Positions 1 through 64,000 of a stretch of 64,000 nucleotides of DNA are shown here, piece after piece. The translations under genes and the position numbers were made by a program. Within the stretch, counting starts at the first letter, position 1, and every line of letters starts with the position of its first letter. The notes under the pieces were generated by a model. It was not told where the DNA came from and made no database searches. It saw only the letters and a list, made by a program, of their open reading frames with translations. Source of the DNA: Spirochaetia bacterium (GTDB lineage: Bacteria > Spirochaetota > Spirochaetia > SZUA-6 > Bin103); assembly GCA_965208575.1 (NCBI GenBank), contig CBDBOV010000003.1, forward strand, positions 544,001 through 608,000, read 5' to 3'.

Positions 1-279
1 GACCGCGAATACTTCGCCTACGCCAGGACGTTCGCCGGTCGCGCCACCTACTTCGTGTATTTCCGTGATGACATCTGGGGCGCCATGGTGCTGCACAACT
101 TCACCGACATGCTGCGCGCCGTGTTCCAGAACTCACCCGTCAAGCTGACTCTCGTCGAACAGGAACTCTCTCTCAAACATCCTGCCGTTCTCGGCTTCCT
201 GAGACAATCTCCTGAGGACCCCTCAGCACCACCGACAGGAGATCTCGCCCGCGGCCACCGGCAACCCGGTGCAGAATAA
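1..279 (+). CDS. 3' part of a hypothetical protein (5' truncated by window edge), probably inside an inserted element
   Basis: Open frame from position 1 (DREYFAYARTFAGRATYFVYFRDDIWG...) to TAA at 277-279; unrelated to the repeat gene on the opposite strand. Confidence 0.5.
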   Translation, partial: DREYFAYARTFAGRATYFVYFRDDIWGAMVLHNFTDMLRAVFQNSPVKLTLVEQELSLKHPAVLGFLRQSPEDPSAPPTGDLARGHRQPGAE

Positions 280-333
280 TATGGTGTCCAGATTACCGTG
301 CGAAAAAACAGCAGAATTACGTGAGACCCAACA
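1..333. mobile_element. End of a putative IS21-like or other insertion element interrupting the giant gene
   Basis: The cadherin-repeat consensus (..ATCACGGT|GAGCGCG) breaks at 333/334. Read on the minus strand, the foreign DNA begins 5'-TGTTGGGTCTCACGTAATTCTGC..TCGCACGGTAATCTGG, i.e. a TGT end with a repeated subterminal motif. No transposase is visible in the window. Confidence 0.45.
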
Positions 334-3300
334 ACCGTGATCGTCACCGTCCCCGCCGCCGCAGACTCCTTGTCGTCGGAATCGGTCACCTTGTACGTGA
401 AGCTCGCCTTCCCGTTCCAGTCCGCCACCGGCTCGAACACCAGCGTCCCCAGGTCGGCGGCCGCTACCGAGGCCCCGGCGATCACCGCAGCCAGCGGATC
501 GCCTGCCCTCAGCGTCCCGTGCGTGGCGTCCGGCAGCGTCACGATCTTCACCGACTTCAGCGTGTGCCCGTTCGGGTCGCTGAACGCCCCCGTGAAGTCA
601 CTCGCCGCGAACATCAGCGTCGTGTCCTCGGCCACGCTCTTGCCGATGTTCGACCCCGTCGGCCGCTCGCCCACGGCGATGGTGACGGTCGCTGCCGCCG
701 CCGACTCGGCGTCGGAGGAGTCGGTCACCTTGTACGTGAAGCTCGCCGTGCCGTTCCAGTTCGCCACCGGCACGAAGGTGATCGTCCCCAGGCTCGCCGC
801 CACCACGGTCTGATTGGCGCTCGCCGCCGCCGTGCCCACCTTCAGCGTCCCGCCCGTGCCGGCCGGCAGCGTCACGATCTTCACCGACTTCAGCGCGTGC
901 CCGTCCGCGTCGCTGAACGCTCCCGTGAAGTCATTCGCCGCAAACGTCAGCGTCGTGCTCTCCGCGGTGCTCTTGCTGATGTCCGACGCCGCCGGCAGGT
1001 CGTCCACCGCGCTCACCGTGATCGTCACCGTCGCCGCCGCCACCGACTCCTCGTCGTCGGAGTCGGTCACCTTGTACGTGAAGCTCGCCTTCCCGTTCCA
1101 GTCCGCCGCAGGCTCGAACGTGATCGTCCCCAGGCTCGCCGCCAGCACGCTCTGTCCCGCGCTCGCGTCCGCCGTGCCCACCTTCAGCGTCCCGTGCGCG
1201 GCGGTCGGCAGCGTCACGATCTTCACCGACTTCAGCGTGTGCCCGTCCGGGTCGCTGAACGCGCCGGTGAAGTCGGACGCCGCGAACGTCAGCGTCGTGT
1301 CCTCGTTGACCGTCTTGCTGATGTCCGACGCCGTCGGCGCGTCGTCCACCGCGCTCACCGTGATGCTCACGGTCGCGGTGGCCACCGACTCCTCGTCGTC
1401 GGAGTCGGTCACCTTGTAGGTGTAGCTCGCAGACCCGTTCCAGTCCGCCGCCGGCTCGAACGTGAGGGTGCCCAGGTTGGCGGCGGTGATCGAGTCCCCG
1501 GCGCTCACCGCAGTCAGCGGATTGCCTGCCTTCAGCGTCCCGTGCGTGGCGGTCGGCAGCGTCACGATCTTCACCGACTTCAACGTGTGCCCGTCCGCGT
1601 CGCTGAACGCGCCGGTGAAATCGCTGGCCGCGAACGTCAGCGTCGTGTCCTCGTTGACCGTCTTGCTGATGTCCGACGCGGTCGGGGCGTCGTCCACCGC
1701 GCTCACCGTGATGCTCACGGTCGCGGCGTCCGCCGACTCCTCGTCGTCGGAGTCGGTCACCTTGTAGGTGAAGCTCGCAGACCCGTTCCAGTCCGCCGCC
1801 GGCTCGAACGTGAGGGTGCCCAGGTTGGCGGCCGCTACCGAGGCGCCCGCGCTCACCGCAGCCAGCGGATTGCCTGCCTTGAGGGTGCCGTGCGCGGCGG
1901 CCGGCAGGGTGACGATCTTCACCGACTTCAGCGTGTGCCCGTTCGGGTCGCTGAACGCCCCCGTGAAGTCACTCGCCGCGAACGTCAGCGTCGTGTCCTC
2001 CGCAGTGCTCTTGCTGATGTCCGACCCGGTCGGCCGTTCGCCCACGGCGATGGTCACGGTGGCTGCCGCCGCCGATTCGGCGTCGGAGGAGTCGGTCACC
2101 TTGTACGTGAAGCTCGCCGTGCCGTTCCAGTTCGCCACCGGCACGAAGGTGATCGTCCCCAGGCTCGCCGCCACCACGGTCTGATTGGCGCTCGCCGCCG
2201 CCGTGCCCACCTTCAGCGTCCCGCCCGTGCCGGCCGGCAGCGTCACGATCTTCACCGACTTCAGCGCGTGCCCGTCCGCGTCGCTGAACGCTCCCGTGAA
2301 GTCATTCGCCGCAAACGTCAGCGTCGTGCTCTCCGCGGTGCTCTTGCTGATGTCCGACGCCGCCGGCAGGTCGTCCACCGCGCTCACCGTGATCGTCACC
2401 GTCGCCGCCGCCACCGACTCCTCGTCGGCGGAGTCGGTCACCTTGTACGTGAAGCTCGCCTTCCCGTTCCAGTCCGCCGCAGGCTCGAACGTGATCGTCC
2501 CCAGGCTCGCCGCCAGCACGCTCTGTCCCGCGCTCGCGTCCGCCGTGCCCACCTTCAGCGTCCCGTGCGCGGCGGTCGGCAGCGTCACGATCTTCACCGA
2601 CTTCAGCGTGTGCCCGTCCGGGTCGCTGAACGCGCCGGTGAAGTCGGACGCCGCGAACGTCAGCGTCGTGTCCTCGTTGACCGTCTTGCTGATGTCCGAC
2701 GCCGTCGGCGCGTCGTCCACCGCGCTCACCGTGATGCTCACGGTCGCGGTGGCCACCGACTCCTCGTCGTCGGAGTCGGTCACCTTGTAGGTGTAGCTCG
2801 CAGACCCGTTCCAGTCCGCCGCCGGCTCGAACGTGAGGGTGCCCAGGTTGGCGGCGGTGATCGAGTCCCCGGCGCTCACCACAGTCAGCGGATTGCCTGC
2901 CTTCAGCGTCCCGTGCGTGGCGGTCGGCAGCGTCACGATCTTCACCGACTTCAACGTGTGCCCGTCGGGGTCGCTGAACGCGCCGGTGAAGTCACTCGCC
3001 GCAAACATCAGCGTCGTGTCCTCCGCGGTGCTCTTCCTGATGTCCGACGCCGTCGGCAGGTCGTCCACCGCGCTCACCGTGATCGTCACCGTCCCCGCCG
3101 CCGCAGACTCCTTGTCGTCGGAATCGGTCACCTTGTACGTGAAGCTCGCCTTCCCGTTCCAGTCCGCCACCGGCTCGAACACCAGCGTCCCCAGGTCGGC
3201 GGCCGCTACCGAGGCCCCGGCGATCACCGCAGCCAGCGGATCGCCTGCCCTCAGCGTCCCGTGCGTGGCGTCCGGCAGCGTCACGATCTTCACCGACTTC

Positions 3301-6300
3301 AGCGTGTGCCCGTTCGGGTCGCTGAACGCCCCCGTGAAGTCACTCGCCGCGAACGTCAGCGTCGTGTCCTCGGCCACGCTCTTGCCGATGTCCGACCCCG
3401 TCGGCCGCTCGCCCACGGCGATGGTGACGGTCGCTGCCGCCGCCGACTCGGCGTCGGAGGAGTCGGTCACCTTGTACGTGAAGCTCGCCGTGCCGTTCCA
3501 GTTCGCCACCGGCACGAAGGTGATCGTCCCCAGGCTCGCCGCCACCACGGTCTGATTGGCGCTCGCCGCCGCCGTGCCCACCTTCAGCGTCCCGCCCGTG
3601 CCGGCCGGCAGCGTCACGATCTTCACCGACTTCAGCGCGTGCCCGTCCGCGTCGCTGAACGCTCCCGTGAAGTCATTCGCCGCAAACGTCAGCGTCGTGC
3701 TCTCCGCGGTGCTCTTGCTGATGTCCGACGCCGTCGGCAGGTCATCCACCGCGCTCACCGTGATCGTCACCGTCGCCGCCGCCACCGACTCCTCGTCGTC
3801 GGAGTCGGTCACCTTGTACGTGAAGCTCGCCTTCCCGTTCCAGTCCGCCGCAGGCTCGAACGTGATCGTCCCCAGGCTCGCCGCCAGCACGCTCTGTCCC
3901 GCGCTCGCGTCCGCCGTGCCCACCTTCAGCGTCCCGTGCGCGGCGGTCGGCAGCGTCACGATCTTCACCGACTTCAGCGTGTGCCCGTCCGGGTCGCTGA
4001 ACGCGCCGGTGAAGTCGGACGCCGCGAACGTCAGCGTCGTGTCCTCGTTGACCGTCTTGCTGATGTCCGACGCCGTCGGCGCGTCGTCCACCGCGCTCAC
4101 CGTGATGCTCACGGTCGCGGTGGCCACCGACTCCTCGTCGTCGGAGTCGGTCACCTTGTAGGTGTAGCTCGCAGACCCGTTCCAGTCCGCCGCCGGCTCG
4201 AACGTGAGGGTGCCCAGGTTGGCGGCCGCCACCGAGGCGCCGGCGCTCACTGCAGCCAGCGGATTGCCTGCCTTCAACGTCCCGTGCCCGCCATCCGGCA
4301 GCGTCACGATCTTCACCGACTTCAGCGTGTGCCCGTCGGGGTCGCTGAACGCGCCGGTGAAATCGCTGGCCGCGAACGTCAGCGTCGTGTCCTCGTTGAC
4401 CGTCTTGCTGATGTCCGACGCGGTCGGGGCGTCGTCCACCGCGCTCACCGTGATGCTCACGGTCGCGGCGTCCGCCGACTCCTCGTCGTCGGAGTCGGTC
4501 ACCTTGTACGTGAAGCTCGCCTTCCCGTTCCAGTCCGCCGCCGGCTCGAACTTGAGGGTGCCCAGGTTGGCGGCCGTGATCGAGGCGCCGGCGCTCACCG
4601 CAGCCAGCGGATCGCCTGCCTTCAACGTCCCGTGCGCGGCGGTCGGCAGCGTCACGATCTTCACCGACTTCAGCGTGTGGCCGTCCGGGTCGCTGAACGC
4701 GCCGGTGAAGTCCGCCGCCGCGAACGTCAGCGTCGTGTCCTCGTTGACCGTCTTGCTGATGTCCGACGCCGTCGGCTTGTCGTCTACCGCGCTCACCGTG
4801 ATGCTCACGGTCGCGGCGTCCGCGGACTCATCGTCGTCGGAGTCGGTCACCTTGTACGTGAAGCTCGCCTTCCCGTTCCAGTCCGCCGCCGGCTCGAACT
4901 TGAGCGTCCCCAGGCTGCCGGCCAGCACGACCTGACTGGTGGTCGCGTCCGTCGTGCCGACCTTCAGCTTCCCGTGCTCGGCGTCCGGCAGCGTCACCAC
5001 CTTCACCGACTTCAGCGTGTGCCCGTCCGCGTCGCTGAACGCTCCCGTGAAGTCAGACGCCGCGAACGTCAGCGTCGTGTCCTCGTCCACGGTCTTGCTG
5101 ATGCCGGACGCCGTCGGCGCCGTCGCCCAGGCCGCCTTCGCGGTCTCGGCCTCCGCGGGACCCGCGTTCGCCCCGTCGCTCGCCGCGTTGGCCCTCACCG
5201 CCACGACCACGTCGGACCCGGACGTGGGCATCACCGCCAGCGTGTAGGTCCTGGCGTCGGTGGCGGCGAACGTCCCCGTCGTTCCGCCGGTTACCGCCAC
5301 GTCGCCGGCCGCGAACTCCCTCACGTCCTCCGACCACGTGAACGTGGCCGTGAATGCCGTCGTCGAGTTGATCTTGGCCGGCACCCCGGTGATCGCCACC
5401 GTCGGAGCCGTCGCGTCCCACGTCGCCTTCGCGGTCTCGGTCGCCGCCGGACCCGTGTTGACCCCGTCGGTGGCCGCGTCATTCGCCACCGTCACGACCA
5501 CGCTGGCCCCGGACGTCGGCGTCACCGCCAGCGTGTAGGTTCTGGCGTCGGTGGCGGCGAACGTCCCCGTCGTTCCGCCGGTTACCGTCACGTCCCCGGT
5601 CGCGAAACCCCTCACGTCCTCCGACCACGTGAACGTGGCCGTGAACGCCGCCGTCGAGTTGATCTTGCCCGGCACCCTGGTGATCGCCACCGTCGGCGCC
5701 GCCGCGTCCCAGGTCGCCGTCGCGGTCTCGGTCGCCGCCGGACCCGTGTTGACCCCGTCGGTCGCCGAGTTCGCCGCCACCGTCACGACCACGCTGGCCC
5801 CGGACGTCGGCGTCACCGCCAGCGTGTAGGTTCTGGCGTCGGTGGCGGCGAACGTCCCCGTCGTTCCGCCGGTTACCGTCACGTCCCCGGCCGCGAAGTC
5901 CGTCACGTCCTCCGACCAGGTGAACGTCACGGTGCGATCGCTCGTCGAGTTGATCCTGGCCGGCACTCCGGTGATCGCCACCGTCGGCGCCGCCGCGTCC
6001 CAGGTCGCCGTCTCGGTCACCGCCGCCGCCGGACCCGTGTTGACCCCGTCGGTGGCCGCGTCATTCGCCACCGTCACGACTACGCCGGCCCCGGACGTCG
6101 GCGTCACCAACAGCGTGTAGGTCCTGGCGTCGGTGGCGGCGAACGTCCCCTTCGTCCCGCCGGTCACCGTCACGTCCCCGGCCGCGAAGTCCGTCACGTC
6201 CTCCGACCACCTGAACGTCACGCTCAGCGCAGTCGTCGCGTTGATCTTGGCCGGCACACCGGTGATCGCCACCGTCGGCGCCGCCGCGTCCCAGGCCGCC

Positions 6301-9300
6301 GTCTCGGTCACCGCCGCCGCCGGACCCGTGTTGACCCCGTCGGTGGCCGCGTCATTCGCCACCGTCACGACCACGCCGGCCCCGGACGTCGGCGTGACCA
6401 ACAGCGTGTAGGTCCTGGCGTCGGTGGCGGCGAACGTCCCCTTCGTCCCGCCGGTCACCGTCACGTCCCCGGTCGCGAATCCCGTCACGTCCTCCGACCA
6501 GGTGAACGTCACGGTGCGATCGCTCGTCGCGTTGATCTTGGCCGGCACACCGGTGATCGCCACCGTCGGCGCCGCCGCGTCCCAGGTCGCCGTCTCGGTC
6601 ACCGCCGCCGCCGGACCCGTGTTGACCCCGTCGGTGGCCGCGTCATTCGCCACCGTCACGACCACGCCGGCCCCGGACATCGGCGTCACCAACAGCGTGT
6701 AGGTCCCGGCGTCGGTGGCGACGAACGTCCCCTTCGTTCCGCCGGTCACCGTCACGTCCCCGGCCGCGAAGTCCGTCACGTCCTCCGACCACGTGAACGT
6801 CACGCTCAGCGCAGTCGTCGCGTTGATCTTCGAAGGCACACCGCTGATCCCCACCGTCGGCGCCGTCGCGTCCCAGGTCGCCGTCTCGGTCACCGCCGCC
6901 GCCGGACCCGTGTTGACCCCGTCGGTGGCCGCGACATTCGCCACCGTCACCACCACGTCGGCATTCCCCGACGGCGTCACCGCCAGCGTGTACTCCTTGC
7001 CGCTGGTGGCCGTGAACGTCCCTTTCGTCCCGCCGGTCACCGTCACGTCCCCGGCCGCGAAGTCCGTCACGTCCTCCGACCACGTGAACGTCACGTCCAG
7101 CGCCGTCCTCGCGTTGATCTTCGAAGGTACACCGCTGATCCCGACCGTCGGCGCCGTCGCGTCCCAGGTCGCCGTCGCGGTCTCGGCCGCCGCCGGACCC
7201 GTGTTGACCCCGTCGGTGGCCGCGACATTCGCCACCGTCACCACCACGTCGGCATTCCCCGACGGCGTCACCAACAGCGTGTAGGTCCTGGCGTCGGTGG
7301 CGGCGAACGTCCCCTTCGTTCCGCCGGTCACCGTCACGTCGCCGGTCTCGAACCCCGTCACGTCCTCCGACCACGTGAACGTCACGTCCAGCGCCGTCGT
7401 CGCGTTGATCTTCGAAGGCACACCGCTGATCCCGACCGTCGGCGCCGTCGCGTCCCAGGTCGCTGTCGCGGTCACCGCCGAGGCCGGACCCGTGTTCGCC
7501 CCGTCGGTCGCCGCGTCATTCGCCACCGTCACCACCACGTCCGCAGAGGCGGTCGGGGTGACGATCAGCGTGTACTCCGTGGCGCTCGTCGCCTCGAGCG
7601 TTCCCTTCGCACCCCCCGTCACCGTCACGTCTCCGGTCTCGAATCCCGTCACGTCCTCCGAGAACGTGAACGTGACCGTGAACGCCGTCGTCGCGTTGAT
7701 CTTCGAAGGCACACCGCCGATCCCCACCGTCGGCGCCGTCGCGTCCCAGGTCGCCGTCGCGGTCTCGGCCGCCGCCGGACCCGTGTTGACCCCGTCGGTG
7801 GCCGCGACATTCGCCACCGTCACCACCACGTCGGCATTCCCCGATGGCGTCACCGCCAGCGTGTACTCCTTGCCGCTGGTGGCCGTGAACGTCCCCTTCG
7901 TCCCGCCGGTCACCGTCACGTCCCCGGCCGCGAAGTCCGTCACGTCCTCCGACCACGTGAACGTCACGTCCAGCGCCGTCGTCGCGTTGATCTTCGAAGG
8001 CACGCCGCTGATCCCGACCGTCGGCGCCGTCGCGTCCCAGGTCGCCGTCTCGGTCTCGGCCGCCGCCGGACCCGTGTTGACCCCGTCGGTGGCCGCGACA
8101 TTCGCCACCGTCACCACCACGTCGGCATTCCCGGACGGCGTCACCACCAGCGTGTACTTCTTGGCGCTGGTGGCCGTGAACGCCCCCTTCGTTCCGCCGG
8201 TCACCGTCACGTCGCCGGTCTCGAACCCCGTCACGTCCTCCGACCACGTGAACGTCACGTCCAGCGCCGTCGTCGCGTTGATCTTCGAAGGCACACCGCT
8301 GATCCCGACCGTCGGCGCCGTCGCGTCCCAGGTCGCCGTCGCGGTCACCGCCGCCGCCGGACCCGTGTTGACCCCGTCGGTCGCCGCGTCATTCGCCACC
8401 GTCACGACCACGCTCGACCCGGACGCGGGCGTCACGACGAGAGTGTAGGTGCGGGCGTCGGTGACGGCGAACGTCCCCTTCGTCCCGCCGGTCACCGTCA
8501 CGTCGCCGGTCTCGAACCCCGTCACGTCCTCCGACCAGGTGAACGTCACGGTGAGATCGCTCGTCGCGTTGATCCGGGCCGGCACCCCGGTGATCCCCAC
8601 CGTTGGCGTTTCGCTGTCGAACAGCGTCAGCGGCAGGTCGTCCGCGGCGGCGTAGCTGATTCCACGGAAGCAGGGTGACTCACTCCTCGGGCAGCCGGCA
8701 ACGCTCGGCGACGGCAGCGTCCCGACGTTCACCTGCGCCGGCTGTCCGTCGGTCGACTGCGTCACCGTGAAGGTCGAACTCGCCAGCCCCCCGGCGCCGA
8801 CCGACGCCGATGCTGGCGCCGTAGCGCCCGTCACGCTCAGCGGAACCTCCAGGCTCTCGGGCGCGCCCTCGCGAACCGTCACCTTCACCGTCGCCGGACT
8901 CCCCGCGTGCGGCGCCCCGTCGGTCCGCTCCAGACCCACCGTCAGCGCAAACGGCGCACCCGGATTGCCGGTCAGGTCCAGCTCCCCCAGCACGGTCAAC
9001 CCGTTGAACACGCCCGGCGGCAAACTGCTCAGACCGGTGTTTTGCAAATACAGATAATGCAGCCTGGTCAGCCCGTCGAACACGTCCGGCGGCAAACTGC
9101 TCAGATTGTTGCCATCCAGGTCCAGCCGCGTCAGCCAGGTCAGGTCGTCGAACACGTCCGGCGGCAAACTGCTCAGATTGTTGTCGGACAGATTCAGATG
9201 ACTCAGCCAGGTCAGGTCGTCGAACACGTCCGGCGGCAAACTGCTCAGATTGTTGTCGGACAGATACAGACTACTCAGCCAGGTCAGGTCGTCGAACACG

Positions 9301-12300
9301 TCCGGCGGCAAACTGCTCAGATTGTTGTCGGACAGATTCAGACTATTCAGCCGGGTCAGGTCGTCGAACGCGTCCGGCGGTAAACTGCTCAGACTGTTGC
9401 CGCCCAGCCGCAACGTCCTCAGCGCGGTCAGGTCGTCGAACACGCCCAGCGGCCAACTGCTCAGATTGTTGTCGGACAGATCCAGTGTCCTCAGCCTGGG
9501 CAGATCGTCGAACACGCCCGGCGGTAAACTGCTTATATCGTTGCCAATCAGCCACAGCGACGTCAGCCCGGTCAGCCCGGCAAAGTCGCCGGTCCGCAGC
9601 GACTCGATGCCGAGGCCAGGCAACAACCAAAGCGTGATGCCCGCCAGGTCCGCCAGGGTGACGGCCTGGCAGTCCGTCTTCGAGACCGTTCTCAGAATAC
9701 TGTTTTGCAACTGCCGGGTGCGGCCGCAGATGCCCGTGAAGGGGGTGCTGTTGGTCACCGCCCGGTCCGTCAGGTAGCCCGCGTCGTTGCCCGCGATGTC
9801 CTGGACCGGGTTCGCCAACGGCGCCATGTAGCTCATCGTCACCATGTCGCCGTACGCCACCGCCGAGGCCAGCGTCAGCGTCACCGCCGAGCCGGTGATG
9901 GATACCGCGCCGCTGGCCGCCAAACTCACCTCGGTCCCGCCCACGTTCACCGTGAACGCGCTCGACGCCGGCTTCGAAGCCTCGTCCAACGCCTCGTTGT
10001 ACGTCAGGGTCAGCGTCGCCCCGTCCACCGCCGCGGTGGAGAGCGTCGGCGCCGCCGCGTCCCAGGCCGCCGTCTCGGTCACCGCCGTCGCCGGCCCCGT
10101 CTGCAGCCCGTCCGTCGCCGAGTTCGCAGCCACCGTCACGACCACGCCGGCCCCCGACGTGGGCGTCACCAACAGCGTGTAGGTCCTGGCGTCGGTGGCG
10201 GCGAACGTCCCCTTCGTCCCGCCGGTCACCGTCACGTCGCCGGTCTCGAATCCCGTCACGTCCTCCGACCAGGTGAACGTCACGGTGAGATCGCTCGTCG
10301 CGTTGATCCGGGCCGGCACCCCGGTGATCGCCACCGCCGGCGCCGCCGCGTCCCAGGCCGCCGTCTCGGTCACCGCCGCCGCCGGCCCCGTGTTGACCCC
10401 GTCGGTGGCCGCGTCGTTCGCCACCGTCACGACCACGTCGGCGTTCCCGGACGGTGTCACCGCCAGCGTGTACTCCCTGGCGCTGGTGGCCGTGAACGTC
10501 CCCTTCGTCCCGCCGGTCACCGTCACGTCCCCGGCCGCGAAGTCCGTCACGTCCTCCGACCACGTGAACGTGACCGTGCGCGCCGTCGCCGAGTCGATCC
10601 TGGGCGGCACCCCGGTGATCGCCACCTTCGGCGCCGCCGCGTCCCAGGCGGCCGTCGCCTCGACCGTCGCCGCCGGACCCGTCTGCAGCCCGTCCGTCAC
10701 CGAGTTCGCCGCCACCGTCACCACCACGTCCGCCGAGCCCGTCGGCGTTACCGCCAGCGAGTACTCCCTGTCGCTGGTCGCCGTGACCGTCCCCTTCGTA
10801 CCACCTGTCACCGTCACGTCACCCGTCTCGAACTCCGTCACGTCCTCCGACCACGTGAACGTCACGCTCAGCGCCGTCTTCGCGTTGATCTTCGAAGGCA
10901 CACCGCTGATCCCGACCTTCGGCGCCGCCGCGTCCCAGGCCGCCGTCTCGGTCACCGCCGCCGCCGGACCCGTGTTGACCCCGTCGGTGGCCGCGTCATT
11001 CGCCACCGTCACGACCACGCCGGCCCCGGACGTCGGCGTCACCAACAGCGTGTAGGTCCTGGCGTCGGTGGCGGCGAACGTCCCCTTCGTCCCGCCGGTC
11101 ACCGTCACGTCGCCGGTCTCGAATCCCGTCACGTCCTCCGACCACGTGAACGTCACGTTCAGCGCCGTCGTCGCGTTGATCTTCGAAGGCACACCGCTGA
11201 TCCCGACCTTCGGCGCCGCCGCGTCCCAGGCCGCCGTCTCGGTCACCGCCGCCGCCGGACCCGTGTTGACCCCGTCGGTCGCCGCGTTCGCCCCGACCGT
11301 CACGACCACGTCGGCACTCCCGGACGGCGTCACCGCCAGCGTGTACTCCCTGGCGCTGGTCGCCTTGAACGTCCCCTTCGTACCACCCGTCACCGTCACG
11401 TCACCCGTCTCGAACTCCGTCACGTCCTCCGACCACGTGAACGTGACCGTGAGCGCCGTCGCCGAGTCGATCTTGGCCGGCACCCCCGTGATCGCCACTG
11501 TCGGCGCCGCCGCGTCCCAGGCCGCCGTCTCGGTCACCGCCGCCGCCGGCCCCGTGTTGACCCCGTCGGTGGCCGCGTCGTTCGCCACCGTCACGACCAC
11601 GTCGGCGTTCCCGGACGGCGTCACCGCCAGCGTGTACTCCCTGGCGCTGGTGGCCGTGAACGTCCCCTTCGTACCACCTGTCACCGTCACGTCACCCGTC
11701 TCGAACTCCGTCACGTCTTCCGACCACGTGAACGTCACGGTGAGATCGCTCTTCGCGTTGATCTTGGCCGGCACCCCGGTGATCGCCATCGTCGGCGCCG
11801 CCACGTCCCAGGCCGCCGTCTCGGTCACCGCCGCCGCCGGACCCGTGTTCGCCCCGTCGGTCGCCGCGTTCGCCACGACCGTCACGACCACGTCGGCGTT
11901 CCCGGACGGCGTCACCACCAGCGTGTACTCCTTGGCGCTGGTGGCCGCGAACGTCCCCTTCGCCCCGCCGGTCACCGTCACGTCGTGAGTCTCGAACCCC
12001 GTCACGTCTTCCGACCACGTGAACGTCACGCTCAGCGCCGTCGTCGAGTTGACCGCCGAAGGCACCCCGGTGATCGCCATCGTCGGCGCCGCCACGTCCC
12101 AGGCCGCCGTTTCGGTCACCGCCGCCGCCGGCCCCGTGTTGACCCCGTCGGTCGCCGCGTTCGCCACGACCGTCACGACCACGTCGGCGTTCCCGGACGG
12201 CGTCACCACCAGCGTGTAGGTCTTGGCGTCCGTGGCGGCGAACGTTCCCTTCGTCCCGCCGGTCACCGTCACGTCGCCGGTCTCGAACCCCGTCACGTCC

Positions 12301-14630
12301 TCCGACCACGTGAACGTCACGAAGAAATCGCTCGCCGAGTTGATCCGGGCCGGCACCCCGGTGATCGCCACCGTCGGCGCCGCCGCGTCCCAGGCCGCCG
12401 TCTCGGTCACCGCCGCCGCCGGCCCCGTGTTGACCCCGTCGGTGGCCACGTCATTCGCCACCGTCACGACCACGTTGGACCCGGAGGTGGGCGTCACCGT
12501 CAGCGTGTAGGTCTTGGCGTCCGTGGCGGCGAACGTTCCCTTCGTCCCGCCGGTCACCGTCACGTCGCCGGTCTCGAACCCCGTCACGTCCTCCGACCAC
12601 GTGAACGTCACGCTCAGCGCCGTCGTCGAGTTGATCGCCGAAGGCACCCCGGTGATCGCCACCCTCGGCGTTTCGCTGCCGAACAGCGTCAGCGGCAGGT
12701 CGTCCGCGGCGGCGTAGCTGATTCCACGGAAGCAGGGTGGCCGCCACCCCCAGCAGCCGCCACGGTTCGGCGACGGCAGCGTCCCGACGTTCACCTGCGC
12801 CGGCTGTCCGTCGGTCGACTGCGTCACCGTGAAGGTCGAACTCGCCAGCCCCCCGGCGCCCACCGACGCCGATGCTGGCGCGGTAGCGCCCGTCACGCTC
12901 AGCGGAACCTCCAGGCTCTCGGGCGCGCCCTCGCGAACCGTCACCTTCACCGTCGCCGGACTCCCCGCGTGCGGCGCCCCGTCGGTCCGCTCCAGACCCA
13001 CCGTCAGCGCAAACGGCGCACCCGGATTGCGGGTCAGGTCCAGCTCCCCCAGCGCGGTCAACCCGTTGAACAACCCCGGCGGCAAACTGGTCAGCCTGTT
13101 GTCCTGCAGGTCCAGCGTCGTCAGCGCGGTCAGGTCGTCGAACACGCCCGGCGGTAAACTGCTCAGACTGTTGTAGCCCAGCCACAGCGACCTCAGCGCG
13201 GTCAACCCGTTGAACAACCCCGGCGGCAAACTGGTCAGCCTGTTGTCCTGCAGGTCCAGCGACGTCAGCGCGGTCAGGTCGTCGAACACGCCCGGCGGTA
13301 AACTGCTCAGACTGTTGCCGCTCAGCCTCAGCGACGTCAGCGCGGTCAGGTCGTCGAACACGCCCGGCGGCAAACTGCTCATATTGTTGCCGCTCAGGCC
13401 CAGCGACGTCAGCGCGGTCAGGTCGTCGAACACGCCCGGCGGCAAACTGGTCAGACTACTGTTGTCATACAGGTCCAGCTCCGTCAGCGCGGTCAGGTCG
13501 TCGAACACGCCCGGCGGTAAACTGCTCATATCGTTGCGAAACAGCCAAAGCTTCCGCAGCGCGGTCAGGTCGTCGAACACGCCCGGCGGTAAACTGCTCA
13601 GACTGTTGCCGCCCAGCCCCAGCTCCGTCAGCGCGGTCAGGTCGTCGAACACGCCCGGCGGTAAACTGCTCATATCGTTGTTAAACAGCCGCAGCTTCCG
13701 CAGCGCGGTCAGGTCGTCGAACACGCCCGGCGGCAAACTGGTCAGCCTGTTGCCGCTCAGCCTCAGCGACGTCAGCGCGGTCAGGTCGTCGAACACGCCC
13801 GGCGGCAAACTGGTCAGCCTGTTGCCATACAGGTCCAGCGTCGTCAGCGCCGTCAGCCCGGCAAAGTCACCGGCCTGCAACGATGGAGACGATCCGGAGA
13901 AGAGCTTTTCGGCCAGATTCAGCGACGTGATGCCCGCCAGGTCCGCCGCGGTGACGGCGCCGCATTTCGCCTTCGAGACCGCCTTCGCAAGGGCGTCACG
14001 CACCTCCGGGGTGCGGCTGCAGATGCCCGGATCGTTGTCCGTCACCGTCACCATTGCCGTCGACGCGCTGCCGCGCGTGTAGCCGTCGCCCGCCCGCAAC
14101 GCAAAGGTGATCACGCTGTCGACCTCGTCCAGGGCATCGTCCAGCGTGGCCACCGCCAGCGTGAACGACGCGGAACCGGCCGCGATCGTCATGCTCGTCG
14201 GCCTCGTGCTGCCCGAAAACGTCGTCATCGCCCCCGTCTCGGTCGCCACCCCGACCACCGTCAGCGTGGCGGCCGTCGAACCCGTGCGCGTCACCGTGAA
14301 CTCGGCGTTCGCCCCCTCCGTCACCGGACTCGAGACCGCCGCAACGGTCACCACCGGTTTGGTTTGAGACCAGGCTGGCGCGTCCACGAACAGAATCAGC
14401 AAGGCTGGCAGCAGGATCCTGCCGCCAGCCTTGCTATTGCTACATCGCTGTTGGGCTGTCCCGTTTTTCAGCCTACCCTGGCCGGCGCGCGTCACTGCGT
14501 CGCTACCGTCCACGGCGACCTGCAGCGTGAACGGCACGCCCATCTCCGTCTCGGCGGCGAGGCGGGAGAAGCCGCCCCGGCCCGCACCCGACCTGTCGGC
14601 TGTAGGCCACATGCCGTGCTTCCGAAACAT
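48..14630 (-). CDS. Giant repetitive surface protein/adhesin (Calx-beta-like, 2 LRR modules, Ig-like repeats, SwmB-like, cadherin-like repeats); native C-terminus lost at ~334
   Basis: 4860-aa ORF with a signal-like segment ILLPALLILFVDAPAWSQ, LxxLPxxVFDxLxxLxxLxLxxN repeats, 97-aa TFTWSEDVT repeats and ~114-aa EDTTLTF..DWNG repeats; start codon uncertain. Confidence 0.9.
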   Translation of the reverse strand: MFRKHGMWPTADRSGAGRGGFSRLAAETEMGVPFTLQVAVDGSDAVTRAGQGRLKNGTAQQRCSNSKAGGRILLPALLILFVDAPAWSQTKPVVTVAAVSSPVTEGANAEFTVTRTGSTAATLTVVGVATETGAMTTFSGSTRPTSMTIAAGSASFTLAVATLDDALDEVDSVITFALRAGDGYTRGSASTAMVTVTDNDPGICSRTPEVRDALAKAVSKAKCGAVTAADLAGITSLNLAEKLFSGSSPSLQAGDFAGLTALTTLDLYGNRLTSLPPGVFDDLTALTSLRLSGNRLTSLPPGVFDDLTALRKLRLFNNDMSSLPPGVFDDLTALTELGLGGNSLSSLPPGVFDDLTALRKLWLFRNDMSSLPPGVFDDLTALTELDLYDNSSLTSLPPGVFDDLTALTSLGLSGNNMSSLPPGVFDDLTALTSLRLSGNSLSSLPPGVFDDLTALTSLDLQDNRLTSLPPGLFNGLTALRSLWLGYNSLSSLPPGVFDDLTALTTLDLQDNRLTSLPPGLFNGLTALGELDLTRNPGAPFALTVGLERTDGAPHAGSPATVKVTVREGAPESLEVPLSVTGATAPASASVGAGGLASSTFTVTQSTDGQPAQVNVGTLPSPNRGGCWGWRPPCFRGISYAAADDLPLTLFGSETPRVAITGVPSAINSTTALSVTFTWSEDVTGFETGDVTVTGGTKGTFAATDAKTYTLTVTPTSGSNVVVTVANDVATDGVNTGPAAAVTETAAWDAAAPTVAITGVPARINSASDFFVTFTWSEDVTGFETGDVTVTGGTKGTFAATDAKTYTLVVTPSGNADVVVTVVANAATDGVNTGPAAAVTETAAWDVAAPTMAITGVPSAVNSTTALSVTFTWSEDVTGFETHDVTVTGGAKGTFAATSAKEYTLVVTPSGNADVVVTVVANAATDGANTGPAAAVTETAAWDVAAPTMAITGVPAKINAKSDLTVTFTWSEDVTEFETGDVTVTGGTKGTFTATSAREYTLAVTPSGNADVVVTVANDAATDGVNTGPAAAVTETAAWDAAAPTVAITGVPAKIDSATALTVTFTWSEDVTEFETGDVTVTGGTKGTFKATSAREYTLAVTPSGSADVVVTVGANAATDGVNTGPAAAVTETAAWDAAAPKVGISGVPSKINATTALNVTFTWSEDVTGFETGDVTVTGGTKGTFAATDARTYTLLVTPTSGAGVVVTVANDAATDGVNTGPAAAVTETAAWDAAAPKVGISGVPSKINAKTALSVTFTWSEDVTEFETGDVTVTGGTKGTVTATSDREYSLAVTPTGSADVVVTVAANSVTDGLQTGPAATVEATAAWDAAAPKVAITGVPPRIDSATARTVTFTWSEDVTDFAAGDVTVTGGTKGTFTATSAREYTLAVTPSGNADVVVTVANDAATDGVNTGPAAAVTETAAWDAAAPAVAITGVPARINATSDLTVTFTWSEDVTGFETGDVTVTGGTKGTFAATDARTYTLLVTPTSGAGVVVTVAANSATDGLQTGPATAVTETAAWDAAAPTLSTAAVDGATLTLTYNEALDEASKPASSAFTVNVGGTEVSLAASGAVSITGSAVTLTLASAVAYGDMVTMSYMAPLANPVQDIAGNDAGYLTDRAVTNSTPFTGICGRTRQLQNSILRTVSKTDCQAVTLADLAGITLWLLPGLGIESLRTGDFAGLTGLTSLWLIGNDISSLPPGVFDDLPRLRTLDLSDNNLSSWPLGVFDDLTALRTLRLGGNSLSSLPPDAFDDLTRLNSLNLSDNNLSSLPPDVFDDLTWLSSLYLSDNNLSSLPPDVFDDLTWLSHLNLSDNNLSSLPPDVFDDLTWLTRLDLDGNNLSSLPPDVFDGLTRLHYLYLQNTGLSSLPPGVFNGLTVLGELDLTGNPGAPFALTVGLERTDGAPHAGSPATVKVTVREGAPESLEVPLSVTGATAPASASVGAGGLASSTFTVTQSTDGQPAQVNVGTLPSPSVAGCPRSESPCFRGISYAAADDLPLTLFDSETPTVGITGVPARINATSDLTVTFTWSEDVTGFETGDVTVTGGTKGTFAVTDARTYTLVVTPASGSSVVVTVANDAATDGVNTGPAAAVTATATWDATAPTVGISGVPSKINATTALDVTFTWSEDVTGFETGDVTVTGGTKGAFTATSAKKYTLVVTPSGNADVVVTVANVAATDGVNTGPAAAETETATWDATAPTVGISGVPSKINATTALDVTFTWSEDVTDFAAGDVTVTGGTKGTFTATSGKEYTLAVTPSGNADVVVTVANVAATDGVNTGPAAAETATATWDATAPTVGIGGVPSKINATTAFTVTFTFSEDVTGFETGDVTVTGGAKGTLEATSATEYTLIVTPTASADVVVTVANDAATDGANTGPASAVTATATWDATAPTVGISGVPSKINATTALDVTFTWSEDVTGFETGDVTVTGGTKGTFAATDARTYTLLVTPSGNADVVVTVANVAATDGVNTGPAAAETATATWDATAPTVGISGVPSKINARTALDVTFTWSEDVTDFAAGDVTVTGGTKGTFTATSGKEYTLAVTPSGNADVVVTVANVAATDGVNTGPAAAVTETATWDATAPTVGISGVPSKINATTALSVTFTWSEDVTDFAAGDVTVTGGTKGTFVATDAGTYTLLVTPMSGAGVVVTVANDAATDGVNTGPAAAVTETATWDAAAPTVAITGVPAKINATSDRTVTFTWSEDVTGFATGDVTVTGGTKGTFAATDARTYTLLVTPTSGAGVVVTVANDAATDGVNTGPAAAVTETAAWDAAAPTVAITGVPAKINATTALSVTFRWSEDVTDFAAGDVTVTGGTKGTFAATDARTYTLLVTPTSGAGVVVTVANDAATDGVNTGPAAAVTETATWDAAAPTVAITGVPARINSTSDRTVTFTWSEDVTDFAAGDVTVTGGTTGTFAATDARTYTLAVTPTSGASVVVTVAANSATDGVNTGPAATETATATWDAAAPTVAITRVPGKINSTAAFTATFTWSEDVRGFATGDVTVTGGTTGTFAATDARTYTLAVTPTSGASVVVTVANDAATDGVNTGPAATETAKATWDATAPTVAITGVPAKINSTTAFTATFTWSEDVREFAAGDVAVTGGTTGTFAATDARTYTLAVMPTSGSDVVVAVRANAASDGANAGPAEAETAKAAWATAPTASGISKTVDEDTTLTFAASDFTGAFSDADGHTLKSVKVVTLPDAEHGKLKVGTTDATTSQVVLAGSLGTLKFEPAADWNGKASFTYKVTDSDDDESADAATVSITVSAVDDKPTASDISKTVNEDTTLTFAAADFTGAFSDPDGHTLKSVKIVTLPTAAHGTLKAGDPLAAVSAGASITAANLGTLKFEPAADWNGKASFTYKVTDSDDEESADAATVSITVSAVDDAPTASDISKTVNEDTTLTFAASDFTGAFSDPDGHTLKSVKIVTLPDGGHGTLKAGNPLAAVSAGASVAAANLGTLTFEPAADWNGSASYTYKVTDSDDEESVATATVSITVSAVDDAPTASDISKTVNEDTTLTFAASDFTGAFSDPDGHTLKSVKIVTLPTAAHGTLKVGTADASAGQSVLAASLGTITFEPAADWNGKASFTYKVTDSDDEESVAAATVTITVSAVDDLPTASDISKSTAESTTLTFAANDFTGAFSDADGHALKSVKIVTLPAGTGGTLKVGTAAASANQTVVAASLGTITFVPVANWNGTASFTYKVTDSSDAESAAAATVTIAVGERPTGSDIGKSVAEDTTLTFAASDFTGAFSDPNGHTLKSVKIVTLPDATHGTLRAGDPLAAVIAGASVAAADLGTLVFEPVADWNGKASFTYKVTDSDDKESAAAGTVTITVSAVDDLPTASDIRKSTAEDTTLMFAASDFTGAFSDPDGHTLKSVKIVTLPTATHGTLKAGNPLTVVSAGDSITAANLGTLTFEPAADWNGSASYTYKVTDSDDEESVATATVSITVSAVDDAPTASDISKTVNEDTTLTFAASDFTGAFSDPDGHTLKSVKIVTLPTAAHGTLKVGTADASAGQSVLAASLGTITFEPAADWNGKASFTYKVTDSADEESVAAATVTITVSAVDDLPAASDISKSTAESTTLTFAANDFTGAFSDADGHALKSVKIVTLPAGTGGTLKVGTAAASANQTVVAASLGTITFVPVANWNGTASFTYKVTDSSDAESAAAATVTIAVGERPTGSDISKSTAEDTTLTFAASDFTGAFSDPNGHTLKSVKIVTLPAAAHGTLKAGNPLAAVSAGASVAAANLGTLTFEPAADWNGSASFTYKVTDSDDEESADAATVSITVSAVDDAPTASDISKTVNEDTTLTFAASDFTGAFSDADGHTLKSVKIVTLPTATHGTLKAGNPLTAVSAGDSITAANLGTLTFEPAADWNGSASYTYKVTDSDDEESVATATVSITVSAVDDAPTASDISKTVNEDTTLTFAASDFTGAFSDPDGHTLKSVKIVTLPTAAHGTLKVGTADASAGQSVLAASLGTITFEPAADWNGKASFTYKVTDSDDEESVAAATVTITVSAVDDLPAASDISKSTAESTTLTFAANDFTGAFSDADGHALKSVKIVTLPAGTGGTLKVGTAAASANQTVVAASLGTITFVPVANWNGTASFTYKVTDSSDAESAAAATVTIAVGERPTGSNIGKSVAEDTTLMFAASDFTGAFSDPNGHTLKSVKIVTLPDATHGTLRAGDPLAAVIAGASVAAADLGTLVFEPVADWNGKASFTYKVTDSDDKESAAAGTVTITVVGSHVILLFFRTVIWTPYYSAPGCRWPRARSPVGGAEGSSGDCLRKPRTAGCLRESSCSTRVSLTGEFWNTARSMSVKLCSTMAPQMSSRKYTK
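334..5120 (-). repeat. ~14 tandem cadherin-like domain repeats (~340 bp) with a 1371-bp higher-order period
   Basis: Near-identical blocks start at 814, 2185 and 3556 (spacing 1371 bp). Confidence 0.9.
5120..8605 (-). repeat. ~12 tandem 291-bp Ig-like domain repeats
   Basis: Unit APTVAITGVP..TFTWSEDVT..GGTKG..YTL.VTP..GPAAAVTETA.WD recurs every 291 bp. Confidence 0.9.
8960..9735 (-). repeat. LRR module 2 (72-bp repeats, Cys N-cap)
   Basis: GICGRT..C cap followed by ~9 24-aa LRRs. Confidence 0.9.
10050..12670 (-). repeat. ~9 tandem 291-bp Ig-like domain repeats
   Basis: Same unit as 5120-8605. Confidence 0.9.
13020..14032 (-). repeat. LRR module 1 (72-bp repeats, Cys N-cap)
   Basis: GICSRT..C cap followed by ~12 24-aa LRRs (LSSLPPGVFDDLTAL consensus). 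Confidence 0.9.
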
Positions 14631-14923
14631 TCACCGCATCCAAGCGAGGAGAGGCGTCCTGAACGGAGTCGGGAGCCCACTGGCGCCCGTGCTCATTCAG
14701 CGGACCTACGAGATTAGCGGGAAAGAGAGCGCCTAGTCGATATTTTTACGATGTACTATTCATTATAATTCGTACTCTTTTCATATCTTTCCAAGGAAAA
14801 GAACGCTACTCCGTCACTGTGGAGAGACAGCGAGTTGCGGCGCCACTCCGCTTGCAACTGGGGGAAGCACGAAGCGACGGCGACGACGCGGTAGCCCAGC
14901 TCCCGCGTACCGCATACTTTGTC

Positions 14924-15067
14924 GGCGCGCGTGAAGCGGATCGACTGCGCGGCCAGCCGGTCGATGTTGGGTGTCCGCATGGCGCCGTTGCCGTAGCAGC
15001 CGAGGGAGGCCGGACGCAAGGTGTCGGCGGCGATGACCACGATGGGCGGGCGCTGCGGTTCGGTCAT
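14924..15067 (-). pseudogene. Sulfatase N-terminal remnant
   Basis: MTEPQRPPIVVIAADTLRPASLGCYGNGAMRTPNIDRLAAQSIRFTRA matches the sulfatase N-terminus; similarity stops before the CxPxR motif. Confidence 0.7.
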
Positions 15068-15140
15068 GCGCCAGAGCATCTCCTTGCGTCGCGATCCGGC
15101 AACCCGGTTTCCTGATAGGATGGATTCGGACGGAGAGTAC

Positions 15141-18100
15141 ATGATGCAGTCGAGTCCCCACAATCGGAGCCCGCGCGCCGGAGTTGCCGAGCCTGTCGCG
15201 ATCGTCGGCATGGCGTGCCGGTTTCCGGGCGCCGACGGCCCGGCCGAATTCTGGCGCCGGCTCGCCGCCGGCGCGGACCTGATCAGCGAGGGCGAGCCTG
15301 GATCCGGGGTCGGGCGCGTGGGCCGGCTATTCCCGGACACCGCCGAGCGCCGGCCGGCGTGCCGGTTCGGCGCCTACCTCGATGACCTGGAGCTGTTCGA
15401 CGCCCCATTCTTTCGCATCTCGCCGGTCGAGGCACAGATGCTCGATCCGCAGCAGCGCCTGATGCTGGAGACGAGCTGGCGCGCGCTGGAAGACGCCGCG
15501 ATCGACCCGGAGCGCCTGGCCGGCAGCCGCACCGGGGTGTACGCCGGGATCAGCAACAACGAGTACCGCAGCCTGATCATGGAGGCCAGCGACACCTCCG
15601 AGCCGGCCGCGAGCCTGTACACGGTCACCGGCACCTCCTACAACACCGCGATCGGGCGGGTGGCATTCGCGCTGGGGCTGGAAGGACCGGCTATCGCGGT
15701 GGACACTGCCTGCTCATCGTCGCTGGTCGCGTTGCACCAGGCGGTGTCAGGCCTGCAGGGCGGCGAGTCTGACCTGGCGCTGGCCGGCGGCGTGCACACC
15801 ATCCTGTCGGGGCGGCTACTGGAGTTGCGCGCCAACGCCGGCATGCTGTCGCCGGACGGCCGCTGCAAGACGTTCGACGCGGCGGCCAACGGCTACGTTC
15901 GCGGCGAGGGCTGCGGCATCCTGGTGCTGAAGCGGCTGGCCGATGCCGAGGCCGACGGCGACCGCATCTGGGCGGTGGTGCGCGCCACCGCACTGAACCA
16001 GGATGGGGCAAGCCCGGGCCTGACGGTGCCGAGCGGACCGGCTCAGGAGCGGGTGATCGAGGCGGCGCTACGGCGCGCCGGCATCGCGCCGGCGGACGTG
16101 GACTACGTGGAGGCGCACGGCACCGGGACCGAGGTGGGCGACCCGATCGAGGCCAACGCCACCGGGGCGGTCTACGGCCGCGGCCGCGATCCCGACCGGC
16201 CGCTCCTGATCGGCTCGGTGAAGACCAACATCGGCCACCTGGAGTCGGCGGCGGGGGTCGCCGGGGTGATGAAGGTGGTGCTCGCAATGCAGCAGGGAGT
16301 GATCCCGCCGCACCTGCACTTCCGCAACCCGAGTCCGCAAATGGATTGGGAGCGGCTCCCGCTGCGCGTTACCGCGGAGGCCACGGCGTGGCCGGTGCAC
16401 GCCGGGCATCCACCGCTCGCCGGGGTGAGCGGCTTCGGGTGGTCGGGCACCAACGCGCACGTGGTGCTGGAAGGGGCGGCGGCCGCGAACGGCCGCGCCG
16501 CGGTGGAACAGGCCTACTGGGCGTGCGGGCCGGCTCGGCCCATCGCCGTGACGATGCCGGAGCCGGTCGCGGAGGTGCCTGGGGTCAGCGACCGGATCGC
16601 GGCGCGCGCGGCGCGCTTGTTGCCGCTGTCGGGCAAGTCGGAAGGAGCGCTGCGCGACTTGGCGCGCGGGTACCTGGGCTGGCTCGACGACCATGGCGAG
16701 GAGGTGGCCGCGCGCGGGAGCGCGGCCGATGCGCCGTTGTCCGACCTGGCGTGGACGGCGAGCGTGGGGCGCGGCCGCTTCGCCTGCCGTGCCGGTGTCG
16801 TGTTTCGAGATGCCGCCACACTGCGCGACGGGTTGCGCGCGCTCGCCGACCCGGAGGCGGGCGCGCCGCCGCGCACGCCGGTGGGCGCGCCGCCGAAGGT
16901 GGCGTTCGCGTTCACGGGGCAGGCGAGTCAGTGGCCCGGCATGGGCGAGACGCTGTACGCGAGCGAACCCGTGGTGCGCGCTGTCCTGGATCGGTGCGAC
17001 GCGCTGCTGCGCGCCGAGCGCGGCGCCTCGCTGCTCGACGTGATGTTCGGTCGCCCTGACGCGGCGGGCGGGCTGGACGAGCCGGCGTGGAAGCAACCGG
17101 CGATCTACGCACTGGAGTGTGCGCTCGCCGCCCTCTGGCGGAGCCTGGGCATCGTGCCGGAGGTGGTAGTCGGGCACAGTCTCGGTGAGATCGCGGCGGC
17201 GCAGACGGCGGGCGTATTCAGCCTGGAGGATGGGCTGCGTTTCGCCGCGGCGCGCGGCGCGCTGATCGGGGCCCTGCCGGAGGCGGGCGCCATGGCGGTG
17301 GTGTTTGCACCGGCAGACCGGGTTGCGGCGGCCGTGGCGGAGCACAACGCCTCGGCCGCCGGGATCGGGTTGTGCGTGGCCGTCGACAACGGCTCGAACC
17401 AGGTGGTGAGCGGGCCGGCGGCCGATGTCGCGGCGCTGCTGGAGCGGTTCGAGGCGCAGCAGGTGCGGGTACGGCTGCTGCGCAACAGCCCCGCCTACCA
17501 CAGCGCGCTGGTGGAGCCGGCTCTCGATGGCCTGGAGGCGGCGCTGCGGCAGTTCGCGTTCGCGGCGCCGTCGATTCCCCTGGTGAGCAACCTGAGCGGC
17601 CGCCTGCTGGAGCCCGGCAGCGTCCCCGGCGCCGCCTACTGGCGCCGCCACGCGCGCGAGAAGGTGCAGTTTCGCCAGGCCGTCGAGACGCTGGCCGAAC
17701 TGGGCACCGAGGCGTTGGTGGAGATCGGCCCGCACGCGGTGCTCGGGCCAATGGCCGCGCTGGCGTGGCCGCCGGTGGCAGGCGGCCCGCCGGCCGTGCT
17801 GGCCAGCCTGCGCCGGCCGTCCCGCGATACCCCGCCCGCGGAGGTGGAGGACGCGTTCACGGCGGCGGTCGCGGGCGCCTACGAGGCGGGGCTGCCGGTG
17901 CGGTTCGATGCGCTGTTCGCGGGTGAGGAGCGGCGCCGGATCTCGCTGCCGGGCTACCCGTTCCAGCGCCAGCGGCACTGGATCCCCACGGCGCGGCGGC
18001 GCCGTGCCGGCGCCGGCGACCCGTTGCTGGGCGAGCGCCACGAGTCGGCGCGCGGCGAGGTGGCGTTCGACACCGAACTGCTGGCCGGCGACCCGGCGTG

Positions 18101-18869
18101 GCTGAGCGACCACCGGGTATTCGGGCGGCTGCTGGTGCCGGGAGCGTGGTACGGAGCGATGGCGGCGTCCGCCGCGGTCGCCGAGGGCGGCGGCGCGGCG
18201 ACGGTGACGGAGATGCAGTTGCACAACCCGCTGCTGCTCCCGGAAGCGGACGCGGCGGACGGCTCGGAGGCGGTGTCCGGTCGCAGGGTGCAGGTGTTGC
18301 TCGACCCACCCGGAGACGGGGCGCCGCGCCGCGCGCAGATTCTCAGCAAAGGGGTGGACGAGGAAGGCTGGACGCTGCACGCGGAGGCGCAACTCCCCTC
18401 CGCGGCGGCTGCGCGCCCGCCTGACGGCGGGCGGCGCGTCGACCTGGACGCACTCAGGGCGAGCATGGCAGCGGTCGATGTCTCCTCCCTGTACCGCGCC
18501 AAGGCGGGTGCCGGTATCGACCTCGGGCCGGCGTTTCGCACGCTGGAGGCGGTGTGGTCGCGGCCGGGCGAAGCAGTGGCCGAGGTGGTGCTGCCTGCCG
18601 CATTTGCCGGCAGCGGTCTGGACGTGCATCCGCTGCTGCTGGACGGTTGCTTTCAGGTGATGGCCGCCGCGCGCAGCCAGGAGGGCGCGGCCGGCCGCGC
18701 CACCTATCTGCCGTTCGGCTTTCAGCGCCTGTGGCTCGCCGGCACGCTCCCGGAACGGCTGATCTGCCACCTACGCATGGCGGGGCAGGCGGGCGAGCCG
18801 AACCAAGCCGACGGCGAGCCGAACGGCTCATCGACGGAATTGCACCGGGGACGCCGCCGGAGGTCTTGA
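15141..18869 (+). CDS. supA: SupA-type type I PKS, 5' part (KS-AT-DH), frameshifted
   Basis: KS DTACSSS/EAHGTGT/NIGHLE; AT GHSLG and AYHS; DH HRVFGRLLVPG and LLDGCFQ; GGAGAG RBS before ATG 15141. Confidence 0.85.
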   Translation: MMQSSPHNRSPRAGVAEPVAIVGMACRFPGADGPAEFWRRLAAGADLISEGEPGSGVGRVGRLFPDTAERRPACRFGAYLDDLELFDAPFFRISPVEAQMLDPQQRLMLETSWRALEDAAIDPERLAGSRTGVYAGISNNEYRSLIMEASDTSEPAASLYTVTGTSYNTAIGRVAFALGLEGPAIAVDTACSSSLVALHQAVSGLQGGESDLALAGGVHTILSGRLLELRANAGMLSPDGRCKTFDAAANGYVRGEGCGILVLKRLADAEADGDRIWAVVRATALNQDGASPGLTVPSGPAQERVIEAALRRAGIAPADVDYVEAHGTGTEVGDPIEANATGAVYGRGRDPDRPLLIGSVKTNIGHLESAAGVAGVMKVVLAMQQGVIPPHLHFRNPSPQMDWERLPLRVTAEATAWPVHAGHPPLAGVSGFGWSGTNAHVVLEGAAAANGRAAVEQAYWACGPARPIAVTMPEPVAEVPGVSDRIAARAARLLPLSGKSEGALRDLARGYLGWLDDHGEEVAARGSAADAPLSDLAWTASVGRGRFACRAGVVFRDAATLRDGLRALADPEAGAPPRTPVGAPPKVAFAFTGQASQWPGMGETLYASEPVVRAVLDRCDALLRAERGASLLDVMFGRPDAAGGLDEPAWKQPAIYALECALAALWRSLGIVPEVVVGHSLGEIAAAQTAGVFSLEDGLRFAAARGALIGALPEAGAMAVVFAPADRVAAAVAEHNASAAGIGLCVAVDNGSNQVVSGPAADVAALLERFEAQQVRVRLLRNSPAYHSALVEPALDGLEAALRQFAFAAPSIPLVSNLSGRLLEPGSVPGAAYWRRHAREKVQFRQAVETLAELGTEALVEIGPHAVLGPMAALAWPPVAGGPPAVLASLRRPSRDTPPAEVEDAFTAAVAGAYEAGLPVRFDALFAGEERRRISLPGYPFQRQRHWIPTARRRRAGAGDPLLGERHESARGEVAFDTELLAGDPAWLSDHRVFGRLLVPGAWYGAMAASAAVAEGGGAATVTEMQLHNPLLLPEADAADGSEAVSGRRVQVLLDPPGDGAPRRAQILSKGVDEEGWTLHAEAQLPSAAAARPPDGGRRVDLDALRASMAAVDVSSLYRAKAGAGIDLGPAFRTLEAVWSRPGEAVAEVVLPAAFAGSGLDVHPLLLDGCFQVMAAARSQEGAAGRATYLPFGFQRLWLAGTLPERLICHLRMAGQAGEPNQADGEPNGSSTELHRGRRRRS

Positions 18870-21800
18870 CGGCCGATGTGCGCATCCATGACCCGAGTGG
18901 GACCCTGATCGGCGAGTTGACCGGCTACCTGGTGAAGCGGGCGACGCGAGCGGCATTGCTGTCCGCGGTGGAAGGCGTGCAGGACCTGCTGTACGAGGTG
19001 GTGTGGCGCGACCGCGCCCTGCCGCCCGGAATGCAGCCCGCCGGTTTTCTCACCGCGCCGTCCGCCATCGCTGCCGGCGCCGGGCCGTTCACCACCTACC
19101 TGGCGGCGGAACAGGTGAGTGCCGAGGGCCGGGCGGCGCTGTTGTCCGACCTGGAGCGGTTGGCGCGCCGCTATGCCCTGGCCGCCCTGGACAAGTTGGG
19201 CTGGCGACGATCGGCGGGTGAATCGGTCGACGCCGATGGTTTGCGGCAGCGCCTGCAGGTGAGCGCCGAACATGCGCGCCTGTTCCGGCGCATGCTGGAG
19301 ATGGTGGCGCGCGCCGGAGTGCTGGACGTGCTGGACGAGCAGGACGCCCGCTTCGTCGTCACGGTCGGCTCCGGCGAGCCGCTGCCGGACGACCTGCCGC
19401 CCGATCCGGAGCAGTTCGCCGCCGCGATGGCCGGGCGCTACGCGCATGGGGCCAACGAGATCGGACTGTTCCGGCGCAGCGGCGGCGCCCTGCCGGACGT
19501 GCTGCGGGGGAATGCGGATCCGTTGACCCTGCTGTTCAGCAGCGGCGAGCCGAGCGCGGCCGACCTGTACCGCAAGGCGCCGGTGGCGCGCGCCGCCAAC
19601 CGGATGCTCGCCGACGCGGTCGCGGCGCTGCTGCGCCGCCTGCCGGAGGGCCGCCGGCTGCGGGTGATCGAGGTCGGGGCGGGGACCGGTTCGGCTACCG
19701 CCGCGGTGCTGCCGGAACTGCCCGCCGGCCGCTACGACTACACCTACACCTACATATCGGCGGGCTTCTTCGCGGAGGCGGAGGCCAGTTTCGGCGGCGG
19801 CGAGGCTGCGATCGAGTACCGGGTACTGGACGTCGAACACGACCCGGTGGCGCAGGGGTTCGACGCCCACGGCTACGACCTGGTGATCGCCTCCAACGTG
19901 CTGCACGCCACCCGCTACCTGCACGAGACGCTGGCCCATTGCCTGGCGCTGCTGGCGCCGTCGGGGCAGTTGGTGGCACTGGAGAACCTGCGCGGCCAGG
20001 GCTGGCTGGACCTGACCTTCGGGCAGTTGGACGGCTGGTGGCGGTTTGCCGACCACTACCGTCCCCACCACGCCCTGGCCAGCCCGGAGGTGTGGCGGCG
20101 GGCGCTCGGCGACAGCGGGTTCATCGACGCCGCGGTGCTGGGCGTGCCGCGGTCGGATGCGGTCGAGCAGCGCGAGCACGGCAGCGGGAAACCGGACCGC
20201 GGCGTGATCGTGGCGCAGGGACCCGCCGAGGTGGCGGAGCCGCCCGGCGCGTGGGTGCTGGCAGCCGACCGCAACGGGGTTGCCGCGCGCCTGGCGGGCG
20301 AGCTGGCGGCGCGTAACCAGACCGTGGTGCTGGCGACCGCCGCGGCCGCCGGCGGTGCGCCGGACGGCGGCGGGGTGCCCGCGGTGGCCGTGGCGATGGA
20401 GCGGCGCGATGCGTGGCGGGAGCTGCTGGAAGCGCTGCCGGGCGACGTGCCGCTGGCCGGCGTGGTCCATCTCGCTGCGCTGGACGGTCACGGCGTGCGG
20501 GCGACGACCGACCAGATGGCACAGGACGCTCAGCGAGCGGCGGCGAGCGCCCTGGCGCTGGTGCAGGGGCTGGCCGACGCCGACCTCACGCCGTCGAACG
20601 GCGTGTGGTTCATCACGCGCGGCGCCCAGGTGCTGGAGAAGGAGCGCGCCGGGGAGCTGGCCGGCGCCACGCTGTGGGGCGTCGGCAAGGTGATCGCCCG
20701 CGAGGCGGCGCAACTGCAGGCGCGCATGATCGATCTCGACCCGGAACCGGTGGCGGGCCGCGCGGACCTCGCCGACGAGCTGCTCTACCCGGATTGCGAG
20801 ACGCACGTCGCCTACCGCGCCGGGCGCCGGCAGGCGGCCCGCCTGGTTCGCGCGGCGGCCGCATCGCGGCTGCCGCACCCCGAGCAGGGTGCCTGGCTGC
20901 TGGAGCCGGACTCCGCGGGCGTGCTGGAGGGCCTGCGCATCGATCCGTTGCCCGCCTGTGCGCTGCAGCCGCGCGAGGTGCGCCTGGCGGTGGAGGCGGC
21001 GGGACTCAACTTCTGGGACGTGTTCCGGGCGATCGGGCTGGTCGACGCCGGACTGCTCGGCGGCGAGGCCTGCGGGCGCGTCCTGGAGGTGGGCTCCGAG
21101 GTGACCGAGGTCGAGCCGGGCGACCTGGTGGTCGCGCTGGCGTTCGGCACGTTCGGCTCGGAGGTCGTGACCAGGGTCGAGATGGTGGCGCACGCACCGG
21201 CGGGCGTTCCGGTTGCCGAGCTGGCGACCATGCCGACGGCGTTCGTGTCGGCGCTGCTCTCGTACGACGAGGCGGAGCTGCAGGCCGGCGAGCGGGTACT
21301 GATTCATGCCGGAGCCGGTGGCGTCGGACTGGCGGCGATCCAGTTGGCGCAGGCCGCCGGCGCGGAGGTGTTCGCCACCGCGAGCGCTCCGAAGCAGGCG
21401 TACTTGCGTTCGCTCGGCGTGCGGCACGTGTTCGACAGCCGCTCCACCGCGTTCGGGCGCGAAGTTCTCGATGCCACCGGTGGCGCCGGCGTCGACGTGG
21501 TGCTCAACAGCCTCACCGGCGAGGGATTCATCGACGCCAGCCTCTCCTGCCTGGCCCGCGGCGGGCGCTTTGTGGAGTTGGCGCGCGTGGACATCCTGAG
21601 CGAGGAGGAAATGGCGGCGGCGCGGCCCGACGCCGCCTACACCATCCTGAAGCTCGACGTGCTCAAGGAGCACCACCCGGCGGTGCCCGGCGACGCGCTG
21701 CGACGGGTGATGGCGCGGCTGGCGGCGGGCGAGGTGCGCCCGCTGGTGTACAGTCGCTGGCCGCTGACCGAGGCGGGGCCGGCGATGGACTTCATGCGCG

Positions 21801-24800
21801 CCGCGCGCCACCTGGGCAAGATTGTCCTCGCCGCGTCGCCGCTGGAGCGCGGCCGGCTGCGGGCGGGCCGAACCTTCCTGGTGACCGGCGGCCTGGGCGG
21901 CATCGGCTGCGCGGTGGCGGGCTGGCTCGCCGACCGCGGCGCCGAGGCGATCGTGCTGAACGGACGGCGCGCGCCCACTCCCGACGCCGAGGAGACGATC
22001 GCGGCGCTGCGCGACCGCGGGGTCACGGTACGGGTCGAGCTTGCCGACGTCACCGACGCCGAGGCGGTGGACGCCATGCTGGCGCGGATCGACCGTGATC
22101 TGCCGCCGCTCGGAGGCGTGATTCACAGCGTCGGCGTGCTGGCCGACGCGGCCCTCGGCAACCAGAACTGGGAGACGTTCGCGCAGGTGCTGTGGCCGAA
22201 GATGCTCGGAGCGTGGCACCTGCACCGCGCCACCGAGCAGCGTGAGTTGGAGCTGTTCCTGCTGTTTTCGAGCATCGTCGGCACCATGGGCAACGCCGGG
22301 CAGGCCAACCACGCCGCGGCCAATGCGTTCCTGGACCAGCTCGCGGCCCACCGGCGTGCGCGCGGCCTGCCGGGCCAGGCGATCGCCTGGGGGGCGTGGT
22401 CGGGACTCGGTGAAGCGGAGGAGCAGCGCGAGCGCATCGCCCGGCAGCGATCGGCGTTCGGCGGCGGCTGGTTCACCCCGCAGCAGGGCCTGCGCGCCCT
22501 GGACCGGCTGGTGCGCGACGATCCCGCCACCGCGGCGGTAATGGCGATGGACTGGCCGGTGTTCGCGGAAGCGGTCGAGGGGCGGCCGCCGTTGCTGGAC
22601 GAACTGCTGGCGACCGCCGCCGACCCCGAGGACGACACCGCGAGCGAGGCTGACGACCTGCCCGGCCGCGTGCGCGCGGCGCCGGCGGCGGAACGCGAGG
22701 GGCTGCTGGTGTCGTTTCTGCAGCGCGAGGTGCAGGCGGTACTGCGGCTGCCGTCGACTCCGGCCCCGGAGGTCGGCTTCTTCGAACTGGGCATGGACTC
22801 GCTGATGGCGGTCGAACTGCGCAACCGGCTCAACCGGGCATGCGCGGACGCCTACACGGCGCCCAACACGCTGGTGTTCGACTACCCCGACATCGCCACG
22901 CTGGCGCGCCACCTGGCGGCCGCGCTCGGTGACGGAGCGGCCGCCGGCAGCGCAGCCACCGGCAGCGATCCCGCCGGCAGCGCAGCCACCGGCAGCGATC
23001 CGGCCGCCAGCGATGCCGCCGCCGGCGCCGCGACCGATGGCTTCGCGCCGCCTGTCCCGGCCGTGGCAGCCGACCCGGGCCCGCCGCCGGCGGCAAGGCC
23101 GGCCGCGGAGCCGGCATCATCACCACCTGCGTCCCCGCCCCCAACACGCGCGGCGGCAGCACCGACACGGGCAGCACCGACGCGTGCGGCGGCGGAGTCG
23201 ATGCCGCAGGTGGACGCCGCGGTTGACGCGATCGCCATCGTGGGCATGGCGTGCCGCTTCCCGGGCGCGCCCGATCTTGATGCCTTCGCCCGCCAGCTCG
23301 AGGAGGGCCGCGACGCGGTAACGGACGGGCGGCCCGACGCGGATCCGGGGAGTGATGCTCCCGGACTGCCCGTCATTCGCCGTGCGGCGTTCCGGCGGGG
23401 CGGATTCGTCACCGAAATCGACCGTTTCGACGCCCGCTTCTTCGGAGTCAGCCCGATCGAGGCCCGGATGATGGATCCGCGCCAGCGCATGCTCCTGGAG
23501 GCCGGCTGGCTGGCGCTGGAGGATGCCGCGCTCGACCCGGAGGCGTTGCGCGGCAGCCGAACCGGGGTATATGTCGGTGTATCCGCCAGCGAATACCGCG
23601 ACCTGATGACCGCCGGCAACGACATTGTCAGCTACCTCGGCACGGCCGGCAGCATGACCGTCGGGCGCCTGTCGTTTCTGCTTGGCCTGGCGGGGCCGAC
23701 CATGCCGGTCGAGCTCAACTGCGCCTCGTCCCTGGTAGCGGTGCATCAAGCCGCCGCGGGTCTGCACGCGGGCGAGGTTGACCTGGCCCTGGTCGGCGGC
23801 GTGCACGCGAACCTGTCTCCCGCCATTACCCTGGAGATGGCGGAGTTGGGCCTGTTGTCGCCGACCGGGCACTGCGCCCCCTTCTCGGCTGCCGCGGACG
23901 GCTTCGTGCGCGGTGAGGGGTGCGGGCTGGTGGTGCTGAAGCGGCTGGCCGACGCGCGGGCGGACGGCGACCGCGTCTGGGCCGTGATCCGCGGCTCGTC
24001 GGTGAACCAGAACGGCGCCAGCGCCGGCCCCACGGTCCCCAACGGACCCGCGCAGGAGCGGGTCATCGCGGAGGCGCTGGCGCGCGCCGGAGTGGAACCC
24101 GCCGACGTGGACTACCTGGAGGCGCACGGCGCCGGTTCGAGTATGGGTGACGCCATCGAGGTGCAGGCCGCCGCGGCGGTATACGGGCGCGACCGCGCGG
24201 TCGAACGCCCGCTGCTGATCGGCTCGGTCAAGACCAGCATCGGCCACCTGGAGCCCGCGGCCGGTATCGCGGGCCTGATCAGGGCGGTGCTGGCGATCAA
24301 CCGGGGCGTGATCGGGCCGCACCTGCACTTTCACGACCCCAGCCCGAGTCTCGACTGGGACCGGCTGCCGGTCCGGATCACCACCGAGTCGACGTCGTGG
24401 CCAGCGAGCCCGGGGCGCCCGCGGCGGGCGGGGGTGAGCGCTCTGGGCATCTCCGGCGCCAACGCACACGTCGTGGTGGAGGGGCACGATGGAGCCGACG
24501 CCGACACTGCCGCCGGCCGGGGCGCGGCGTTTGTGCCCGCCGGAAGCGCGCAGCCGGTCGCCGCTTCGTTGCCGGACTGGGCGCCCGGCGAACCCCCGGG
24601 GGGAAGTGACCTCGTGCCGCGCCGCACCCGCCTGCTGCCGCTGTCCGGCAAGTCCGGTGCGGCGCTGCGGGCGCTCGCCGAACGCTACCTGGGGTGGCTG
24701 GACGAGCGCGCCGACGAGCTTGCTGACGGCGGCGCCGCGCAGGCGCTGCTCGCCGACGCGGCGTGGACCGCCGGTGTCGGGCGCAGCCACTTCCCGCACC

Positions 24801-25738
24801 GGGCAGCGGTCCTGTTCCAGGACCTCGGATCGCTGCACGCCGGCCTGCAGGCACTGGCCGGCGCGGTCGCCGAGACGGATGCCGAGCCGCGCACCGCGGC
24901 CCGGGCAGCCTTCGCATACTCGGGACAGGCCGGGCCGTGGCTGGCGGCGGCGCGGGTGCTGTACGACAGCGAGCCGGTGGTGCGCGCCGTGCTCGACCGC
25001 TGCGAGGAGGCGCTGTGGGAGGAGCGCGGCGCCTCCCTGCTGGAGGCGATGTTCGAGCGGCCTGGAGCGACCGGGCACCTTGACCGTGGAACGTGGACGC
25101 CGCCGGCGGTGTTTGCGCTGCAGTGCGCCCTGACGGCGCTGTGGTCGAGCGTGGGAATCCGGCCCGCCGCCGTGCTCGGTGAGCGGGTCGGGGAACTCGC
25201 GGCGGCGCAGGCGGCCGGCATGTTGGCCGGCCTGGAGGAGGGACTGCGTCTGGCGGCGTCCACGGCGTCTGGCGGCACCGCGGCTGACGACGCCGCCGTG
25301 GCGCCGGCGGAGTTCGTCCTGGTGGGAGGGGCGCTTCCCCTGGTCAGTGCCGCCACGGGCCGCATCGTGGAGTCGGGGAGCAGTGTCAACAGCGAGCGGT
25401 GGCACCGGCAGGCGGGCGAGCCGGTCGCCGCAGGCGCGTGTCTGCGGACCCTCGCCGACCTGCGGATCGACGCCGTCGTGGAGATTGCCCCGCAGGCGCT
25501 GCCGGGGGTGCCGGCAGACGGCGGCGCAGTTCCGGTAGTCCGGGCGGGCGCCGCCGACACGGCCGGCAGCGGCGCTTCCGGTGAGCCCGATGGCGCATTC
25601 GCGGCAGCGGTCGCGGCCGCCTACGAGGCGGGACTCCCGGTTTCGTTCGCCGGGCTGTTCGCCGGCGAAGCGCGCCGCCGGATCTCGCTGCCGACCTATC
25701 CGTTCCAGCGCCGGCGCCATTGGATCCGGATGCGGTAG
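18830..25738 (+). CDS. supA: SupA-type type I PKS, 3' part (end of DH-cMT-ER-KR-ACP-KS-degenerate AT); continues the previous ORF in the -1 frame
   Basis: cMT IEVGAGTG; ER LIHAGAGGVG; KR TGGLGGIG; ACP LGMDSL; KS2 NCASS; AT2 has GERVG instead of GHSxG. The start coordinate is the approximate frameshift site. Confidence 0.85.
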   Translation: MDGIAPGTPPEVLTADVRIHDPSGTLIGELTGYLVKRATRAALLSAVEGVQDLLYEVVWRDRALPPGMQPAGFLTAPSAIAAGAGPFTTYLAAEQVSAEGRAALLSDLERLARRYALAALDKLGWRRSAGESVDADGLRQRLQVSAEHARLFRRMLEMVARAGVLDVLDEQDARFVVTVGSGEPLPDDLPPDPEQFAAAMAGRYAHGANEIGLFRRSGGALPDVLRGNADPLTLLFSSGEPSAADLYRKAPVARAANRMLADAVAALLRRLPEGRRLRVIEVGAGTGSATAAVLPELPAGRYDYTYTYISAGFFAEAEASFGGGEAAIEYRVLDVEHDPVAQGFDAHGYDLVIASNVLHATRYLHETLAHCLALLAPSGQLVALENLRGQGWLDLTFGQLDGWWRFADHYRPHHALASPEVWRRALGDSGFIDAAVLGVPRSDAVEQREHGSGKPDRGVIVAQGPAEVAEPPGAWVLAADRNGVAARLAGELAARNQTVVLATAAAAGGAPDGGGVPAVAVAMERRDAWRELLEALPGDVPLAGVVHLAALDGHGVRATTDQMAQDAQRAAASALALVQGLADADLTPSNGVWFITRGAQVLEKERAGELAGATLWGVGKVIAREAAQLQARMIDLDPEPVAGRADLADELLYPDCETHVAYRAGRRQAARLVRAAAASRLPHPEQGAWLLEPDSAGVLEGLRIDPLPACALQPREVRLAVEAAGLNFWDVFRAIGLVDAGLLGGEACGRVLEVGSEVTEVEPGDLVVALAFGTFGSEVVTRVEMVAHAPAGVPVAELATMPTAFVSALLSYDEAELQAGERVLIHAGAGGVGLAAIQLAQAAGAEVFATASAPKQAYLRSLGVRHVFDSRSTAFGREVLDATGGAGVDVVLNSLTGEGFIDASLSCLARGGRFVELARVDILSEEEMAAARPDAAYTILKLDVLKEHHPAVPGDALRRVMARLAAGEVRPLVYSRWPLTEAGPAMDFMRAARHLGKIVLAASPLERGRLRAGRTFLVTGGLGGIGCAVAGWLADRGAEAIVLNGRRAPTPDAEETIAALRDRGVTVRVELADVTDAEAVDAMLARIDRDLPPLGGVIHSVGVLADAALGNQNWETFAQVLWPKMLGAWHLHRATEQRELELFLLFSSIVGTMGNAGQANHAAANAFLDQLAAHRRARGLPGQAIAWGAWSGLGEAEEQRERIARQRSAFGGGWFTPQQGLRALDRLVRDDPATAAVMAMDWPVFAEAVEGRPPLLDELLATAADPEDDTASEADDLPGRVRAAPAAEREGLLVSFLQREVQAVLRLPSTPAPEVGFFELGMDSLMAVELRNRLNRACADAYTAPNTLVFDYPDIATLARHLAAALGDGAAAGSAATGSDPAGSAATGSDPAASDAAAGAATDGFAPPVPAVAADPGPPPAARPAAEPASSPPASPPPTRAAAAPTRAAPTRAAAESMPQVDAAVDAIAIVGMACRFPGAPDLDAFARQLEEGRDAVTDGRPDADPGSDAPGLPVIRRAAFRRGGFVTEIDRFDARFFGVSPIEARMMDPRQRMLLEAGWLALEDAALDPEALRGSRTGVYVGVSASEYRDLMTAGNDIVSYLGTAGSMTVGRLSFLLGLAGPTMPVELNCASSLVAVHQAAAGLHAGEVDLALVGGVHANLSPAITLEMAELGLLSPTGHCAPFSAAADGFVRGEGCGLVVLKRLADARADGDRVWAVIRGSSVNQNGASAGPTVPNGPAQERVIAEALARAGVEPADVDYLEAHGAGSSMGDAIEVQAAAAVYGRDRAVERPLLIGSVKTSIGHLEPAAGIAGLIRAVLAINRGVIGPHLHFHDPSPSLDWDRLPVRITTESTSWPASPGRPRRAGVSALGISGANAHVVVEGHDGADADTAAGRGAAFVPAGSAQPVAASLPDWAPGEPPGGSDLVPRRTRLLPLSGKSGAALRALAERYLGWLDERADELADGGAAQALLADAAWTAGVGRSHFPHRAAVLFQDLGSLHAGLQALAGAVAETDAEPRTAARAAFAYSGQAGPWLAAARVLYDSEPVVRAVLDRCEEALWEERGASLLEAMFERPGATGHLDRGTWTPPAVFALQCALTALWSSVGIRPAAVLGERVGELAAAQAAGMLAGLEEGLRLAASTASGGTAADDAAVAPAEFVLVGGALPLVSAATGRIVESGSSVNSERWHRQAGEPVAAGACLRTLADLRIDAVVEIAPQALPGVPADGGAVPVVRAGAADTAGSGASGEPDGAFAAAVAAAYEAGLPVSFAGLFAGEARRRISLPTYPFQRRRHWIRMR

Positions 25739-25777
25739 CAATGCACTTCGCATCGCTGCCGGGAGCCTGACCGCACC

Positions 25778-27547
25778 ATGGCCCACGCCGGCGCCGGCGC
25801 GCATTCGGGCATTCGCTACCAGCCGGACGACCGGCCTCCGGCGCTGCTCGCCATCGGGGTCGGAGTGCAGCTCGCGATACTCAATATCGCGGCGATCATG
25901 CTGATCCCGGCGGTGGTGATGCGGACCGCCGGCGCGAGCGACGCGTACGCTTCATGGGCGGTGTTCGCCACCGTCGCGGTATCCGGCCTTACCACGGCGC
26001 TGCAGGCGTTTCGCTTCGGGAGGTTGGGCGGCGGACACGTGCTGCTGATGGGCGCCTCCGCGGCGTTCATCTCGGTCAGCATCACGGCCGTGGCCGAGGG
26101 CGGGCCGGCGTTGCTGGCCACGCTGGTGATCATCACCGCCGTGGTCCCGCTGCTGCTCTCCTGGCGGCTCGCGCAGGTGCAACGCATCGTGACTCCCGCG
26201 GTCGCCGGCACCGTGATCATGCTGATCCCGCTCACGGTACTCCCCGCGGTCGGCAACCTGCTGACCAGCGTGCCGGCCGGCAGCCCGGCCGCCGGCGCCC
26301 CGCTCAGTGCGTTGGCCACGGTCGCGGTGATCACCACCCTGACGTTGAAGGCACCGGGGGCGTGGCGGCTGTGGGCGCCGGTCATCGGGGTGGGCGCCGG
26401 TGCGCTCGTGGGCGGCTGGTTCGGTCTGTACGATACCGGCCGGGTCGCCGCGGCGGCGTGGGTCGATCTCCCGCAGAGCCGGTGGCCTGGCTTCGATCTC
26501 TCCTTCGGGGCCTCGTTCTGGGCACTGCTGCCGGCGTTCCTGCTGGTGGCGGTGATCGCCGCCGTTCGCACCATGAGCAGCGCCGTCGCCGTCCAGCGCG
26601 TGTCGTGGCGCGGCTCGCGGGCAATCGACTACCGCGCCGTGCAGGGCGCGGTGACCCTCGACGGCGTGGGCAACCTGCTGTCGGGTCTCGCCGGCACCCT
26701 GCCCAATACCACCTACTCGGTCAGCGCACCGCTGATCTCGCTCACCGGAGTGGCGGCGCGCGGCGTCGGTATTGCCACCGGCGCGGTGTTCGTCGTCGTG
26801 GTGTTTCTGCCGAAGACGCTGGCGGTGATCCTGGCGGTCCCCGACCCGGTCCTTGCCGGCTACCTGCTCGTGCTGCTCGGGCTGCTGTTCCTGGTCGGCA
26901 TCAACATCGTCGTGCAGGATGGCCTCGATGCACGCAAGGGAATGATCGTGGGGCTGGCGCTGCTGATCGGCGTGAGCGCGCACTACGGCTTCATATTTCC
27001 CGGCCTGCTCGCCGAGTTCGCCGGTGGTCTGTTGCGCAACGGCATGAACGCCGGCGGCTACTCGGCGATCCTGATGACGCTGTTCGTGGCGCTCACCGAG
27101 TCGCGCCGCAGCCGCTTCCGGGCGGCGCGCTTCGATCGCTCGGTACTGCCAGACGTGGCCACGTTCGTTCGCGCATTTGCCGCCCGCAATGGTTGGGACG
27201 AGGCGACGGCGCGGCGACTCGACGCCGCCGGCGAAGAAACGCTGCTGGCGCTGCTCGGCGATGATGCAGGCCGCCGGGACGGACACGGCCGGCACCTGCA
27301 CCTGGCAGCGTACCGCGAGGAAGGCGGGGCGGTGCTCGAATTCGCGGTCGGTCCCGCCGGGCAGAACCTGCAGGACCGGATCGCGCTACTCCGCGAGCAT
27401 ACCGATGAGGAAGCGGTGGAGCGGGAAGTCAGCCTGCGCCTGCTGCGCCATCTCGCCTCCTCGGTGCACCACCGGCAGTATCACGGCACCGACATCGTGA
27501 CCGTCCGGGTGCAGGCGCCGGTGCCCGCCCGCGGCACACGGACGTAA
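25778..27547 (+). CDS. NCS2 (xanthine/uracil) family-like permease with an extra C-terminal soluble domain
   Basis: Many TM segments; DGVGNLLSGLAGTLPNTTYS...TGVAAR NCS2-like signature region; ~150-aa soluble tail. Confidence 0.8.
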   Translation: MAHAGAGAHSGIRYQPDDRPPALLAIGVGVQLAILNIAAIMLIPAVVMRTAGASDAYASWAVFATVAVSGLTTALQAFRFGRLGGGHVLLMGASAAFISVSITAVAEGGPALLATLVIITAVVPLLLSWRLAQVQRIVTPAVAGTVIMLIPLTVLPAVGNLLTSVPAGSPAAGAPLSALATVAVITTLTLKAPGAWRLWAPVIGVGAGALVGGWFGLYDTGRVAAAAWVDLPQSRWPGFDLSFGASFWALLPAFLLVAVIAAVRTMSSAVAVQRVSWRGSRAIDYRAVQGAVTLDGVGNLLSGLAGTLPNTTYSVSAPLISLTGVAARGVGIATGAVFVVVVFLPKTLAVILAVPDPVLAGYLLVLLGLLFLVGINIVVQDGLDARKGMIVGLALLIGVSAHYGFIFPGLLAEFAGGLLRNGMNAGGYSAILMTLFVALTESRRSRFRAARFDRSVLPDVATFVRAFAARNGWDEATARRLDAAGEETLLALLGDDAGRRDGHGRHLHLAAYREEGGAVLEFAVGPAGQNLQDRIALLREHTDEEAVEREVSLRLLRHLASSVHHRQYHGTDIVTVRVQAPVPARGTRT

Positions 27548-27570
27548 GGCCTGCGCTCAGCCGCGGGACG

Positions 27571-28497
27571 CTACGGCAGACCGTTCGACTCCAGGAAGTC
27601 CCGGATCAACGCGGCGCACTCGGCCGGTTTCTCCAGTGGAAACAGGTGCGTGGACTCCGGCAGGAAGTCGTAGTCAACGTCTGCCATGTCGGCGAGGTCG
27701 AGCGTCGGCAGGTAGGCATAGGGCAGGGTGGGGTCGGACCCGATCACCTTGGTGGGGCAGGCGAGCTGGCCGAGGTCCACGAGCACGCAGTAGATGCGGG
27801 TGTATTGCATGACCTGTGCCTCGTATTCGCGCGGGCAGCGCAGTTCGTAGTCCTGCCCGTTGGACGATCGGCGCAGCGTGGTTCGTGCCATCAGTTCGCG
27901 AACCCCCGGAACGACGCGCGCGAAGGCGGGAAAGAAGCTCAGCAGTTCGACGAAGGCGTCTCGGGACGGGAACCGGTACCCGCGCCGCCGGATCGCTTCC
28001 GCGGCGCGCGTGGCAGCCACCTCGAACTCCAACTGGCTGGTCCCCGGCTTGCAGAGCGTCGGATCCAGCAGCACCTGAGCGGCCAGCGGACGGCGGTCGT
28101 CGATTGCCCGGATCTGCGTCGTCGCCGACGACAGGAGCGCAATGAGAGCGGAAACGGAGTGATAGACGCCGATCTTGGGCTTGTCGCCGAAGTGCCGGTC
28201 GATCGCCTGCAGAATGTGCTCGTGGTCGTGGATCAGGGTCGGAATGTTGTGCCGGGCGCGCGGGCCCACGGTGTTCCAGCCGTGGTTCCTGAGGTCATAC
28301 AGGATCAGGTCGAACTCGTCGGCCAGCAGCGACCAGAACGGGTAGTAGAGGTCGATCGCCAGGCCGTTGCCGTGTCCGAGCACGAGCCGCGTACCGTGCG
28401 GGTTGCCATATCTGCGCAGCGCAATGACGGTGTCGTGGTCGAGGCGCACTTCGCGCACGGCGAGCGGATCGGGTATCTCCCACACGGGTTCCAACAT
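27571..28497 (-). CDS. Alpha/beta hydrolase (sup-cluster associated)
   Basis: HGNG oxyanion motif, YDLRNHG, YHSVS nucleophile elbow, C-terminal THLFPLE His. Confidence 0.8.
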   Translation of the reverse strand: MLEPVWEIPDPLAVREVRLDHDTVIALRRYGNPHGTRLVLGHGNGLAIDLYYPFWSLLADEFDLILYDLRNHGWNTVGPRARHNIPTLIHDHEHILQAIDRHFGDKPKIGVYHSVSALIALLSSATTQIRAIDDRRPLAAQVLLDPTLCKPGTSQLEFEVAATRAAEAIRRRGYRFPSRDAFVELLSFFPAFARVVPGVRELMARTTLRRSSNGQDYELRCPREYEAQVMQYTRIYCVLVDLGQLACPTKVIGSDPTLPYAYLPTLDLADMADVDYDFLPESTHLFPLEKPAECAALIRDFLESNGLP

Positions 28498-28708
28498 GGC
28501 GGCGGTATCAGCGCCCAGGCGACGGAGGGCTCTGGATATCGGAAGGGTATTGGCGCACGGACGTGTCGTCAACTTCCGAACTGCCCGTCGATTCCCTGCC
28601 GGCGCCGGCAAGCGCAAGCGGGATGATGACGCAACGTCCCGGAACGACCTACCATGCACGCACGGGCCGAACGCCGGCTGCCAGGCGGCGGCGCATGAGG
28701 AGGAACCG

Positions 28709-29815
28709 ATGAGGGACGCGTATCTGGTCGAGGGCGAGCGGCGGGCCGGTGAGCTGGGCAACCGCGGACCGCTTCGGTTCGACCGCGACGGCAACCTGGC
28801 GCCGGACATCCTCAAGGCCTACCGCCGCACCGGCTTCTACGTGTTCGAGGGACTGCTGCGCAATACGGAACTGGGCGAATTGCGGGCCGACTTCGAGCGC
28901 GTGCTGCAGCAGGCGCCGCGTTCGGGAGCGGCCGTAGTCGATGCGCGCGGACGGCCGGCGCTCGGGGTCGATCTCAAGCTGCCGCAATTCCACTTCGCCA
29001 AGCCTCTGAGCGATCCGATCGGCGGCACCAAGCTCCTCGACGGACGCCACCCGGTGAAAATGGCCGAACCGCCCGCGCCGGGCGATGCGCCGGACAGGAT
29101 CCTGTATTACATCGGCAACGGTGCGCTGCAGCTCATGGATACCTATCTGCGGCTGTACGGCAACCCGGATCTGCTGCGCGTGGCCGAGCAGATCGCCGGA
29201 CCCGATTTCGTTCCGTGGTACGAGGCGGTGTTCGTGAAGCATGCCGGACTCGGTCCATCGACGGCATGGCATCAGGACGGTACCACCCATTGGGACAACC
29301 CGGCGCTCGGCGCGGGCGCGCACGGGTTCAACGTGATGACCCAGCTCTATCTGACCACCCCGGCGAATGCGCTCTGGGTGGTTCCCGGCACCCATCTGGC
29401 CAAGGTCGACATCGTGGCGCGCGTTGCCGCCAACGGCGGTTCCGATCGCCTGCCCGGCGCGGTGCCGATGCTGTGCCACCCCGGCGACGTGGCGGTCAAC
29501 GACCGCCAGGTCCTGCACGGGGCATTCGCGAACGCATCCGACCGGCGGCGGGTGACGCTGGTGTTCGGGTTCTACCCGCGCGCTTCGGTGCTCGGGGTGA
29601 TGCGCGGCAATCCGCCCCGGCTCTATGACGCCGCACGCATCCACGAGCGCTCGCGTATCGTCGCGTTGGCCATCGATGCCCGCCGCCAGCACTATCCGCA
29701 CGAGGTCCCCTACGTGTACCAGCCGCTGGCCGGCGAGCCCGAGGCCAACCGCTGGAACGAGGACGCGCGCGAGTCGATCCTGAAGAACTACGACATCAAC
29801 ACCATGTTCCTGTGA
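28709..29815 (+). CDS. Phytanoyl-CoA dioxygenase (PhyH) family Fe/2OG oxygenase
   Basis: WHQD, LWVVPGTH, LHG..N...RR motifs; GAGGAGG RBS. Confidence 0.85.
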   Translation: MRDAYLVEGERRAGELGNRGPLRFDRDGNLAPDILKAYRRTGFYVFEGLLRNTELGELRADFERVLQQAPRSGAAVVDARGRPALGVDLKLPQFHFAKPLSDPIGGTKLLDGRHPVKMAEPPAPGDAPDRILYYIGNGALQLMDTYLRLYGNPDLLRVAEQIAGPDFVPWYEAVFVKHAGLGPSTAWHQDGTTHWDNPALGAGAHGFNVMTQLYLTTPANALWVVPGTHLAKVDIVARVAANGGSDRLPGAVPMLCHPGDVAVNDRQVLHGAFANASDRRRVTLVFGFYPRASVLGVMRGNPPRLYDAARIHERSRIVALAIDARRQHYPHEVPYVYQPLAGEPEANRWNEDARESILKNYDINTMFL

Positions 29816-29851
29816 CCGCCCGGGTTTCGGGGTACGAGTGCGACAGGCTGC

Positions 29852-30541
29852 TCAGTCGCGGTAGAGCAGTCGGTAGAGGAGCCAACCGAGAATCGCACCC
29901 ACAATCGGACCGACGATGAAGATCCACACGTTCGCCAGCGCCGCGCCGCCCTGGACCAGCGCCGGGCCGAGGCTGCGCGCCGGGTTGAGGGAGGCATCGC
30001 CGAGTTGCGCGCCCACCAGGTGAGCCACGAACAGGTAGCCGCCGATGGCGATGCCGGCGACGCCGGGGGCGGCGTCGTCGCGGGTTGCGCCCAGAATCAC
30101 CACCAGGAACAGGGCCGTCATCACCAATTCGAGCAGCAGCAGCGAGAAGGCGCCCATCTGCCGCGGATTGCCGTTGGCGCCCAGGCCGTTGCTGCCCAGT
30201 TCGTACCCTGGGATGCCGCCGACGATGACCAGCAACACCAGGCTGGCGACGAGTGCCCCCACTACCTGTGCGATGATGTACGCGGCTGCCTTGCCGCCTT
30301 CGATCTTGCGGGCGATCAACATGGCAATGGTCACCGCGGGGTTGATGTGGCACCCGGATACCGGCCCGATCACCCAGACCAGCACCATCAGCGTACAACC
30401 GAAGGCGAACGAGATTCCGAGCCAGCCGGTGTCTCCGTAGCCGGGCAGGAACCCTTGCAGGGTGGCGACGCCGGTTCCGATGAAGACCAGCGCGAAGGTA
30501 CCCACCAACTCTCCAAGAAAACTGCGTGCATTCGCTGGCAT
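29852..30541 (-). CDS. aqpZ: Aquaporin (MIP family, AqpZ-like)
   Basis: Two NPA motifs (HINPAVT, SLNPARS) and six TM segments. Confidence 0.85.
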   Translation of the reverse strand: MPANARSFLGELVGTFALVFIGTGVATLQGFLPGYGDTGWLGISFAFGCTLMVLVWVIGPVSGCHINPAVTIAMLIARKIEGGKAAAYIIAQVVGALVASLVLLVIVGGIPGYELGSNGLGANGNPRQMGAFSLLLLELVMTALFLVVILGATRDDAAPGVAGIAIGGYLFVAHLVGAQLGDASLNPARSLGPALVQGGAALANVWIFIVGPIVGAILGWLLYRLLYRD

Positions 30542-30816
30542 CTCTCTACGTCCTCCTGCGAGGGGCCACCCGGCTGCCGGCCCTCAACGCTACGCCCGGC
30601 AACCGTCCCGGTATTAGTCCCTCAATGATCAACCTGTGGTATCTGCTTCCCATATTAGGGAGTGGTCAAGATAAATATCTGTTGATTTGTATATTGTACC
30701 ACTGATGCGGCTTTGTGCGAAGCGGCTGCCGAGGGCGTCGGTGGCGGCGGGGGAGACCGACGTGCCGGCCGCGGGCCGGGCGGCCGGCACGTGCGGTCCC
30801 GCGCCGGGGGCCGGCG

Positions 30817-32316
30817 TCAGCGCCGGTCAGTGACGCGTGGCACCACGTCGCAGGTTTCCTGGTACCAGCGCAGCATCCGGAGGCGCAGTTCGGCCAGCAC
30901 ATCGCGGTAGGCCGGCTCGTCGACCACGTTGCGCTGCTCGCCGGGATCAAGCGCCAGGTCGTACAACTCGTCGCTCTCGTACAGGCGCTGCACGTACTTG
31001 TGGGTCGCCGTACGGCACATGGCCGCCTTGCCGTGGTACGGCTCGTCGAGTTGCACCTGGAGCGCGATGCGCGGCGCGTACAGGCCGAGCGGGCCGCCGC
31101 CGCTGGTGCTCTCCAGTTCCGAGGCCTGCACCTCGCCGAGCCGCCGCCCGCCCTCGCAGAACACCGCGTCACGGCCCTCCCGGTCGCCCCTGCCGCTCAG
31201 CAGCGGCAACAGGCTGCGCCCGAAGTGGTCGTAGCCCGGATCGATGCCGGTCAGCTCGTATACCGTCGCCGAGAAGTCCGCCAGCTCCACCAGGGCGTCG
31301 CAGACGCGCGGCGTCACCGCCACGCCGGACGGCGGCTTGACCACCAGCGGCACCCGGGTCAGGCAGTCCTCGAACGTGTTCTGGGCCTTCTCCACCAGCC
31401 CGTAGTCGCCGGTGAAGTCGCCGTGGTCCGAGAACAGGAACACCGCCGCGTCGTCGTAGCGTCCGCACTCGCGCAGGGCGTCGCAGAGCTGGCCGAACTG
31501 GTGGTCGACGCGCGCACACATGCCGTAGTAGGTGGCGCGCAACTCGGTCCAGCGTTCCTCGCTCCAGCGCTGCAGGCGCTGGCCGCGGCGAATGCCGCCG
31601 AGCAGCGACGGCTTGCCGGTCTCGTCCGCGGGCGCCGGAATGCGCGGCGGCAGCGCGGCGCGGTCGGTGACGCCGTACCACGGCTCCTCCACGCAGTAGG
31701 GCGGATGGGGGTAGGTGAGCGGCAGGTAGATGCACAGCGGCTGGTCGCCGCGGTACTCGCGCAGGCAGTCGATGGCGCCGAGCACGTTGGCCCAGTCGCG
31801 GTCGCAGTAGCACGGGTCGTCGCCGCGCTCCAGCCGGCCCTTGAAGAAGCTGTAGAAGTTGTCGCCCTCCGGGTCGCCGCGCCAGGCCAGGTCGCCGGCG
31901 TGGGCGCCCTCGCGCGGCGTGCAACCCCAGCGCCGGTAGTCGGCAGCGGTCGGCTCGAACTTCACGTCGCAGTAGGGCGACAGGTCGGCCCCGCCGGGCA
32001 CCAGGTCGTTCTTGCCGCCCCACCACACGAAGTAGCCGTGCTCCTTGAGGGTGCGCAGCAGGTTGGGCTCGTTCCACTCCGGGTGCAGCATGTGGTGCAT
32101 GGTGCGGTGCCCGCGCACGTGCGGGTACCAGCCGCTCATGAAGCTGCACCTGCTCGGTGTGCACACCGGGTTCTGGCAGAACGCCCGCGAGAACGACACC
32201 CCATCCCCCGCCACCAGCCGGTCGATCGCCGGCGTCACCGCCGCTTCGTTGCCCACGTGCCCGAGCACGTCCCCCCGCCACTGATCCGGATTGAAGATGA
32301 TGATGTCAGGTCGCAT
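30817..32316 (-). CDS. Sulfatase family hydrolase
   Basis: CTPSR formylglycine motif, SDHG, ELYDL..DPGE. Confidence 0.9.
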   Translation of the reverse strand: MRPDIIIFNPDQWRGDVLGHVGNEAAVTPAIDRLVAGDGVSFSRAFCQNPVCTPSRCSFMSGWYPHVRGHRTMHHMLHPEWNEPNLLRTLKEHGYFVWWGGKNDLVPGGADLSPYCDVKFEPTAADYRRWGCTPREGAHAGDLAWRGDPEGDNFYSFFKGRLERGDDPCYCDRDWANVLGAIDCLREYRGDQPLCIYLPLTYPHPPYCVEEPWYGVTDRAALPPRIPAPADETGKPSLLGGIRRGQRLQRWSEERWTELRATYYGMCARVDHQFGQLCDALRECGRYDDAAVFLFSDHGDFTGDYGLVEKAQNTFEDCLTRVPLVVKPPSGVAVTPRVCDALVELADFSATVYELTGIDPGYDHFGRSLLPLLSGRGDREGRDAVFCEGGRRLGEVQASELESTSGGGPLGLYAPRIALQVQLDEPYHGKAAMCRTATHKYVQRLYESDELYDLALDPGEQRNVVDEPAYRDVLAELRLRMLRWYQETCDVVPRVTDRR

Positions 32317-32460
32317 GTGCCCTCCAGGGTAGCAGAAAGCGGAGGTTGGGCCGATCACGGCACGAGGCGTGTAGTCGCGGTGGCGAGCGCAACAAACGCA
32401 CACGGTGCAGCGGCGACGCTCGGTAGACCTTGCAGTTTAGGCGTAGTATGCTCTCCGATG

Positions 32461-32685
32461 ATGGGTCGCAAGGCACAACACGTCGTTCCCAGAGATGGGA
32501 AATGGGCCGTACGCAAAACCGGCGCCGATCGCGTAACGAAACATTTCGATACTCAGCGTGAAGCCATCGAGGCCGCCCGAGAACTCGCTCGAAAACAGAA
32601 AACGGAGTTGTACATTCATGGGAAGGATGGACGAATTCGCGAACGAGACTCCTTCGGGGACGACCCATTTCCACCAAAGGGATAG
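32461..32685 (+). CDS. DUF2188 family protein
   Basis: QHVVPRDGKWAV..FDTQREAI..ELYIHGKDGRIRERDSFGDDPFPPKG is the typical family pattern. Confidence 0.85.
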   Translation: MGRKAQHVVPRDGKWAVRKTGADRVTKHFDTQREAIEAARELARKQKTELYIHGKDGRIRERDSFGDDPFPPKG

Positions 32686-32694
32686 ACACAAAAC

Positions 32695-33327
32695 CTGGTT
32701 GACGCAGACTTCCGTCGAAGCGTTTTCGTAAACTGTCCGTTTGATCAAGAGTACGAGCCGATTCTGCAGGCGGTCTTGTTCTGCTTGGTACGCTTGGGTC
32801 TGAAACCGCGCATTGCGACCGAACGAAACGACGCCGGCGAACCAAGAGTAGAGAAGATCATTGAATTGATCAGGTCGTGTCGTTATTCGATTCACGACCT
32901 CAGCAGATGTCAAGCCCGCGCCCCGGGGGAACACTATAGACTCAACATGCCCTTTGAGCTCGGAGTCGATTTCGGATGTCGACGCTATGGCGGCGAGCCG
33001 TTTTCGGAGAAGGCTATTCTTGTGCTTGAGGAGCAGCCTTATCGCTATCAGGCTGCACTTTCAGACTTGGCAGGAAGTGACATTGAAGTACATCACGGCG
33101 ACTACGAAATAGCCGTTAGGAAGGTGCGGAACTGGATTACCGGGTTCCTTGCTAGTGAGCTTGTCGGAGCTGCTCGCATCTTGGCAGAGTATGAAGACTT
33201 CCAGAAGTGGAACTACGAGCGTCAACTTGCCGCAGGCTTTTCCGAAGCCGACATTCGGGACTATTCCACCCCGGAGCTACTGCGAGCGATGCTTCGATGG
33301 ATTGAGCAGCGCCGGCCGCGGGTGTGA
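32695..33327 (+). CDS. Hypothetical protein, likely TIR/nucleoside-deoxyribosyltransferase-like fold ('VFVNCPFD' family); start uncertain (CTG?)
   Basis: The frame is open upstream of the called ORF: SVFVNCPFD..SIHDLSR..RLNMPFELG..SDLAG.DI. Confidence 0.65.
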   Translation: MVDADFRRSVFVNCPFDQEYEPILQAVLFCLVRLGLKPRIATERNDAGEPRVEKIIELIRSCRYSIHDLSRCQARAPGEHYRLNMPFELGVDFGCRRYGGEPFSEKAILVLEEQPYRYQAALSDLAGSDIEVHHGDYEIAVRKVRNWITGFLASELVGAARILAEYEDFQKWNYERQLAAGFSEADIRDYSTPELLRAMLRWIEQRRPRV

Positions 33328-33451
33328 CACCGGCGTTCCTGTGAAGTGACATCGTGCACCATCACGCCGAGTTGTCTACGAAGCTCTGCAGCAAGCGAGA
33401 GGGTGGGATGTGTTGCCGATGGCCGGATAGGCTATCATGGGATGACGAGAG

Positions 33452-34417
33452 ATGAGTGCGTTCTGGGAGCAGGTGGGTGGTTGTCTGGAGCGGGGCGAGC
33501 GGGTGTTCGTGGCTTGCGTGGCCGAGAGCACGCGCGGCTCGCCCGGCACGGCAGGGGCGAAGCTGCTGGTGGCAGAGGGCGGCGGCCCGTTCGGGACTAT
33601 CGGCGGCGGCACGATGGAACACCGGCTGGTGGAGCAGGCGCGGGAGTTGCTGCGCAGCGGCGGGGCGCAGCCGGAGAAGCGCACCCTGGTGCACAGCGAT
33701 ACCGCGGAAGGGGAACAGTCGGGCATGGTATGCGAGGGCAGCCAGACCAACGTGTTCTGCGTGTTGGCCGGCGACCGCGACTGCACCACCGCGGGCGCCA
33801 TCGCCGCCGCCGTACGGGAGGACCGGCCCGCATGGATGGCGATCGACGCGGGCGGCCTGCGGCTCATGGAGCGGGATGCGGACCTCTCACGGCCGCCGTT
33901 TGCGCTGACCGGGGAGGGGGAGCTCTGGCACTACGAGGAGGACCTGCTGAACCGGCGCCGGCTGGCGGTGATCGGCGGCGGCCACTGCGCGGTGGCGTTG
34001 GCCGAGGCGATGGCGCGCCTCGGTTACCGCACGCAGATCTTCGATACCCGCACCGAGGTGGTGACCCATTACCGCGCCGCGGCCGTGGGGACGGTGACCC
34101 ACGTCGCGGACTACGCCGCCGCGGGACCGCTCATTGCCTGGCCCGAGCTGACCGCCGTGGTGGTGATGACCGCGGACTACCTGACCGACGTGCGCGCGCT
34201 TCTGGGGACGGCGGAACTGCCGTTTCCCTTCGTCGGCCTGATGGGCGGCAGGCGCAAGATCGCCCGGATCTTCGCCAAGCTGCGGGAGGAGGGGACCGCG
34301 CAGGAGGCGCTTGACCGGGTCCACGCACCTGTTGGCCTGGACATCGGCAGCGACACCCCCGAAGAAATCGCTATCAGCGTCGCTGCCCAGATCCTGCGCG
34401 AGCGCAACCGGGCCTGA
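33452..34417 (+). CDS. xdhC: XdhC/CoxI family molybdenum cofactor insertion chaperone
   Basis: GTIGGG, CEG, IGGGH, APVGLDIGSDTPEEIAIS. Confidence 0.9.
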   Translation: MSAFWEQVGGCLERGERVFVACVAESTRGSPGTAGAKLLVAEGGGPFGTIGGGTMEHRLVEQARELLRSGGAQPEKRTLVHSDTAEGEQSGMVCEGSQTNVFCVLAGDRDCTTAGAIAAAVREDRPAWMAIDAGGLRLMERDADLSRPPFALTGEGELWHYEEDLLNRRRLAVIGGGHCAVALAEAMARLGYRTQIFDTRTEVVTHYRAAAVGTVTHVADYAAAGPLIAWPELTAVVVMTADYLTDVRALLGTAELPFPFVGLMGGRRKIARIFAKLREEGTAQEALDRVHAPVGLDIGSDTPEEIAISVAAQILRERNRA

Positions 34418-34421
34418 CGCG

Positions 34422-36350
34422 ATGCCGGCGAGCACGCGGTTCATCCTCAACGACCGCGAGGTGGAGACGAACGCCCCCGCCGGCCTGTTGGTGCTGGACT
34501 TTCTACGCGACTGCGAGCGGCTCACCGGCACCAAGGAAGGCTGCAAGGAGGGCGACTGCGGCGCCTGCGCGATCCTGATCGGTGAGTTGGACGGGGATTC
34601 GGTCCGCTACCAGCCGGTCACTTCCTGCCTGGTGCCGCTGGCCGAGGTGCATGGCAGGCACTTGGTGACCATTGAGGGCTGCAACCTTGCCGGGCTCAAC
34701 CCGGTGCAGGAGGCGATCGTCGAGTTCGGCGGCGCCCAGTGCGGGTTCTGCACGCCCGGCATCGTGGTGTCGCTGCACGGCCTGCTGCTCGACAACGGCA
34801 AGGGGCTTTCCCTCGACGACGTCAAGTACGCCCTGAGCGGCCACCTGTGCCGCTGCACCGGCTACCGCTCGCTCAAGGACTGCGCCGCCACGCTCGAGCG
34901 CGACCTCGGCAGCCGGCTGCAGGCCAACGGCAGCGCGAACCGCGTGGCTGCGCTGACCGCCGCCGGCGCTTTGCCGGAGTACTTCGCCGCCATCCCCGGG
35001 CGGTTGCGCGCCCTGTGTGCGCCGAGCCACGCCGCAGCCACGCTTGCCGGGGATGCGACGGCCCTCCTGGAGCCGGCGTCGATCGCGGCCAGCGTGCCTG
35101 CGGGGTTGGCTGCGTCCCCAAGTTCCGCTTCAGCGGCGCTGCCTGCGGATACGATGGCACGCCTCAAATCAGCGTCGGATGCGGGCAAGGGCAGCGCGCC
35201 GCCGGCAGCGTCCGCGAGGCGCACCGCTACGACCTTGAAGCTGCCACCGACGGGCACCGCCGCGGCACCGCGACCCGCACCCGTGGCGGAGCGACCGGAC
35301 GGGTCGCCGGCTACCGCTTCGCCGCCGGATTCGTCGCGCGCGCCCTCCGAACGCGGCCCACACGCCGAACCGGCCCGCACTGCGCCGGCGACTGCCGCCT
35401 CCGCGGCGTCCGAGCCTCCGCCGGAGGATCCTGCTGCTGCGTCGGCGCGCGCAACCCAAGTGGAGTCGCCGAGCACAACCGTCCCGTCCGGCCCGCCTGC
35501 CGTGGCGGAGACCGAGGGCTCCTACCCGCGTCCGTCCGATCTTCTTATCGCCGGCGGCACCGACCTGTACGTGCAGCAGGGTGAGACGATACCCGGACGG
35601 CCGGTCACCGTGCTGGGGCGGCGCCCCGATCTGAAGGGGATCCGCCGCCACGGCGGCGAGTTCCGAGTCGGCGGCCTGACCACGTTCGAGGAGTTCGGCA
35701 CCCATCCGGCGGTGATCGAAGCAATTCCGGCCATCGCGTCGTTCAATCACCTGATCGCCTCCTGGCAGATCCGCAACCGCGCCACCCTGGCCGGCAACAT
35801 CGTCAACGCCTCCCCGATCGGCGACTTCACGGCGCTGCTGCTGGCCCTGGACGCGCGTGTTGTGCTGGAAGACGGCGGTGCGCAGCGGTCCGTTCCCCTC
35901 AAGGAGTTCTATCGCGGTTACAAGCAGATCGACCTGCGCCCCGGCGAGCTGCTCACCGAGGTTGCGTTCGCAGACCCGGCCGGGGCGCGGGTCAACTTCG
36001 AGAAGGTGTCCAAGCGTACCTGCCTCGACATCGCCTCGGTGAACAGCGCCTGCTCGATCCGCTGCACGGACAGCACGATCGATGATGCTCACTTCAGCCT
36101 CGGCGGCGTGGCGCCGGTTCCGCTCTACCTGCACGAGACCTCGCGGGCCGTGCGCGGCCGCAGCCTCGCCCTGGAAACGGCATGGGAGGCGGTGCGCGTG
36201 TCACAACAGGAGATTGCGCCGATCTCGGACGTGCGCGGGTCGGCCGAGTACAAGCGCCTGCTGGCACGGCAGTTGCTCATTGCCCACTTCGTCTCCCTGT
36301 TTCCCGACCGCTTCGCCGCCGAAGCGTTCTACGCCGGGAAGAGCGCATGA
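34422..36350 (+). CDS. xdhA: Xanthine dehydrogenase small subunit (2Fe-2S + FAD) with a long low-complexity insertion
   Basis: GTKEGCKEGDCGAC, QCGFCTPG, LCRCTGY, AGGTDL, IRNRATLAGN. Confidence 0.9.
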   Translation: MPASTRFILNDREVETNAPAGLLVLDFLRDCERLTGTKEGCKEGDCGACAILIGELDGDSVRYQPVTSCLVPLAEVHGRHLVTIEGCNLAGLNPVQEAIVEFGGAQCGFCTPGIVVSLHGLLLDNGKGLSLDDVKYALSGHLCRCTGYRSLKDCAATLERDLGSRLQANGSANRVAALTAAGALPEYFAAIPGRLRALCAPSHAAATLAGDATALLEPASIAASVPAGLAASPSSASAALPADTMARLKSASDAGKGSAPPAASARRTATTLKLPPTGTAAAPRPAPVAERPDGSPATASPPDSSRAPSERGPHAEPARTAPATAASAASEPPPEDPAAASARATQVESPSTTVPSGPPAVAETEGSYPRPSDLLIAGGTDLYVQQGETIPGRPVTVLGRRPDLKGIRRHGGEFRVGGLTTFEEFGTHPAVIEAIPAIASFNHLIASWQIRNRATLAGNIVNASPIGDFTALLLALDARVVLEDGGAQRSVPLKEFYRGYKQIDLRPGELLTEVAFADPAGARVNFEKVSKRTCLDIASVNSACSIRCTDSTIDDAHFSLGGVAPVPLYLHETSRAVRGRSLALETAWEAVRVSQQEIAPISDVRGSAEYKRLLARQLLIAHFVSLFPDRFAAEAFYAGKSA

Positions 36351-38707
36351 CCAGGATGGCCTCGGCCGACACGAAACACATCGACTCCCATCTGCACGTG
36401 CGCGGCGAGTCGCTGTACGTCGACGACGTGCCGCCGCCGCCCGGCATGCTGCACGCCGCGGTGTTCGGCTCGCCGGTGGCGCACGGCGTCGTCACTCGCC
36501 TGGCCACCGGCGCGGCGCTCGCCGCCCCCGGTGTCGTGGCCGTGCTCACCGCGGACGACATCCCGGGCGTCAACCGCTTCGGCCCGATCATCGAGGACGA
36601 GCAGTTGCTGGTGGAGCGCGAGGTGTGCTTCATCGGCCATCCGATCGCCCTGGTGGTGGCGCGTACCGCGCACCAGGCGCGGCAGGCGCGTGAGCTGATC
36701 GAAGTCGAGATCGACCCGCTGCCGGTGGTGGTCGACCCGCGCGAGGCGTTCGCAGCCGGCGACCTGATCCATCCGCAGCGTACCATGGCGGCCGGCGACG
36801 TCGCCGGGGCATGGGACGACTGCGACGTGGTGGTGGAGGGGCGCTGCGAGGTCGGCGGCCAGGAGCACCTCTACCTGGAGACGCAGCGCTCCCGCGCGGT
36901 GCCCGGCGAGGACGGTGCGATGCAGGTGTTCTCCTCCACGCAGGGGCCGGCCGCGGTGCAGCACGTGGTGGCGGCCGTGCTCGGCAGGCCGATGCACAAG
37001 GTGGAGGTCGACGTGAAGCGGCTCGGCGGCGGCTTCGGCGGCAAGGAGGACCAGGCCACCCACTGGGCGGCGCTGGCCGCGCTGGCCGCCGCCCGCCTGG
37101 AAGCGCCGGTGGAACTGGTGCTGAACCGGCTCGACGACATCCGGATGACCGGCAAGCGCCACCCCTACTCCGCGGACTTCAAGATCGGGCTCACCGCACG
37201 GCGCGAGATCCTGGCCTACGAGGCCACCTTCTACCAGAACTCCGGCGCCTTCGCCGACCTGTCGGCACCGGTGCTGGCGCGCACGCTGTTTCACGCCACG
37301 GGCGCCTACTTCATCCCCAACGTGCGGGTGACGGGCGCGGCGTGCCGCACCAACCTGCAGCCGCACACCGCGTTCCGCGGCTTCGGCGGTCCGCAGGGGA
37401 TGTATGTCATCGAGGCCGCCATCAACAAGGCCGCCGACGCCATGGGCATCGATGCGTCCGCCATCCAGCGCGCCAGCCTGCTGCGCGACGGCGACCGGTT
37501 CCACTACGGCCAGGTGGCCGGGCGCTGCCGCGCCGAGCGCACCTGGGACGAGCTGGAGTCGACGTTCGGGGTCGACGGCATCCGCCGGCGGGTCGCCGAA
37601 CACAACCGCCGCAACTTCGCCCTCAAGAAAGGCTGCGCGCTGATGCCGGTGTGCTTCGGCATCTCGTTTACCAAGAGCCACCTCAACCAGGGCCACGCCC
37701 TGGTGCACGTCTACACCGACGGCAGCGTGAGCGTGACCACCGGCGGCATCGAGATGGGGCAGGGCATCAGCAGCAACGTCGCCTCGGTGGTGGCGCGCAC
37801 CTTCGGCATTGCAAGGCACCGGGTACGCGTGGAGAGCACCAACACCACGCGCGTGGCCAACATGTCGCCGAGCGCGGCCAGCGCCACCACCGACCTGAAC
37901 GGCAACGCCGCCATCATCGCCGTCGAGACTATCCTGGGGGGCATGCGCGAAGCGGCCGCCGCGGAGCTTAGGGCGGTGGATCCCGCCACGGTGACCATCG
38001 CCGGCGAGCAGGTCCGTGTCGCCGGCAGGCCCGCCGGCATGAGTTGGACCGACGTGGTGGACCTCACCTACCACGCCCGCAGGCGGCTGTCCGCACACGG
38101 CTACTACGCCACGCCGGGCATCCACTACGACGAGCAGCGCGAGCACGGCCACCCGTTCGCCTACCACGTCTACGGCACCGCCGTGTTCGAGGTGACCGTC
38201 GACTGCCTGCGGGGCACCTACGCCGTCGACCAGGTGAAGATCGTCCACGACCTCGGCCGCACCATCAACCCTACCGTGGACCGCGGCCAGGTGGAGGGCG
38301 GCCTCGCGCAGGGCATGGGCTGGATGACCATGGAGGACCTGCAGTGCGACGCGGACGGCCGCTGCCTGTCGCACGCCCTGTCCACCTACAAGGCCCCGGA
38401 CGTCTACTTCATGCCCGACGACATGGCGGTGAAGTTCCTGCAGCCGGAGGACAACCCCTACGGCCCGCTCGGCGCCAAGGCGGTCGGCGAGCCGCCGCTG
38501 ATGTACGGCATCGGCGTCTTCTTCGCCCTGCGCAACGCCATGAAGGCGTTCCGCCCCGGCGCCGACCTGCCCCTCGACACCCCGATGACCCCGGAACGCC
38601 TCCTCCTCGCCCTGCACCGGGACATGAAGACCATTGGTGTGAGACAAGTGACGGGTCACCGTTCCCCAGAAATTCGACCCGTGCTCCCAACATTCCGCGA
38701 TGTGTAA
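36347..38707 (+). CDS. xdhB: Xanthine dehydrogenase molybdopterin-binding subunit
   Basis: GGGFGGKE, AFRGFGGPQG, GQVEGG, AVGEPP; ATGA overlap with xdhA. Confidence 0.92.
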   Translation: MTRMASADTKHIDSHLHVRGESLYVDDVPPPPGMLHAAVFGSPVAHGVVTRLATGAALAAPGVVAVLTADDIPGVNRFGPIIEDEQLLVEREVCFIGHPIALVVARTAHQARQARELIEVEIDPLPVVVDPREAFAAGDLIHPQRTMAAGDVAGAWDDCDVVVEGRCEVGGQEHLYLETQRSRAVPGEDGAMQVFSSTQGPAAVQHVVAAVLGRPMHKVEVDVKRLGGGFGGKEDQATHWAALAALAAARLEAPVELVLNRLDDIRMTGKRHPYSADFKIGLTARREILAYEATFYQNSGAFADLSAPVLARTLFHATGAYFIPNVRVTGAACRTNLQPHTAFRGFGGPQGMYVIEAAINKAADAMGIDASAIQRASLLRDGDRFHYGQVAGRCRAERTWDELESTFGVDGIRRRVAEHNRRNFALKKGCALMPVCFGISFTKSHLNQGHALVHVYTDGSVSVTTGGIEMGQGISSNVASVVARTFGIARHRVRVESTNTTRVANMSPSAASATTDLNGNAAIIAVETILGGMREAAAAELRAVDPATVTIAGEQVRVAGRPAGMSWTDVVDLTYHARRRLSAHGYYATPGIHYDEQREHGHPFAYHVYGTAVFEVTVDCLRGTYAVDQVKIVHDLGRTINPTVDRGQVEGGLAQGMGWMTMEDLQCDADGRCLSHALSTYKAPDVYFMPDDMAVKFLQPEDNPYGPLGAKAVGEPPLMYGIGVFFALRNAMKAFRPGADLPLDTPMTPERLLLALHRDMKTIGVRQVTGHRSPEIRPVLPTFRDV
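38232..38617 (+). repeat. Left copy of 386-bp direct repeat (xdhB 3' end)
   Basis: Aligns without gaps to 48569-48954; 24 mismatches counted by eye. Confidence 0.95.
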
Positions 38708-38814
38708 TCGTGGCCCGTTGGCAGGGTAGATTAGCCGTCCGCATCTCTTTTCCTCGGCGGATACGCACAAAATACCGCTGGTGAGTCTCTCGATGATGGC
38801 GCTACAATTCCGAA

Positions 38815-40773
38815 CTAATTTCTCAAGATCGGGAGGTCATCTCGAAGTTGCTGCGCTAGCTCGTGTTGCGGGAATCTTCGCATGGCTTCCGTCCATATTG
38901 AGATTGCCTCCGCTTTGCGTTGGGCGTTCCACGTTACTCCTCCTAGGTTGAACCAAGCCAGAGCATAGTTTTCATCCTGTTGCAACGCGTTCTTGTAAGC
39001 AGCTATGCATCCCTGAACGTCGCCGGTACCCTCCTTTGCGATTGCAACTTGAAACCAACTCAAAGCATCAGGTTGATGCTCCCGAGCCTGCTCCAAAAGC
39101 ACAGATAGAGCCTCCGGGTAACGCTTCAGGAAGTTCAGCGCCGTGCCCAGACAATACCCGTAGGCTGCCGGGGAAAGTTGATAGGCCTTGCGATAGCATT
39201 TCTCGGCTTCTTTCCAGTCGCCCTCTCTTTGAGCCCAGTGTCCAGCTCGGTCCCACAAAAGAGCTGGATTCTCCACGCCGTATTCTACCAGATCTGAAAC
39301 GGCTTGGCGTACCTCTTCATAAGCCAGCTTGGGGTCTCCGCCCATATCGTGGATACGGAAGTAGCAAAGCAGCTTCGCTCTGTGACCCCGAAGATCCTCC
39401 GAGAATTCTTTGGTATACCGTTCCCAAAAGGTAACTGATAACTCGGAGGACGCGAGCGTGTCCGTTCCGTATGATGCTACCAATTTTGTGCACCATGGCC
39501 ACGACCAATCCAAATCGTTACCAATGTTCAATAGGGTGTTGATATCTCGGAACGCCTCTACGGATCGTCCCAATCGAAACTGAGTCTCAGCGCGCCACCC
39601 GAGGATCGACGGCGACGCGCCAGAAGAGTCAGGAGACCAGACAATGGAATCGAGATGTTGGAGTGCACTTGCGAGGTCCGATCCGTCGCGGATGTACCAC
39701 AGCGCCAACGCAAGGTGTGCCTCGGGAAGATGAGGATCGAGATCCAGTGCCCGAGCATATAGTGTTTTGGCTCCGGATGTTCTGCCCGTCTTTTCCATGA
39801 CTGATCCGAGATTCTTGTAGCAGCGCGCGACAGCGGTGGGGGATTGCTTTGGATCGAGCGCTCGTAGGGCGGCGTTGTATGCATCGCTCGCTTTCTCGTA
39901 CTCCCGTAACGCAAACCAAGCATTTCCAAGGTTGTACCGCATGGTGCCCGGCGAGGGAACGTCACGACTAAGGGCACCGTTGATAGAGTCGATACCTTGG
40001 CGAATTCGCTCATCGTTATGTTTCTGACCAGTTAACGCAAGGTTAATCTCTGCAAAGTACGTTGGAAGAATGGAGTCACTTGAAGTGCCTATTATCGTCT
40101 GAAAAGTGTCGAAATTACAGCTGATAATAGCGTCGTTTCCGCGATTGTATAGATCGAGTAGGAGTCCGTGAGCTTTCCTCCGATCAGAGGGAACATACAA
40201 GTCGAGTGAAGTGGTTTCTACGTTGCGCACTATGTTCTCTGGAGGCGCTGCTTCGAAATTCAGCCGGCTATCCCTCGCGCTCTTGGCATGGATAGTGACA
40301 TAGCGGGACAATTCTTCCTGAAAGAACGGATCTAAAGCCGTGGCGAACCAGACTGTTATGGTGTGTTGGTTCACATCATTTGTCAGGGTGTGTTCATGTT
40401 CACGTAATACGTCATCGACCATGCGCACCAACAGACGCGCTGACGGTACATGGTAACACACAAGTATCGAGCCGGGCTGCATAGCGAGATAGTTCAAGGT
40501 GCGTCGCTTTATCGGTAGGCTTACGGCGCCATCATTATTCGGTGTCTTGTTCGTGGCCTTCAGTTGGACGTGTACACGAATATTAGTCATCGTGCCATCG
40601 TTGACGGCTTCGATCTGAACGTCTGTACCGTAATCAATCCTGTCCGGAGACTGCACTACGAACCTTCCGCATTGAGAGATTGCCTTGTGAAAGGCGCTCT
40701 CCGATTGATCTCTTATTTGGCTATTCTCGTCTCGTCTGGGAAGATCATTCAAACTGAACAACCGCTTTGGCAC
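38815..40773 (-). CDS. DUF4365 (PD-(D/E)xK-like) domain + TPR protein
   Basis: DYGTDVQIE..HVQLKAT N-terminus followed by multiple TPRs (YNLGNA, YKNLGS, WFNLGG). Confidence 0.75.
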   Translation of the reverse strand: MPKRLFSLNDLPRRDENSQIRDQSESAFHKAISQCGRFVVQSPDRIDYGTDVQIEAVNDGTMTNIRVHVQLKATNKTPNNDGAVSLPIKRRTLNYLAMQPGSILVCYHVPSARLLVRMVDDVLREHEHTLTNDVNQHTITVWFATALDPFFQEELSRYVTIHAKSARDSRLNFEAAPPENIVRNVETTSLDLYVPSDRRKAHGLLLDLYNRGNDAIISCNFDTFQTIIGTSSDSILPTYFAEINLALTGQKHNDERIRQGIDSINGALSRDVPSPGTMRYNLGNAWFALREYEKASDAYNAALRALDPKQSPTAVARCYKNLGSVMEKTGRTSGAKTLYARALDLDPHLPEAHLALALWYIRDGSDLASALQHLDSIVWSPDSSGASPSILGWRAETQFRLGRSVEAFRDINTLLNIGNDLDWSWPWCTKLVASYGTDTLASSELSVTFWERYTKEFSEDLRGHRAKLLCYFRIHDMGGDPKLAYEEVRQAVSDLVEYGVENPALLWDRAGHWAQREGDWKEAEKCYRKAYQLSPAAYGYCLGTALNFLKRYPEALSVLLEQAREHQPDALSWFQVAIAKEGTGDVQGCIAAYKNALQQDENYALAWFNLGGVTWNAQRKAEAISIWTEAMRRFPQHELAQQLRDDLPILRN

Positions 40774-40776
40774 GGT

Positions 40777-43620
40777 TTACGTGTTGAAACCTGTGTACGT
40801 GATCGATGAGACCATGCTTCGCTCAAGGATGTTGTGGATCTCCCCTGGGTGCGAACATACACCATGACACCAGCAGCCGAAACCGTTGTACGCGTTCACG
40901 GCTTTGATCCATTCGCCGAGGAAACGTCGTTTGGTTTGGTCTTGTTCGGTTTCCTGACCCTTGGTCTCGAGGATCAGCATGCCGCCAGATCGTAACCGGA
41001 TGAGGAAGTCGGGACGGTACTTGCGTACGACGCCCCGGTGGACGTAAACGATCTCGAAGCCAAGGTGATCGTTCTTGACCCAGGAGGCAACCTCGTGCGC
41101 GTGGTCGAGGACGAATGCATCGGATGCTTCCCAGGTGCTATCGTATACGCAGGAGTTGATGTGGCTGCGGATTGTGTATTCGCAGGGTTTGCCGGTGTAC
41201 CAGGTTCGCATGTCGCCTGTTGAGCGGATCGGGCGGTCGCGGTCGAAGACTGGCTCAAGCCGTTCGGAGTTGGTGTGGCGGATCGCCTCCCACAGATGCC
41301 TGACCAACGACGTCATGTTGAGCGTCACAACGAGGCGGCGTTTGAGGTCGTCCCGCTGGTACACCTTGGGAGTGATGACCATTCTGTCTGAGTGAAGGAA
41401 TTGCTCGATCAGGCGCACGAGTTGTGCGAGGAGCATCGCACGTCCGCCGCGCCACGTTGGTTGGATCTGATCGAATACCTCACCGGCAGTTTCGAAGATG
41501 ATGCGCTGCAACCGGAACTCGCGCGCCAGTTCCGTGAGTTTGATCGGTGCGATGTTGGTGACGTCCGGCTTGCCCTCGACGATCGGAGCGAGTTCGGCGA
41601 GCTGTGCGGTCTTGCTCGCGTCGATCTCCAGAGGCTCGACGGTATCCCAATCCAAAGTTAGGCGTGGCCGATACGTGTGATCGATGCGGACTACATTGGG
41701 CCACGAAATCTCGAACTCTTGCTTCTCCGATACTGGCTCGATTGCGGTTTTCGGCGTTGGCGGCGCTGGCGGACCGTCAGCTCCCCCCTCGTGAGGCAGA
41801 AACGTGAAAGGCACTCCGAAGATATTTACGTACTCCGGTTTGAGACAGCCGTCCGGTGTCATCTCGTCGTAGGACGTACGGCGCAAGCCGCGGCCGACGA
41901 CCTGCTCACAGAGAAGCTGGCTTGTGAACGCGCGCAGGCCCATAATGTGCGTCACAGTCTTGGCGTCCCAGCCTTCCGAGAGCATGCCGACAGAGATCAC
42001 GTTCTGAATGCTCTCGCCTTCAGTACCAACCTTCCCGACAGTATCCACCTGTCGGCGCAGCAATTCAGCTTGTTGTTTCTTCGTCGGCTTACGCCTTGAG
42101 CTGTCGCTTGGGGCTTGTTTCCCGTCACCGCCGTCGAGGTCAGCCACCGGTTCCTCGGCGGCCTCAGCGGCGGAGAGCACTTTCGAGTCAATGTGCAGGG
42201 TGCGCTCAGGATCACACAACTCATCGATACGGATCCGGTGGCGATCGAACGCGTACTTGATTCGCGCAGCGGTCTCGGTGCGGTTGGCCACGGTGATCAT
42301 CACCGGCGGAGTGGACGGCTTGTTTCCCTCTCTCTGCTGGGCCGCCCAACTCCTCGCGATTTCGCGCCAATCGTAGCCGAGCAGATAGTAACCGTTGATG
42401 ACCAGATCCGGCAGAGGTTCCTCGGACTTAGCGCGTCGGTTCAGGTCGTCCTTGACGGCTGCATCGTTGTAAATGTGGTACAGACGTGACTTGTAGCTCT
42501 TGGCGTCTGGTACGGCATCGTCGCGGATGACCACGCGTGGAGTCTTGACTAGTCCGGCTTCGATGGCGTCGTTCAACCCGAAATCGCTGACTATCCAGCC
42601 GAACAGGGCGTCATCGGAACTTCGTTTTCCGGATGGTGCGAATGGCGTGGCGGAGAAGTCATAACAGGTCAGAATGCCACGCGTCCGGTCGATCCGATCC
42701 AGACCGCCAATCCACTTGGTGGCGGCCTCGATTTCTTCCTTCGGAACTCCCTTGACCTTGGACTCGGCGGGAACACGCCAAGCATGGTGAGCCTCGTCGT
42801 TGATGACCAGGATGTTGTGCGCCTTCGCCATGTCTCCGAGTACGTCGCGTACGTAGGCTTCGTCACTCTTGACACCGCGTTTGTCAACGCTACGCCTTCG
42901 CGCAATCCGTTCAGGCGTCTCCCAATTGAGTGCGTGCCAGTTGCGGATCACGACCTTGCCCTGAAGCAGCCTGTCACGCAGCGACGTTGGTACGATGCGG
43001 AACGCGTCGTAGTAGTTCTCGGTATGAGACGGCTCCAACACGGCCAGACGGCTTCGGACCGTGAGGCCGGGAGCGATCACGAGGACGTGCTTGGAATACC
43101 GCGTGTCCTGCGGGTAGGCAACCTTATTCAGCACTTGCCACGCGATGACCATGGCCATGACGATGGTCTTGCCGGTGCCCGTCGCCATCTTCGCGCACAA
43201 CCGCGCGAACGCTCCTCCGTCGGATGGAACCTCCACCCCGACCCTGTCGGCCGGCGGTGCCTCGGCGAGCCAGATCAGTGTCTCCGCGGCCTCCAGTTGG
43301 CAGAAGAAGAACCGCCTCGCCCCGAACTCCTCAGGATCGTTCCAGTAGGTGAGTAGCCGGCGGGTGATCGCGGAGACACCCGGGTATCCGTTCAGTCGCC
43401 ACTGTCGTACGCGCGGGCGGATCCGATTGACCAGCGGGATCTCGATAAACACACCAGGATCATCGAACGCCTTTGAGTCAGCCGATGCGACGACGTAACC
43501 TGCCGGTCGACGCCCGTCGAGCTGATCGAACATCCGGGTCTCACGCTCGTATCGCCAGTAACTCGCCGGTTCCACGTAGGGCGAGTTCACAATCAGCCGA
43601 TCTATCCTCCTGCGAGGCAC
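40777..43620 (-). CDS. res: Type III restriction endonuclease subunit
   Basis: MATGTGKT Walker A, NDEAHH, SATP, EGWD, C-terminal PDF..LETKG nuclease motif. Confidence 0.9.
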   Translation of the reverse strand: MPRRRIDRLIVNSPYVEPASYWRYERETRMFDQLDGRRPAGYVVASADSKAFDDPGVFIEIPLVNRIRPRVRQWRLNGYPGVSAITRRLLTYWNDPEEFGARRFFFCQLEAAETLIWLAEAPPADRVGVEVPSDGGAFARLCAKMATGTGKTIVMAMVIAWQVLNKVAYPQDTRYSKHVLVIAPGLTVRSRLAVLEPSHTENYYDAFRIVPTSLRDRLLQGKVVIRNWHALNWETPERIARRRSVDKRGVKSDEAYVRDVLGDMAKAHNILVINDEAHHAWRVPAESKVKGVPKEEIEAATKWIGGLDRIDRTRGILTCYDFSATPFAPSGKRSSDDALFGWIVSDFGLNDAIEAGLVKTPRVVIRDDAVPDAKSYKSRLYHIYNDAAVKDDLNRRAKSEEPLPDLVINGYYLLGYDWREIARSWAAQQREGNKPSTPPVMITVANRTETAARIKYAFDRHRIRIDELCDPERTLHIDSKVLSAAEAAEEPVADLDGGDGKQAPSDSSRRKPTKKQQAELLRRQVDTVGKVGTEGESIQNVISVGMLSEGWDAKTVTHIMGLRAFTSQLLCEQVVGRGLRRTSYDEMTPDGCLKPEYVNIFGVPFTFLPHEGGADGPPAPPTPKTAIEPVSEKQEFEISWPNVVRIDHTYRPRLTLDWDTVEPLEIDASKTAQLAELAPIVEGKPDVTNIAPIKLTELAREFRLQRIIFETAGEVFDQIQPTWRGGRAMLLAQLVRLIEQFLHSDRMVITPKVYQRDDLKRRLVVTLNMTSLVRHLWEAIRHTNSERLEPVFDRDRPIRSTGDMRTWYTGKPCEYTIRSHINSCVYDSTWEASDAFVLDHAHEVASWVKNDHLGFEIVYVHRGVVRKYRPDFLIRLRSGGMLILETKGQETEQDQTKRRFLGEWIKAVNAYNGFGCWCHGVCSHPGEIHNILERSMVSSITYTGFNT

Positions 43621-43961
43621 TACTGCGGTCCCGTAGATATCAGTGGTTCAATGAGCGTGAGGAGGTTCGGGACGCTCTGCTGCGAGGTGTTCCATACGAT
43701 GTCCATATCGATGTCGTCATACCCGTGGATCATCCGGTTGCGCATTCCGGTCATTGAGGTCCAGGGGACCTCGGGGTGACCTGCGCGGAACTCCGACGAC
43801 ACCCGACCGGCGGCCTCACCGACAATCTCAAGACGACGGATGACCGAGTCCTGAAGTGCCGTGTCCCGAAGGAATCGGTCACGTTCTACACCTCGCACGT
43901 AGTCAACTATGAGACGAGCTGACAAGACGATGTCGACGAGATAGTCTGAATCACGACTCAT
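43620..43961 (-). CDS. hepT: HepT-like (DUF86/HEPN) RNase toxin
   Basis: EIVGEAA, RNRMIHGY (RX4HXY motif). Confidence 0.85.
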   Translation of the reverse strand: MSRDSDYLVDIVLSARLIVDYVRGVERDRFLRDTALQDSVIRRLEIVGEAAGRVSSEFRAGHPEVPWTSMTGMRNRMIHGYDDIDMDIVWNTSQQSVPNLLTLIEPLISTGPQ

Positions 43962-44280
43962 AGATGACCCGCGCTGATTGCAGTATCGCTCTTCGGCGTC
44001 CTTGATTGTGGCTTCTCTCGATGCCACGTCGACTGACCAGATCCACGTCATGTCCGAATATCGATCGGAGATCTTCCTCCATCTGATGCAGATCGAACAG
44101 CGTATGTTCGGCTTTCTCTCCTAGCGTGACCAGAACATCAACATCGCTCTCGGGGCCAAAGTCATCGCGGAGTACCGAGCCGAACAGCGCGAGTTCGGAG
44201 ACGTCCCAGCGCCTGCAGAACCCGGCAACCTCTGCTTGGCGGGCCTTGATCTCCTCATTCAGGCGCAGGTTTCCCTCCAT
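43951..44280 (-). CDS. mntA: MntA-like minimal nucleotidyltransferase antitoxin
   Basis: FGSVLRDDFGPESDVD (GSX10DXD motif). Confidence 0.85.
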   Translation of the reverse strand: MEGNLRLNEEIKARQAEVAGFCRRWDVSELALFGSVLRDDFGPESDVDVLVTLGEKAEHTLFDLHQMEEDLRSIFGHDVDLVSRRGIERSHNQGRRRAILQSARVIYES

Positions 44281-46882
44281 CAGACCCTTGTTCGAGATCC
44301 TGCCACGTCGGCGAGCGGTATCACTTTCAAGCTTTCGATGCCCCGGTCGTCTACGATCTTGACGGCCGCTCGTTCGTGTTCACCGGGCTCGAACGGGAGG
44401 GACACGGTACCGCGGTAGGCTGCAATCCGGTTCTGGTCGATCTCCGCCCTGAGATTGCGTGCGAGCCGCGCCCATCCGTCAGCGTCGCCGGCCATGGGGA
44501 AGAACACCTGACGCGGAAACAGGCTGCGTCCATCGTAGTCGTGATCCAGCATCCACAGGGCGATTCTGCCGGCGCCGCCCGATTCCACGTTACCGCTCCT
44601 AGTGTTGTAGTAGTCGAAGCCGTGGACGGAAGCCCGTAGCTTGCCGGTATCTTCACCCGCTTCGATCCGCTCGATGCCAACATCGGGCTGGCCGATGAGC
44701 CAGAAGCTCTCATTGCTTGTCCGCTTCTTCTTGAGATCGTCGGTGAGCAGGTCGGCATTCATCTGCGCCTTTAGCAGTGTTACACCGGGCCAGTTTGTCT
44801 CGTCGATGTCCTTTGAGGCCTCGGGGTCGAACTGGAACGCGGCGAAGACGATGATCTTGGGCCTGGGAACGAGGCTCTGTGCTTCCTCAATGGCAAGCTC
44901 CACTTGGCCCTGCTCCAGCGGTGCGTGGTCGGGGCCGAACGACACTGCCAGCCGCTGCGGATCGTAGGCTGTGCCCGCATCGCGAATGTGGGCAGCGCCG
45001 GAGGCATCCGGACGTGTGTCACCTTCGGCGTGCAGCCACCGGGTTCCGGGCAGAGACTCAAGCCGCGCGAACGAGATCCGCTGACCTGCCTTGCCGCGGA
45101 TGCCGGTCCTTTGCAGTTCGTCACGCCAATCGCCCTGCCGTAGCGTCGCCCCGGATCGGGCGACCGACTCGTCGGCAGGCGGTGTGTTCTCCACAGTCTC
45201 GTCCAATGGCTTTACCGTTGGTGCGGGAACGGCCTCCACGGTGAACGGTCCAGTAACGCGCGCCTTCCGTCGGTCGACCTCTGGCTGATCGTATAGGGTG
45301 GTCTCCCTCAACGGCTCATCGTACCCCAAAGTGCGAGGTGATACAGCCGGCACTCCTCCGTAGCGAAATCCCGCGCCAACACCTTCGGCAGGATGGGCCA
45401 ACTTGAAATAGTCGAAGTTGGCAGTCATAAGACGTTGGCGCGCAATGGTGATTGCCACCCGCGAAGTGTCGCAGGTTATCCAGCGACGTCCCCACTGCTC
45501 GGCAACCCAGGCAGTCGTGCCCGAGCCGCAGGTCAGGTCAAGCACCAGATCGCCAGGGTCGGTGGTCATGAGGACACACCGTTGGATTGCTTTGGTGGCG
45601 GTCTGAACTACGTAACGCTTGTTCTTCTCAGACATGGGTGAGTGCCAAATGCTGTTGATTCGGCGTCCCGGTATTTCCGACTCATACCGCTTCCAACTCA
45701 GCCGAGCATCGTCTCCTGCAGCGTCGAGACGATTTAACTCTGAGAGCCGATCAATACCCTCGTGCGAGATCGCCCAGTGCCGATCATCGCCGCACGGGAA
45801 AAGTCGTCCCTTCCAATTGTAGGGTTCTGAGCGTCCGGTCTGTGACGCGCCCTGAGAATCAAGAGGCATGCGGCGGTATATTCGTGCATCTTCTGGTAGA
45901 TACTTGTCGGGATCAAATCGCTCTTGGGGTTGCAGTTGCGACACTCTCCGTCTGGCAATTCGACCATTGCATAACTACTGAAAAAGTCGACGATCTCTGC
46001 CCGGCTCAGCGATTCGTAGAGCTGTCGGTACTTTGATTGCTGTCGATCCTTCGCGTACCAAAGAAGATAGTCTGCGACTTGTGGCAGCGTACTGGCCGAA
46101 CTGTCGCCAGTAGTCGCGTAGGAGATAGTAGCCATGCGGTTCGCTGCGCCAAAGATCTCGTCGAGTACGACAGCCGCGCGATGAACATTCTCATCTCCGA
46201 TCTGCACGAAGCAGCTACCGCTCACGTGCAGCAGATCACGTGCTAGTAGCAACCGGTCGCGGAGATAGGCAAGATACGAGTGAATGCCGAGCTCCCAAGT
46301 GTCCCGGAATGCGCGTATCTGCTCCGGCTCGGCGGTAAGGTCGTCATCTCTTCCGTCCGTGACCTCGCGTCGATTCACGAATGGCTGGAAATTCGATCCG
46401 TAGCGGATGCCGTATGGAGGATCGACATACACCATCTGCACGTGCCCGGCGAGGCCTTCCTTCTCAAGCAGGCTATTCATCACCAGCATGCTGTCTCCGG
46501 CGATGAGACGGTTGGTCCAGTTGTGCCGGTGGCGGTAGAACTCGATCGCTTGACGGATTGGCGGATTCGCCGCGGGTTCTTCGAACAACGAGAGCTGTGG
46601 GTCCGCACCGTTCCGCTGGCGGACGGCCTCAACGACGGAGCGTGGGTCGATGCGTTCGTGCACATGCAGGGAGACCGTGGGCACCTCGAACGACGTGTGC
46701 TCCGCCTTACCGGCCCAGGACAGCTGCGGATCGAGGTATGCGTCATGGGCGTAGCTCACTCGCGCCGATTCGGGGTCGGTGGCCGGCGTGACCAAACCGA
46801 CAGGTGGATTGTTGGTGCGGTCCTTGCCGGCATGCGCGTAGTTCTCGATAGCGCGCTTGGTCTTCCTAGCTCGGTGCGCCAC
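44280..46882 (-). CDS. mod: Type III RM DNA methyltransferase (Mod), split by a -1 frameshift near 45935
   Basis: DPPY in the 5' ORF and DLTCGSGTT in the 3' ORF; GTG 46882 with GAGGGA RBS; frames join at ..DGECR/LQPQERFDP. Confidence 0.85.
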
Positions 46883-46990
46883 TAATCCCTCGTCTATCTC
46901 GTAACAGGGTGAACAAAACAACAGGTCGCCACCCATGTAGATGACAGAACCAGCTCGGACGTGAGAAGTCGAGGTCGTTCATGACCGATG

Positions 46991-47620
46991 TCAGAGATCT
47001 ACTTGACACGAAGTCCCTTCGTCCTTGGTCGGGAACGTGTACATATTGTAGAGTCCGTGGGTCCTCTTTCTTACAAAAAAATTAATCTTAACACTGTAAA
47101 GATTCGATAGCTTGTTGAGTACGTCTCTAACGTCTTTATTTTCCATTGATCCATCATCTTTTTTAAACATTAGATGGTAGAAAGATACCAGGGCCGCGGC
47201 ATCATCGACACGAATGGCCACGCTAGGACCGGCAAACGACAGAATCTTAGTTTCTCTGAATAGTCGCTCTGCGAGGAATTTATTCGCCATCTCACACGCC
47301 GCAACAAATAACCTCGTATTGTATAGGCAATCTCGAAGTATAGCACTCAGTGCCGGATTGGAGATCGTTTCGAATGTCGTGTCAATTCCACATTCATTTG
47401 CGTGGCAGGCAATGTGCAGGTATCGGTAACTAGATATGCGGAAGAGTTTGGCGATCTCTTGCAGCTCGCGGTGCGTACGGATATAGAAATATTTCGTATC
47501 TTTCTTTCCCGATAGAGTAAGCATCCGTGAGATTATGTCACCCTCTTGTATGTGCGCTTCTTCATCTTGGATTCGGAGAGACTCGATGATGAATAACTGT
47601 GGTAGCGACTTCTTCTTCAT
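46991..47620 (-). CDS. Hypothetical protein, possible caspase/CHAT-like protease
   Basis: AT-rich ORF; YLHIACHA and LFVAACE resemble the His/Cys dyad motifs. Confidence 0.55.
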   Translation of the reverse strand: MKKKSLPQLFIIESLRIQDEEAHIQEGDIISRMLTLSGKKDTKYFYIRTHRELQEIAKLFRISSYRYLHIACHANECGIDTTFETISNPALSAILRDCLYNTRLFVAACEMANKFLAERLFRETKILSFAGPSVAIRVDDAAALVSFYHLMFKKDDGSMENKDVRDVLNKLSNLYSVKINFFVRKRTHGLYNMYTFPTKDEGTSCQVDL

Positions 47621-47690
47621 TGGTAACGTACCCTTTCCTAAGCACGCGGCACTGCTTGTGGCGGTGCGTCTCGGCCATTGAATCGTTGAC

Positions 47691-48323
47691 TCAGCGACTA
47701 ATCAGATCCCAAAGGTTCACTTGAGCAGACGACACACCGCTCCGATTTCTTGGAGTCCACACCCTAGTCACTGCGTTTGGACTGATCGGCAGTCTGACGA
47801 CAAATGCATTCCTGAACATTGTTCGATAACGACCAAGAAGGATCAGATCGTTGGCATGATGTGCTCCGATTACATTCACATCGTGGACGGCCAAGTCGCA
47901 CATTGCGATGCGAAAGTCCTGACTCTCACTGGCCCAAGCTTTTTTCGCGTAGCGTAGGACCTTAGTGCCATAGACTCGTTCCAACACTGGCTGTGCTCGT
48001 ACGGGATCACCTAGTTGAAAGACCGAATACAGGAAATCTCGACCATCGATCGCGACTAGGCGCTCAGATGCTTCGAACTCAATCATCACCGGGGTATCGT
48101 TGGTTTCGTTGAGGTTGTGTTGCCAAGCATAGTAGGATGCCCCGTATGGTTCTCCACACGCACATATGGCAGGTGCGGAGTCTTGCCCTGTTCGCGTGTC
48201 GGACAAGCTCAAGTCATCATTCGCGTACAGCGCATCAAGGTCGCCGGGGCGGCTGTATTCCATCGGCCACGCCCCTTGTCCCGGTTGGAGCCCAGTTCGC
48301 CGTATTGTGTCGATCGTGCTCAT
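47691..48323 (-). CDS. Hypothetical protein (true start may be GTG ~48364 with a frameshift in a T5 run)
   Basis: 210-aa ORF co-oriented with the island; upstream in-frame FRGIAVP. Confidence 0.6.
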   Translation of the reverse strand: MSTIDTIRRTGLQPGQGAWPMEYSRPGDLDALYANDDLSLSDTRTGQDSAPAICACGEPYGASYYAWQHNLNETNDTPVMIEFEASERLVAIDGRDFLYSVFQLGDPVRAQPVLERVYGTKVLRYAKKAWASESQDFRIAMCDLAVHDVNVIGAHHANDLILLGRYRTMFRNAFVVRLPISPNAVTRVWTPRNRSGVSSAQVNLWDLISR

Positions 48324-48568
48324 CGCGCTTGCCGATGGAACAGCTATGCCTCGAAAAACCGCACTAGTTCAAACCTCTACCAAACGAACGGGTCGCCGGA
48401 GTCGCCGCCTGCGACTTCAACACACGTCCGGGGCGACCTCGGTCGCAATCTAATAGGAAATTGCCAACAGCGTCCACATACAGCACTAATGGTGCGACTC
48501 ACAAGGGCTGGCGAGTAAGCCAAGATGGGCGCGGGGAGTTGTTTGGTGATGGAGCCCGTGGACTAGCT

Positions 48569-48960
48569 AGGTGAAGATCGTCAAGGACCTCGGCCGTACC
48601 ATCAATCCCACCGTGGACCGCGGCCAGGTGGAGGGCGGCCTTGCGCAGGGCATGGGCTGGATGACCATGGAAGACCTGCAGTGGGACGCGCAGGGCCGCT
48701 GCCTGTCCCACGCCCTGTCCACCTACAAGGCCCCGGACGTCTACTTCATGCCCGACGACATGGCCGTGCAGTTCCTGGAACCGGAAGACAACCCCTACGG
48801 CCCGCTCGGCGCCAAGGCGGTCGGCGAACCGCCGCTGATGTACGGCATCGGCGTCTTCTTCGCCCTGCGCAACGCCATGAAGGCCTTCCGCCCCGGCGCC
48901 GACCTCACCCTCGACGCCCCCATGACTCCGGAACGCCTCCTTCTCGCCCTGCACGCTTGA
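48569..48960 (+). pseudogene. xdhB: Displaced or duplicated xdhB 3' end (right copy of direct repeat)
   Basis: 129 codons nearly identical to the XdhB C-terminus, ending LLLALHA*. Confidence 0.92.
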
Positions 48961-48995
48961 GAGGTGGGAGGCAAGTCCCGGAGCCAGGCGCAGTG

Positions 48996-50516
48996 CTACT
49001 CGACCGCCTGTAGGCGGCCCTCCACGACGGGGGCGACGGAGCCGCGGGCGGCGATGTAGTCGATGACCTGGCTGGCCATCAGGGTGCCGGCGTTGGCGTC
49101 CACGAGGCGCACCTGGTCTTCGAGCACGTCGTAGCCGTCGCCGCCGCCGGCCATGTAGTCGTTGGTGGCCAGGGTGTAGGTGGCGTCCAGGTCGAGCGCG
49201 GCGCCGTCGCGGGTCACCGCCAGCACGCGGTCGCCGGCCGCCCGCCCGGCGTCGAAGCGCACGGCCAGTCCGGCGACGTGCGGGAAGCGGCCGGCGCCGT
49301 CCTCGATCTTGCTGAAGCCGTTCTCCAGCGCCGCGACGATGTCGTGGCCGGTCATTTCCAGCACCACGGTCTTGTTGCCGAACGGCAGCTCGCTCAGGAT
49401 GTCGCGCCGGGTCAGCGTGGTACCGGGCTCGTAGATCCGGTTGGCGCGGATGCCGCCGCCGTTGGTCAGCGCGATGTCCGCGCCGGTTGCCGCCCGCATG
49501 GCGTCGGCGATCAGGTTGGCGATGGCCGCCTCCTTGCCGCGGATCGTCTCCCGGCGGCTGTCGAGCTCGGTTGCGGTGGTGCCGATCTCGACGTCGAGTT
49601 CCTCGGACAACTGGTCGAGGTAGACCTGGGCGGCCGCGGCCAACTCCGCGTCCGGCGCCACGCGCGCGGTGTTGATGATCCGGAACGCGGGGCTCCAGGT
49701 AAAGCGCATGCTGCCGCGCCGCTCCACTTCGTCCAGCGTAAGGTCGATCACCGTTACCCAGTCCGCCTGCTCGCCCGATTCGGCGAACAGCGTGTCGCCG
49801 TTGAAGTCGACGCGCAACTGGTGGTCGTCGCCGCTCAGCAGCAGGTCCACCGCGCCCTGCCGCAGCAGCGCGCGGTCCTCCGAGGTGTCGGTGTGCGCGA
49901 GCGCGATCACCAGCTCGGCGCCCGCCTCGCGCAGCGCCGCACTCTGCTCCGCGGCAACCTCCTCGACGTCCCGGAAGGTGACCGAGCCGGGGCTCGACTT
50001 GACCGCGGTGCCGAGCGTGGTGAGTCCGAATATGCCCACCTGGAACGGGCCGACGTCGACCAGGATCGACTCCTGCGCGCCGTCGATGATCTCGCCGTCG
50101 CTGTCGATGTTGTTGGCGCCGAGCATCGGGAAGTCGGCTTCCGCGATGCGTTCCATGGCGACCGCCGGGCCGAAATCGTACTCGTGGTTGCCGATCGCCA
50201 TGGCGGTGAGGTCGAGCTGGTTGAGCAGTTCGATCATGTGCGCGCCCTGGTCGAAGCCGGACATCAGCGACGGCGAGATGGCGTCGCCGGCAAAGGTGAC
50301 GATCACGTTGTCGTGCATGGCCCGTTCTGCCTTGATTACCGCCGCCAGCCGCGCCACGCCGCCCTGGCCGCCGCTCTCTTCCATGCGGTCCAGGTCGTTG
50401 AAGTGCACGATGGTCAGTTCGACCGGCGCGGCGAACAGGTGGCCGGCAGTCAAGAGCAGGGCGGCCAGTGCGGCAGCCGCTACCGCTCGCGGTCTCTTCG
50501 CTACAGTGGTGTTCAC
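48996..50516 (-). CDS. Secreted bifunctional metallophosphatase/5'-nucleotidase (UshA-like)
   Basis: Signal peptide; HFND, AGD, GNHEYD, NGGGIR, GGDGY. Confidence 0.9.
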   Translation of the reverse strand: MNTTVAKRPRAVAAAALAALLLTAGHLFAAPVELTIVHFNDLDRMEESGGQGGVARLAAVIKAERAMHDNVIVTFAGDAISPSLMSGFDQGAHMIELLNQLDLTAMAIGNHEYDFGPAVAMERIAEADFPMLGANNIDSDGEIIDGAQESILVDVGPFQVGIFGLTTLGTAVKSSPGSVTFRDVEEVAAEQSAALREAGAELVIALAHTDTSEDRALLRQGAVDLLLSGDDHQLRVDFNGDTLFAESGEQADWVTVIDLTLDEVERRGSMRFTWSPAFRIINTARVAPDAELAAAAQVYLDQLSEELDVEIGTTATELDSRRETIRGKEAAIANLIADAMRAATGADIALTNGGGIRANRIYEPGTTLTRRDILSELPFGNKTVVLEMTGHDIVAALENGFSKIEDGAGRFPHVAGLAVRFDAGRAAGDRVLAVTRDGAALDLDATYTLATNDYMAGGGDGYDVLEDQVRLVDANAGTLMASQVIDYIAARGSVAPVVEGRLQAVE

Positions 50517-50663
50517 GTGGTGAGTCCTCCGTGTTGGTTGGTGGGTCGGGATGATTGGAATCTAATGATTTCCGAGGTCGATCCGCAACAACTTCGACCG
50601 AGCCCCTCCCCGCGTGAGCCGGCGATGACCGGCGGGTGAGTGTTGCGCCGGCGCGGCGGGTCG

Positions 50664-51470
50664 TCAGGAGCCTGAGCGGTTGGATTGCCGCGGGCGGCGC
50701 AAGCGGGTGACGGCGAACAGCAGCAGGGCGGCGACCACGATCGAGGGGCCGGAGGGCGTGTCGAGCCGCGCCGACGCGAACAGGCCGCCGGCGATGGCGA
50801 GGACGCCGGCCGCGGCGGCGAGCAGGGCCATCTGCTCCGGGTTGACGGCGAAGCGGCGCGCGGTCGCGGGCGGGATGACCAGCAGCGCCACGATCAGCAG
50901 GATGCCGACGATCTTGATCGCCACCGCGATCACGGTGGCCATCAGCAGGCCGAAGACGAGGCGCGTCCGCTCCGGCCGCAGCCCGGCCACGGTGGCCAGG
51001 TCGACGTTGACGGTGGCGGCCAGCAGCGGCCGCCAGATCCGCGCCAGCACCGCCAGCACCAGCATGCCGCCGCCCCAGATCAGGGCCAGGTCGGTGCGCG
51101 ATACGGCGAGGATGTCGCCGAACAGCAGCGCCTGCAGGTCAATGCGGATGTTGGGAAAGAACGCCATGATCACCAGCCCGGTGGCCAGGCCGCCGCGCGC
51201 GAGCAGGCCGAGCACGGTGTCCGCCGGCAGCGTGCCGCGTCCCTGCAGGTAGAACATCAGCAAGGTGACCAGGCACGCCGACGCGAAGATGCCCAGCACC
51301 AGGTCGATCTGCAGCACCAGGGCGAGCACCACGCCCAGCAGTGCCGAGTGGGCGATGGTCTCACCGAAGTAGGCCAGGTGGCGCCACACGACGAAGCAGC
51401 CGGCCGGCCCGGTGACCAGCGCGAGTCCGACGCCGGCGAGCAGCGCGCGCAGGAGGAAGTCGTCCAGCAC
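50664..51470 (-). CDS. znuB: Zinc ABC transporter permease
   Basis: DFLLRALLAG..GCFVVWR..AHSALLG..DTPSGPSIV. Confidence 0.9.
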   Translation of the reverse strand: MLDDFLLRALLAGVGLALVTGPAGCFVVWRHLAYFGETIAHSALLGVVLALVLQIDLVLGIFASACLVTLLMFYLQGRGTLPADTVLGLLARGGLATGLVIMAFFPNIRIDLQALLFGDILAVSRTDLALIWGGGMLVLAVLARIWRPLLAATVNVDLATVAGLRPERTRLVFGLLMATVIAVAIKIVGILLIVALLVIPPATARRFAVNPEQMALLAAAAGVLAIAGGLFASARLDTPSGPSIVVAALLLFAVTRLRRPRQSNRSGS

Positions 51471-51474
51471 CGCT

Positions 51475-52176
51475 TCAGTCCGCCCTCGGGCGCGCTTCAC
51501 CGACGCTCACCGGCTCAGCCGCGGCCTCGCCGGACGGCGGGTGGTCGTGTTCGTGCGGCAGCAGCACCACCACGTCGCAGTCGCTGTTCATGACCATCTG
51601 CAGGTCGTGCGAGATCAGCAGAATCCCGCAGCCCAGGTCGTTGCGGATGCCCTCGACCAACTCGTGGAGCACGCCGGCGCCGGCCAGGTCCACGCCTTGG
51701 GCGGGTTCGTCGAGCACCAGAAAGTCGGGCCGGTGGATCAGTGCGCGGGCCAGCAGCAGGCGCTGCAGCTCGCCGCCCGACAGGGAGGTGACCGGCGGGT
51801 CGCCGAGCCGCTCCAGGCCCACGGCGGCCAGCGCGGCGTCGATCTCCCGCGCCGCGAAGCGACCGGTCAGTTTCATCAGCCGGCGCAGGCTCAGCGGCAA
51901 GGTGTGGCTCACCGCCAGCCGCTGCGGAACGTAGCCCACCGCCAACCCGGGAGCCCGCTCGATTGTCCCCTCGTCGATGTCGATCAAGCCGAGGATCGCC
52001 TTCGCGCAGGTCGACTTGCCGGCTCCGTTGGCGCCGATCAGGTAGACCAGTTCGCCGCGCGGCACCTGCAGGTCGACGTGGCGGATCAGCCAGCGTTCGC
52101 CGCGCCGCACGCCGATGTCATGCGCCGCTACCAGTGCCACAGCACCGGAGGAACCGGTCTTGGTTGCGTTGATCAT
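51475..52176 (-). CDS. znuC: Zinc ABC transporter ATPase
   Basis: GANGAGKS, YVPQ, LSGGELQR, LDEPAQGVD, His-containing tail. Confidence 0.9.
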   Translation of the reverse strand: MINATKTGSSGAVALVAAHDIGVRRGERWLIRHVDLQVPRGELVYLIGANGAGKSTCAKAILGLIDIDEGTIERAPGLAVGYVPQRLAVSHTLPLSLRRLMKLTGRFAAREIDAALAAVGLERLGDPPVTSLSGGELQRLLLARALIHRPDFLVLDEPAQGVDLAGAGVLHELVEGIRNDLGCGILLISHDLQMVMNSDCDVVVLLPHEHDHPPSGEAAAEPVSVGEARPRAD

Positions 52177-52203
52177 TTGACGCCGTCGCTTCTTTTTCTT
52201 AAT

Positions 52204-52224
52204 TGTTCCAGGGATCAAGGAACA
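52204..52224. promoter_or_regulatory. Inverted repeat TGTTCC-N9-GGAACA in the divergent znuC/znuA promoter; candidate metal-regulator site
   Basis: Palindrome in a 60-bp intergenic region. Confidence 0.35.
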
Positions 52225-52236
52225 CGGATAGGAGCA

Positions 52237-53268
52237 ATGTATACAAGGTATAAACGATTCCTGGTATTGGCGCTCGGTTTCGCGGGATTCACGATAGCCG
52301 CGCCGGGGGCATTCGCCGCGGGAGATGGAGAAGCGGACGGCGACGGGTTTCCCGTGGTGGCCTCGATCAAGCCGGTGCACTCGCTGGTGAGTGCCGTCAT
52401 GGCGGGCGTGGCCGAGCCGCACCTGGTCATTCGCGGGGCGCAGTCGCCGCACACCTTCAGCATGCGTCCCTCCGACGCCGCGGCGTTGTCCAAGGCCCGG
52501 GTGATCTTCCTGATCGACGAACACAAGGAGGTCGCGTTGGCCGGTCCCATCGGCAACCTCGGGGACGATGCCCTGGTGGTGCGGTTGGCCGGCTCGCAGG
52601 GCCTGCACCTGTTGCCGTTGCGCGAGGGCGGGGCGTTCGAGGAGCACGATCATGAAGAGGCGGACCACGAGCACGACATGAACGGGGACGACCAGCATCA
52701 TGACGATGGCCACGGCCACAAGCATGGCCATCATCACGAGCACGGCGACGTCGACTTTCACGTCTGGCTGGATCCCGAGAACGCCGTGCTGATGACCTAC
52801 GAGATCATCGAGGCGCTGTCGCTGGCCGATCCCGACAACGCCGCAACCTACGAGAGCAACGGGTATGCGCTGATCGACCGCCTGGACGAGTTGATCGCCG
52901 AGCTCGACGCCGAGCTGGCCCCGATTCGCGACAAGCCGTTCATCGTCCTGCACGACGCCTATCGCTACTTCGAGCAACGCTTCGACCTGAACGCCGCCGG
53001 CTCCATTACCGTCAACCCGGAACGGGCGCCGGGCGCGCAACGGATCGCGGAGATTCGCGACAAGGTTCGCGAGCTCGGCGGCGTGTGCGTATTCTCCGAG
53101 CCGCAATTCGACTCGCGCGTCATCGACGTGGTCACCGAGGGCACGGCCGCGGACGCCGGTATCGTGGATCCGCTCGGCGCCGAGATCGAGGATGGACCGG
53201 AGCTCTACTTCACGCTGCTGCGCAACCTCGCGGCGTCGTTCAAGGCGTGCATGTCGGGCATCGGATAG
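52237..53268 (+). CDS. znuA: Zinc ABC transporter substrate-binding protein
   Basis: VVASIKPVHSLV, SPH, His/Asp-rich loop, HVWLDP, HDAY. Confidence 0.92.
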   Translation: MYTRYKRFLVLALGFAGFTIAAPGAFAAGDGEADGDGFPVVASIKPVHSLVSAVMAGVAEPHLVIRGAQSPHTFSMRPSDAAALSKARVIFLIDEHKEVALAGPIGNLGDDALVVRLAGSQGLHLLPLREGGAFEEHDHEEADHEHDMNGDDQHHDDGHGHKHGHHHEHGDVDFHVWLDPENAVLMTYEIIEALSLADPDNAATYESNGYALIDRLDELIAELDAELAPIRDKPFIVLHDAYRYFEQRFDLNAAGSITVNPERAPGAQRIAEIRDKVRELGGVCVFSEPQFDSRVIDVVTEGTAADAGIVDPLGAEIEDGPELYFTLLRNLAASFKACMSGIG

Positions 53269-53301
53269 CGCCGCCGCGCGGCCGGCCCGCGGCTTCGGCG
53301 G

Positions 53302-53649
53302 TCAACTGCCGCGGTAGGTGGTGTAACTCCACGGCGAAACGAGCAGAGGCACGTGATAGTGGGCGTCGGCGGCCATGCCGAACGCGACCGTGACCTGATC
53401 CAGGAACGGCGGCTCGGGCAGCGTCAGTCCCGCGCCCGCGAAGTATTCACCCACGTGGAACACCAGTTCCCACCGCCCGGTGCGGAACGCTGCGCCCTGC
53501 AGCAGCGGCGCGGCGCAGCGCCCGTCGTCGTTGGTGCGCGCGGTCGCGATCAGGCGGCGGTCGGCGCCGGCGGCATACAGCTCTACCCGGATGCCCGCCC
53601 CCGGCCTGCCCTGTGCGGTGTCCAGCACGTGGGTGGTGAGCATGCCCAT
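53302..53649 (-). CDS. uraH: 5-hydroxyisourate hydrolase
   Basis: LTTHVLD, HYHVPLL, C-terminal YRGS. Confidence 0.95.
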
Positions 53650-54500
53650 CACTGTCTCCTCATGGTGGCTTCGATCTGCCCGTTCGGCTCGTCGGTGGGC
53701 AGGAACAGGCACCCGGCCGCGTCGCGCCCGAACGCGGACAGGTCGATCGGCAGGTAGTGCACGTTGGGCATCGCCAGGGTGATCTCACAGATGCCGGGGG
53801 CGGCGGCCAGGGCCGCCTCTCCCATGCGGTACATGCTGTCCTGCACCGAGTAGCTGTAGCTGGAGGCGAACACCCCGAGCAGGGCGGCACGGATGGCGCC
53901 GGCGGCCGCCGCGTAGTCGGGCGGCTGGTCGGGACCGGCATTCGCGAAGCGCCAGGTCGCGCACATCCGGGTGGCCAGGATGCGGTCGGTAGTGGCCGGC
54001 AGCGTGGTGTACTCATCCTGCACGTAGTCGACGAAACCCGACCCGGTGGTCTTCATGATCGCCAGGTCGCGCACGCCGGCCACCACCTCGCGCGCCGATC
54101 GCGTCACCGTGGCGCGGGCGAACGGGGTGCCGCTCTCGGAGTGGACGAAGCCGTGGTCGTGCGGCTCGCCGGCGATCCGCATGCGGCTCCACACGGTCTC
54201 CTCGATCTCCACGCGCGCCTCCGCCACCTGCCGGTAGCGATCGAGCAGACACTCGGCAATGGCCAGCGCAAACGGTTCGTTGGCGGCATCCAGGTGCTCC
54301 AGGGCGAGCACGTTGACCAGGTTCTTCATCGTGTCGGTGGGCACCACCAGGCTGTTGTCGGCCGCCGTGTAGGCGCGCGCGAAGTCGCCGTCCACGGACA
54401 CCTCGACCCGCGCCTCGCGCACTTCGTGGCGGGCCGCCGCGCGCAGCACCCGCAGCACCCGCACGTTCGCCTTGCCATACCGCTGTCTTGCAAATGCCAT
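53649..54500 (-). CDS. pucL: Urate oxidase (uricase)
   Basis: YGK, PTDTMKN, KTTGSGF, SVQ, MPNVH, P.DEP.G.I. Confidence 0.92.
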
Positions 54501-54521
54501 TCGAGATCCTTCCTTCGGAAC

Positions 54522-56354
54522 CTAATTGATTACCGGGATGTGGGCGAAGCGGGAGACGTCGACCAGGCCGAGATCGGAGATGCGCAGCTCCGGGATCACC
54601 ACCAGGGCGAGCAGGCTGAGCTGCATGTAGCCGTTGTTGAGGGTGCAGCCGCAGTCGCGCATCGCCCGCATTACCCGCGCCGACTTGTCGGCCACCACCT
54701 CCGCCCGCTCACCGGACATCAGGCCGCCGACCGGCAGCTCCACGAGGGCGGCCACCTCGCCGCCGCGCACCACCACCACCCCGCCGCCGGCGCCGGCGAG
54801 GGTGTTCGCCGCCCGTGCCATCGACTCGGCCTCCGTACCGACGACCAGCAGGTGGTGGCTGTCGTGGGCCACGGTCGAGGCCACCGCGCAATCGCTTTCG
54901 AACCCGAAGCCGTGCACGAAGCCGTTCACCACCGCGCCGCTGCCCCGGTGGCGTTCCACCAGGGCCAGCGGCAGCACGTCGTTGGCACGGTCCGGCTGAA
55001 CCGCGCCGCCGGCCACGGACAGTTCCGCGGTCAGGCGGCGGGTGGGCGCCTGGTTCTCCAGTACGCCGATCACGTTGGCGGTTACCGTCCCGTGCGCCCC
55101 GCCGGCCGGTACGGCGAAGTCGCCGGCCGTCAGCGGGCGAGGGATGTGCACCGATTGCCGGAAGCGTTCCTCGTGCGCCCACGAGGGCAGGTCCAGCAGC
55201 AGCCGGCCCGCCTCGGCCGCCACCTCGCCGCCGGTGATCACCATGCCGGCGGTGAACTCCTCCAGGCTGTCGGCGACCACGATGTCGGCGCAGCGTCCCG
55301 GCGCCAGGCAGCCGAGGTCGCGCTCCACGCCGAAGTGCTCGGCGGTGTTGATGGTCATCATCTGCAGCGCCACCAGCGGATCGCAGCCCAGTTCGACCGC
55401 GTGGCGCAGCACCCGGTCCATGTGCCCTTCCCGCACCAGGGTGGCGGCGTGCACGTCGTCCGTGCACAGGATGAACCGGCGCGGGTCCAGGCCGTGCTCG
55501 GTGACGGCGGTGATCTGCGCGGCCACGTCGTGCCAGGCTGAGCCGAACCGCAGCATCGGGCGCAGGCCGCGGCGGGCGCGCTCGACGGCGTCCACCTCGC
55601 GCGTGTTCTCGTGATCGTCGGCCGGGCCGCCGGCCAAGTAGGCGTGGAAGCCGCGGCCCAGGTCGGGGCTCGCGTAGTGGCCGCCCACCGTCTTGCCGGC
55701 GCGCATGGTGGCCGCCACCTCGGCGTGCATCTGCGGGTCGTTGCCGGCCAGGCCGGGGAAATTCATCATCTCGCCGAGGCCGATCACGCCGGGCCAGCTC
55801 ATCGCCTCCTGCACCTCGCGCGCCGTAATGCGCGCCCCGGGCGTCTCCAGGCCGGGCGCCGACGGCACGCAGGAGGGTATCTGCAGGAACACGTTGATCG
55901 GCATCGCGGCGGCCTCGGCGGCCATCATGCGCACGCCGTCGAGGCCGAACACGTTGGCGATTTCATGCGGGTCGGCGAAGATCGCCGTGGTGCCATGCGG
56001 CAGCACCGCGCGCACGTACTCGGTAATCGTGCACATGCTGCTTTCGACGTGCATGTGGGCGTCGGCCAGTCCGGGCACCAGGAAGCGTCCCTCCGCCTCG
56101 ATCACCCGCGTGCCGGCGCCGGTGCAGTACGACGCGTCCGCCACGATGCAGGCGATACGCCCGCTGCTGACGGCCATGTCGATGCCGGTCACCACCTCGC
56201 GGGTCAGCACGTTGACCCAGCGGCCGTTGCGAATCACCAGCTCGGCCGGCTCCCTCCCGGCGGCCACGTCCACCAGCCGGGTGGCTACCTCGTGCCACGG
56301 TCTGCGCTGCCGCATTGTTGGAACGATTGTACCCGGAACACGGTCGCGAGGCAT
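54522..56354 (-). CDS. ade: Adenine deaminase
   Basis: HMHVESS, DPHEIANV, EMMNFP, CTDD, AHDSH. Confidence 0.92.
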   Translation of the reverse strand: MPRDRVPGTIVPTMRQRRPWHEVATRLVDVAAGREPAELVIRNGRWVNVLTREVVTGIDMAVSSGRIACIVADASYCTGAGTRVIEAEGRFLVPGLADAHMHVESSMCTITEYVRAVLPHGTTAIFADPHEIANVFGLDGVRMMAAEAAAMPINVFLQIPSCVPSAPGLETPGARITAREVQEAMSWPGVIGLGEMMNFPGLAGNDPQMHAEVAATMRAGKTVGGHYASPDLGRGFHAYLAGGPADDHENTREVDAVERARRGLRPMLRFGSAWHDVAAQITAVTEHGLDPRRFILCTDDVHAATLVREGHMDRVLRHAVELGCDPLVALQMMTINTAEHFGVERDLGCLAPGRCADIVVADSLEEFTAGMVITGGEVAAEAGRLLLDLPSWAHEERFRQSVHIPRPLTAGDFAVPAGGAHGTVTANVIGVLENQAPTRRLTAELSVAGGAVQPDRANDVLPLALVERHRGSGAVVNGFVHGFGFESDCAVASTVAHDSHHLLVVGTEAESMARAANTLAGAGGGVVVVRGGEVAALVELPVGGLMSGERAEVVADKSARVMRAMRDCGCTLNNGYMQLSLLALVVIPELRISDLGLVDVSRFAHIPVIN

Positions 56355-56388
56355 GGCGCGGCGTACCTAGCGCCTCGAGGCTGCGAAG

Positions 56389-57777
56389 CTAAGCGTGCAC
56401 CGGGGCCATCAGCGACGGTTCCGCAGCCAGTACCGCCCGGTCGAACTTCCCGTTGGCGCCTGGCCTTGTCCACACCCGCCGGCCGGCGACGTAGGTGGCG
56501 CGTACCGCCCGGTCGTCGCCCAGGATGGCCAGCGCGAACAGGGTGTCTTCCAGTTGCCTCGACAACGGCTGGCGTTCCTGCAGCACCGGAGTCGCGGCCG
56601 GATCGAGCACCACCAGGTCGGCCCAGCGGCCCGGCTCGAGACAGCCTATTTCGTCTGCGAGCCCGAGTTGTACGGCGTTGCCGCGGGTGGCGAGGTGAAA
56701 CAGGTCGTGGGCTGCGAGCGTGTGGCCGTGCAGCATCGCCACCTTGTAGGCCTCGCCCATGGTGTGCAGCATCGAGTAGCTGGTGCCGCCGGCGATGTCG
56801 GTGGCGATGCCGATGCCCACCGGGCGCCCGGCGTCCCGGAGGCGGCCGATGTCGAACAGGCCGGAGCCGAGGAAGGTGTTGGAGGTGGGGCAGTGCACGA
56901 CGGTGGCGCCCGCCTGCGACAGCCGCGCGCACTCCCGCTCCGACAGGTGGATGCCGTGGGCGAGCAGGCTGTGCGGGCCGATCAGACCGCAGCGGTCGTA
57001 GACGTCGGTGTAGTCGCACGCCCACGGGAAGTCTTGCCGCACCGCGGCGATCTCGCGCTCGCTCTCCGCGAGGTGGGTGTGCACGTGGCAGTCCCGGTAG
57101 CGTGCGGCAAGCGCGCCGGCCGCACGAAGCTGCTCCTCGCTGGAGGTGACGGCGAAACGCACCGTGATGGCGTAGCGCAGGCGCCCGCGGCGGTGCCAGC
57201 GTTCGATCAGCTCCGCGCTGTCGCGCACACCGGTGGCGGGATCGTCGCGCAGGGCGTCCGGTGCGTTGCGGTCCATCATCGTCTTGCCGGTCACCAATGC
57301 CATGCCGCGCCGCTCCGCCGCCGCCAGCAGGATCTCGGTGGCCTGGCGGTGGACCGTGGAGAACACCACGGCCGCGGTGGTGCCGTGCCGGAGCAGGCGG
57401 TCCAGGAACACCTCGGCCGCGGCGCTCGCATACGCCGGCGCGGCGTAGCGGCTCTCCTCGGGGAAGGTGAACCGCCTCAGCCAGTCGAGCAGGTCGCGGC
57501 CCGGCGCGGCGAGCATGCGGTGCTGGGGATAGTGCGTGTGGGCATCGATGAATCCCGGCAGCAGCAGCGCCGTACCGTGGTCGTCCTTCGGCAGCGAGCG
57601 GAACCGGGCCGGCAACCGCGCGGCGGGGCCGCGCCACGCGATGCGGCCGTCGCCGTCGACGGCCACGGCGCCGCGCAGGTGGTGGAGCACGGCGCGCTCC
57701 GGTGCGACGCGCGCGGGGTCGTCGCGGTAGGTGAGCAGCGCGCCGCACACTACCCGCCCCCGGCACGGCACGCTCAC
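56389..57777 (-). CDS. guaD: Guanine deaminase
   Basis: PGFIDAHTHYPQ, HTHLAE, HCPTSN.FLGSG, TDIAGG; GTGA overlap with uraD. Confidence 0.92.
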   Translation of the reverse strand: MSVPCRGRVVCGALLTYRDDPARVAPERAVLHHLRGAVAVDGDGRIAWRGPAARLPARFRSLPKDDHGTALLLPGFIDAHTHYPQHRMLAAPGRDLLDWLRRFTFPEESRYAAPAYASAAAEVFLDRLLRHGTTAAVVFSTVHRQATEILLAAAERRGMALVTGKTMMDRNAPDALRDDPATGVRDSAELIERWHRRGRLRYAITVRFAVTSSEEQLRAAGALAARYRDCHVHTHLAESEREIAAVRQDFPWACDYTDVYDRCGLIGPHSLLAHGIHLSERECARLSQAGATVVHCPTSNTFLGSGLFDIGRLRDAGRPVGIGIATDIAGGTSYSMLHTMGEAYKVAMLHGHTLAAHDLFHLATRGNAVQLGLADEIGCLEPGRWADLVVLDPAATPVLQERQPLSRQLEDTLFALAILGDDRAVRATYVAGRRVWTRPGANGKFDRAVLAAEPSLMAPVHA

Positions 57778-58298
57778 GACGCCACCCGGTCTTCGAGCCG
57801 GAACCGCAGGATGCGTTCCACGTTGGCCAGCGCCAGGGCGCGCTCGGTCGCGGCCGGGTTGGCGATCCGTTCTGCGAATGCGTTCAAGATATTCTCCTTG
57901 GTCGCTCCCTTGACCGCGAAGATGAATGGAAACCCGAATCGTTCGCGGTAGCGGGTGTTGAGGCCGCCGAAGCGGGTGAACTCGGCGGGCGTGAGCCGGT
58001 CGAGGCCGGCGCCGGCCTGCTCGCGCCGCGACTCGGCGGCGAGGTCGTCGCCGGCAATCGCCGCCCGGTCCGCCAGGTCGGGATGAGCACGCAGCAGGGC
58101 GAGCTGGGCGTCCGGCGCCGCGCCGCGCACCGCTGCCGTGAACGCGGCGACCAGCGCCGTGCGGTCGGCGAAGGGGCGCGCGTGGAACGCGGCCTCCGCC
58201 ACCCACGGCGAGTGTTCCGCGACATCGCCGAAATGGGCGATGAACGCCGCCTCGCACAGAGCGTTGACGGCGTCGATCGACAAGGATGTGGCTTGCAT
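57774..58298 (-). CDS. uraD: OHCU decarboxylase
   Basis: EHSPWVA, AHPDL, S.REQAGAGL, Y.ERFGFPFI. Confidence 0.92.
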   Translation of the reverse strand: MQATSLSIDAVNALCEAAFIAHFGDVAEHSPWVAEAAFHARPFADRTALVAAFTAAVRGAAPDAQLALLRAHPDLADRAAIAGDDLAAESRREQAGAGLDRLTPAEFTRFGGLNTRYRERFGFPFIFAVKGATKENILNAFAERIANPAATERALALANVERILRFRLEDRVAS

Positions 58299-58358
58299 GC
58301 TTCCTGTTTGTTTATCGACACGGCGCGCCCGCGAGCCGAGGCGGAGCCGCCGAGGGCT

Positions 58359-58385
58359 GTGCGCGAAGTGCGCGAAGTGCGCGAC
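58359..58385. repeat. Three tandem 9-mers GTGCGCGA(A/C) in the divergent uraD/ABC intergenic region
   Basis: Seen directly in the sequence. Confidence 0.7.
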
Positions 58386-58507
58386 GAGCGTCGCTTGACG
58401 AGCGTTCCCGCTGTGGCGCAACCTGACAGGGCGTCCGGCGACCCTCGGCGCATCCGGCAGCCGCATGCGGGCCGAAATGCGCCGATCGGCTGGGGCTGGC
58501 GCGTAGC

Positions 58508-60736
58508 ATGACCATCTTCCACCACGAGATCACGCGGCCACCTGTTCGCCGTTCTCCCGCCGCCGACGCGGCGTTGCGCCGCGCCACTCGCGGCCGCCTG
58601 CCGGTGCCGCTGCTGGCCGCCGCGCTGTGCCTGGTTGCGCAGGCCGGGTACGCGCGTGTCGACGGCGACACCATCGTGCTCGGTGCGGCGGTGTCGCTGA
58701 CCGGCAAGTACACCACCGCCGGCAACCACACCCGCAAGGGATACGACCTGGCGGTGAAGGTGATCAACGAACGCGGCGGAGTACGCGTCGGCGACCGCGG
58801 CTACCGGCTGGAGATCCTGTACTACGACGACGAGTCGACGCCGGCGCGCGGGGCGCAGCTCGCCGAGCGGCTGATTCGGCAGGACGGCGTGCAGTTCATG
58901 CTCGGCCCGTACAGCTCGGGCCTGACCAAGGCGATTGCGCCGGTGACCGAGCGCTACCGGGTGCCGATGGTGGAGGGCAACGGCGCCTCGCGGGAGCTGT
59001 TCAACAAGGGCTACCGTTACCTGTTCGCCGTCCTTTCCACCTCCGAGCAATACCTGCAGGAGGCGATCAACCTCGCCGCCGAGCGGGCGCGGGCGGCAGG
59101 GCGCGATCCCGCCTCGCTGACGATCGCGGTGGCCACCGAGAACGACCCGTTTTCCCAGGACATACGCGACGGCGTGATCGACGACGCCGCCCGCCACGGC
59201 ATGCAGGTGGTGATCGACGACAAGCTGCCGCGCGACCTGAACGACATGACCGCGACGCTGCTCAAGGTCAAGGCGCTGCGGCCCGACCTGCTGCTGGTGT
59301 CCGGCCACACCAAGGGCGCCGCGCTGCTGGTGCGCCAGGCCGCCGAGTTGAAGGCGTCCGCTCCGATGGTCGCCATTTCGCACTGCGAGTCCGCCGAGGT
59401 AACCGACGCGGCGCGCTTCGGGGACGCCGCCGAGGGCATTCTGTGCACCGGGCAGTGGGCGCCCACCCTGACCTACCGCGACGACCTGTTCGGCAGCGCC
59501 GCCGAGTACGCCGCGCTGTTCGAGCAGGAGTACGGCTACGTGCCGCCCTACCAGGCGGCGGAGTCCACGGCGGCGGTGATGGTGTGGGCGGACGCGCTGC
59601 AGCGTGCCGGATCGTTCGACACCGAGGCGGTTCGCGAGGCGCTCGCGGCGACCGACCTGCGCACCTTCTACGGCAACATCCGGTTCGACGTCACCGGCAA
59701 GAACATCGCCAAGCCGATGGTGCTGAGCCAGATACAGGACGGTGAGTACCGGGTGGTGGCGCCGACCGCGTGGGCGTCGCACGAGTTGCGCTTTCCCCGC
59801 CCCTGGCCGGCCGGCAGCGCCGCCGCGGCCGCCTCCGGCCGGTCCGGCTCCCGCCTGCCGCGCTTCGGTCCGTTGACGGTGCAGCTTCTCCTGGACGGGC
59901 TGCTGGTCGGCGCCATCTTCGCACTCGCCGCCTACGGGATGGCGCTGGTGTGGGGAGTGATGAATATCATCAACGTTGCGCAGGGGGAGCTGGTGATTCT
60001 GGGCGGATTCCTGACCTGGTGGATGACCACGCTCGGCATCCATCCGCTGTTCGGGATTCCGGTCGCCGGCGCCGTGCTGTTCGCGTTCGGCTGGCTGCTC
60101 TACCGGACCGTCGTGCACCGCCTGGTCGACCGCGACCTGTTCGTATCGCTGCTGGCCACCTTCGGCCTGTCGATCCTGCTGCAGCAGTTGATGAACCAGG
60201 TGTTCGGCGCCGACATACGCAACGCCAACGCCGGGCTCGGCTCCACCTACCTGCTCGGCGACGGCGTGGTGCTGGCCAACATCAAGCTGGTGGCGTTCGC
60301 GGTGGCGCTGGCGGCGGCCGCCGGGCTGCTCGTGGTCCTGCGCCGCAGCCGCGCCGGACGCGCCATCCGGGCGACCGCGCAGAACGCGCGCGCGGCGCGC
60401 CTGATGGGCGTGCGCACCGACCGCGTCTACGCGCTCGCCTTCGCCCTCAACGCCGCGGTGTGCGGCATCGCCGGCGCGCTGGTGGCGATGGTGTGGGTGG
60501 TGCACCCGTTCATCGGCATCACCTACACGGTGCGTTCGTTCGTGATCGTGGTGGTGGCGGGGCTCGGCAACATCGCGCCGGTGCTCATATCCGGCGCCGC
60601 CCTCGGTGACGCCGAGAACGTCACCGGGTTCCTGCTCGGCGCCGAATTCCAGACCGCCTTCGTGTTCCTGGTGCTGGTGGCGATCCTGTTGCTGCGCAGC
60701 TACCTGCTGGCCAGGCGCCGCCAGGTGCTGAAGTGA
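58508..60736 (+). CDS. Fused LIV-type substrate-binding protein + LivH-type permease
   Basis: Periplasmic binding domain (YYDDES, LGPYSSG) followed in frame by GMALVWGVMNIINVAQG..GRAIRA permease. Confidence 0.85.
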   Translation: MTIFHHEITRPPVRRSPAADAALRRATRGRLPVPLLAAALCLVAQAGYARVDGDTIVLGAAVSLTGKYTTAGNHTRKGYDLAVKVINERGGVRVGDRGYRLEILYYDDESTPARGAQLAERLIRQDGVQFMLGPYSSGLTKAIAPVTERYRVPMVEGNGASRELFNKGYRYLFAVLSTSEQYLQEAINLAAERARAAGRDPASLTIAVATENDPFSQDIRDGVIDDAARHGMQVVIDDKLPRDLNDMTATLLKVKALRPDLLLVSGHTKGAALLVRQAAELKASAPMVAISHCESAEVTDAARFGDAAEGILCTGQWAPTLTYRDDLFGSAAEYAALFEQEYGYVPPYQAAESTAAVMVWADALQRAGSFDTEAVREALAATDLRTFYGNIRFDVTGKNIAKPMVLSQIQDGEYRVVAPTAWASHELRFPRPWPAGSAAAAASGRSGSRLPRFGPLTVQLLLDGLLVGAIFALAAYGMALVWGVMNIINVAQGELVILGGFLTWWMTTLGIHPLFGIPVAGAVLFAFGWLLYRTVVHRLVDRDLFVSLLATFGLSILLQQLMNQVFGADIRNANAGLGSTYLLGDGVVLANIKLVAFAVALAAAAGLLVVLRRSRAGRAIRATAQNARAARLMGVRTDRVYALAFALNAAVCGIAGALVAMVWVVHPFIGITYTVRSFVIVVVAGLGNIAPVLISGAALGDAENVTGFLLGAEFQTAFVFLVLVAILLLRSYLLARRRQVLK

Positions 60737-60818
60737 AACCGAGACTGCCGGACGTGCCCCCGGTGGCAATCTTGCTGCTGCGCGGTTATATCCGGGGCCG
60801 GCGCCGGCACGTGCTGCG

Positions 60819-61895
60819 ATGAGTGCCGCCGCCAACGCCCGCCGGGGGGAGAGCGTGCGCGGCGGCCCGCTGTCGGGAGCCGGGCCGCGGCGGCTGGGCC
60901 TGGTGGTGCTGGCCGCCGCGGCGGTCGCCGCACCGTTCGCCGCGCCGGGGTTGCAGTCGCAGATGGCGGTGCTGTGGGTGATGGTGGTGCTGGCGCTGAC
61001 CTGGGACGTGGTGGGCGGCCAGATGGGCTATAACTCGTTCGGCAACATCGTGTTCTTCGGCGCCGGCATGTACGCGAGCGCGGTGGTGCAGCGCGCCCTG
61101 TGGTTCAGCGCACAGGACTACGCCGCCATCGCCGGCGGCGCGGCGGCGCACCTGGCGCCGGCGCAGTACCTCGGCGGGCTGGGCCTGGGGCTGGCCTGCG
61201 CGGCGCTGGTGGCGGTACTGATCGCGCTGCCGCTCGGCGCCAGCATTCTGCGCCTGCGCGGCCACTACTTCGCCATCTGCACCCTTGGTCTGGGCGTGGC
61301 GGCGGGCGAGATAGCCAGCGCCTGGGACTGGCTCGGCGCCGGGGCCGGGCTGGTCACGCCGTTGTTCCCGGAGCAACTGGGAGGCCGCAACCGCTTCTTC
61401 TGCTTCTACTTCCTGGCGCTGGCCGGCGCCTGCTTCACGGTGCTGAAACTGCTGTACCGGTGCCGCTTCGGACTGCTGATCAACGCCATCCGCGACGACG
61501 AGGACAAGGCGGAGGCGATGGGCCTGCCGACCATCCGCGCCAAGGTGGCGGCCTGGTCGGTGGCGGCGTTCTTCCTGGCGCTGGCCGGCGGCGCCTACGG
61601 CAACTTCATCGGCTTCATCGATCCGCTCGACATCGCGTTCTCCGGGGCCACCTTCGGCGTGTGGATGATCCTGATGGCAATCATGGGCGGCCGCGGCACG
61701 CTGTGGGGGCCGATCCTGGGCGCTATGGTGTTTCACGTCACCCAGGAGCTGTTCTGGACCTTCCTGCTCGGCTGGCACCGGGTTGCCATGGGGCTGCTGA
61801 TCGTCGTGATCGTGACCTTCCTGCCGGATGGCATTCTGGGCTGGTTCCGGGAGCGGCGCGGCGGCACGGCGCTGGCCGAGGGGCGCGGCGCATGA
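60819..61895 (+). CDS. LIV-type ABC permease (LivM-like)
   Basis: GYNSFG, LRLRGHYFAI, AIRDDE, GGRGTLWGP. Confidence 0.88.
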   Translation: MSAAANARRGESVRGGPLSGAGPRRLGLVVLAAAAVAAPFAAPGLQSQMAVLWVMVVLALTWDVVGGQMGYNSFGNIVFFGAGMYASAVVQRALWFSAQDYAAIAGGAAAHLAPAQYLGGLGLGLACAALVAVLIALPLGASILRLRGHYFAICTLGLGVAAGEIASAWDWLGAGAGLVTPLFPEQLGGRNRFFCFYFLALAGACFTVLKLLYRCRFGLLINAIRDDEDKAEAMGLPTIRAKVAAWSVAAFFLALAGGAYGNFIGFIDPLDIAFSGATFGVWMILMAIMGGRGTLWGPILGAMVFHVTQELFWTFLLGWHRVAMGLLIVVIVTFLPDGILGWFRERRGGTALAEGRGA

Positions 61896-62635
61896 ACGCC
61901 CTGCTCCGGGTCGACCGGGTGAGCAAGTCGTTCGGCGGGGTAACGGCCAACCGGGAGATCAGTCTGAGCGTCCCGCCCGGCGCCGTGCACGGCCTGATCG
62001 GCCCCAACGGCTCCGGCAAGACCACCCTGTTCAACAGCATCGTCGGCCACCACCCGGTGGACGCCGGTTCGGTGGCGTTCGACGGCACCCGCATCGAGCG
62101 CATGACGGTGCCGCGCATCGCCCGCCTCGGCCTGCTGCGCACCTTCCAGCAGACCCGCGTGTACGGCGCCATGAGTTGCGTCGAGAACATGCAGGTCAGC
62201 GCGCCGCACCGCACCGCGCACGGCGGCCTGCTGCTGCGCCGGGTACCGGCGGCGGTCACCGAGCGGGCGGAAGAGCTACTGGAATTCGTCGGCCTCGATG
62301 CCCTGCGTCACCATCGCGCCGGCAGCCTGTCGTTCGGGCAGCAGAAGCTGCTGGAGTTCGCCATGGCGCTGATGTTCCGGCCCAAGATGCTGCTGCTGGA
62401 CGAACCCACGGCGGGCATCAACCCCACCCTGATCAACGGCATGATCGACCGCCTGGTGCGCGCCAACGCCGAGCTGGGGGTGACCCTGCTGGTGATCGAG
62501 CACAACATGCGGGTGGTGATGAGCCTGGCCACCCACATCTACTGCCTGGCGCACGGCCGCCTGCTGGCCGCGGGGGCGCCCGACGAGGTGCGCAGCGACC
62601 CGCGCGTGGTCGAGGCGTACCTGGGAGGCGGGTGA
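61892..62635 (+). CDS. LIV-type ABC ATPase (LivG-like)
   Basis: GPNGSGKTT, LSFGQQK, LDEP, EAYLG. Confidence 0.9.
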   Translation: MNALLRVDRVSKSFGGVTANREISLSVPPGAVHGLIGPNGSGKTTLFNSIVGHHPVDAGSVAFDGTRIERMTVPRIARLGLLRTFQQTRVYGAMSCVENMQVSAPHRTAHGGLLLRRVPAAVTERAEELLEFVGLDALRHHRAGSLSFGQQKLLEFAMALMFRPKMLLLDEPTAGINPTLINGMIDRLVRANAELGVTLLVIEHNMRVVMSLATHIYCLAHGRLLAAGAPDEVRSDPRVVEAYLGGG

Positions 62636-63501
62636 TGGCCGGCGGGGAGCCGGGCGGCGCGATTTCCGGCTACGGCGGCGGCGAGCTGGGCGCGGCCATC
62701 TCGGTGGAGCAGGTGGCGCGCGAGAGTGCGTCGCTGCTGGAAGGAGGCGTGCCGCACGAGCGGCTGGCGGAGCTGGCCGGCGGCGACGACTACCTGCGCA
62801 TCGACGGCCTGGTGGCCGGCTACGGGCGCATGCAGATCCTGCACGGCCTGAACCTGCAGGTAGGGCGCGGCCAGTCGCTGTGCCTGATCGGCCCCAACGG
62901 CGCCGGCAAGTCCACCGTGCTGCACGCCATCTACGGCCTCAACACGATCACCGGCGGCACCATCCGCAAGGAGGGCCGCGACATCACCCGCATGCACTCC
63001 GCCGACAAGCTCAGGCAGGCGGGCATCGCCTACATTCTGCAGGACAACTCGGTGTTCCCGGACATGACGGTGGAAGAGAACCTGCAGATGGGAGCGTTCC
63101 TGATGCGCGACAAGGCCGCGGTGCGGGACGCCGTTGCCGGGGTGCTGGACCGCTACCCGCGCCTGGCCGAGCGCCGCGCGCAGCCGGCGCGGGTGCTGTC
63201 GGGCGGCGAGCGCCGCCTGCTGGAGATCTCCCGCGCCCTGGTGATGGATCCCGACGTGCTGCTGGTGGACGAGCCGTCGATCGGCCTGGAGCCGCGCTTC
63301 ATCGACATGGTGTTCGAGATCCTGGTCGACCTGCGCGACCGCGAACGCAAGACCATCGTGATGGTGGAGCAGAACGCGCGCAAGGGCCTGCAGTTCGCCG
63401 ACCTCGGCTACGTGCTGGTGGCCGGCAGCCTGGCCCTGGCCGGCAGCGGCGCGGAACTGCTCGAAGACCCGCGCGTCGGCCGCCTGTTCCTCGGCGGCTG
63501 A
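62635..63501 (+). CDS. LIV-type ABC ATPase (LivF-like)
   Basis: GPNGAGKST, LSGGE, DEPSIGL, VEQN. Confidence 0.9.
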   Translation: MAGGEPGGAISGYGGGELGAAISVEQVARESASLLEGGVPHERLAELAGGDDYLRIDGLVAGYGRMQILHGLNLQVGRGQSLCLIGPNGAGKSTVLHAIYGLNTITGGTIRKEGRDITRMHSADKLRQAGIAYILQDNSVFPDMTVEENLQMGAFLMRDKAAVRDAVAGVLDRYPRLAERRAQPARVLSGGERRLLEISRALVMDPDVLLVDEPSIGLEPRFIDMVFEILVDLRDRERKTIVMVEQNARKGLQFADLGYVLVAGSLALAGSGAELLEDPRVGRLFLGG

Positions 63502-63511
63502 ACGACCGGGC

Positions 63512-63559
63512 AAGAAAAAGACCCGCCACGGCCACCTTGGAAGGGGCCGCAGCGGGTCT
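63512..63559 (-). terminator. Rho-independent terminator of the BMP gene
   Basis: AGACCCGC..GCGGGTCT stem followed by TTTTCTT on the minus strand. Confidence 0.65.
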
Positions 63560-63585
63560 GCCTGCGCCTGCGGAGGCCGGGCGCG

Positions 63586-64000
63586 TTATTCGGGCAGCTT
63601 GTCGTCGACGCCCTGCACGTACCAGTTCATGCCGAGCAGCGTGCCGTCGTCGAGCACCTCGCCCGCGCCGATCACCATGTCGCCGTCCTGGTTGTAGATC
63701 GGGCCCTTGAACGGGTGCAGCTCGCCGGAGGCGATCGCCGCTTCCGTCTCGCGCGCCAGCGCGGCCACTTCCTCGGGCATGTTCAGGTACTCGGACATGC
63801 GCACCATGCCCGGCGCGATGCCGTCCCAGGTGTCGGTGGACTCCCAGGTGCCGTCCAGCACCGCGCGGGTGCGTTCAACGTAGTAGGGCGCCCACTCGTC
63901 GATAATCGACGTGAGTTGCGCATTGGGAGCGAAGTGGTGCATGTCGGAGGCCTGGCCGAAGCCGACCACGCCCTGCTCCTCGGCGATCTGCAGCGGCGCC
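63586..64000 (-). CDS. BMP family (purine/nucleoside) ABC substrate-binding protein, 3' part
   Basis: GQASDM..W..YY..HPFKGPIYNQDG..MNWYVQGV C-terminus typical of the family; runs off the window. Confidence 0.85.
   Translation of the reverse strand, partial: APLQIAEEQGVVGFGQASDMHHFAPNAQLTSIIDEWAPYYVERTRAVLDGTWESTDTWDGIAPGMVRMSEYLNMPEEVAALARETEAAIASGELHPFKGPIYNQDGDMVIGAGEVLDDGTLLGMNWYVQGVDDKLPE

Follow-up and report, generated by a model that had tools for sequence, protein, structure and literature searches.

Two arrays of leucine-rich repeats (LRRs) in a spirochaete genome raise the question of how one half of a repeat unit can stay almost constant while the other differs from copy to copy, and of whether this pattern reflects a diversifying system comparable to the variable lymphocyte receptors (VLRs) of lampreys and hagfish, with which a preliminary description of the sequence had compared it. 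The arrays lie in the window analysed here, a stretch of 64,000 nucleotides; the features of the locus are collected in Table 1. The best reading is that they probably reflect concerted evolution of the repeats together with retained changes on a binding face, at the tip of a type Va autotransporter adhesin whose gene has been split by a transposon.

Table 1. Features of the adhesin locus. Positions count from the first nucleotide of the window; those with the prefix C3 are contig positions.
Feature	Position	Strand	Remarks
Right end of 3,571-bp Mu/Tn552-like (Tn6049-like) transposon	1..333	.	Whole element C3:540763-544333
5' piece of giant type Va autotransporter adhesin gene	334..14630	-	4,766 codons
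14 cadherin-like repeats of 348 bp (Cadherin_5 / Big_9 / Cadherin_4)	334..5129	-	Transposon cuts array
Stalk 2: 12 Big_12 repeats of 291 bp	5111..8608	-	
Last degenerate LRR and post-LRR beta-sandwich domain 2	8580..8990	-	aa 1881-2017; 91% protein identity to domain 1
Variable loop 2, SVAGCPRSESPC	8670..8705	-	Divergent between post-LRR domains 1 and 2
LRR array 2: 8 units of 24 aa	8991..9566	-	aa 1689-1880
N-cap, LRR module 2	9567..9734	-	aa 1633-1688; 67% DNA identity to N-cap 1
SWM_repeat-like linker domain	9819..10061	-	aa 1524-1604; Pfam PF13753, 57.2 bits
Stalk 1: 9 Big_12 repeats of 291 bp	10044..12670	-	
Last degenerate LRR and post-LRR beta-sandwich domain 1	12642..13052	-	aa 527-663; structure model; no Pfam family
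Variable loop 1, NRGGCWGWRPPC	12732..12767	-	Divergent between post-LRR domains 1 and 2
LRR array 1: 11 units of 24 aa (one of 25)	13053..13847	-	aa 262-526
N-cap, LRR module 1	13848..14027	-	aa 202-261; helical, two conserved Cys (CxRT...C)
N-terminal beta-rich domain	14031..14357	-	Calx-beta-like by eye only; Pfam Calx-beta E 0.13, below threshold
Hydrophobic stretch ILLPALLILFV, then DAPAWS	14385..14417	-	aa 72-82, read by eye
3' piece of adhesin gene	C3:531541-540762	-	Ends in autotransporter beta-domain

Both modules have the same layout, in which a helical cap with two cysteines leads into 11 or 8 LRRs of 24 residues and these into a fused beta-sandwich. Tandem Repeats Finder placed the 72-bp arrays at 13050-13856 (11.2 copies) and 9002-9533 (7.4 copies). 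With LxxLxLxxNxLxxLPxxxFxxLxx, which we take to be the unit pattern of typical-class LRRs (Pfam LRR_8 / LRR_4), as the yardstick, the units belong to that class: LRR_8 matched with 360 bits in 10 stretches, and LRR_4 with 208 bits, both above the gathering score.

Across the 19 units, entropy reached 1.9-2.6 bits at unit positions 2, 3, 5, 7, 8 and 10, whereas positions 13-23 stayed within 0-0.8 bits and position 24 had 1.5 bits. The preliminary description had reported 24-residue repeats with a constant scaffold and a variable strand, and we found them where it had placed them. At the DNA level, unit positions 13-24 are almost invariant, rare codons included, and identical stretches of 36-40 bp are present in all units. 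All 11 first halves (positions 1-12) of module 1 are distinct, whereas its second halves (positions 13-24) are of only three kinds. Variable nucleotide columns were concentrated in the face codons, where they made up 15 of 18 columns in module 1 versus 10 of 54 elsewhere (Fisher p = 1.3e-6), and 16 of 18 versus 17 of 54 in module 2 (p = 2.3e-5). An even spread of variation over the scaffold, the pattern that the preliminary description had named as contrary to its proposal, was thus not seen.

The constant half carries a signature in its codons. Ser-Leu is encoded there as AGT-TT(G/A) in 19/19 units; in five neighbouring genes, AGT makes up 5.9% of 307 Ser codons, and of 590 Leu codons none is TTA and 8.8% are TTG. 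The fixation of rare AGT and TTA/TTG in every one of the units shows that the DNA identity stems from common descent or from homogenisation rather than from codon bias. We also counted for homogenisation over codon bias that the two N-caps are only 67% identical in DNA (121/180 columns), whereas the sandwich domains are ~99% identical outside a 27-nt patch at the Cys loop.

Nei-Gojobori proportions were pN 0.52-0.55 and pS 0.23-0.42 at the face codons, and pN 0.05-0.12 and pS 0.03-0.14 at the other codons. The resulting pN/pS of the face is 2.2 in module 1 (versus 0.4 on the convex side), 1.3 in module 2 and 1.5 for all units; computed on saturated, very short partitions of paralogous repeats, and with pS also raised at the face codons, these sequence-based values do not demonstrate positive selection at the face. 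The closest pairs of units are U9-U11 (1 nt), U2-U8 (3 nt), and U3-U5, U1-U6 and U4-U8 (4 nt each), and nearest neighbours are dispersed over the array at lags 1, 2, 4, 5 and 6. This dispersal fits intragenic exchange, in agreement with the recombination among 72-bp units that had been suggested. A simple duplication of 5-unit blocks, prompted by a 363-bp period, was rejected because pairs at lag 5 are not the closest ones.

When the two post-LRR domains were aligned, we observed 2 differences over ~290 nt, followed by the variable patch (columns 365-391), in which about half of the bases differ, and then by identity again over ~90 nt. The patch straddles the first Cys of the loop, covering 4 residues before it and 5 after it, and is therefore not strictly enclosed by the two Cys. 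The claim that the ~115-residue domains behind the two modules are nearly identical except for one loop was thereby confirmed, with the loops at the expected places, loop 1 spanning aa 622-633.

A Pfam search with the sandwich domain matched no family. Searching proteins with the sandwich alone returned 3 proteins; a single-protein scan of genomes gave 3 loci, in which only the LRR part matched, and a metagenome scan gave 2 weak loci. Against the protein Atlas there were only sub-threshold leads (0.80-0.84) to Big_1/invasin-like clusters, and 1 of 60 related genomes contained the domain, as a weak match (E 8.9e-4). The sandwich-domain family comprises at least 397 representative protein clusters at E<=0.001. 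In 31 homologues, face entropy exceeded the entropy of the convex x positions in 55/55 arrays of at least 6 units, with means of 1.67 and 0.78 bits, respectively. The scaffold motif itself varies by protein: it is PPGVFDD here, PSGVFDE in homologue P0003 and PEDVFDG in P0012. The loop is a family-wide indel hotspot, with lengths of 0-24 and with 149/240 copies lacking the Cys pair, and the Cys loops comprise 88 distinct sequences among 91. In homologues with several modules, each module has its own loop (distinct in 8/8 for P0002, 9/9 for P0014 and 6/6 for P0007). We saw no association between having a Cys loop and having an LRR array directly before the domain (64/106 versus 21/35; odds ratio 1.0), and an obligatory binding site made of loop plus face is therefore not favoured.

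An AF2 model of residues 201-663 had a pLDDT of 95.4, across the LRR-sandwich junction too, and a pTM of 0.91; the sandwich modelled alone reached a pLDDT of 87.0. The model places helices of N-cap 1 at model residues 8-17 and 28-32, and both N-cap Cys are kept in the consensus of 46 homologous rows. Strand parity (DSSP) weakly suggests that the loop would sit at the end of the sandwich that joins the LRRs. In a Foldseek search, InlA (LRR plus Ig-like domain) aligned with the model over ~480 columns, its best rows reaching TM 0.54 and others 0.36, and engineered LRRTM2 showed 53-56% identity. For the sandwich by itself, Foldseek returned nothing at E<=0.001; this domain is a generic beta-sandwich that resembles GH2 C-terminal, Calx-beta and intimin domains at Z 8.6-7.4.

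The predicted architecture of helical N-cap, LRR solenoid and directly fused Ig-like beta-sandwich is shared with the Listeria internalin domain (InlA, 1o6t), and in both it makes up a single binding unit of a surface protein. However, internalin units have 22 residues, and internalins have an LRR_adjacent domain and cell-wall anchoring, whereas the adhesin has 24-residue units and an autotransporter barrel as its anchor. By sequence the modules do not belong to the internalins, as there was no LRR_adjacent match and the internalin_A NCBIfam model scored 73 bits against a cut-off of 1600.

VLRs are defined by Cys-rich LRRNT and LRRCT caps with a variable insert in the LRRCT, and their convex-half consensus resembles SLPxGVFDxLTxL. 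The adhesin shares with them the 24-residue typical LRR unit and, in its 19 units, the concentration of variation on concave-strand positions. In contrast, LRRNT and LRRCT are lacking, the N-cap being helical with 2 Cys, and there is neither an incomplete germline gene nor a library of donor cassettes. The variable loop, which had been taken for a VLR-type C-cap, is located in a separate beta-sandwich of ~125 residues, ~90 residues beyond the last LRR, and not in an LRRCT insert. Nor did a specific kinship with VLRs hold up, since the repeats are of the general 24-residue typical class and a good number of other animal LRR proteins are closer: among solved structures, the top matches by sequence were human LRRC15 (E 1.2e-75) and engineered LRRTM2 (1.4e-70), then SHOC2 and ALS, and both LRRC15 and LRRTM2 scored above VLR A (2o6q, 1.1e-42) and VLR B (3.1e-38). 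What survives of the VLR-like pattern is the constant scaffold with variable concave-face positions and a variable loop; VLR-type caps and a cassette library are not supported, and no population variants were seen in the contigs used.

Two other systems resemble the locus in the pattern or the mechanism of its variation. Altae-Tran et al. (2020, PMC10392669) describe surface LRR proteins of Flavobacterium psychrophilum that are hypervariable at positions of a single face and bear signatures of recombination, liken them to VLRs, propose a role in adhesion and report that the loci changed within days of phage challenge. On that description, both are bacterial surface LRR proteins with a conserved scaffold and a single hypervariable face. 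The F. psychrophilum proteins have ~22-residue units, many small tandem genes (up to 19), a T9SS signal and intergenic gene fragments, whereas the adhesin combines two 24-residue arrays in a single giant autotransporter, is not accompanied by gene fragments elsewhere and has a sandwich with a variable loop fused to its LRRs. For the WD repeats of Podospora het-d/het-e, Paoletti et al. (2007, PMC1805685) give concerted evolution together with four surface positions under diversifying selection. The evolutionary mechanism would be common to both: concerted repeats that are reshuffled, each with a few diversified positions on an interaction surface. Peculiar to het-d/het-e are repeats of the WD40 type in place of LRRs, a cytoplasmic role in fungal allorecognition, exchange among 10 loci and RIP as the proposed mutator.

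The whole adhesin gene, 5' and 3' pieces together, comprises ~7,840 codons. The listed ORF at 48-14630 (-), of 4,860 aa, runs 95 codons past the adhesin piece and into the transposon. From its sequence, the hydrophobic stretch near the N-terminus is a likely candidate for a signal-peptide core. The 3' piece contains ~21 further cadherin-like repeats, PKD and He_PIG domains and, at its end, the autotransporter barrel (PF03797, 45.1 bits with a cut-off of 26; TIGR01414, 23.8 bits with a cut-off of 16). Thus, the C-terminal outer-membrane beta-barrel of a type Va system is present at the end of the 3' piece, but passenger and barrel are not in a single intact polypeptide, since the transposon separates the two pieces. 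The long Ig/cadherin display stalk that had been postulated is borne out by 21 Big_12 and 14 cadherin-like repeats in the window and by the additional repeats and barrel of the 3' piece.

The transposon flanks map to adjoining positions in one cadherin-like repeat, in the same register and with a 5-bp overlap, and the target-site duplication is ACCGT (5 bp). The element encodes a transposase (rve plus Mu-transpos_C) and an AAA_22 ATPase and has been recently active; its 8 genomic copies are all 100% identical. That the gene is split was beyond what the preliminary description could have seen. Because the 5' piece is without its barrel, the adhesin protein is probably not displayed in this genome, and the split makes the present-day function of the gene in this strain doubtful.

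We found only the two in-gene LRR modules of this kind in the genome, the other LRR ORFs having 28-42% identity. All 54/54 blastn-short matches to the repeats fell in the contig bins C3:550000-559999, which hold the adhesin gene. No silent cassettes or extra modules were found across the 6.5-Mb genome, nor was there a third copy of the sandwich domain or of the loop flanks in it. For population variation, we used Logan contigs of 4 runs, which come from one study and at most two samples, are broken at repeats and may stem from the very sample behind the assembly. Loop 2 with its flanks (8524-8968) and loop 1 with its flanks (12680-12860) were recovered in short-read contigs with 0 differences. 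No variant was listed inside either LRR array or loop in the contigs of these 4 runs, which drop rare variants, and the expected variants in the repeats or the population were accordingly not seen in them. The listed single-base differences were confined to 10251-12679 of the Big_12 stalk and to position 8554, and they may be due to cross-mapping between repeats. One contig, X4 (depth 5.7, shorter side 22 letters), joins 9376 in array 2 to 13111 in array 1, with 32 unmatched letters between. We did not count this joint as evidence, because a single low-depth contig is too weak and could equally come from another organism.

In the favoured reading, concerted evolution with retained face changes, the region encodes the cell-distal tip of the adhesin. 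This tip carries two internalin-like binding modules, each with a helical disulfide N-cap, animal-type 24-residue LRRs and an Ig/Calx-beta-like sandwich with one exposed loop, and the Big_12 and cadherin-like stalks hold these modules off the outer-membrane barrel. Exchange between the 72-bp units, by unequal crossing-over and by gene conversion, would keep the convex, structural half near-identical in DNA, and substitutions at the six solvent-exposed concave beta-strand positions would be retained, so that each unit would present a different patch of ligand-binding surface. Both post-LRR domains would have been homogenised likewise, with the loop patch staying divergent, either because selection kept the loops different or because heterology itself may have blocked conversion tracts. 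Such diversity would be inherited and germline-encoded, built over evolutionary time and differing by module, protein and lineage, and would not stem from somatic or programmed assembly of the VLR type. A host or a neighbouring cell probably supplies the ligand, as a molecule of its surface or matrix.

The same data could also be read without any selection for diverse binding, as recent array expansions with a scaffold constrained by folding, an unconstrained face that drifts and an ordinary fast-evolving loop. Exposed beta-strand x positions and loops are variable in most LRR and Ig-like proteins, which favours this neutral account, as do the low face pN/pS of module 2 and the family-wide instability of the loop. 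However, the convex x positions are solvent-exposed too and yet are invariant even at synonymous sites, and S, D, R, T, G, N, Y and W are abundant among the residues of the face. The difference in pN/pS between the face and the convex side of module 1, as well as the distinct loop of each module in multi-module homologues, also argue against drift alone, and we regard it as unlikely. A retroelement that generates diversity (DGR), or a similar targeted mutagenesis of the loop, would suit a 27-nt hypervariable patch amid otherwise identical DNA. DGR variable regions are usually far longer than this patch, though, and the substitutions are of many kinds and not adenine-specific; moreover, there is no template repeat, because the sandwich domain has just two copies in the genome, both in the gene. 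Lacking a template copy and showing mixed substitutions, the loop was rejected as a DGR target, the probability of this explanation being close to nil.

Programmed shuffling of face cassettes, by which 72-bp units would recombine at high frequency with one another and between the modules within a population, would serve antigenic or adhesive variation and be the closest bacterial analogue of VLR assembly. The identical stretches in all units would be good substrates for RecA-dependent exchange, nearest-neighbour units are dispersed over the array, and contig X4, which may be another organism's, joins the two arrays; the rapid change of F. psychrophilum LRR loci under phage challenge, as reported in PMC10392669, offers a precedent. 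Nevertheless, the genome holds neither silent cassettes nor extra modules, the arrays and loops lacked listed variants in contigs that drop rare ones, and there is no recombinase or reverse transcriptase beside the gene except for the transposon that breaks it. We consider such shuffling very unlikely. A broader proposal extends to the family, in which LRR array and sandwich would form a widespread, uncurated bacterial recognition unit, with face and disulfide-bounded loop as a two-part site and with intragenic recombination re-assorting both between strains. If this were true, giant proteins would string together as many as 11 of these units, every one with a loop of its own, and would provide a heritable, population-level counterpart of VLR diversity by which symbionts recognise host or competitor surfaces; we think this proposal very unlikely.

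Variable-faced LRR surface proteins recur in host-associated bacteria, and this locus cleanly exemplifies concerted evolution in which change is limited to the face, the higher variability of the face being a family-wide rule. What its repeat consensus has in common with VLRs is found in typical-class LRRs generally and should not be taken for a mechanism like that of adaptive immunity. The split by the transposon shows that this strain, at least, can do without giant adhesin genes of this kind. The post-LRR sandwich, which is without a Pfam model, has as its most variable element a loop that is unique to each module, and if loop and face bind together, the LRR-sandwich module would be a defined unit for ligand screening.

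Both leucine-rich repeat (LRR) modules lie in one ORF of a giant adhesin gene, each consisting of an N-cap, 24-residue LRR units and a post-LRR beta-sandwich. Pfam finds 10 LRR_8, 21 Big_12 and one SWM_repeat stretches in this ORF, together with 14 cadherin-like repeats (Cadherin_5, Big_9 or Cadherin_4). The Big_12 stalk alternates two subtypes, …TDA[KR]TYTL…TSG… and …TSA[KR]EYTL…SGNAD…, and shows higher-order repeat structure with localised variation.

Features of the adhesin gene and the transposon that splits it (window coordinates unless marked C3, the whole contig)
Feature	Nucleotides	Residues	Strand	Remark
ORF with both LRR modules	48-14630	4,860 aa	-	single ORF
Signal-like hydrophobic stretch		72-82		spotted by eye
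Beta-rich domain				after signal-like stretch; Calx-beta match at E 0.13 only
Module 1, N-cap		202-261
Module 1, 11 LRRs		262-526
Module 1, post-LRR domain		527-663
Nine Big_12 repeats, SWM-like linker				between modules 1 and 2
Module 2, N-cap		1633-1688
Module 2, 8 LRRs		1689-1880
Module 2, post-LRR domain		1881-2017
Twelve Big_12 repeats, then cadherin-like repeats				C-terminal to module 2
72-bp arrays	13050-13856; 9002-9533			Tandem Repeats Finder
291-bp array, 9 copies (Big_12 stalk)	10044-12670			Tandem Repeats Finder
291-bp array, 12 copies (Big_12 stalk)	5111-8608			Tandem Repeats Finder
348-bp array, 14 copies	334-5129			Tandem Repeats Finder
Transposon, 3,571 bp	C3:540763-544333 (window 1-333 = part)			TGT... 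ends; ACCGT duplication

The preliminary description had reported LRR units with a constant scaffold and a variable concave face, and the counts bear this out. For the 19 units together, entropy ranges over 1.9-2.6 bits at face positions 2, 3, 5, 7, 8 and 10 and over 0-0.8 bits at positions 13-23. All first halves (positions 1-12) are distinct (11/11 in module 1, 8/8 in module 2), while the second halves (positions 13-24) comprise only 3 and 6 distinct sequences, respectively. At the nucleotide level, 15 of 18 columns vary in the face codons of module 1 compared to 10 of 54 in its other codons (Fisher p = 1.3e-6); for module 2, the values are 16 of 18 and 17 of 54 (p = 2.3e-5). Codon bias as the sole cause of scaffold identity is ruled out by Ser13-Leu14, which is encoded by AGT-TT(G/A) in 19/19 units; in five neighbouring genes, AGT accounts for 5.9% of 307 Ser codons, and TTA and TTG for 0 and 8.8% of 590 Leu codons.

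Nei-Gojobori estimates, for which one codon of a 25-residue unit was omitted to hold register, gave pN of 0.52-0.55 and pS of 0.23-0.42 for face codons, and pN of 0.05-0.12 and pS of 0.03-0.14 for the others (pN/pS 0.4-1.3). The face pN/pS ratios (2.2 for module 1, 1.3 for module 2, 1.5 for all units), computed on paralogous repeats in partitions that are short and saturated, are suggestive of positive selection but are not proof of it. The closest unit pairs (U9-U11, 1 nt; U2-U8, 3 nt; U3-U5, U1-U6 and U4-U8, 4 nt each) sit at scattered distances along the array. This spacing contradicts growth by a single block duplication and fits better with repeated rounds of local duplication or exchange.

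The two post-LRR domains, described previously as near-identical except for one loop, do share ~99% DNA identity outside a 27-nt patch. This similarity begins in the scaffold half of the last LRR and extends to the first Big_12 repeat; the N-caps share 67% (121/180 columns). Within the patch, which takes in the first Cys with the four residues preceding and the five following it (NRGG-C-WGWRP vs SVAG-C-PRSES), about half of the bases differ, a divergence resembling that of the modules' old parts. The pattern is most simply read as homogenisation of the flanks by gene conversion, from which the patch escaped, either because conversions through it would be selected against or because heterology itself would halt conversion tracts. 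Both loops were recovered in short-read contigs, possibly from the same sample as the assembly. On the proposed check of reads for repeat variants, no variant is listed within either LRR array, or within either loop, in these contigs, which are blind to rare variants.

With the 137-aa domain as query, HMMER searched all 1.84 billion representatives and matched 397 proteins at E<=0.001, of which 70 reached 1e-10 and 11 reached 1e-30; among 60 related genomes there was one match, a weak one. The best 150 of the 397, taken with the query, hold 309 domain copies across 150 proteins (at most 11 per protein), with the strict LRR motif preceding 207 of the 294 copies that begin at the domain start and 240 of the 309 extending beyond the loop. 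In this same set, loops span 0-24 residues (median 7, 240 copies), Cys spacing is 2-17, and at least two Cys occur in 91 copies, among which 88 loop sequences are distinct. Each module of a multi-module protein has its own loop (distinct in 8/8 for P0002, 9/9 for P0014, 6/6 for P0007, 6/6 for P0031, 4/4 for P0011 and 3/4 for P0006). Among close homologues, the Cys loop is absent from P0003 and P0012 and longer in P0004. Cys loops are equally likely with and without an LRR array upstream (odds ratio 1.0). Face entropy exceeded convex x entropy in 55/55 arrays (1.67 vs 0.78 bits), counting arrays of six or more units from 31 proteins, both of this gene included. The scaffold motif is specific to each protein, as concerted evolution predicts.

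Some modules of P0014 and P0031 have variable loops opening PRGDC or PQGD..., where this gene has NRGGC. PRGDC contains RGD, the classical integrin-binding tripeptide, which could hint at animal-cell ligands or be chance. P0004, the closest homologue (80-82% identity in the sandwich), ends in ~350 residues of Arg/Gly/Asp-rich nonsense; because these look like out-of-frame Big_12 repeats, its gene or contig probably carries a frameshift.

In an AF2 model of aa 201-663 (46 aligned rows; pLDDT 95.4, pTM 0.91), the cap is helical, the solenoid is regular and the last repeat is fused to a beta-sandwich of eight strands; the loop block has pLDDT 81. Foldseek placed engineered LRRTM2 (53-56% identity), designed LRRs and InlA (~480 columns, TM 0.54) at the top, followed by Toll, SHOC2 and Leptospira LRR proteins, with VLR-derived repebodies at about rank 36. 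By sequence, LRRC15 (1.2e-75) and LRRTM2 (1.4e-70) came first, and VLR A scored 1.1e-42. The sandwich has no family match in Pfam or NCBIfam. Modelled alone (pLDDT 87.0), it had no Foldseek match at E<=0.001, and its best structural alignments (GH2 C-terminal domains, Calx-beta CBD1, intimin/invasin; Z 8.6-6.8) are generic.

The pattern observed in the LRRs and the loop is real and well beyond what chance would give. Of its earlier interpretation, a variable putative binding face on a stalk stands, while a system like the lamprey variable lymphocyte receptors (VLRs) is wrong or unsupported. The 6.5-Mb genome holds two copies of the post-LRR domain, both within the adhesin gene; its other LRR ORFs are only 28-42% identical, and the repeat DNA has 54 blastn-short matches, every one of them in contig bins C3:550000-559999, the gene's own stretch. 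These searches found no donor cassette library, which takes away what defines VLR assembly at the genome level and also the template repeat that a diversity-generating retroelement requires. The internalins have the same cap-LRR-Ig arrangement. Surface LRR proteins of bacteria in which one face is hypervariable are already published for F. psychrophilum, with recombination and a comparison to VLRs (PMC10392669). Concerted evolution with surface-restricted diversification has been described in fungal WD repeats (PMC1805685). The post-LRR loop domain was not described in anything that our literature searches found, which is weak evidence of absence.

Divergent from the adhesin gene lies a modular PKS (15021-25738, + strand; KS-AT-DH, then MT-ER-KR-ACP-KS-AT), whose domain order is presumably similar to that of the methyl-branched fatty-acid PKS found in sponge symbionts. 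The overlap of its two ORFs at 18554-18869 may reflect a frame change within a single gene or a faulty assembly. Further along, the stretch at 38000-48000 is low in GC (53-60% vs ~67-70% in the surroundings) and probably represents a restriction or defence island that was acquired. It encodes a DUF4365+TPR protein and a ResIII helicase-like protein, as well as two N6_N4 DNA methylase ORFs lying side by side, perhaps parts of a single split gene.

The adhesin ORF exits its cadherin-like array at window 334 and continues for 95 codons of unrelated sequence. Below the window, a 3,073-aa ORF starts inside the same repeat type, carries ~21 further cadherin-like repeats, one PKD and one He_PIG domain, and ends in an autotransporter beta-domain (PF03797, 45.1 bits; TIGR01414, 23.8 bits). 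Between them lies a transposon encoding an rve/Mu-transposase-C protein, an AAA_22 ATPase and two small ORFs, and present in 8 genomic copies at 100% identity. The adhesin flanks are adjoining positions of one repeat, and their 5-bp overlap, ACCGT, is the target-site duplication. By coordinate arithmetic, the two gene pieces share a register, which indicates an ancestral type Va autotransporter of ~7,840 codons whose LRR modules sat farthest from the cell; the 5' piece found in this genome has no barrel. The most useful new items are this clean transposon split and an uncurated post-LRR domain with a module-specific loop.
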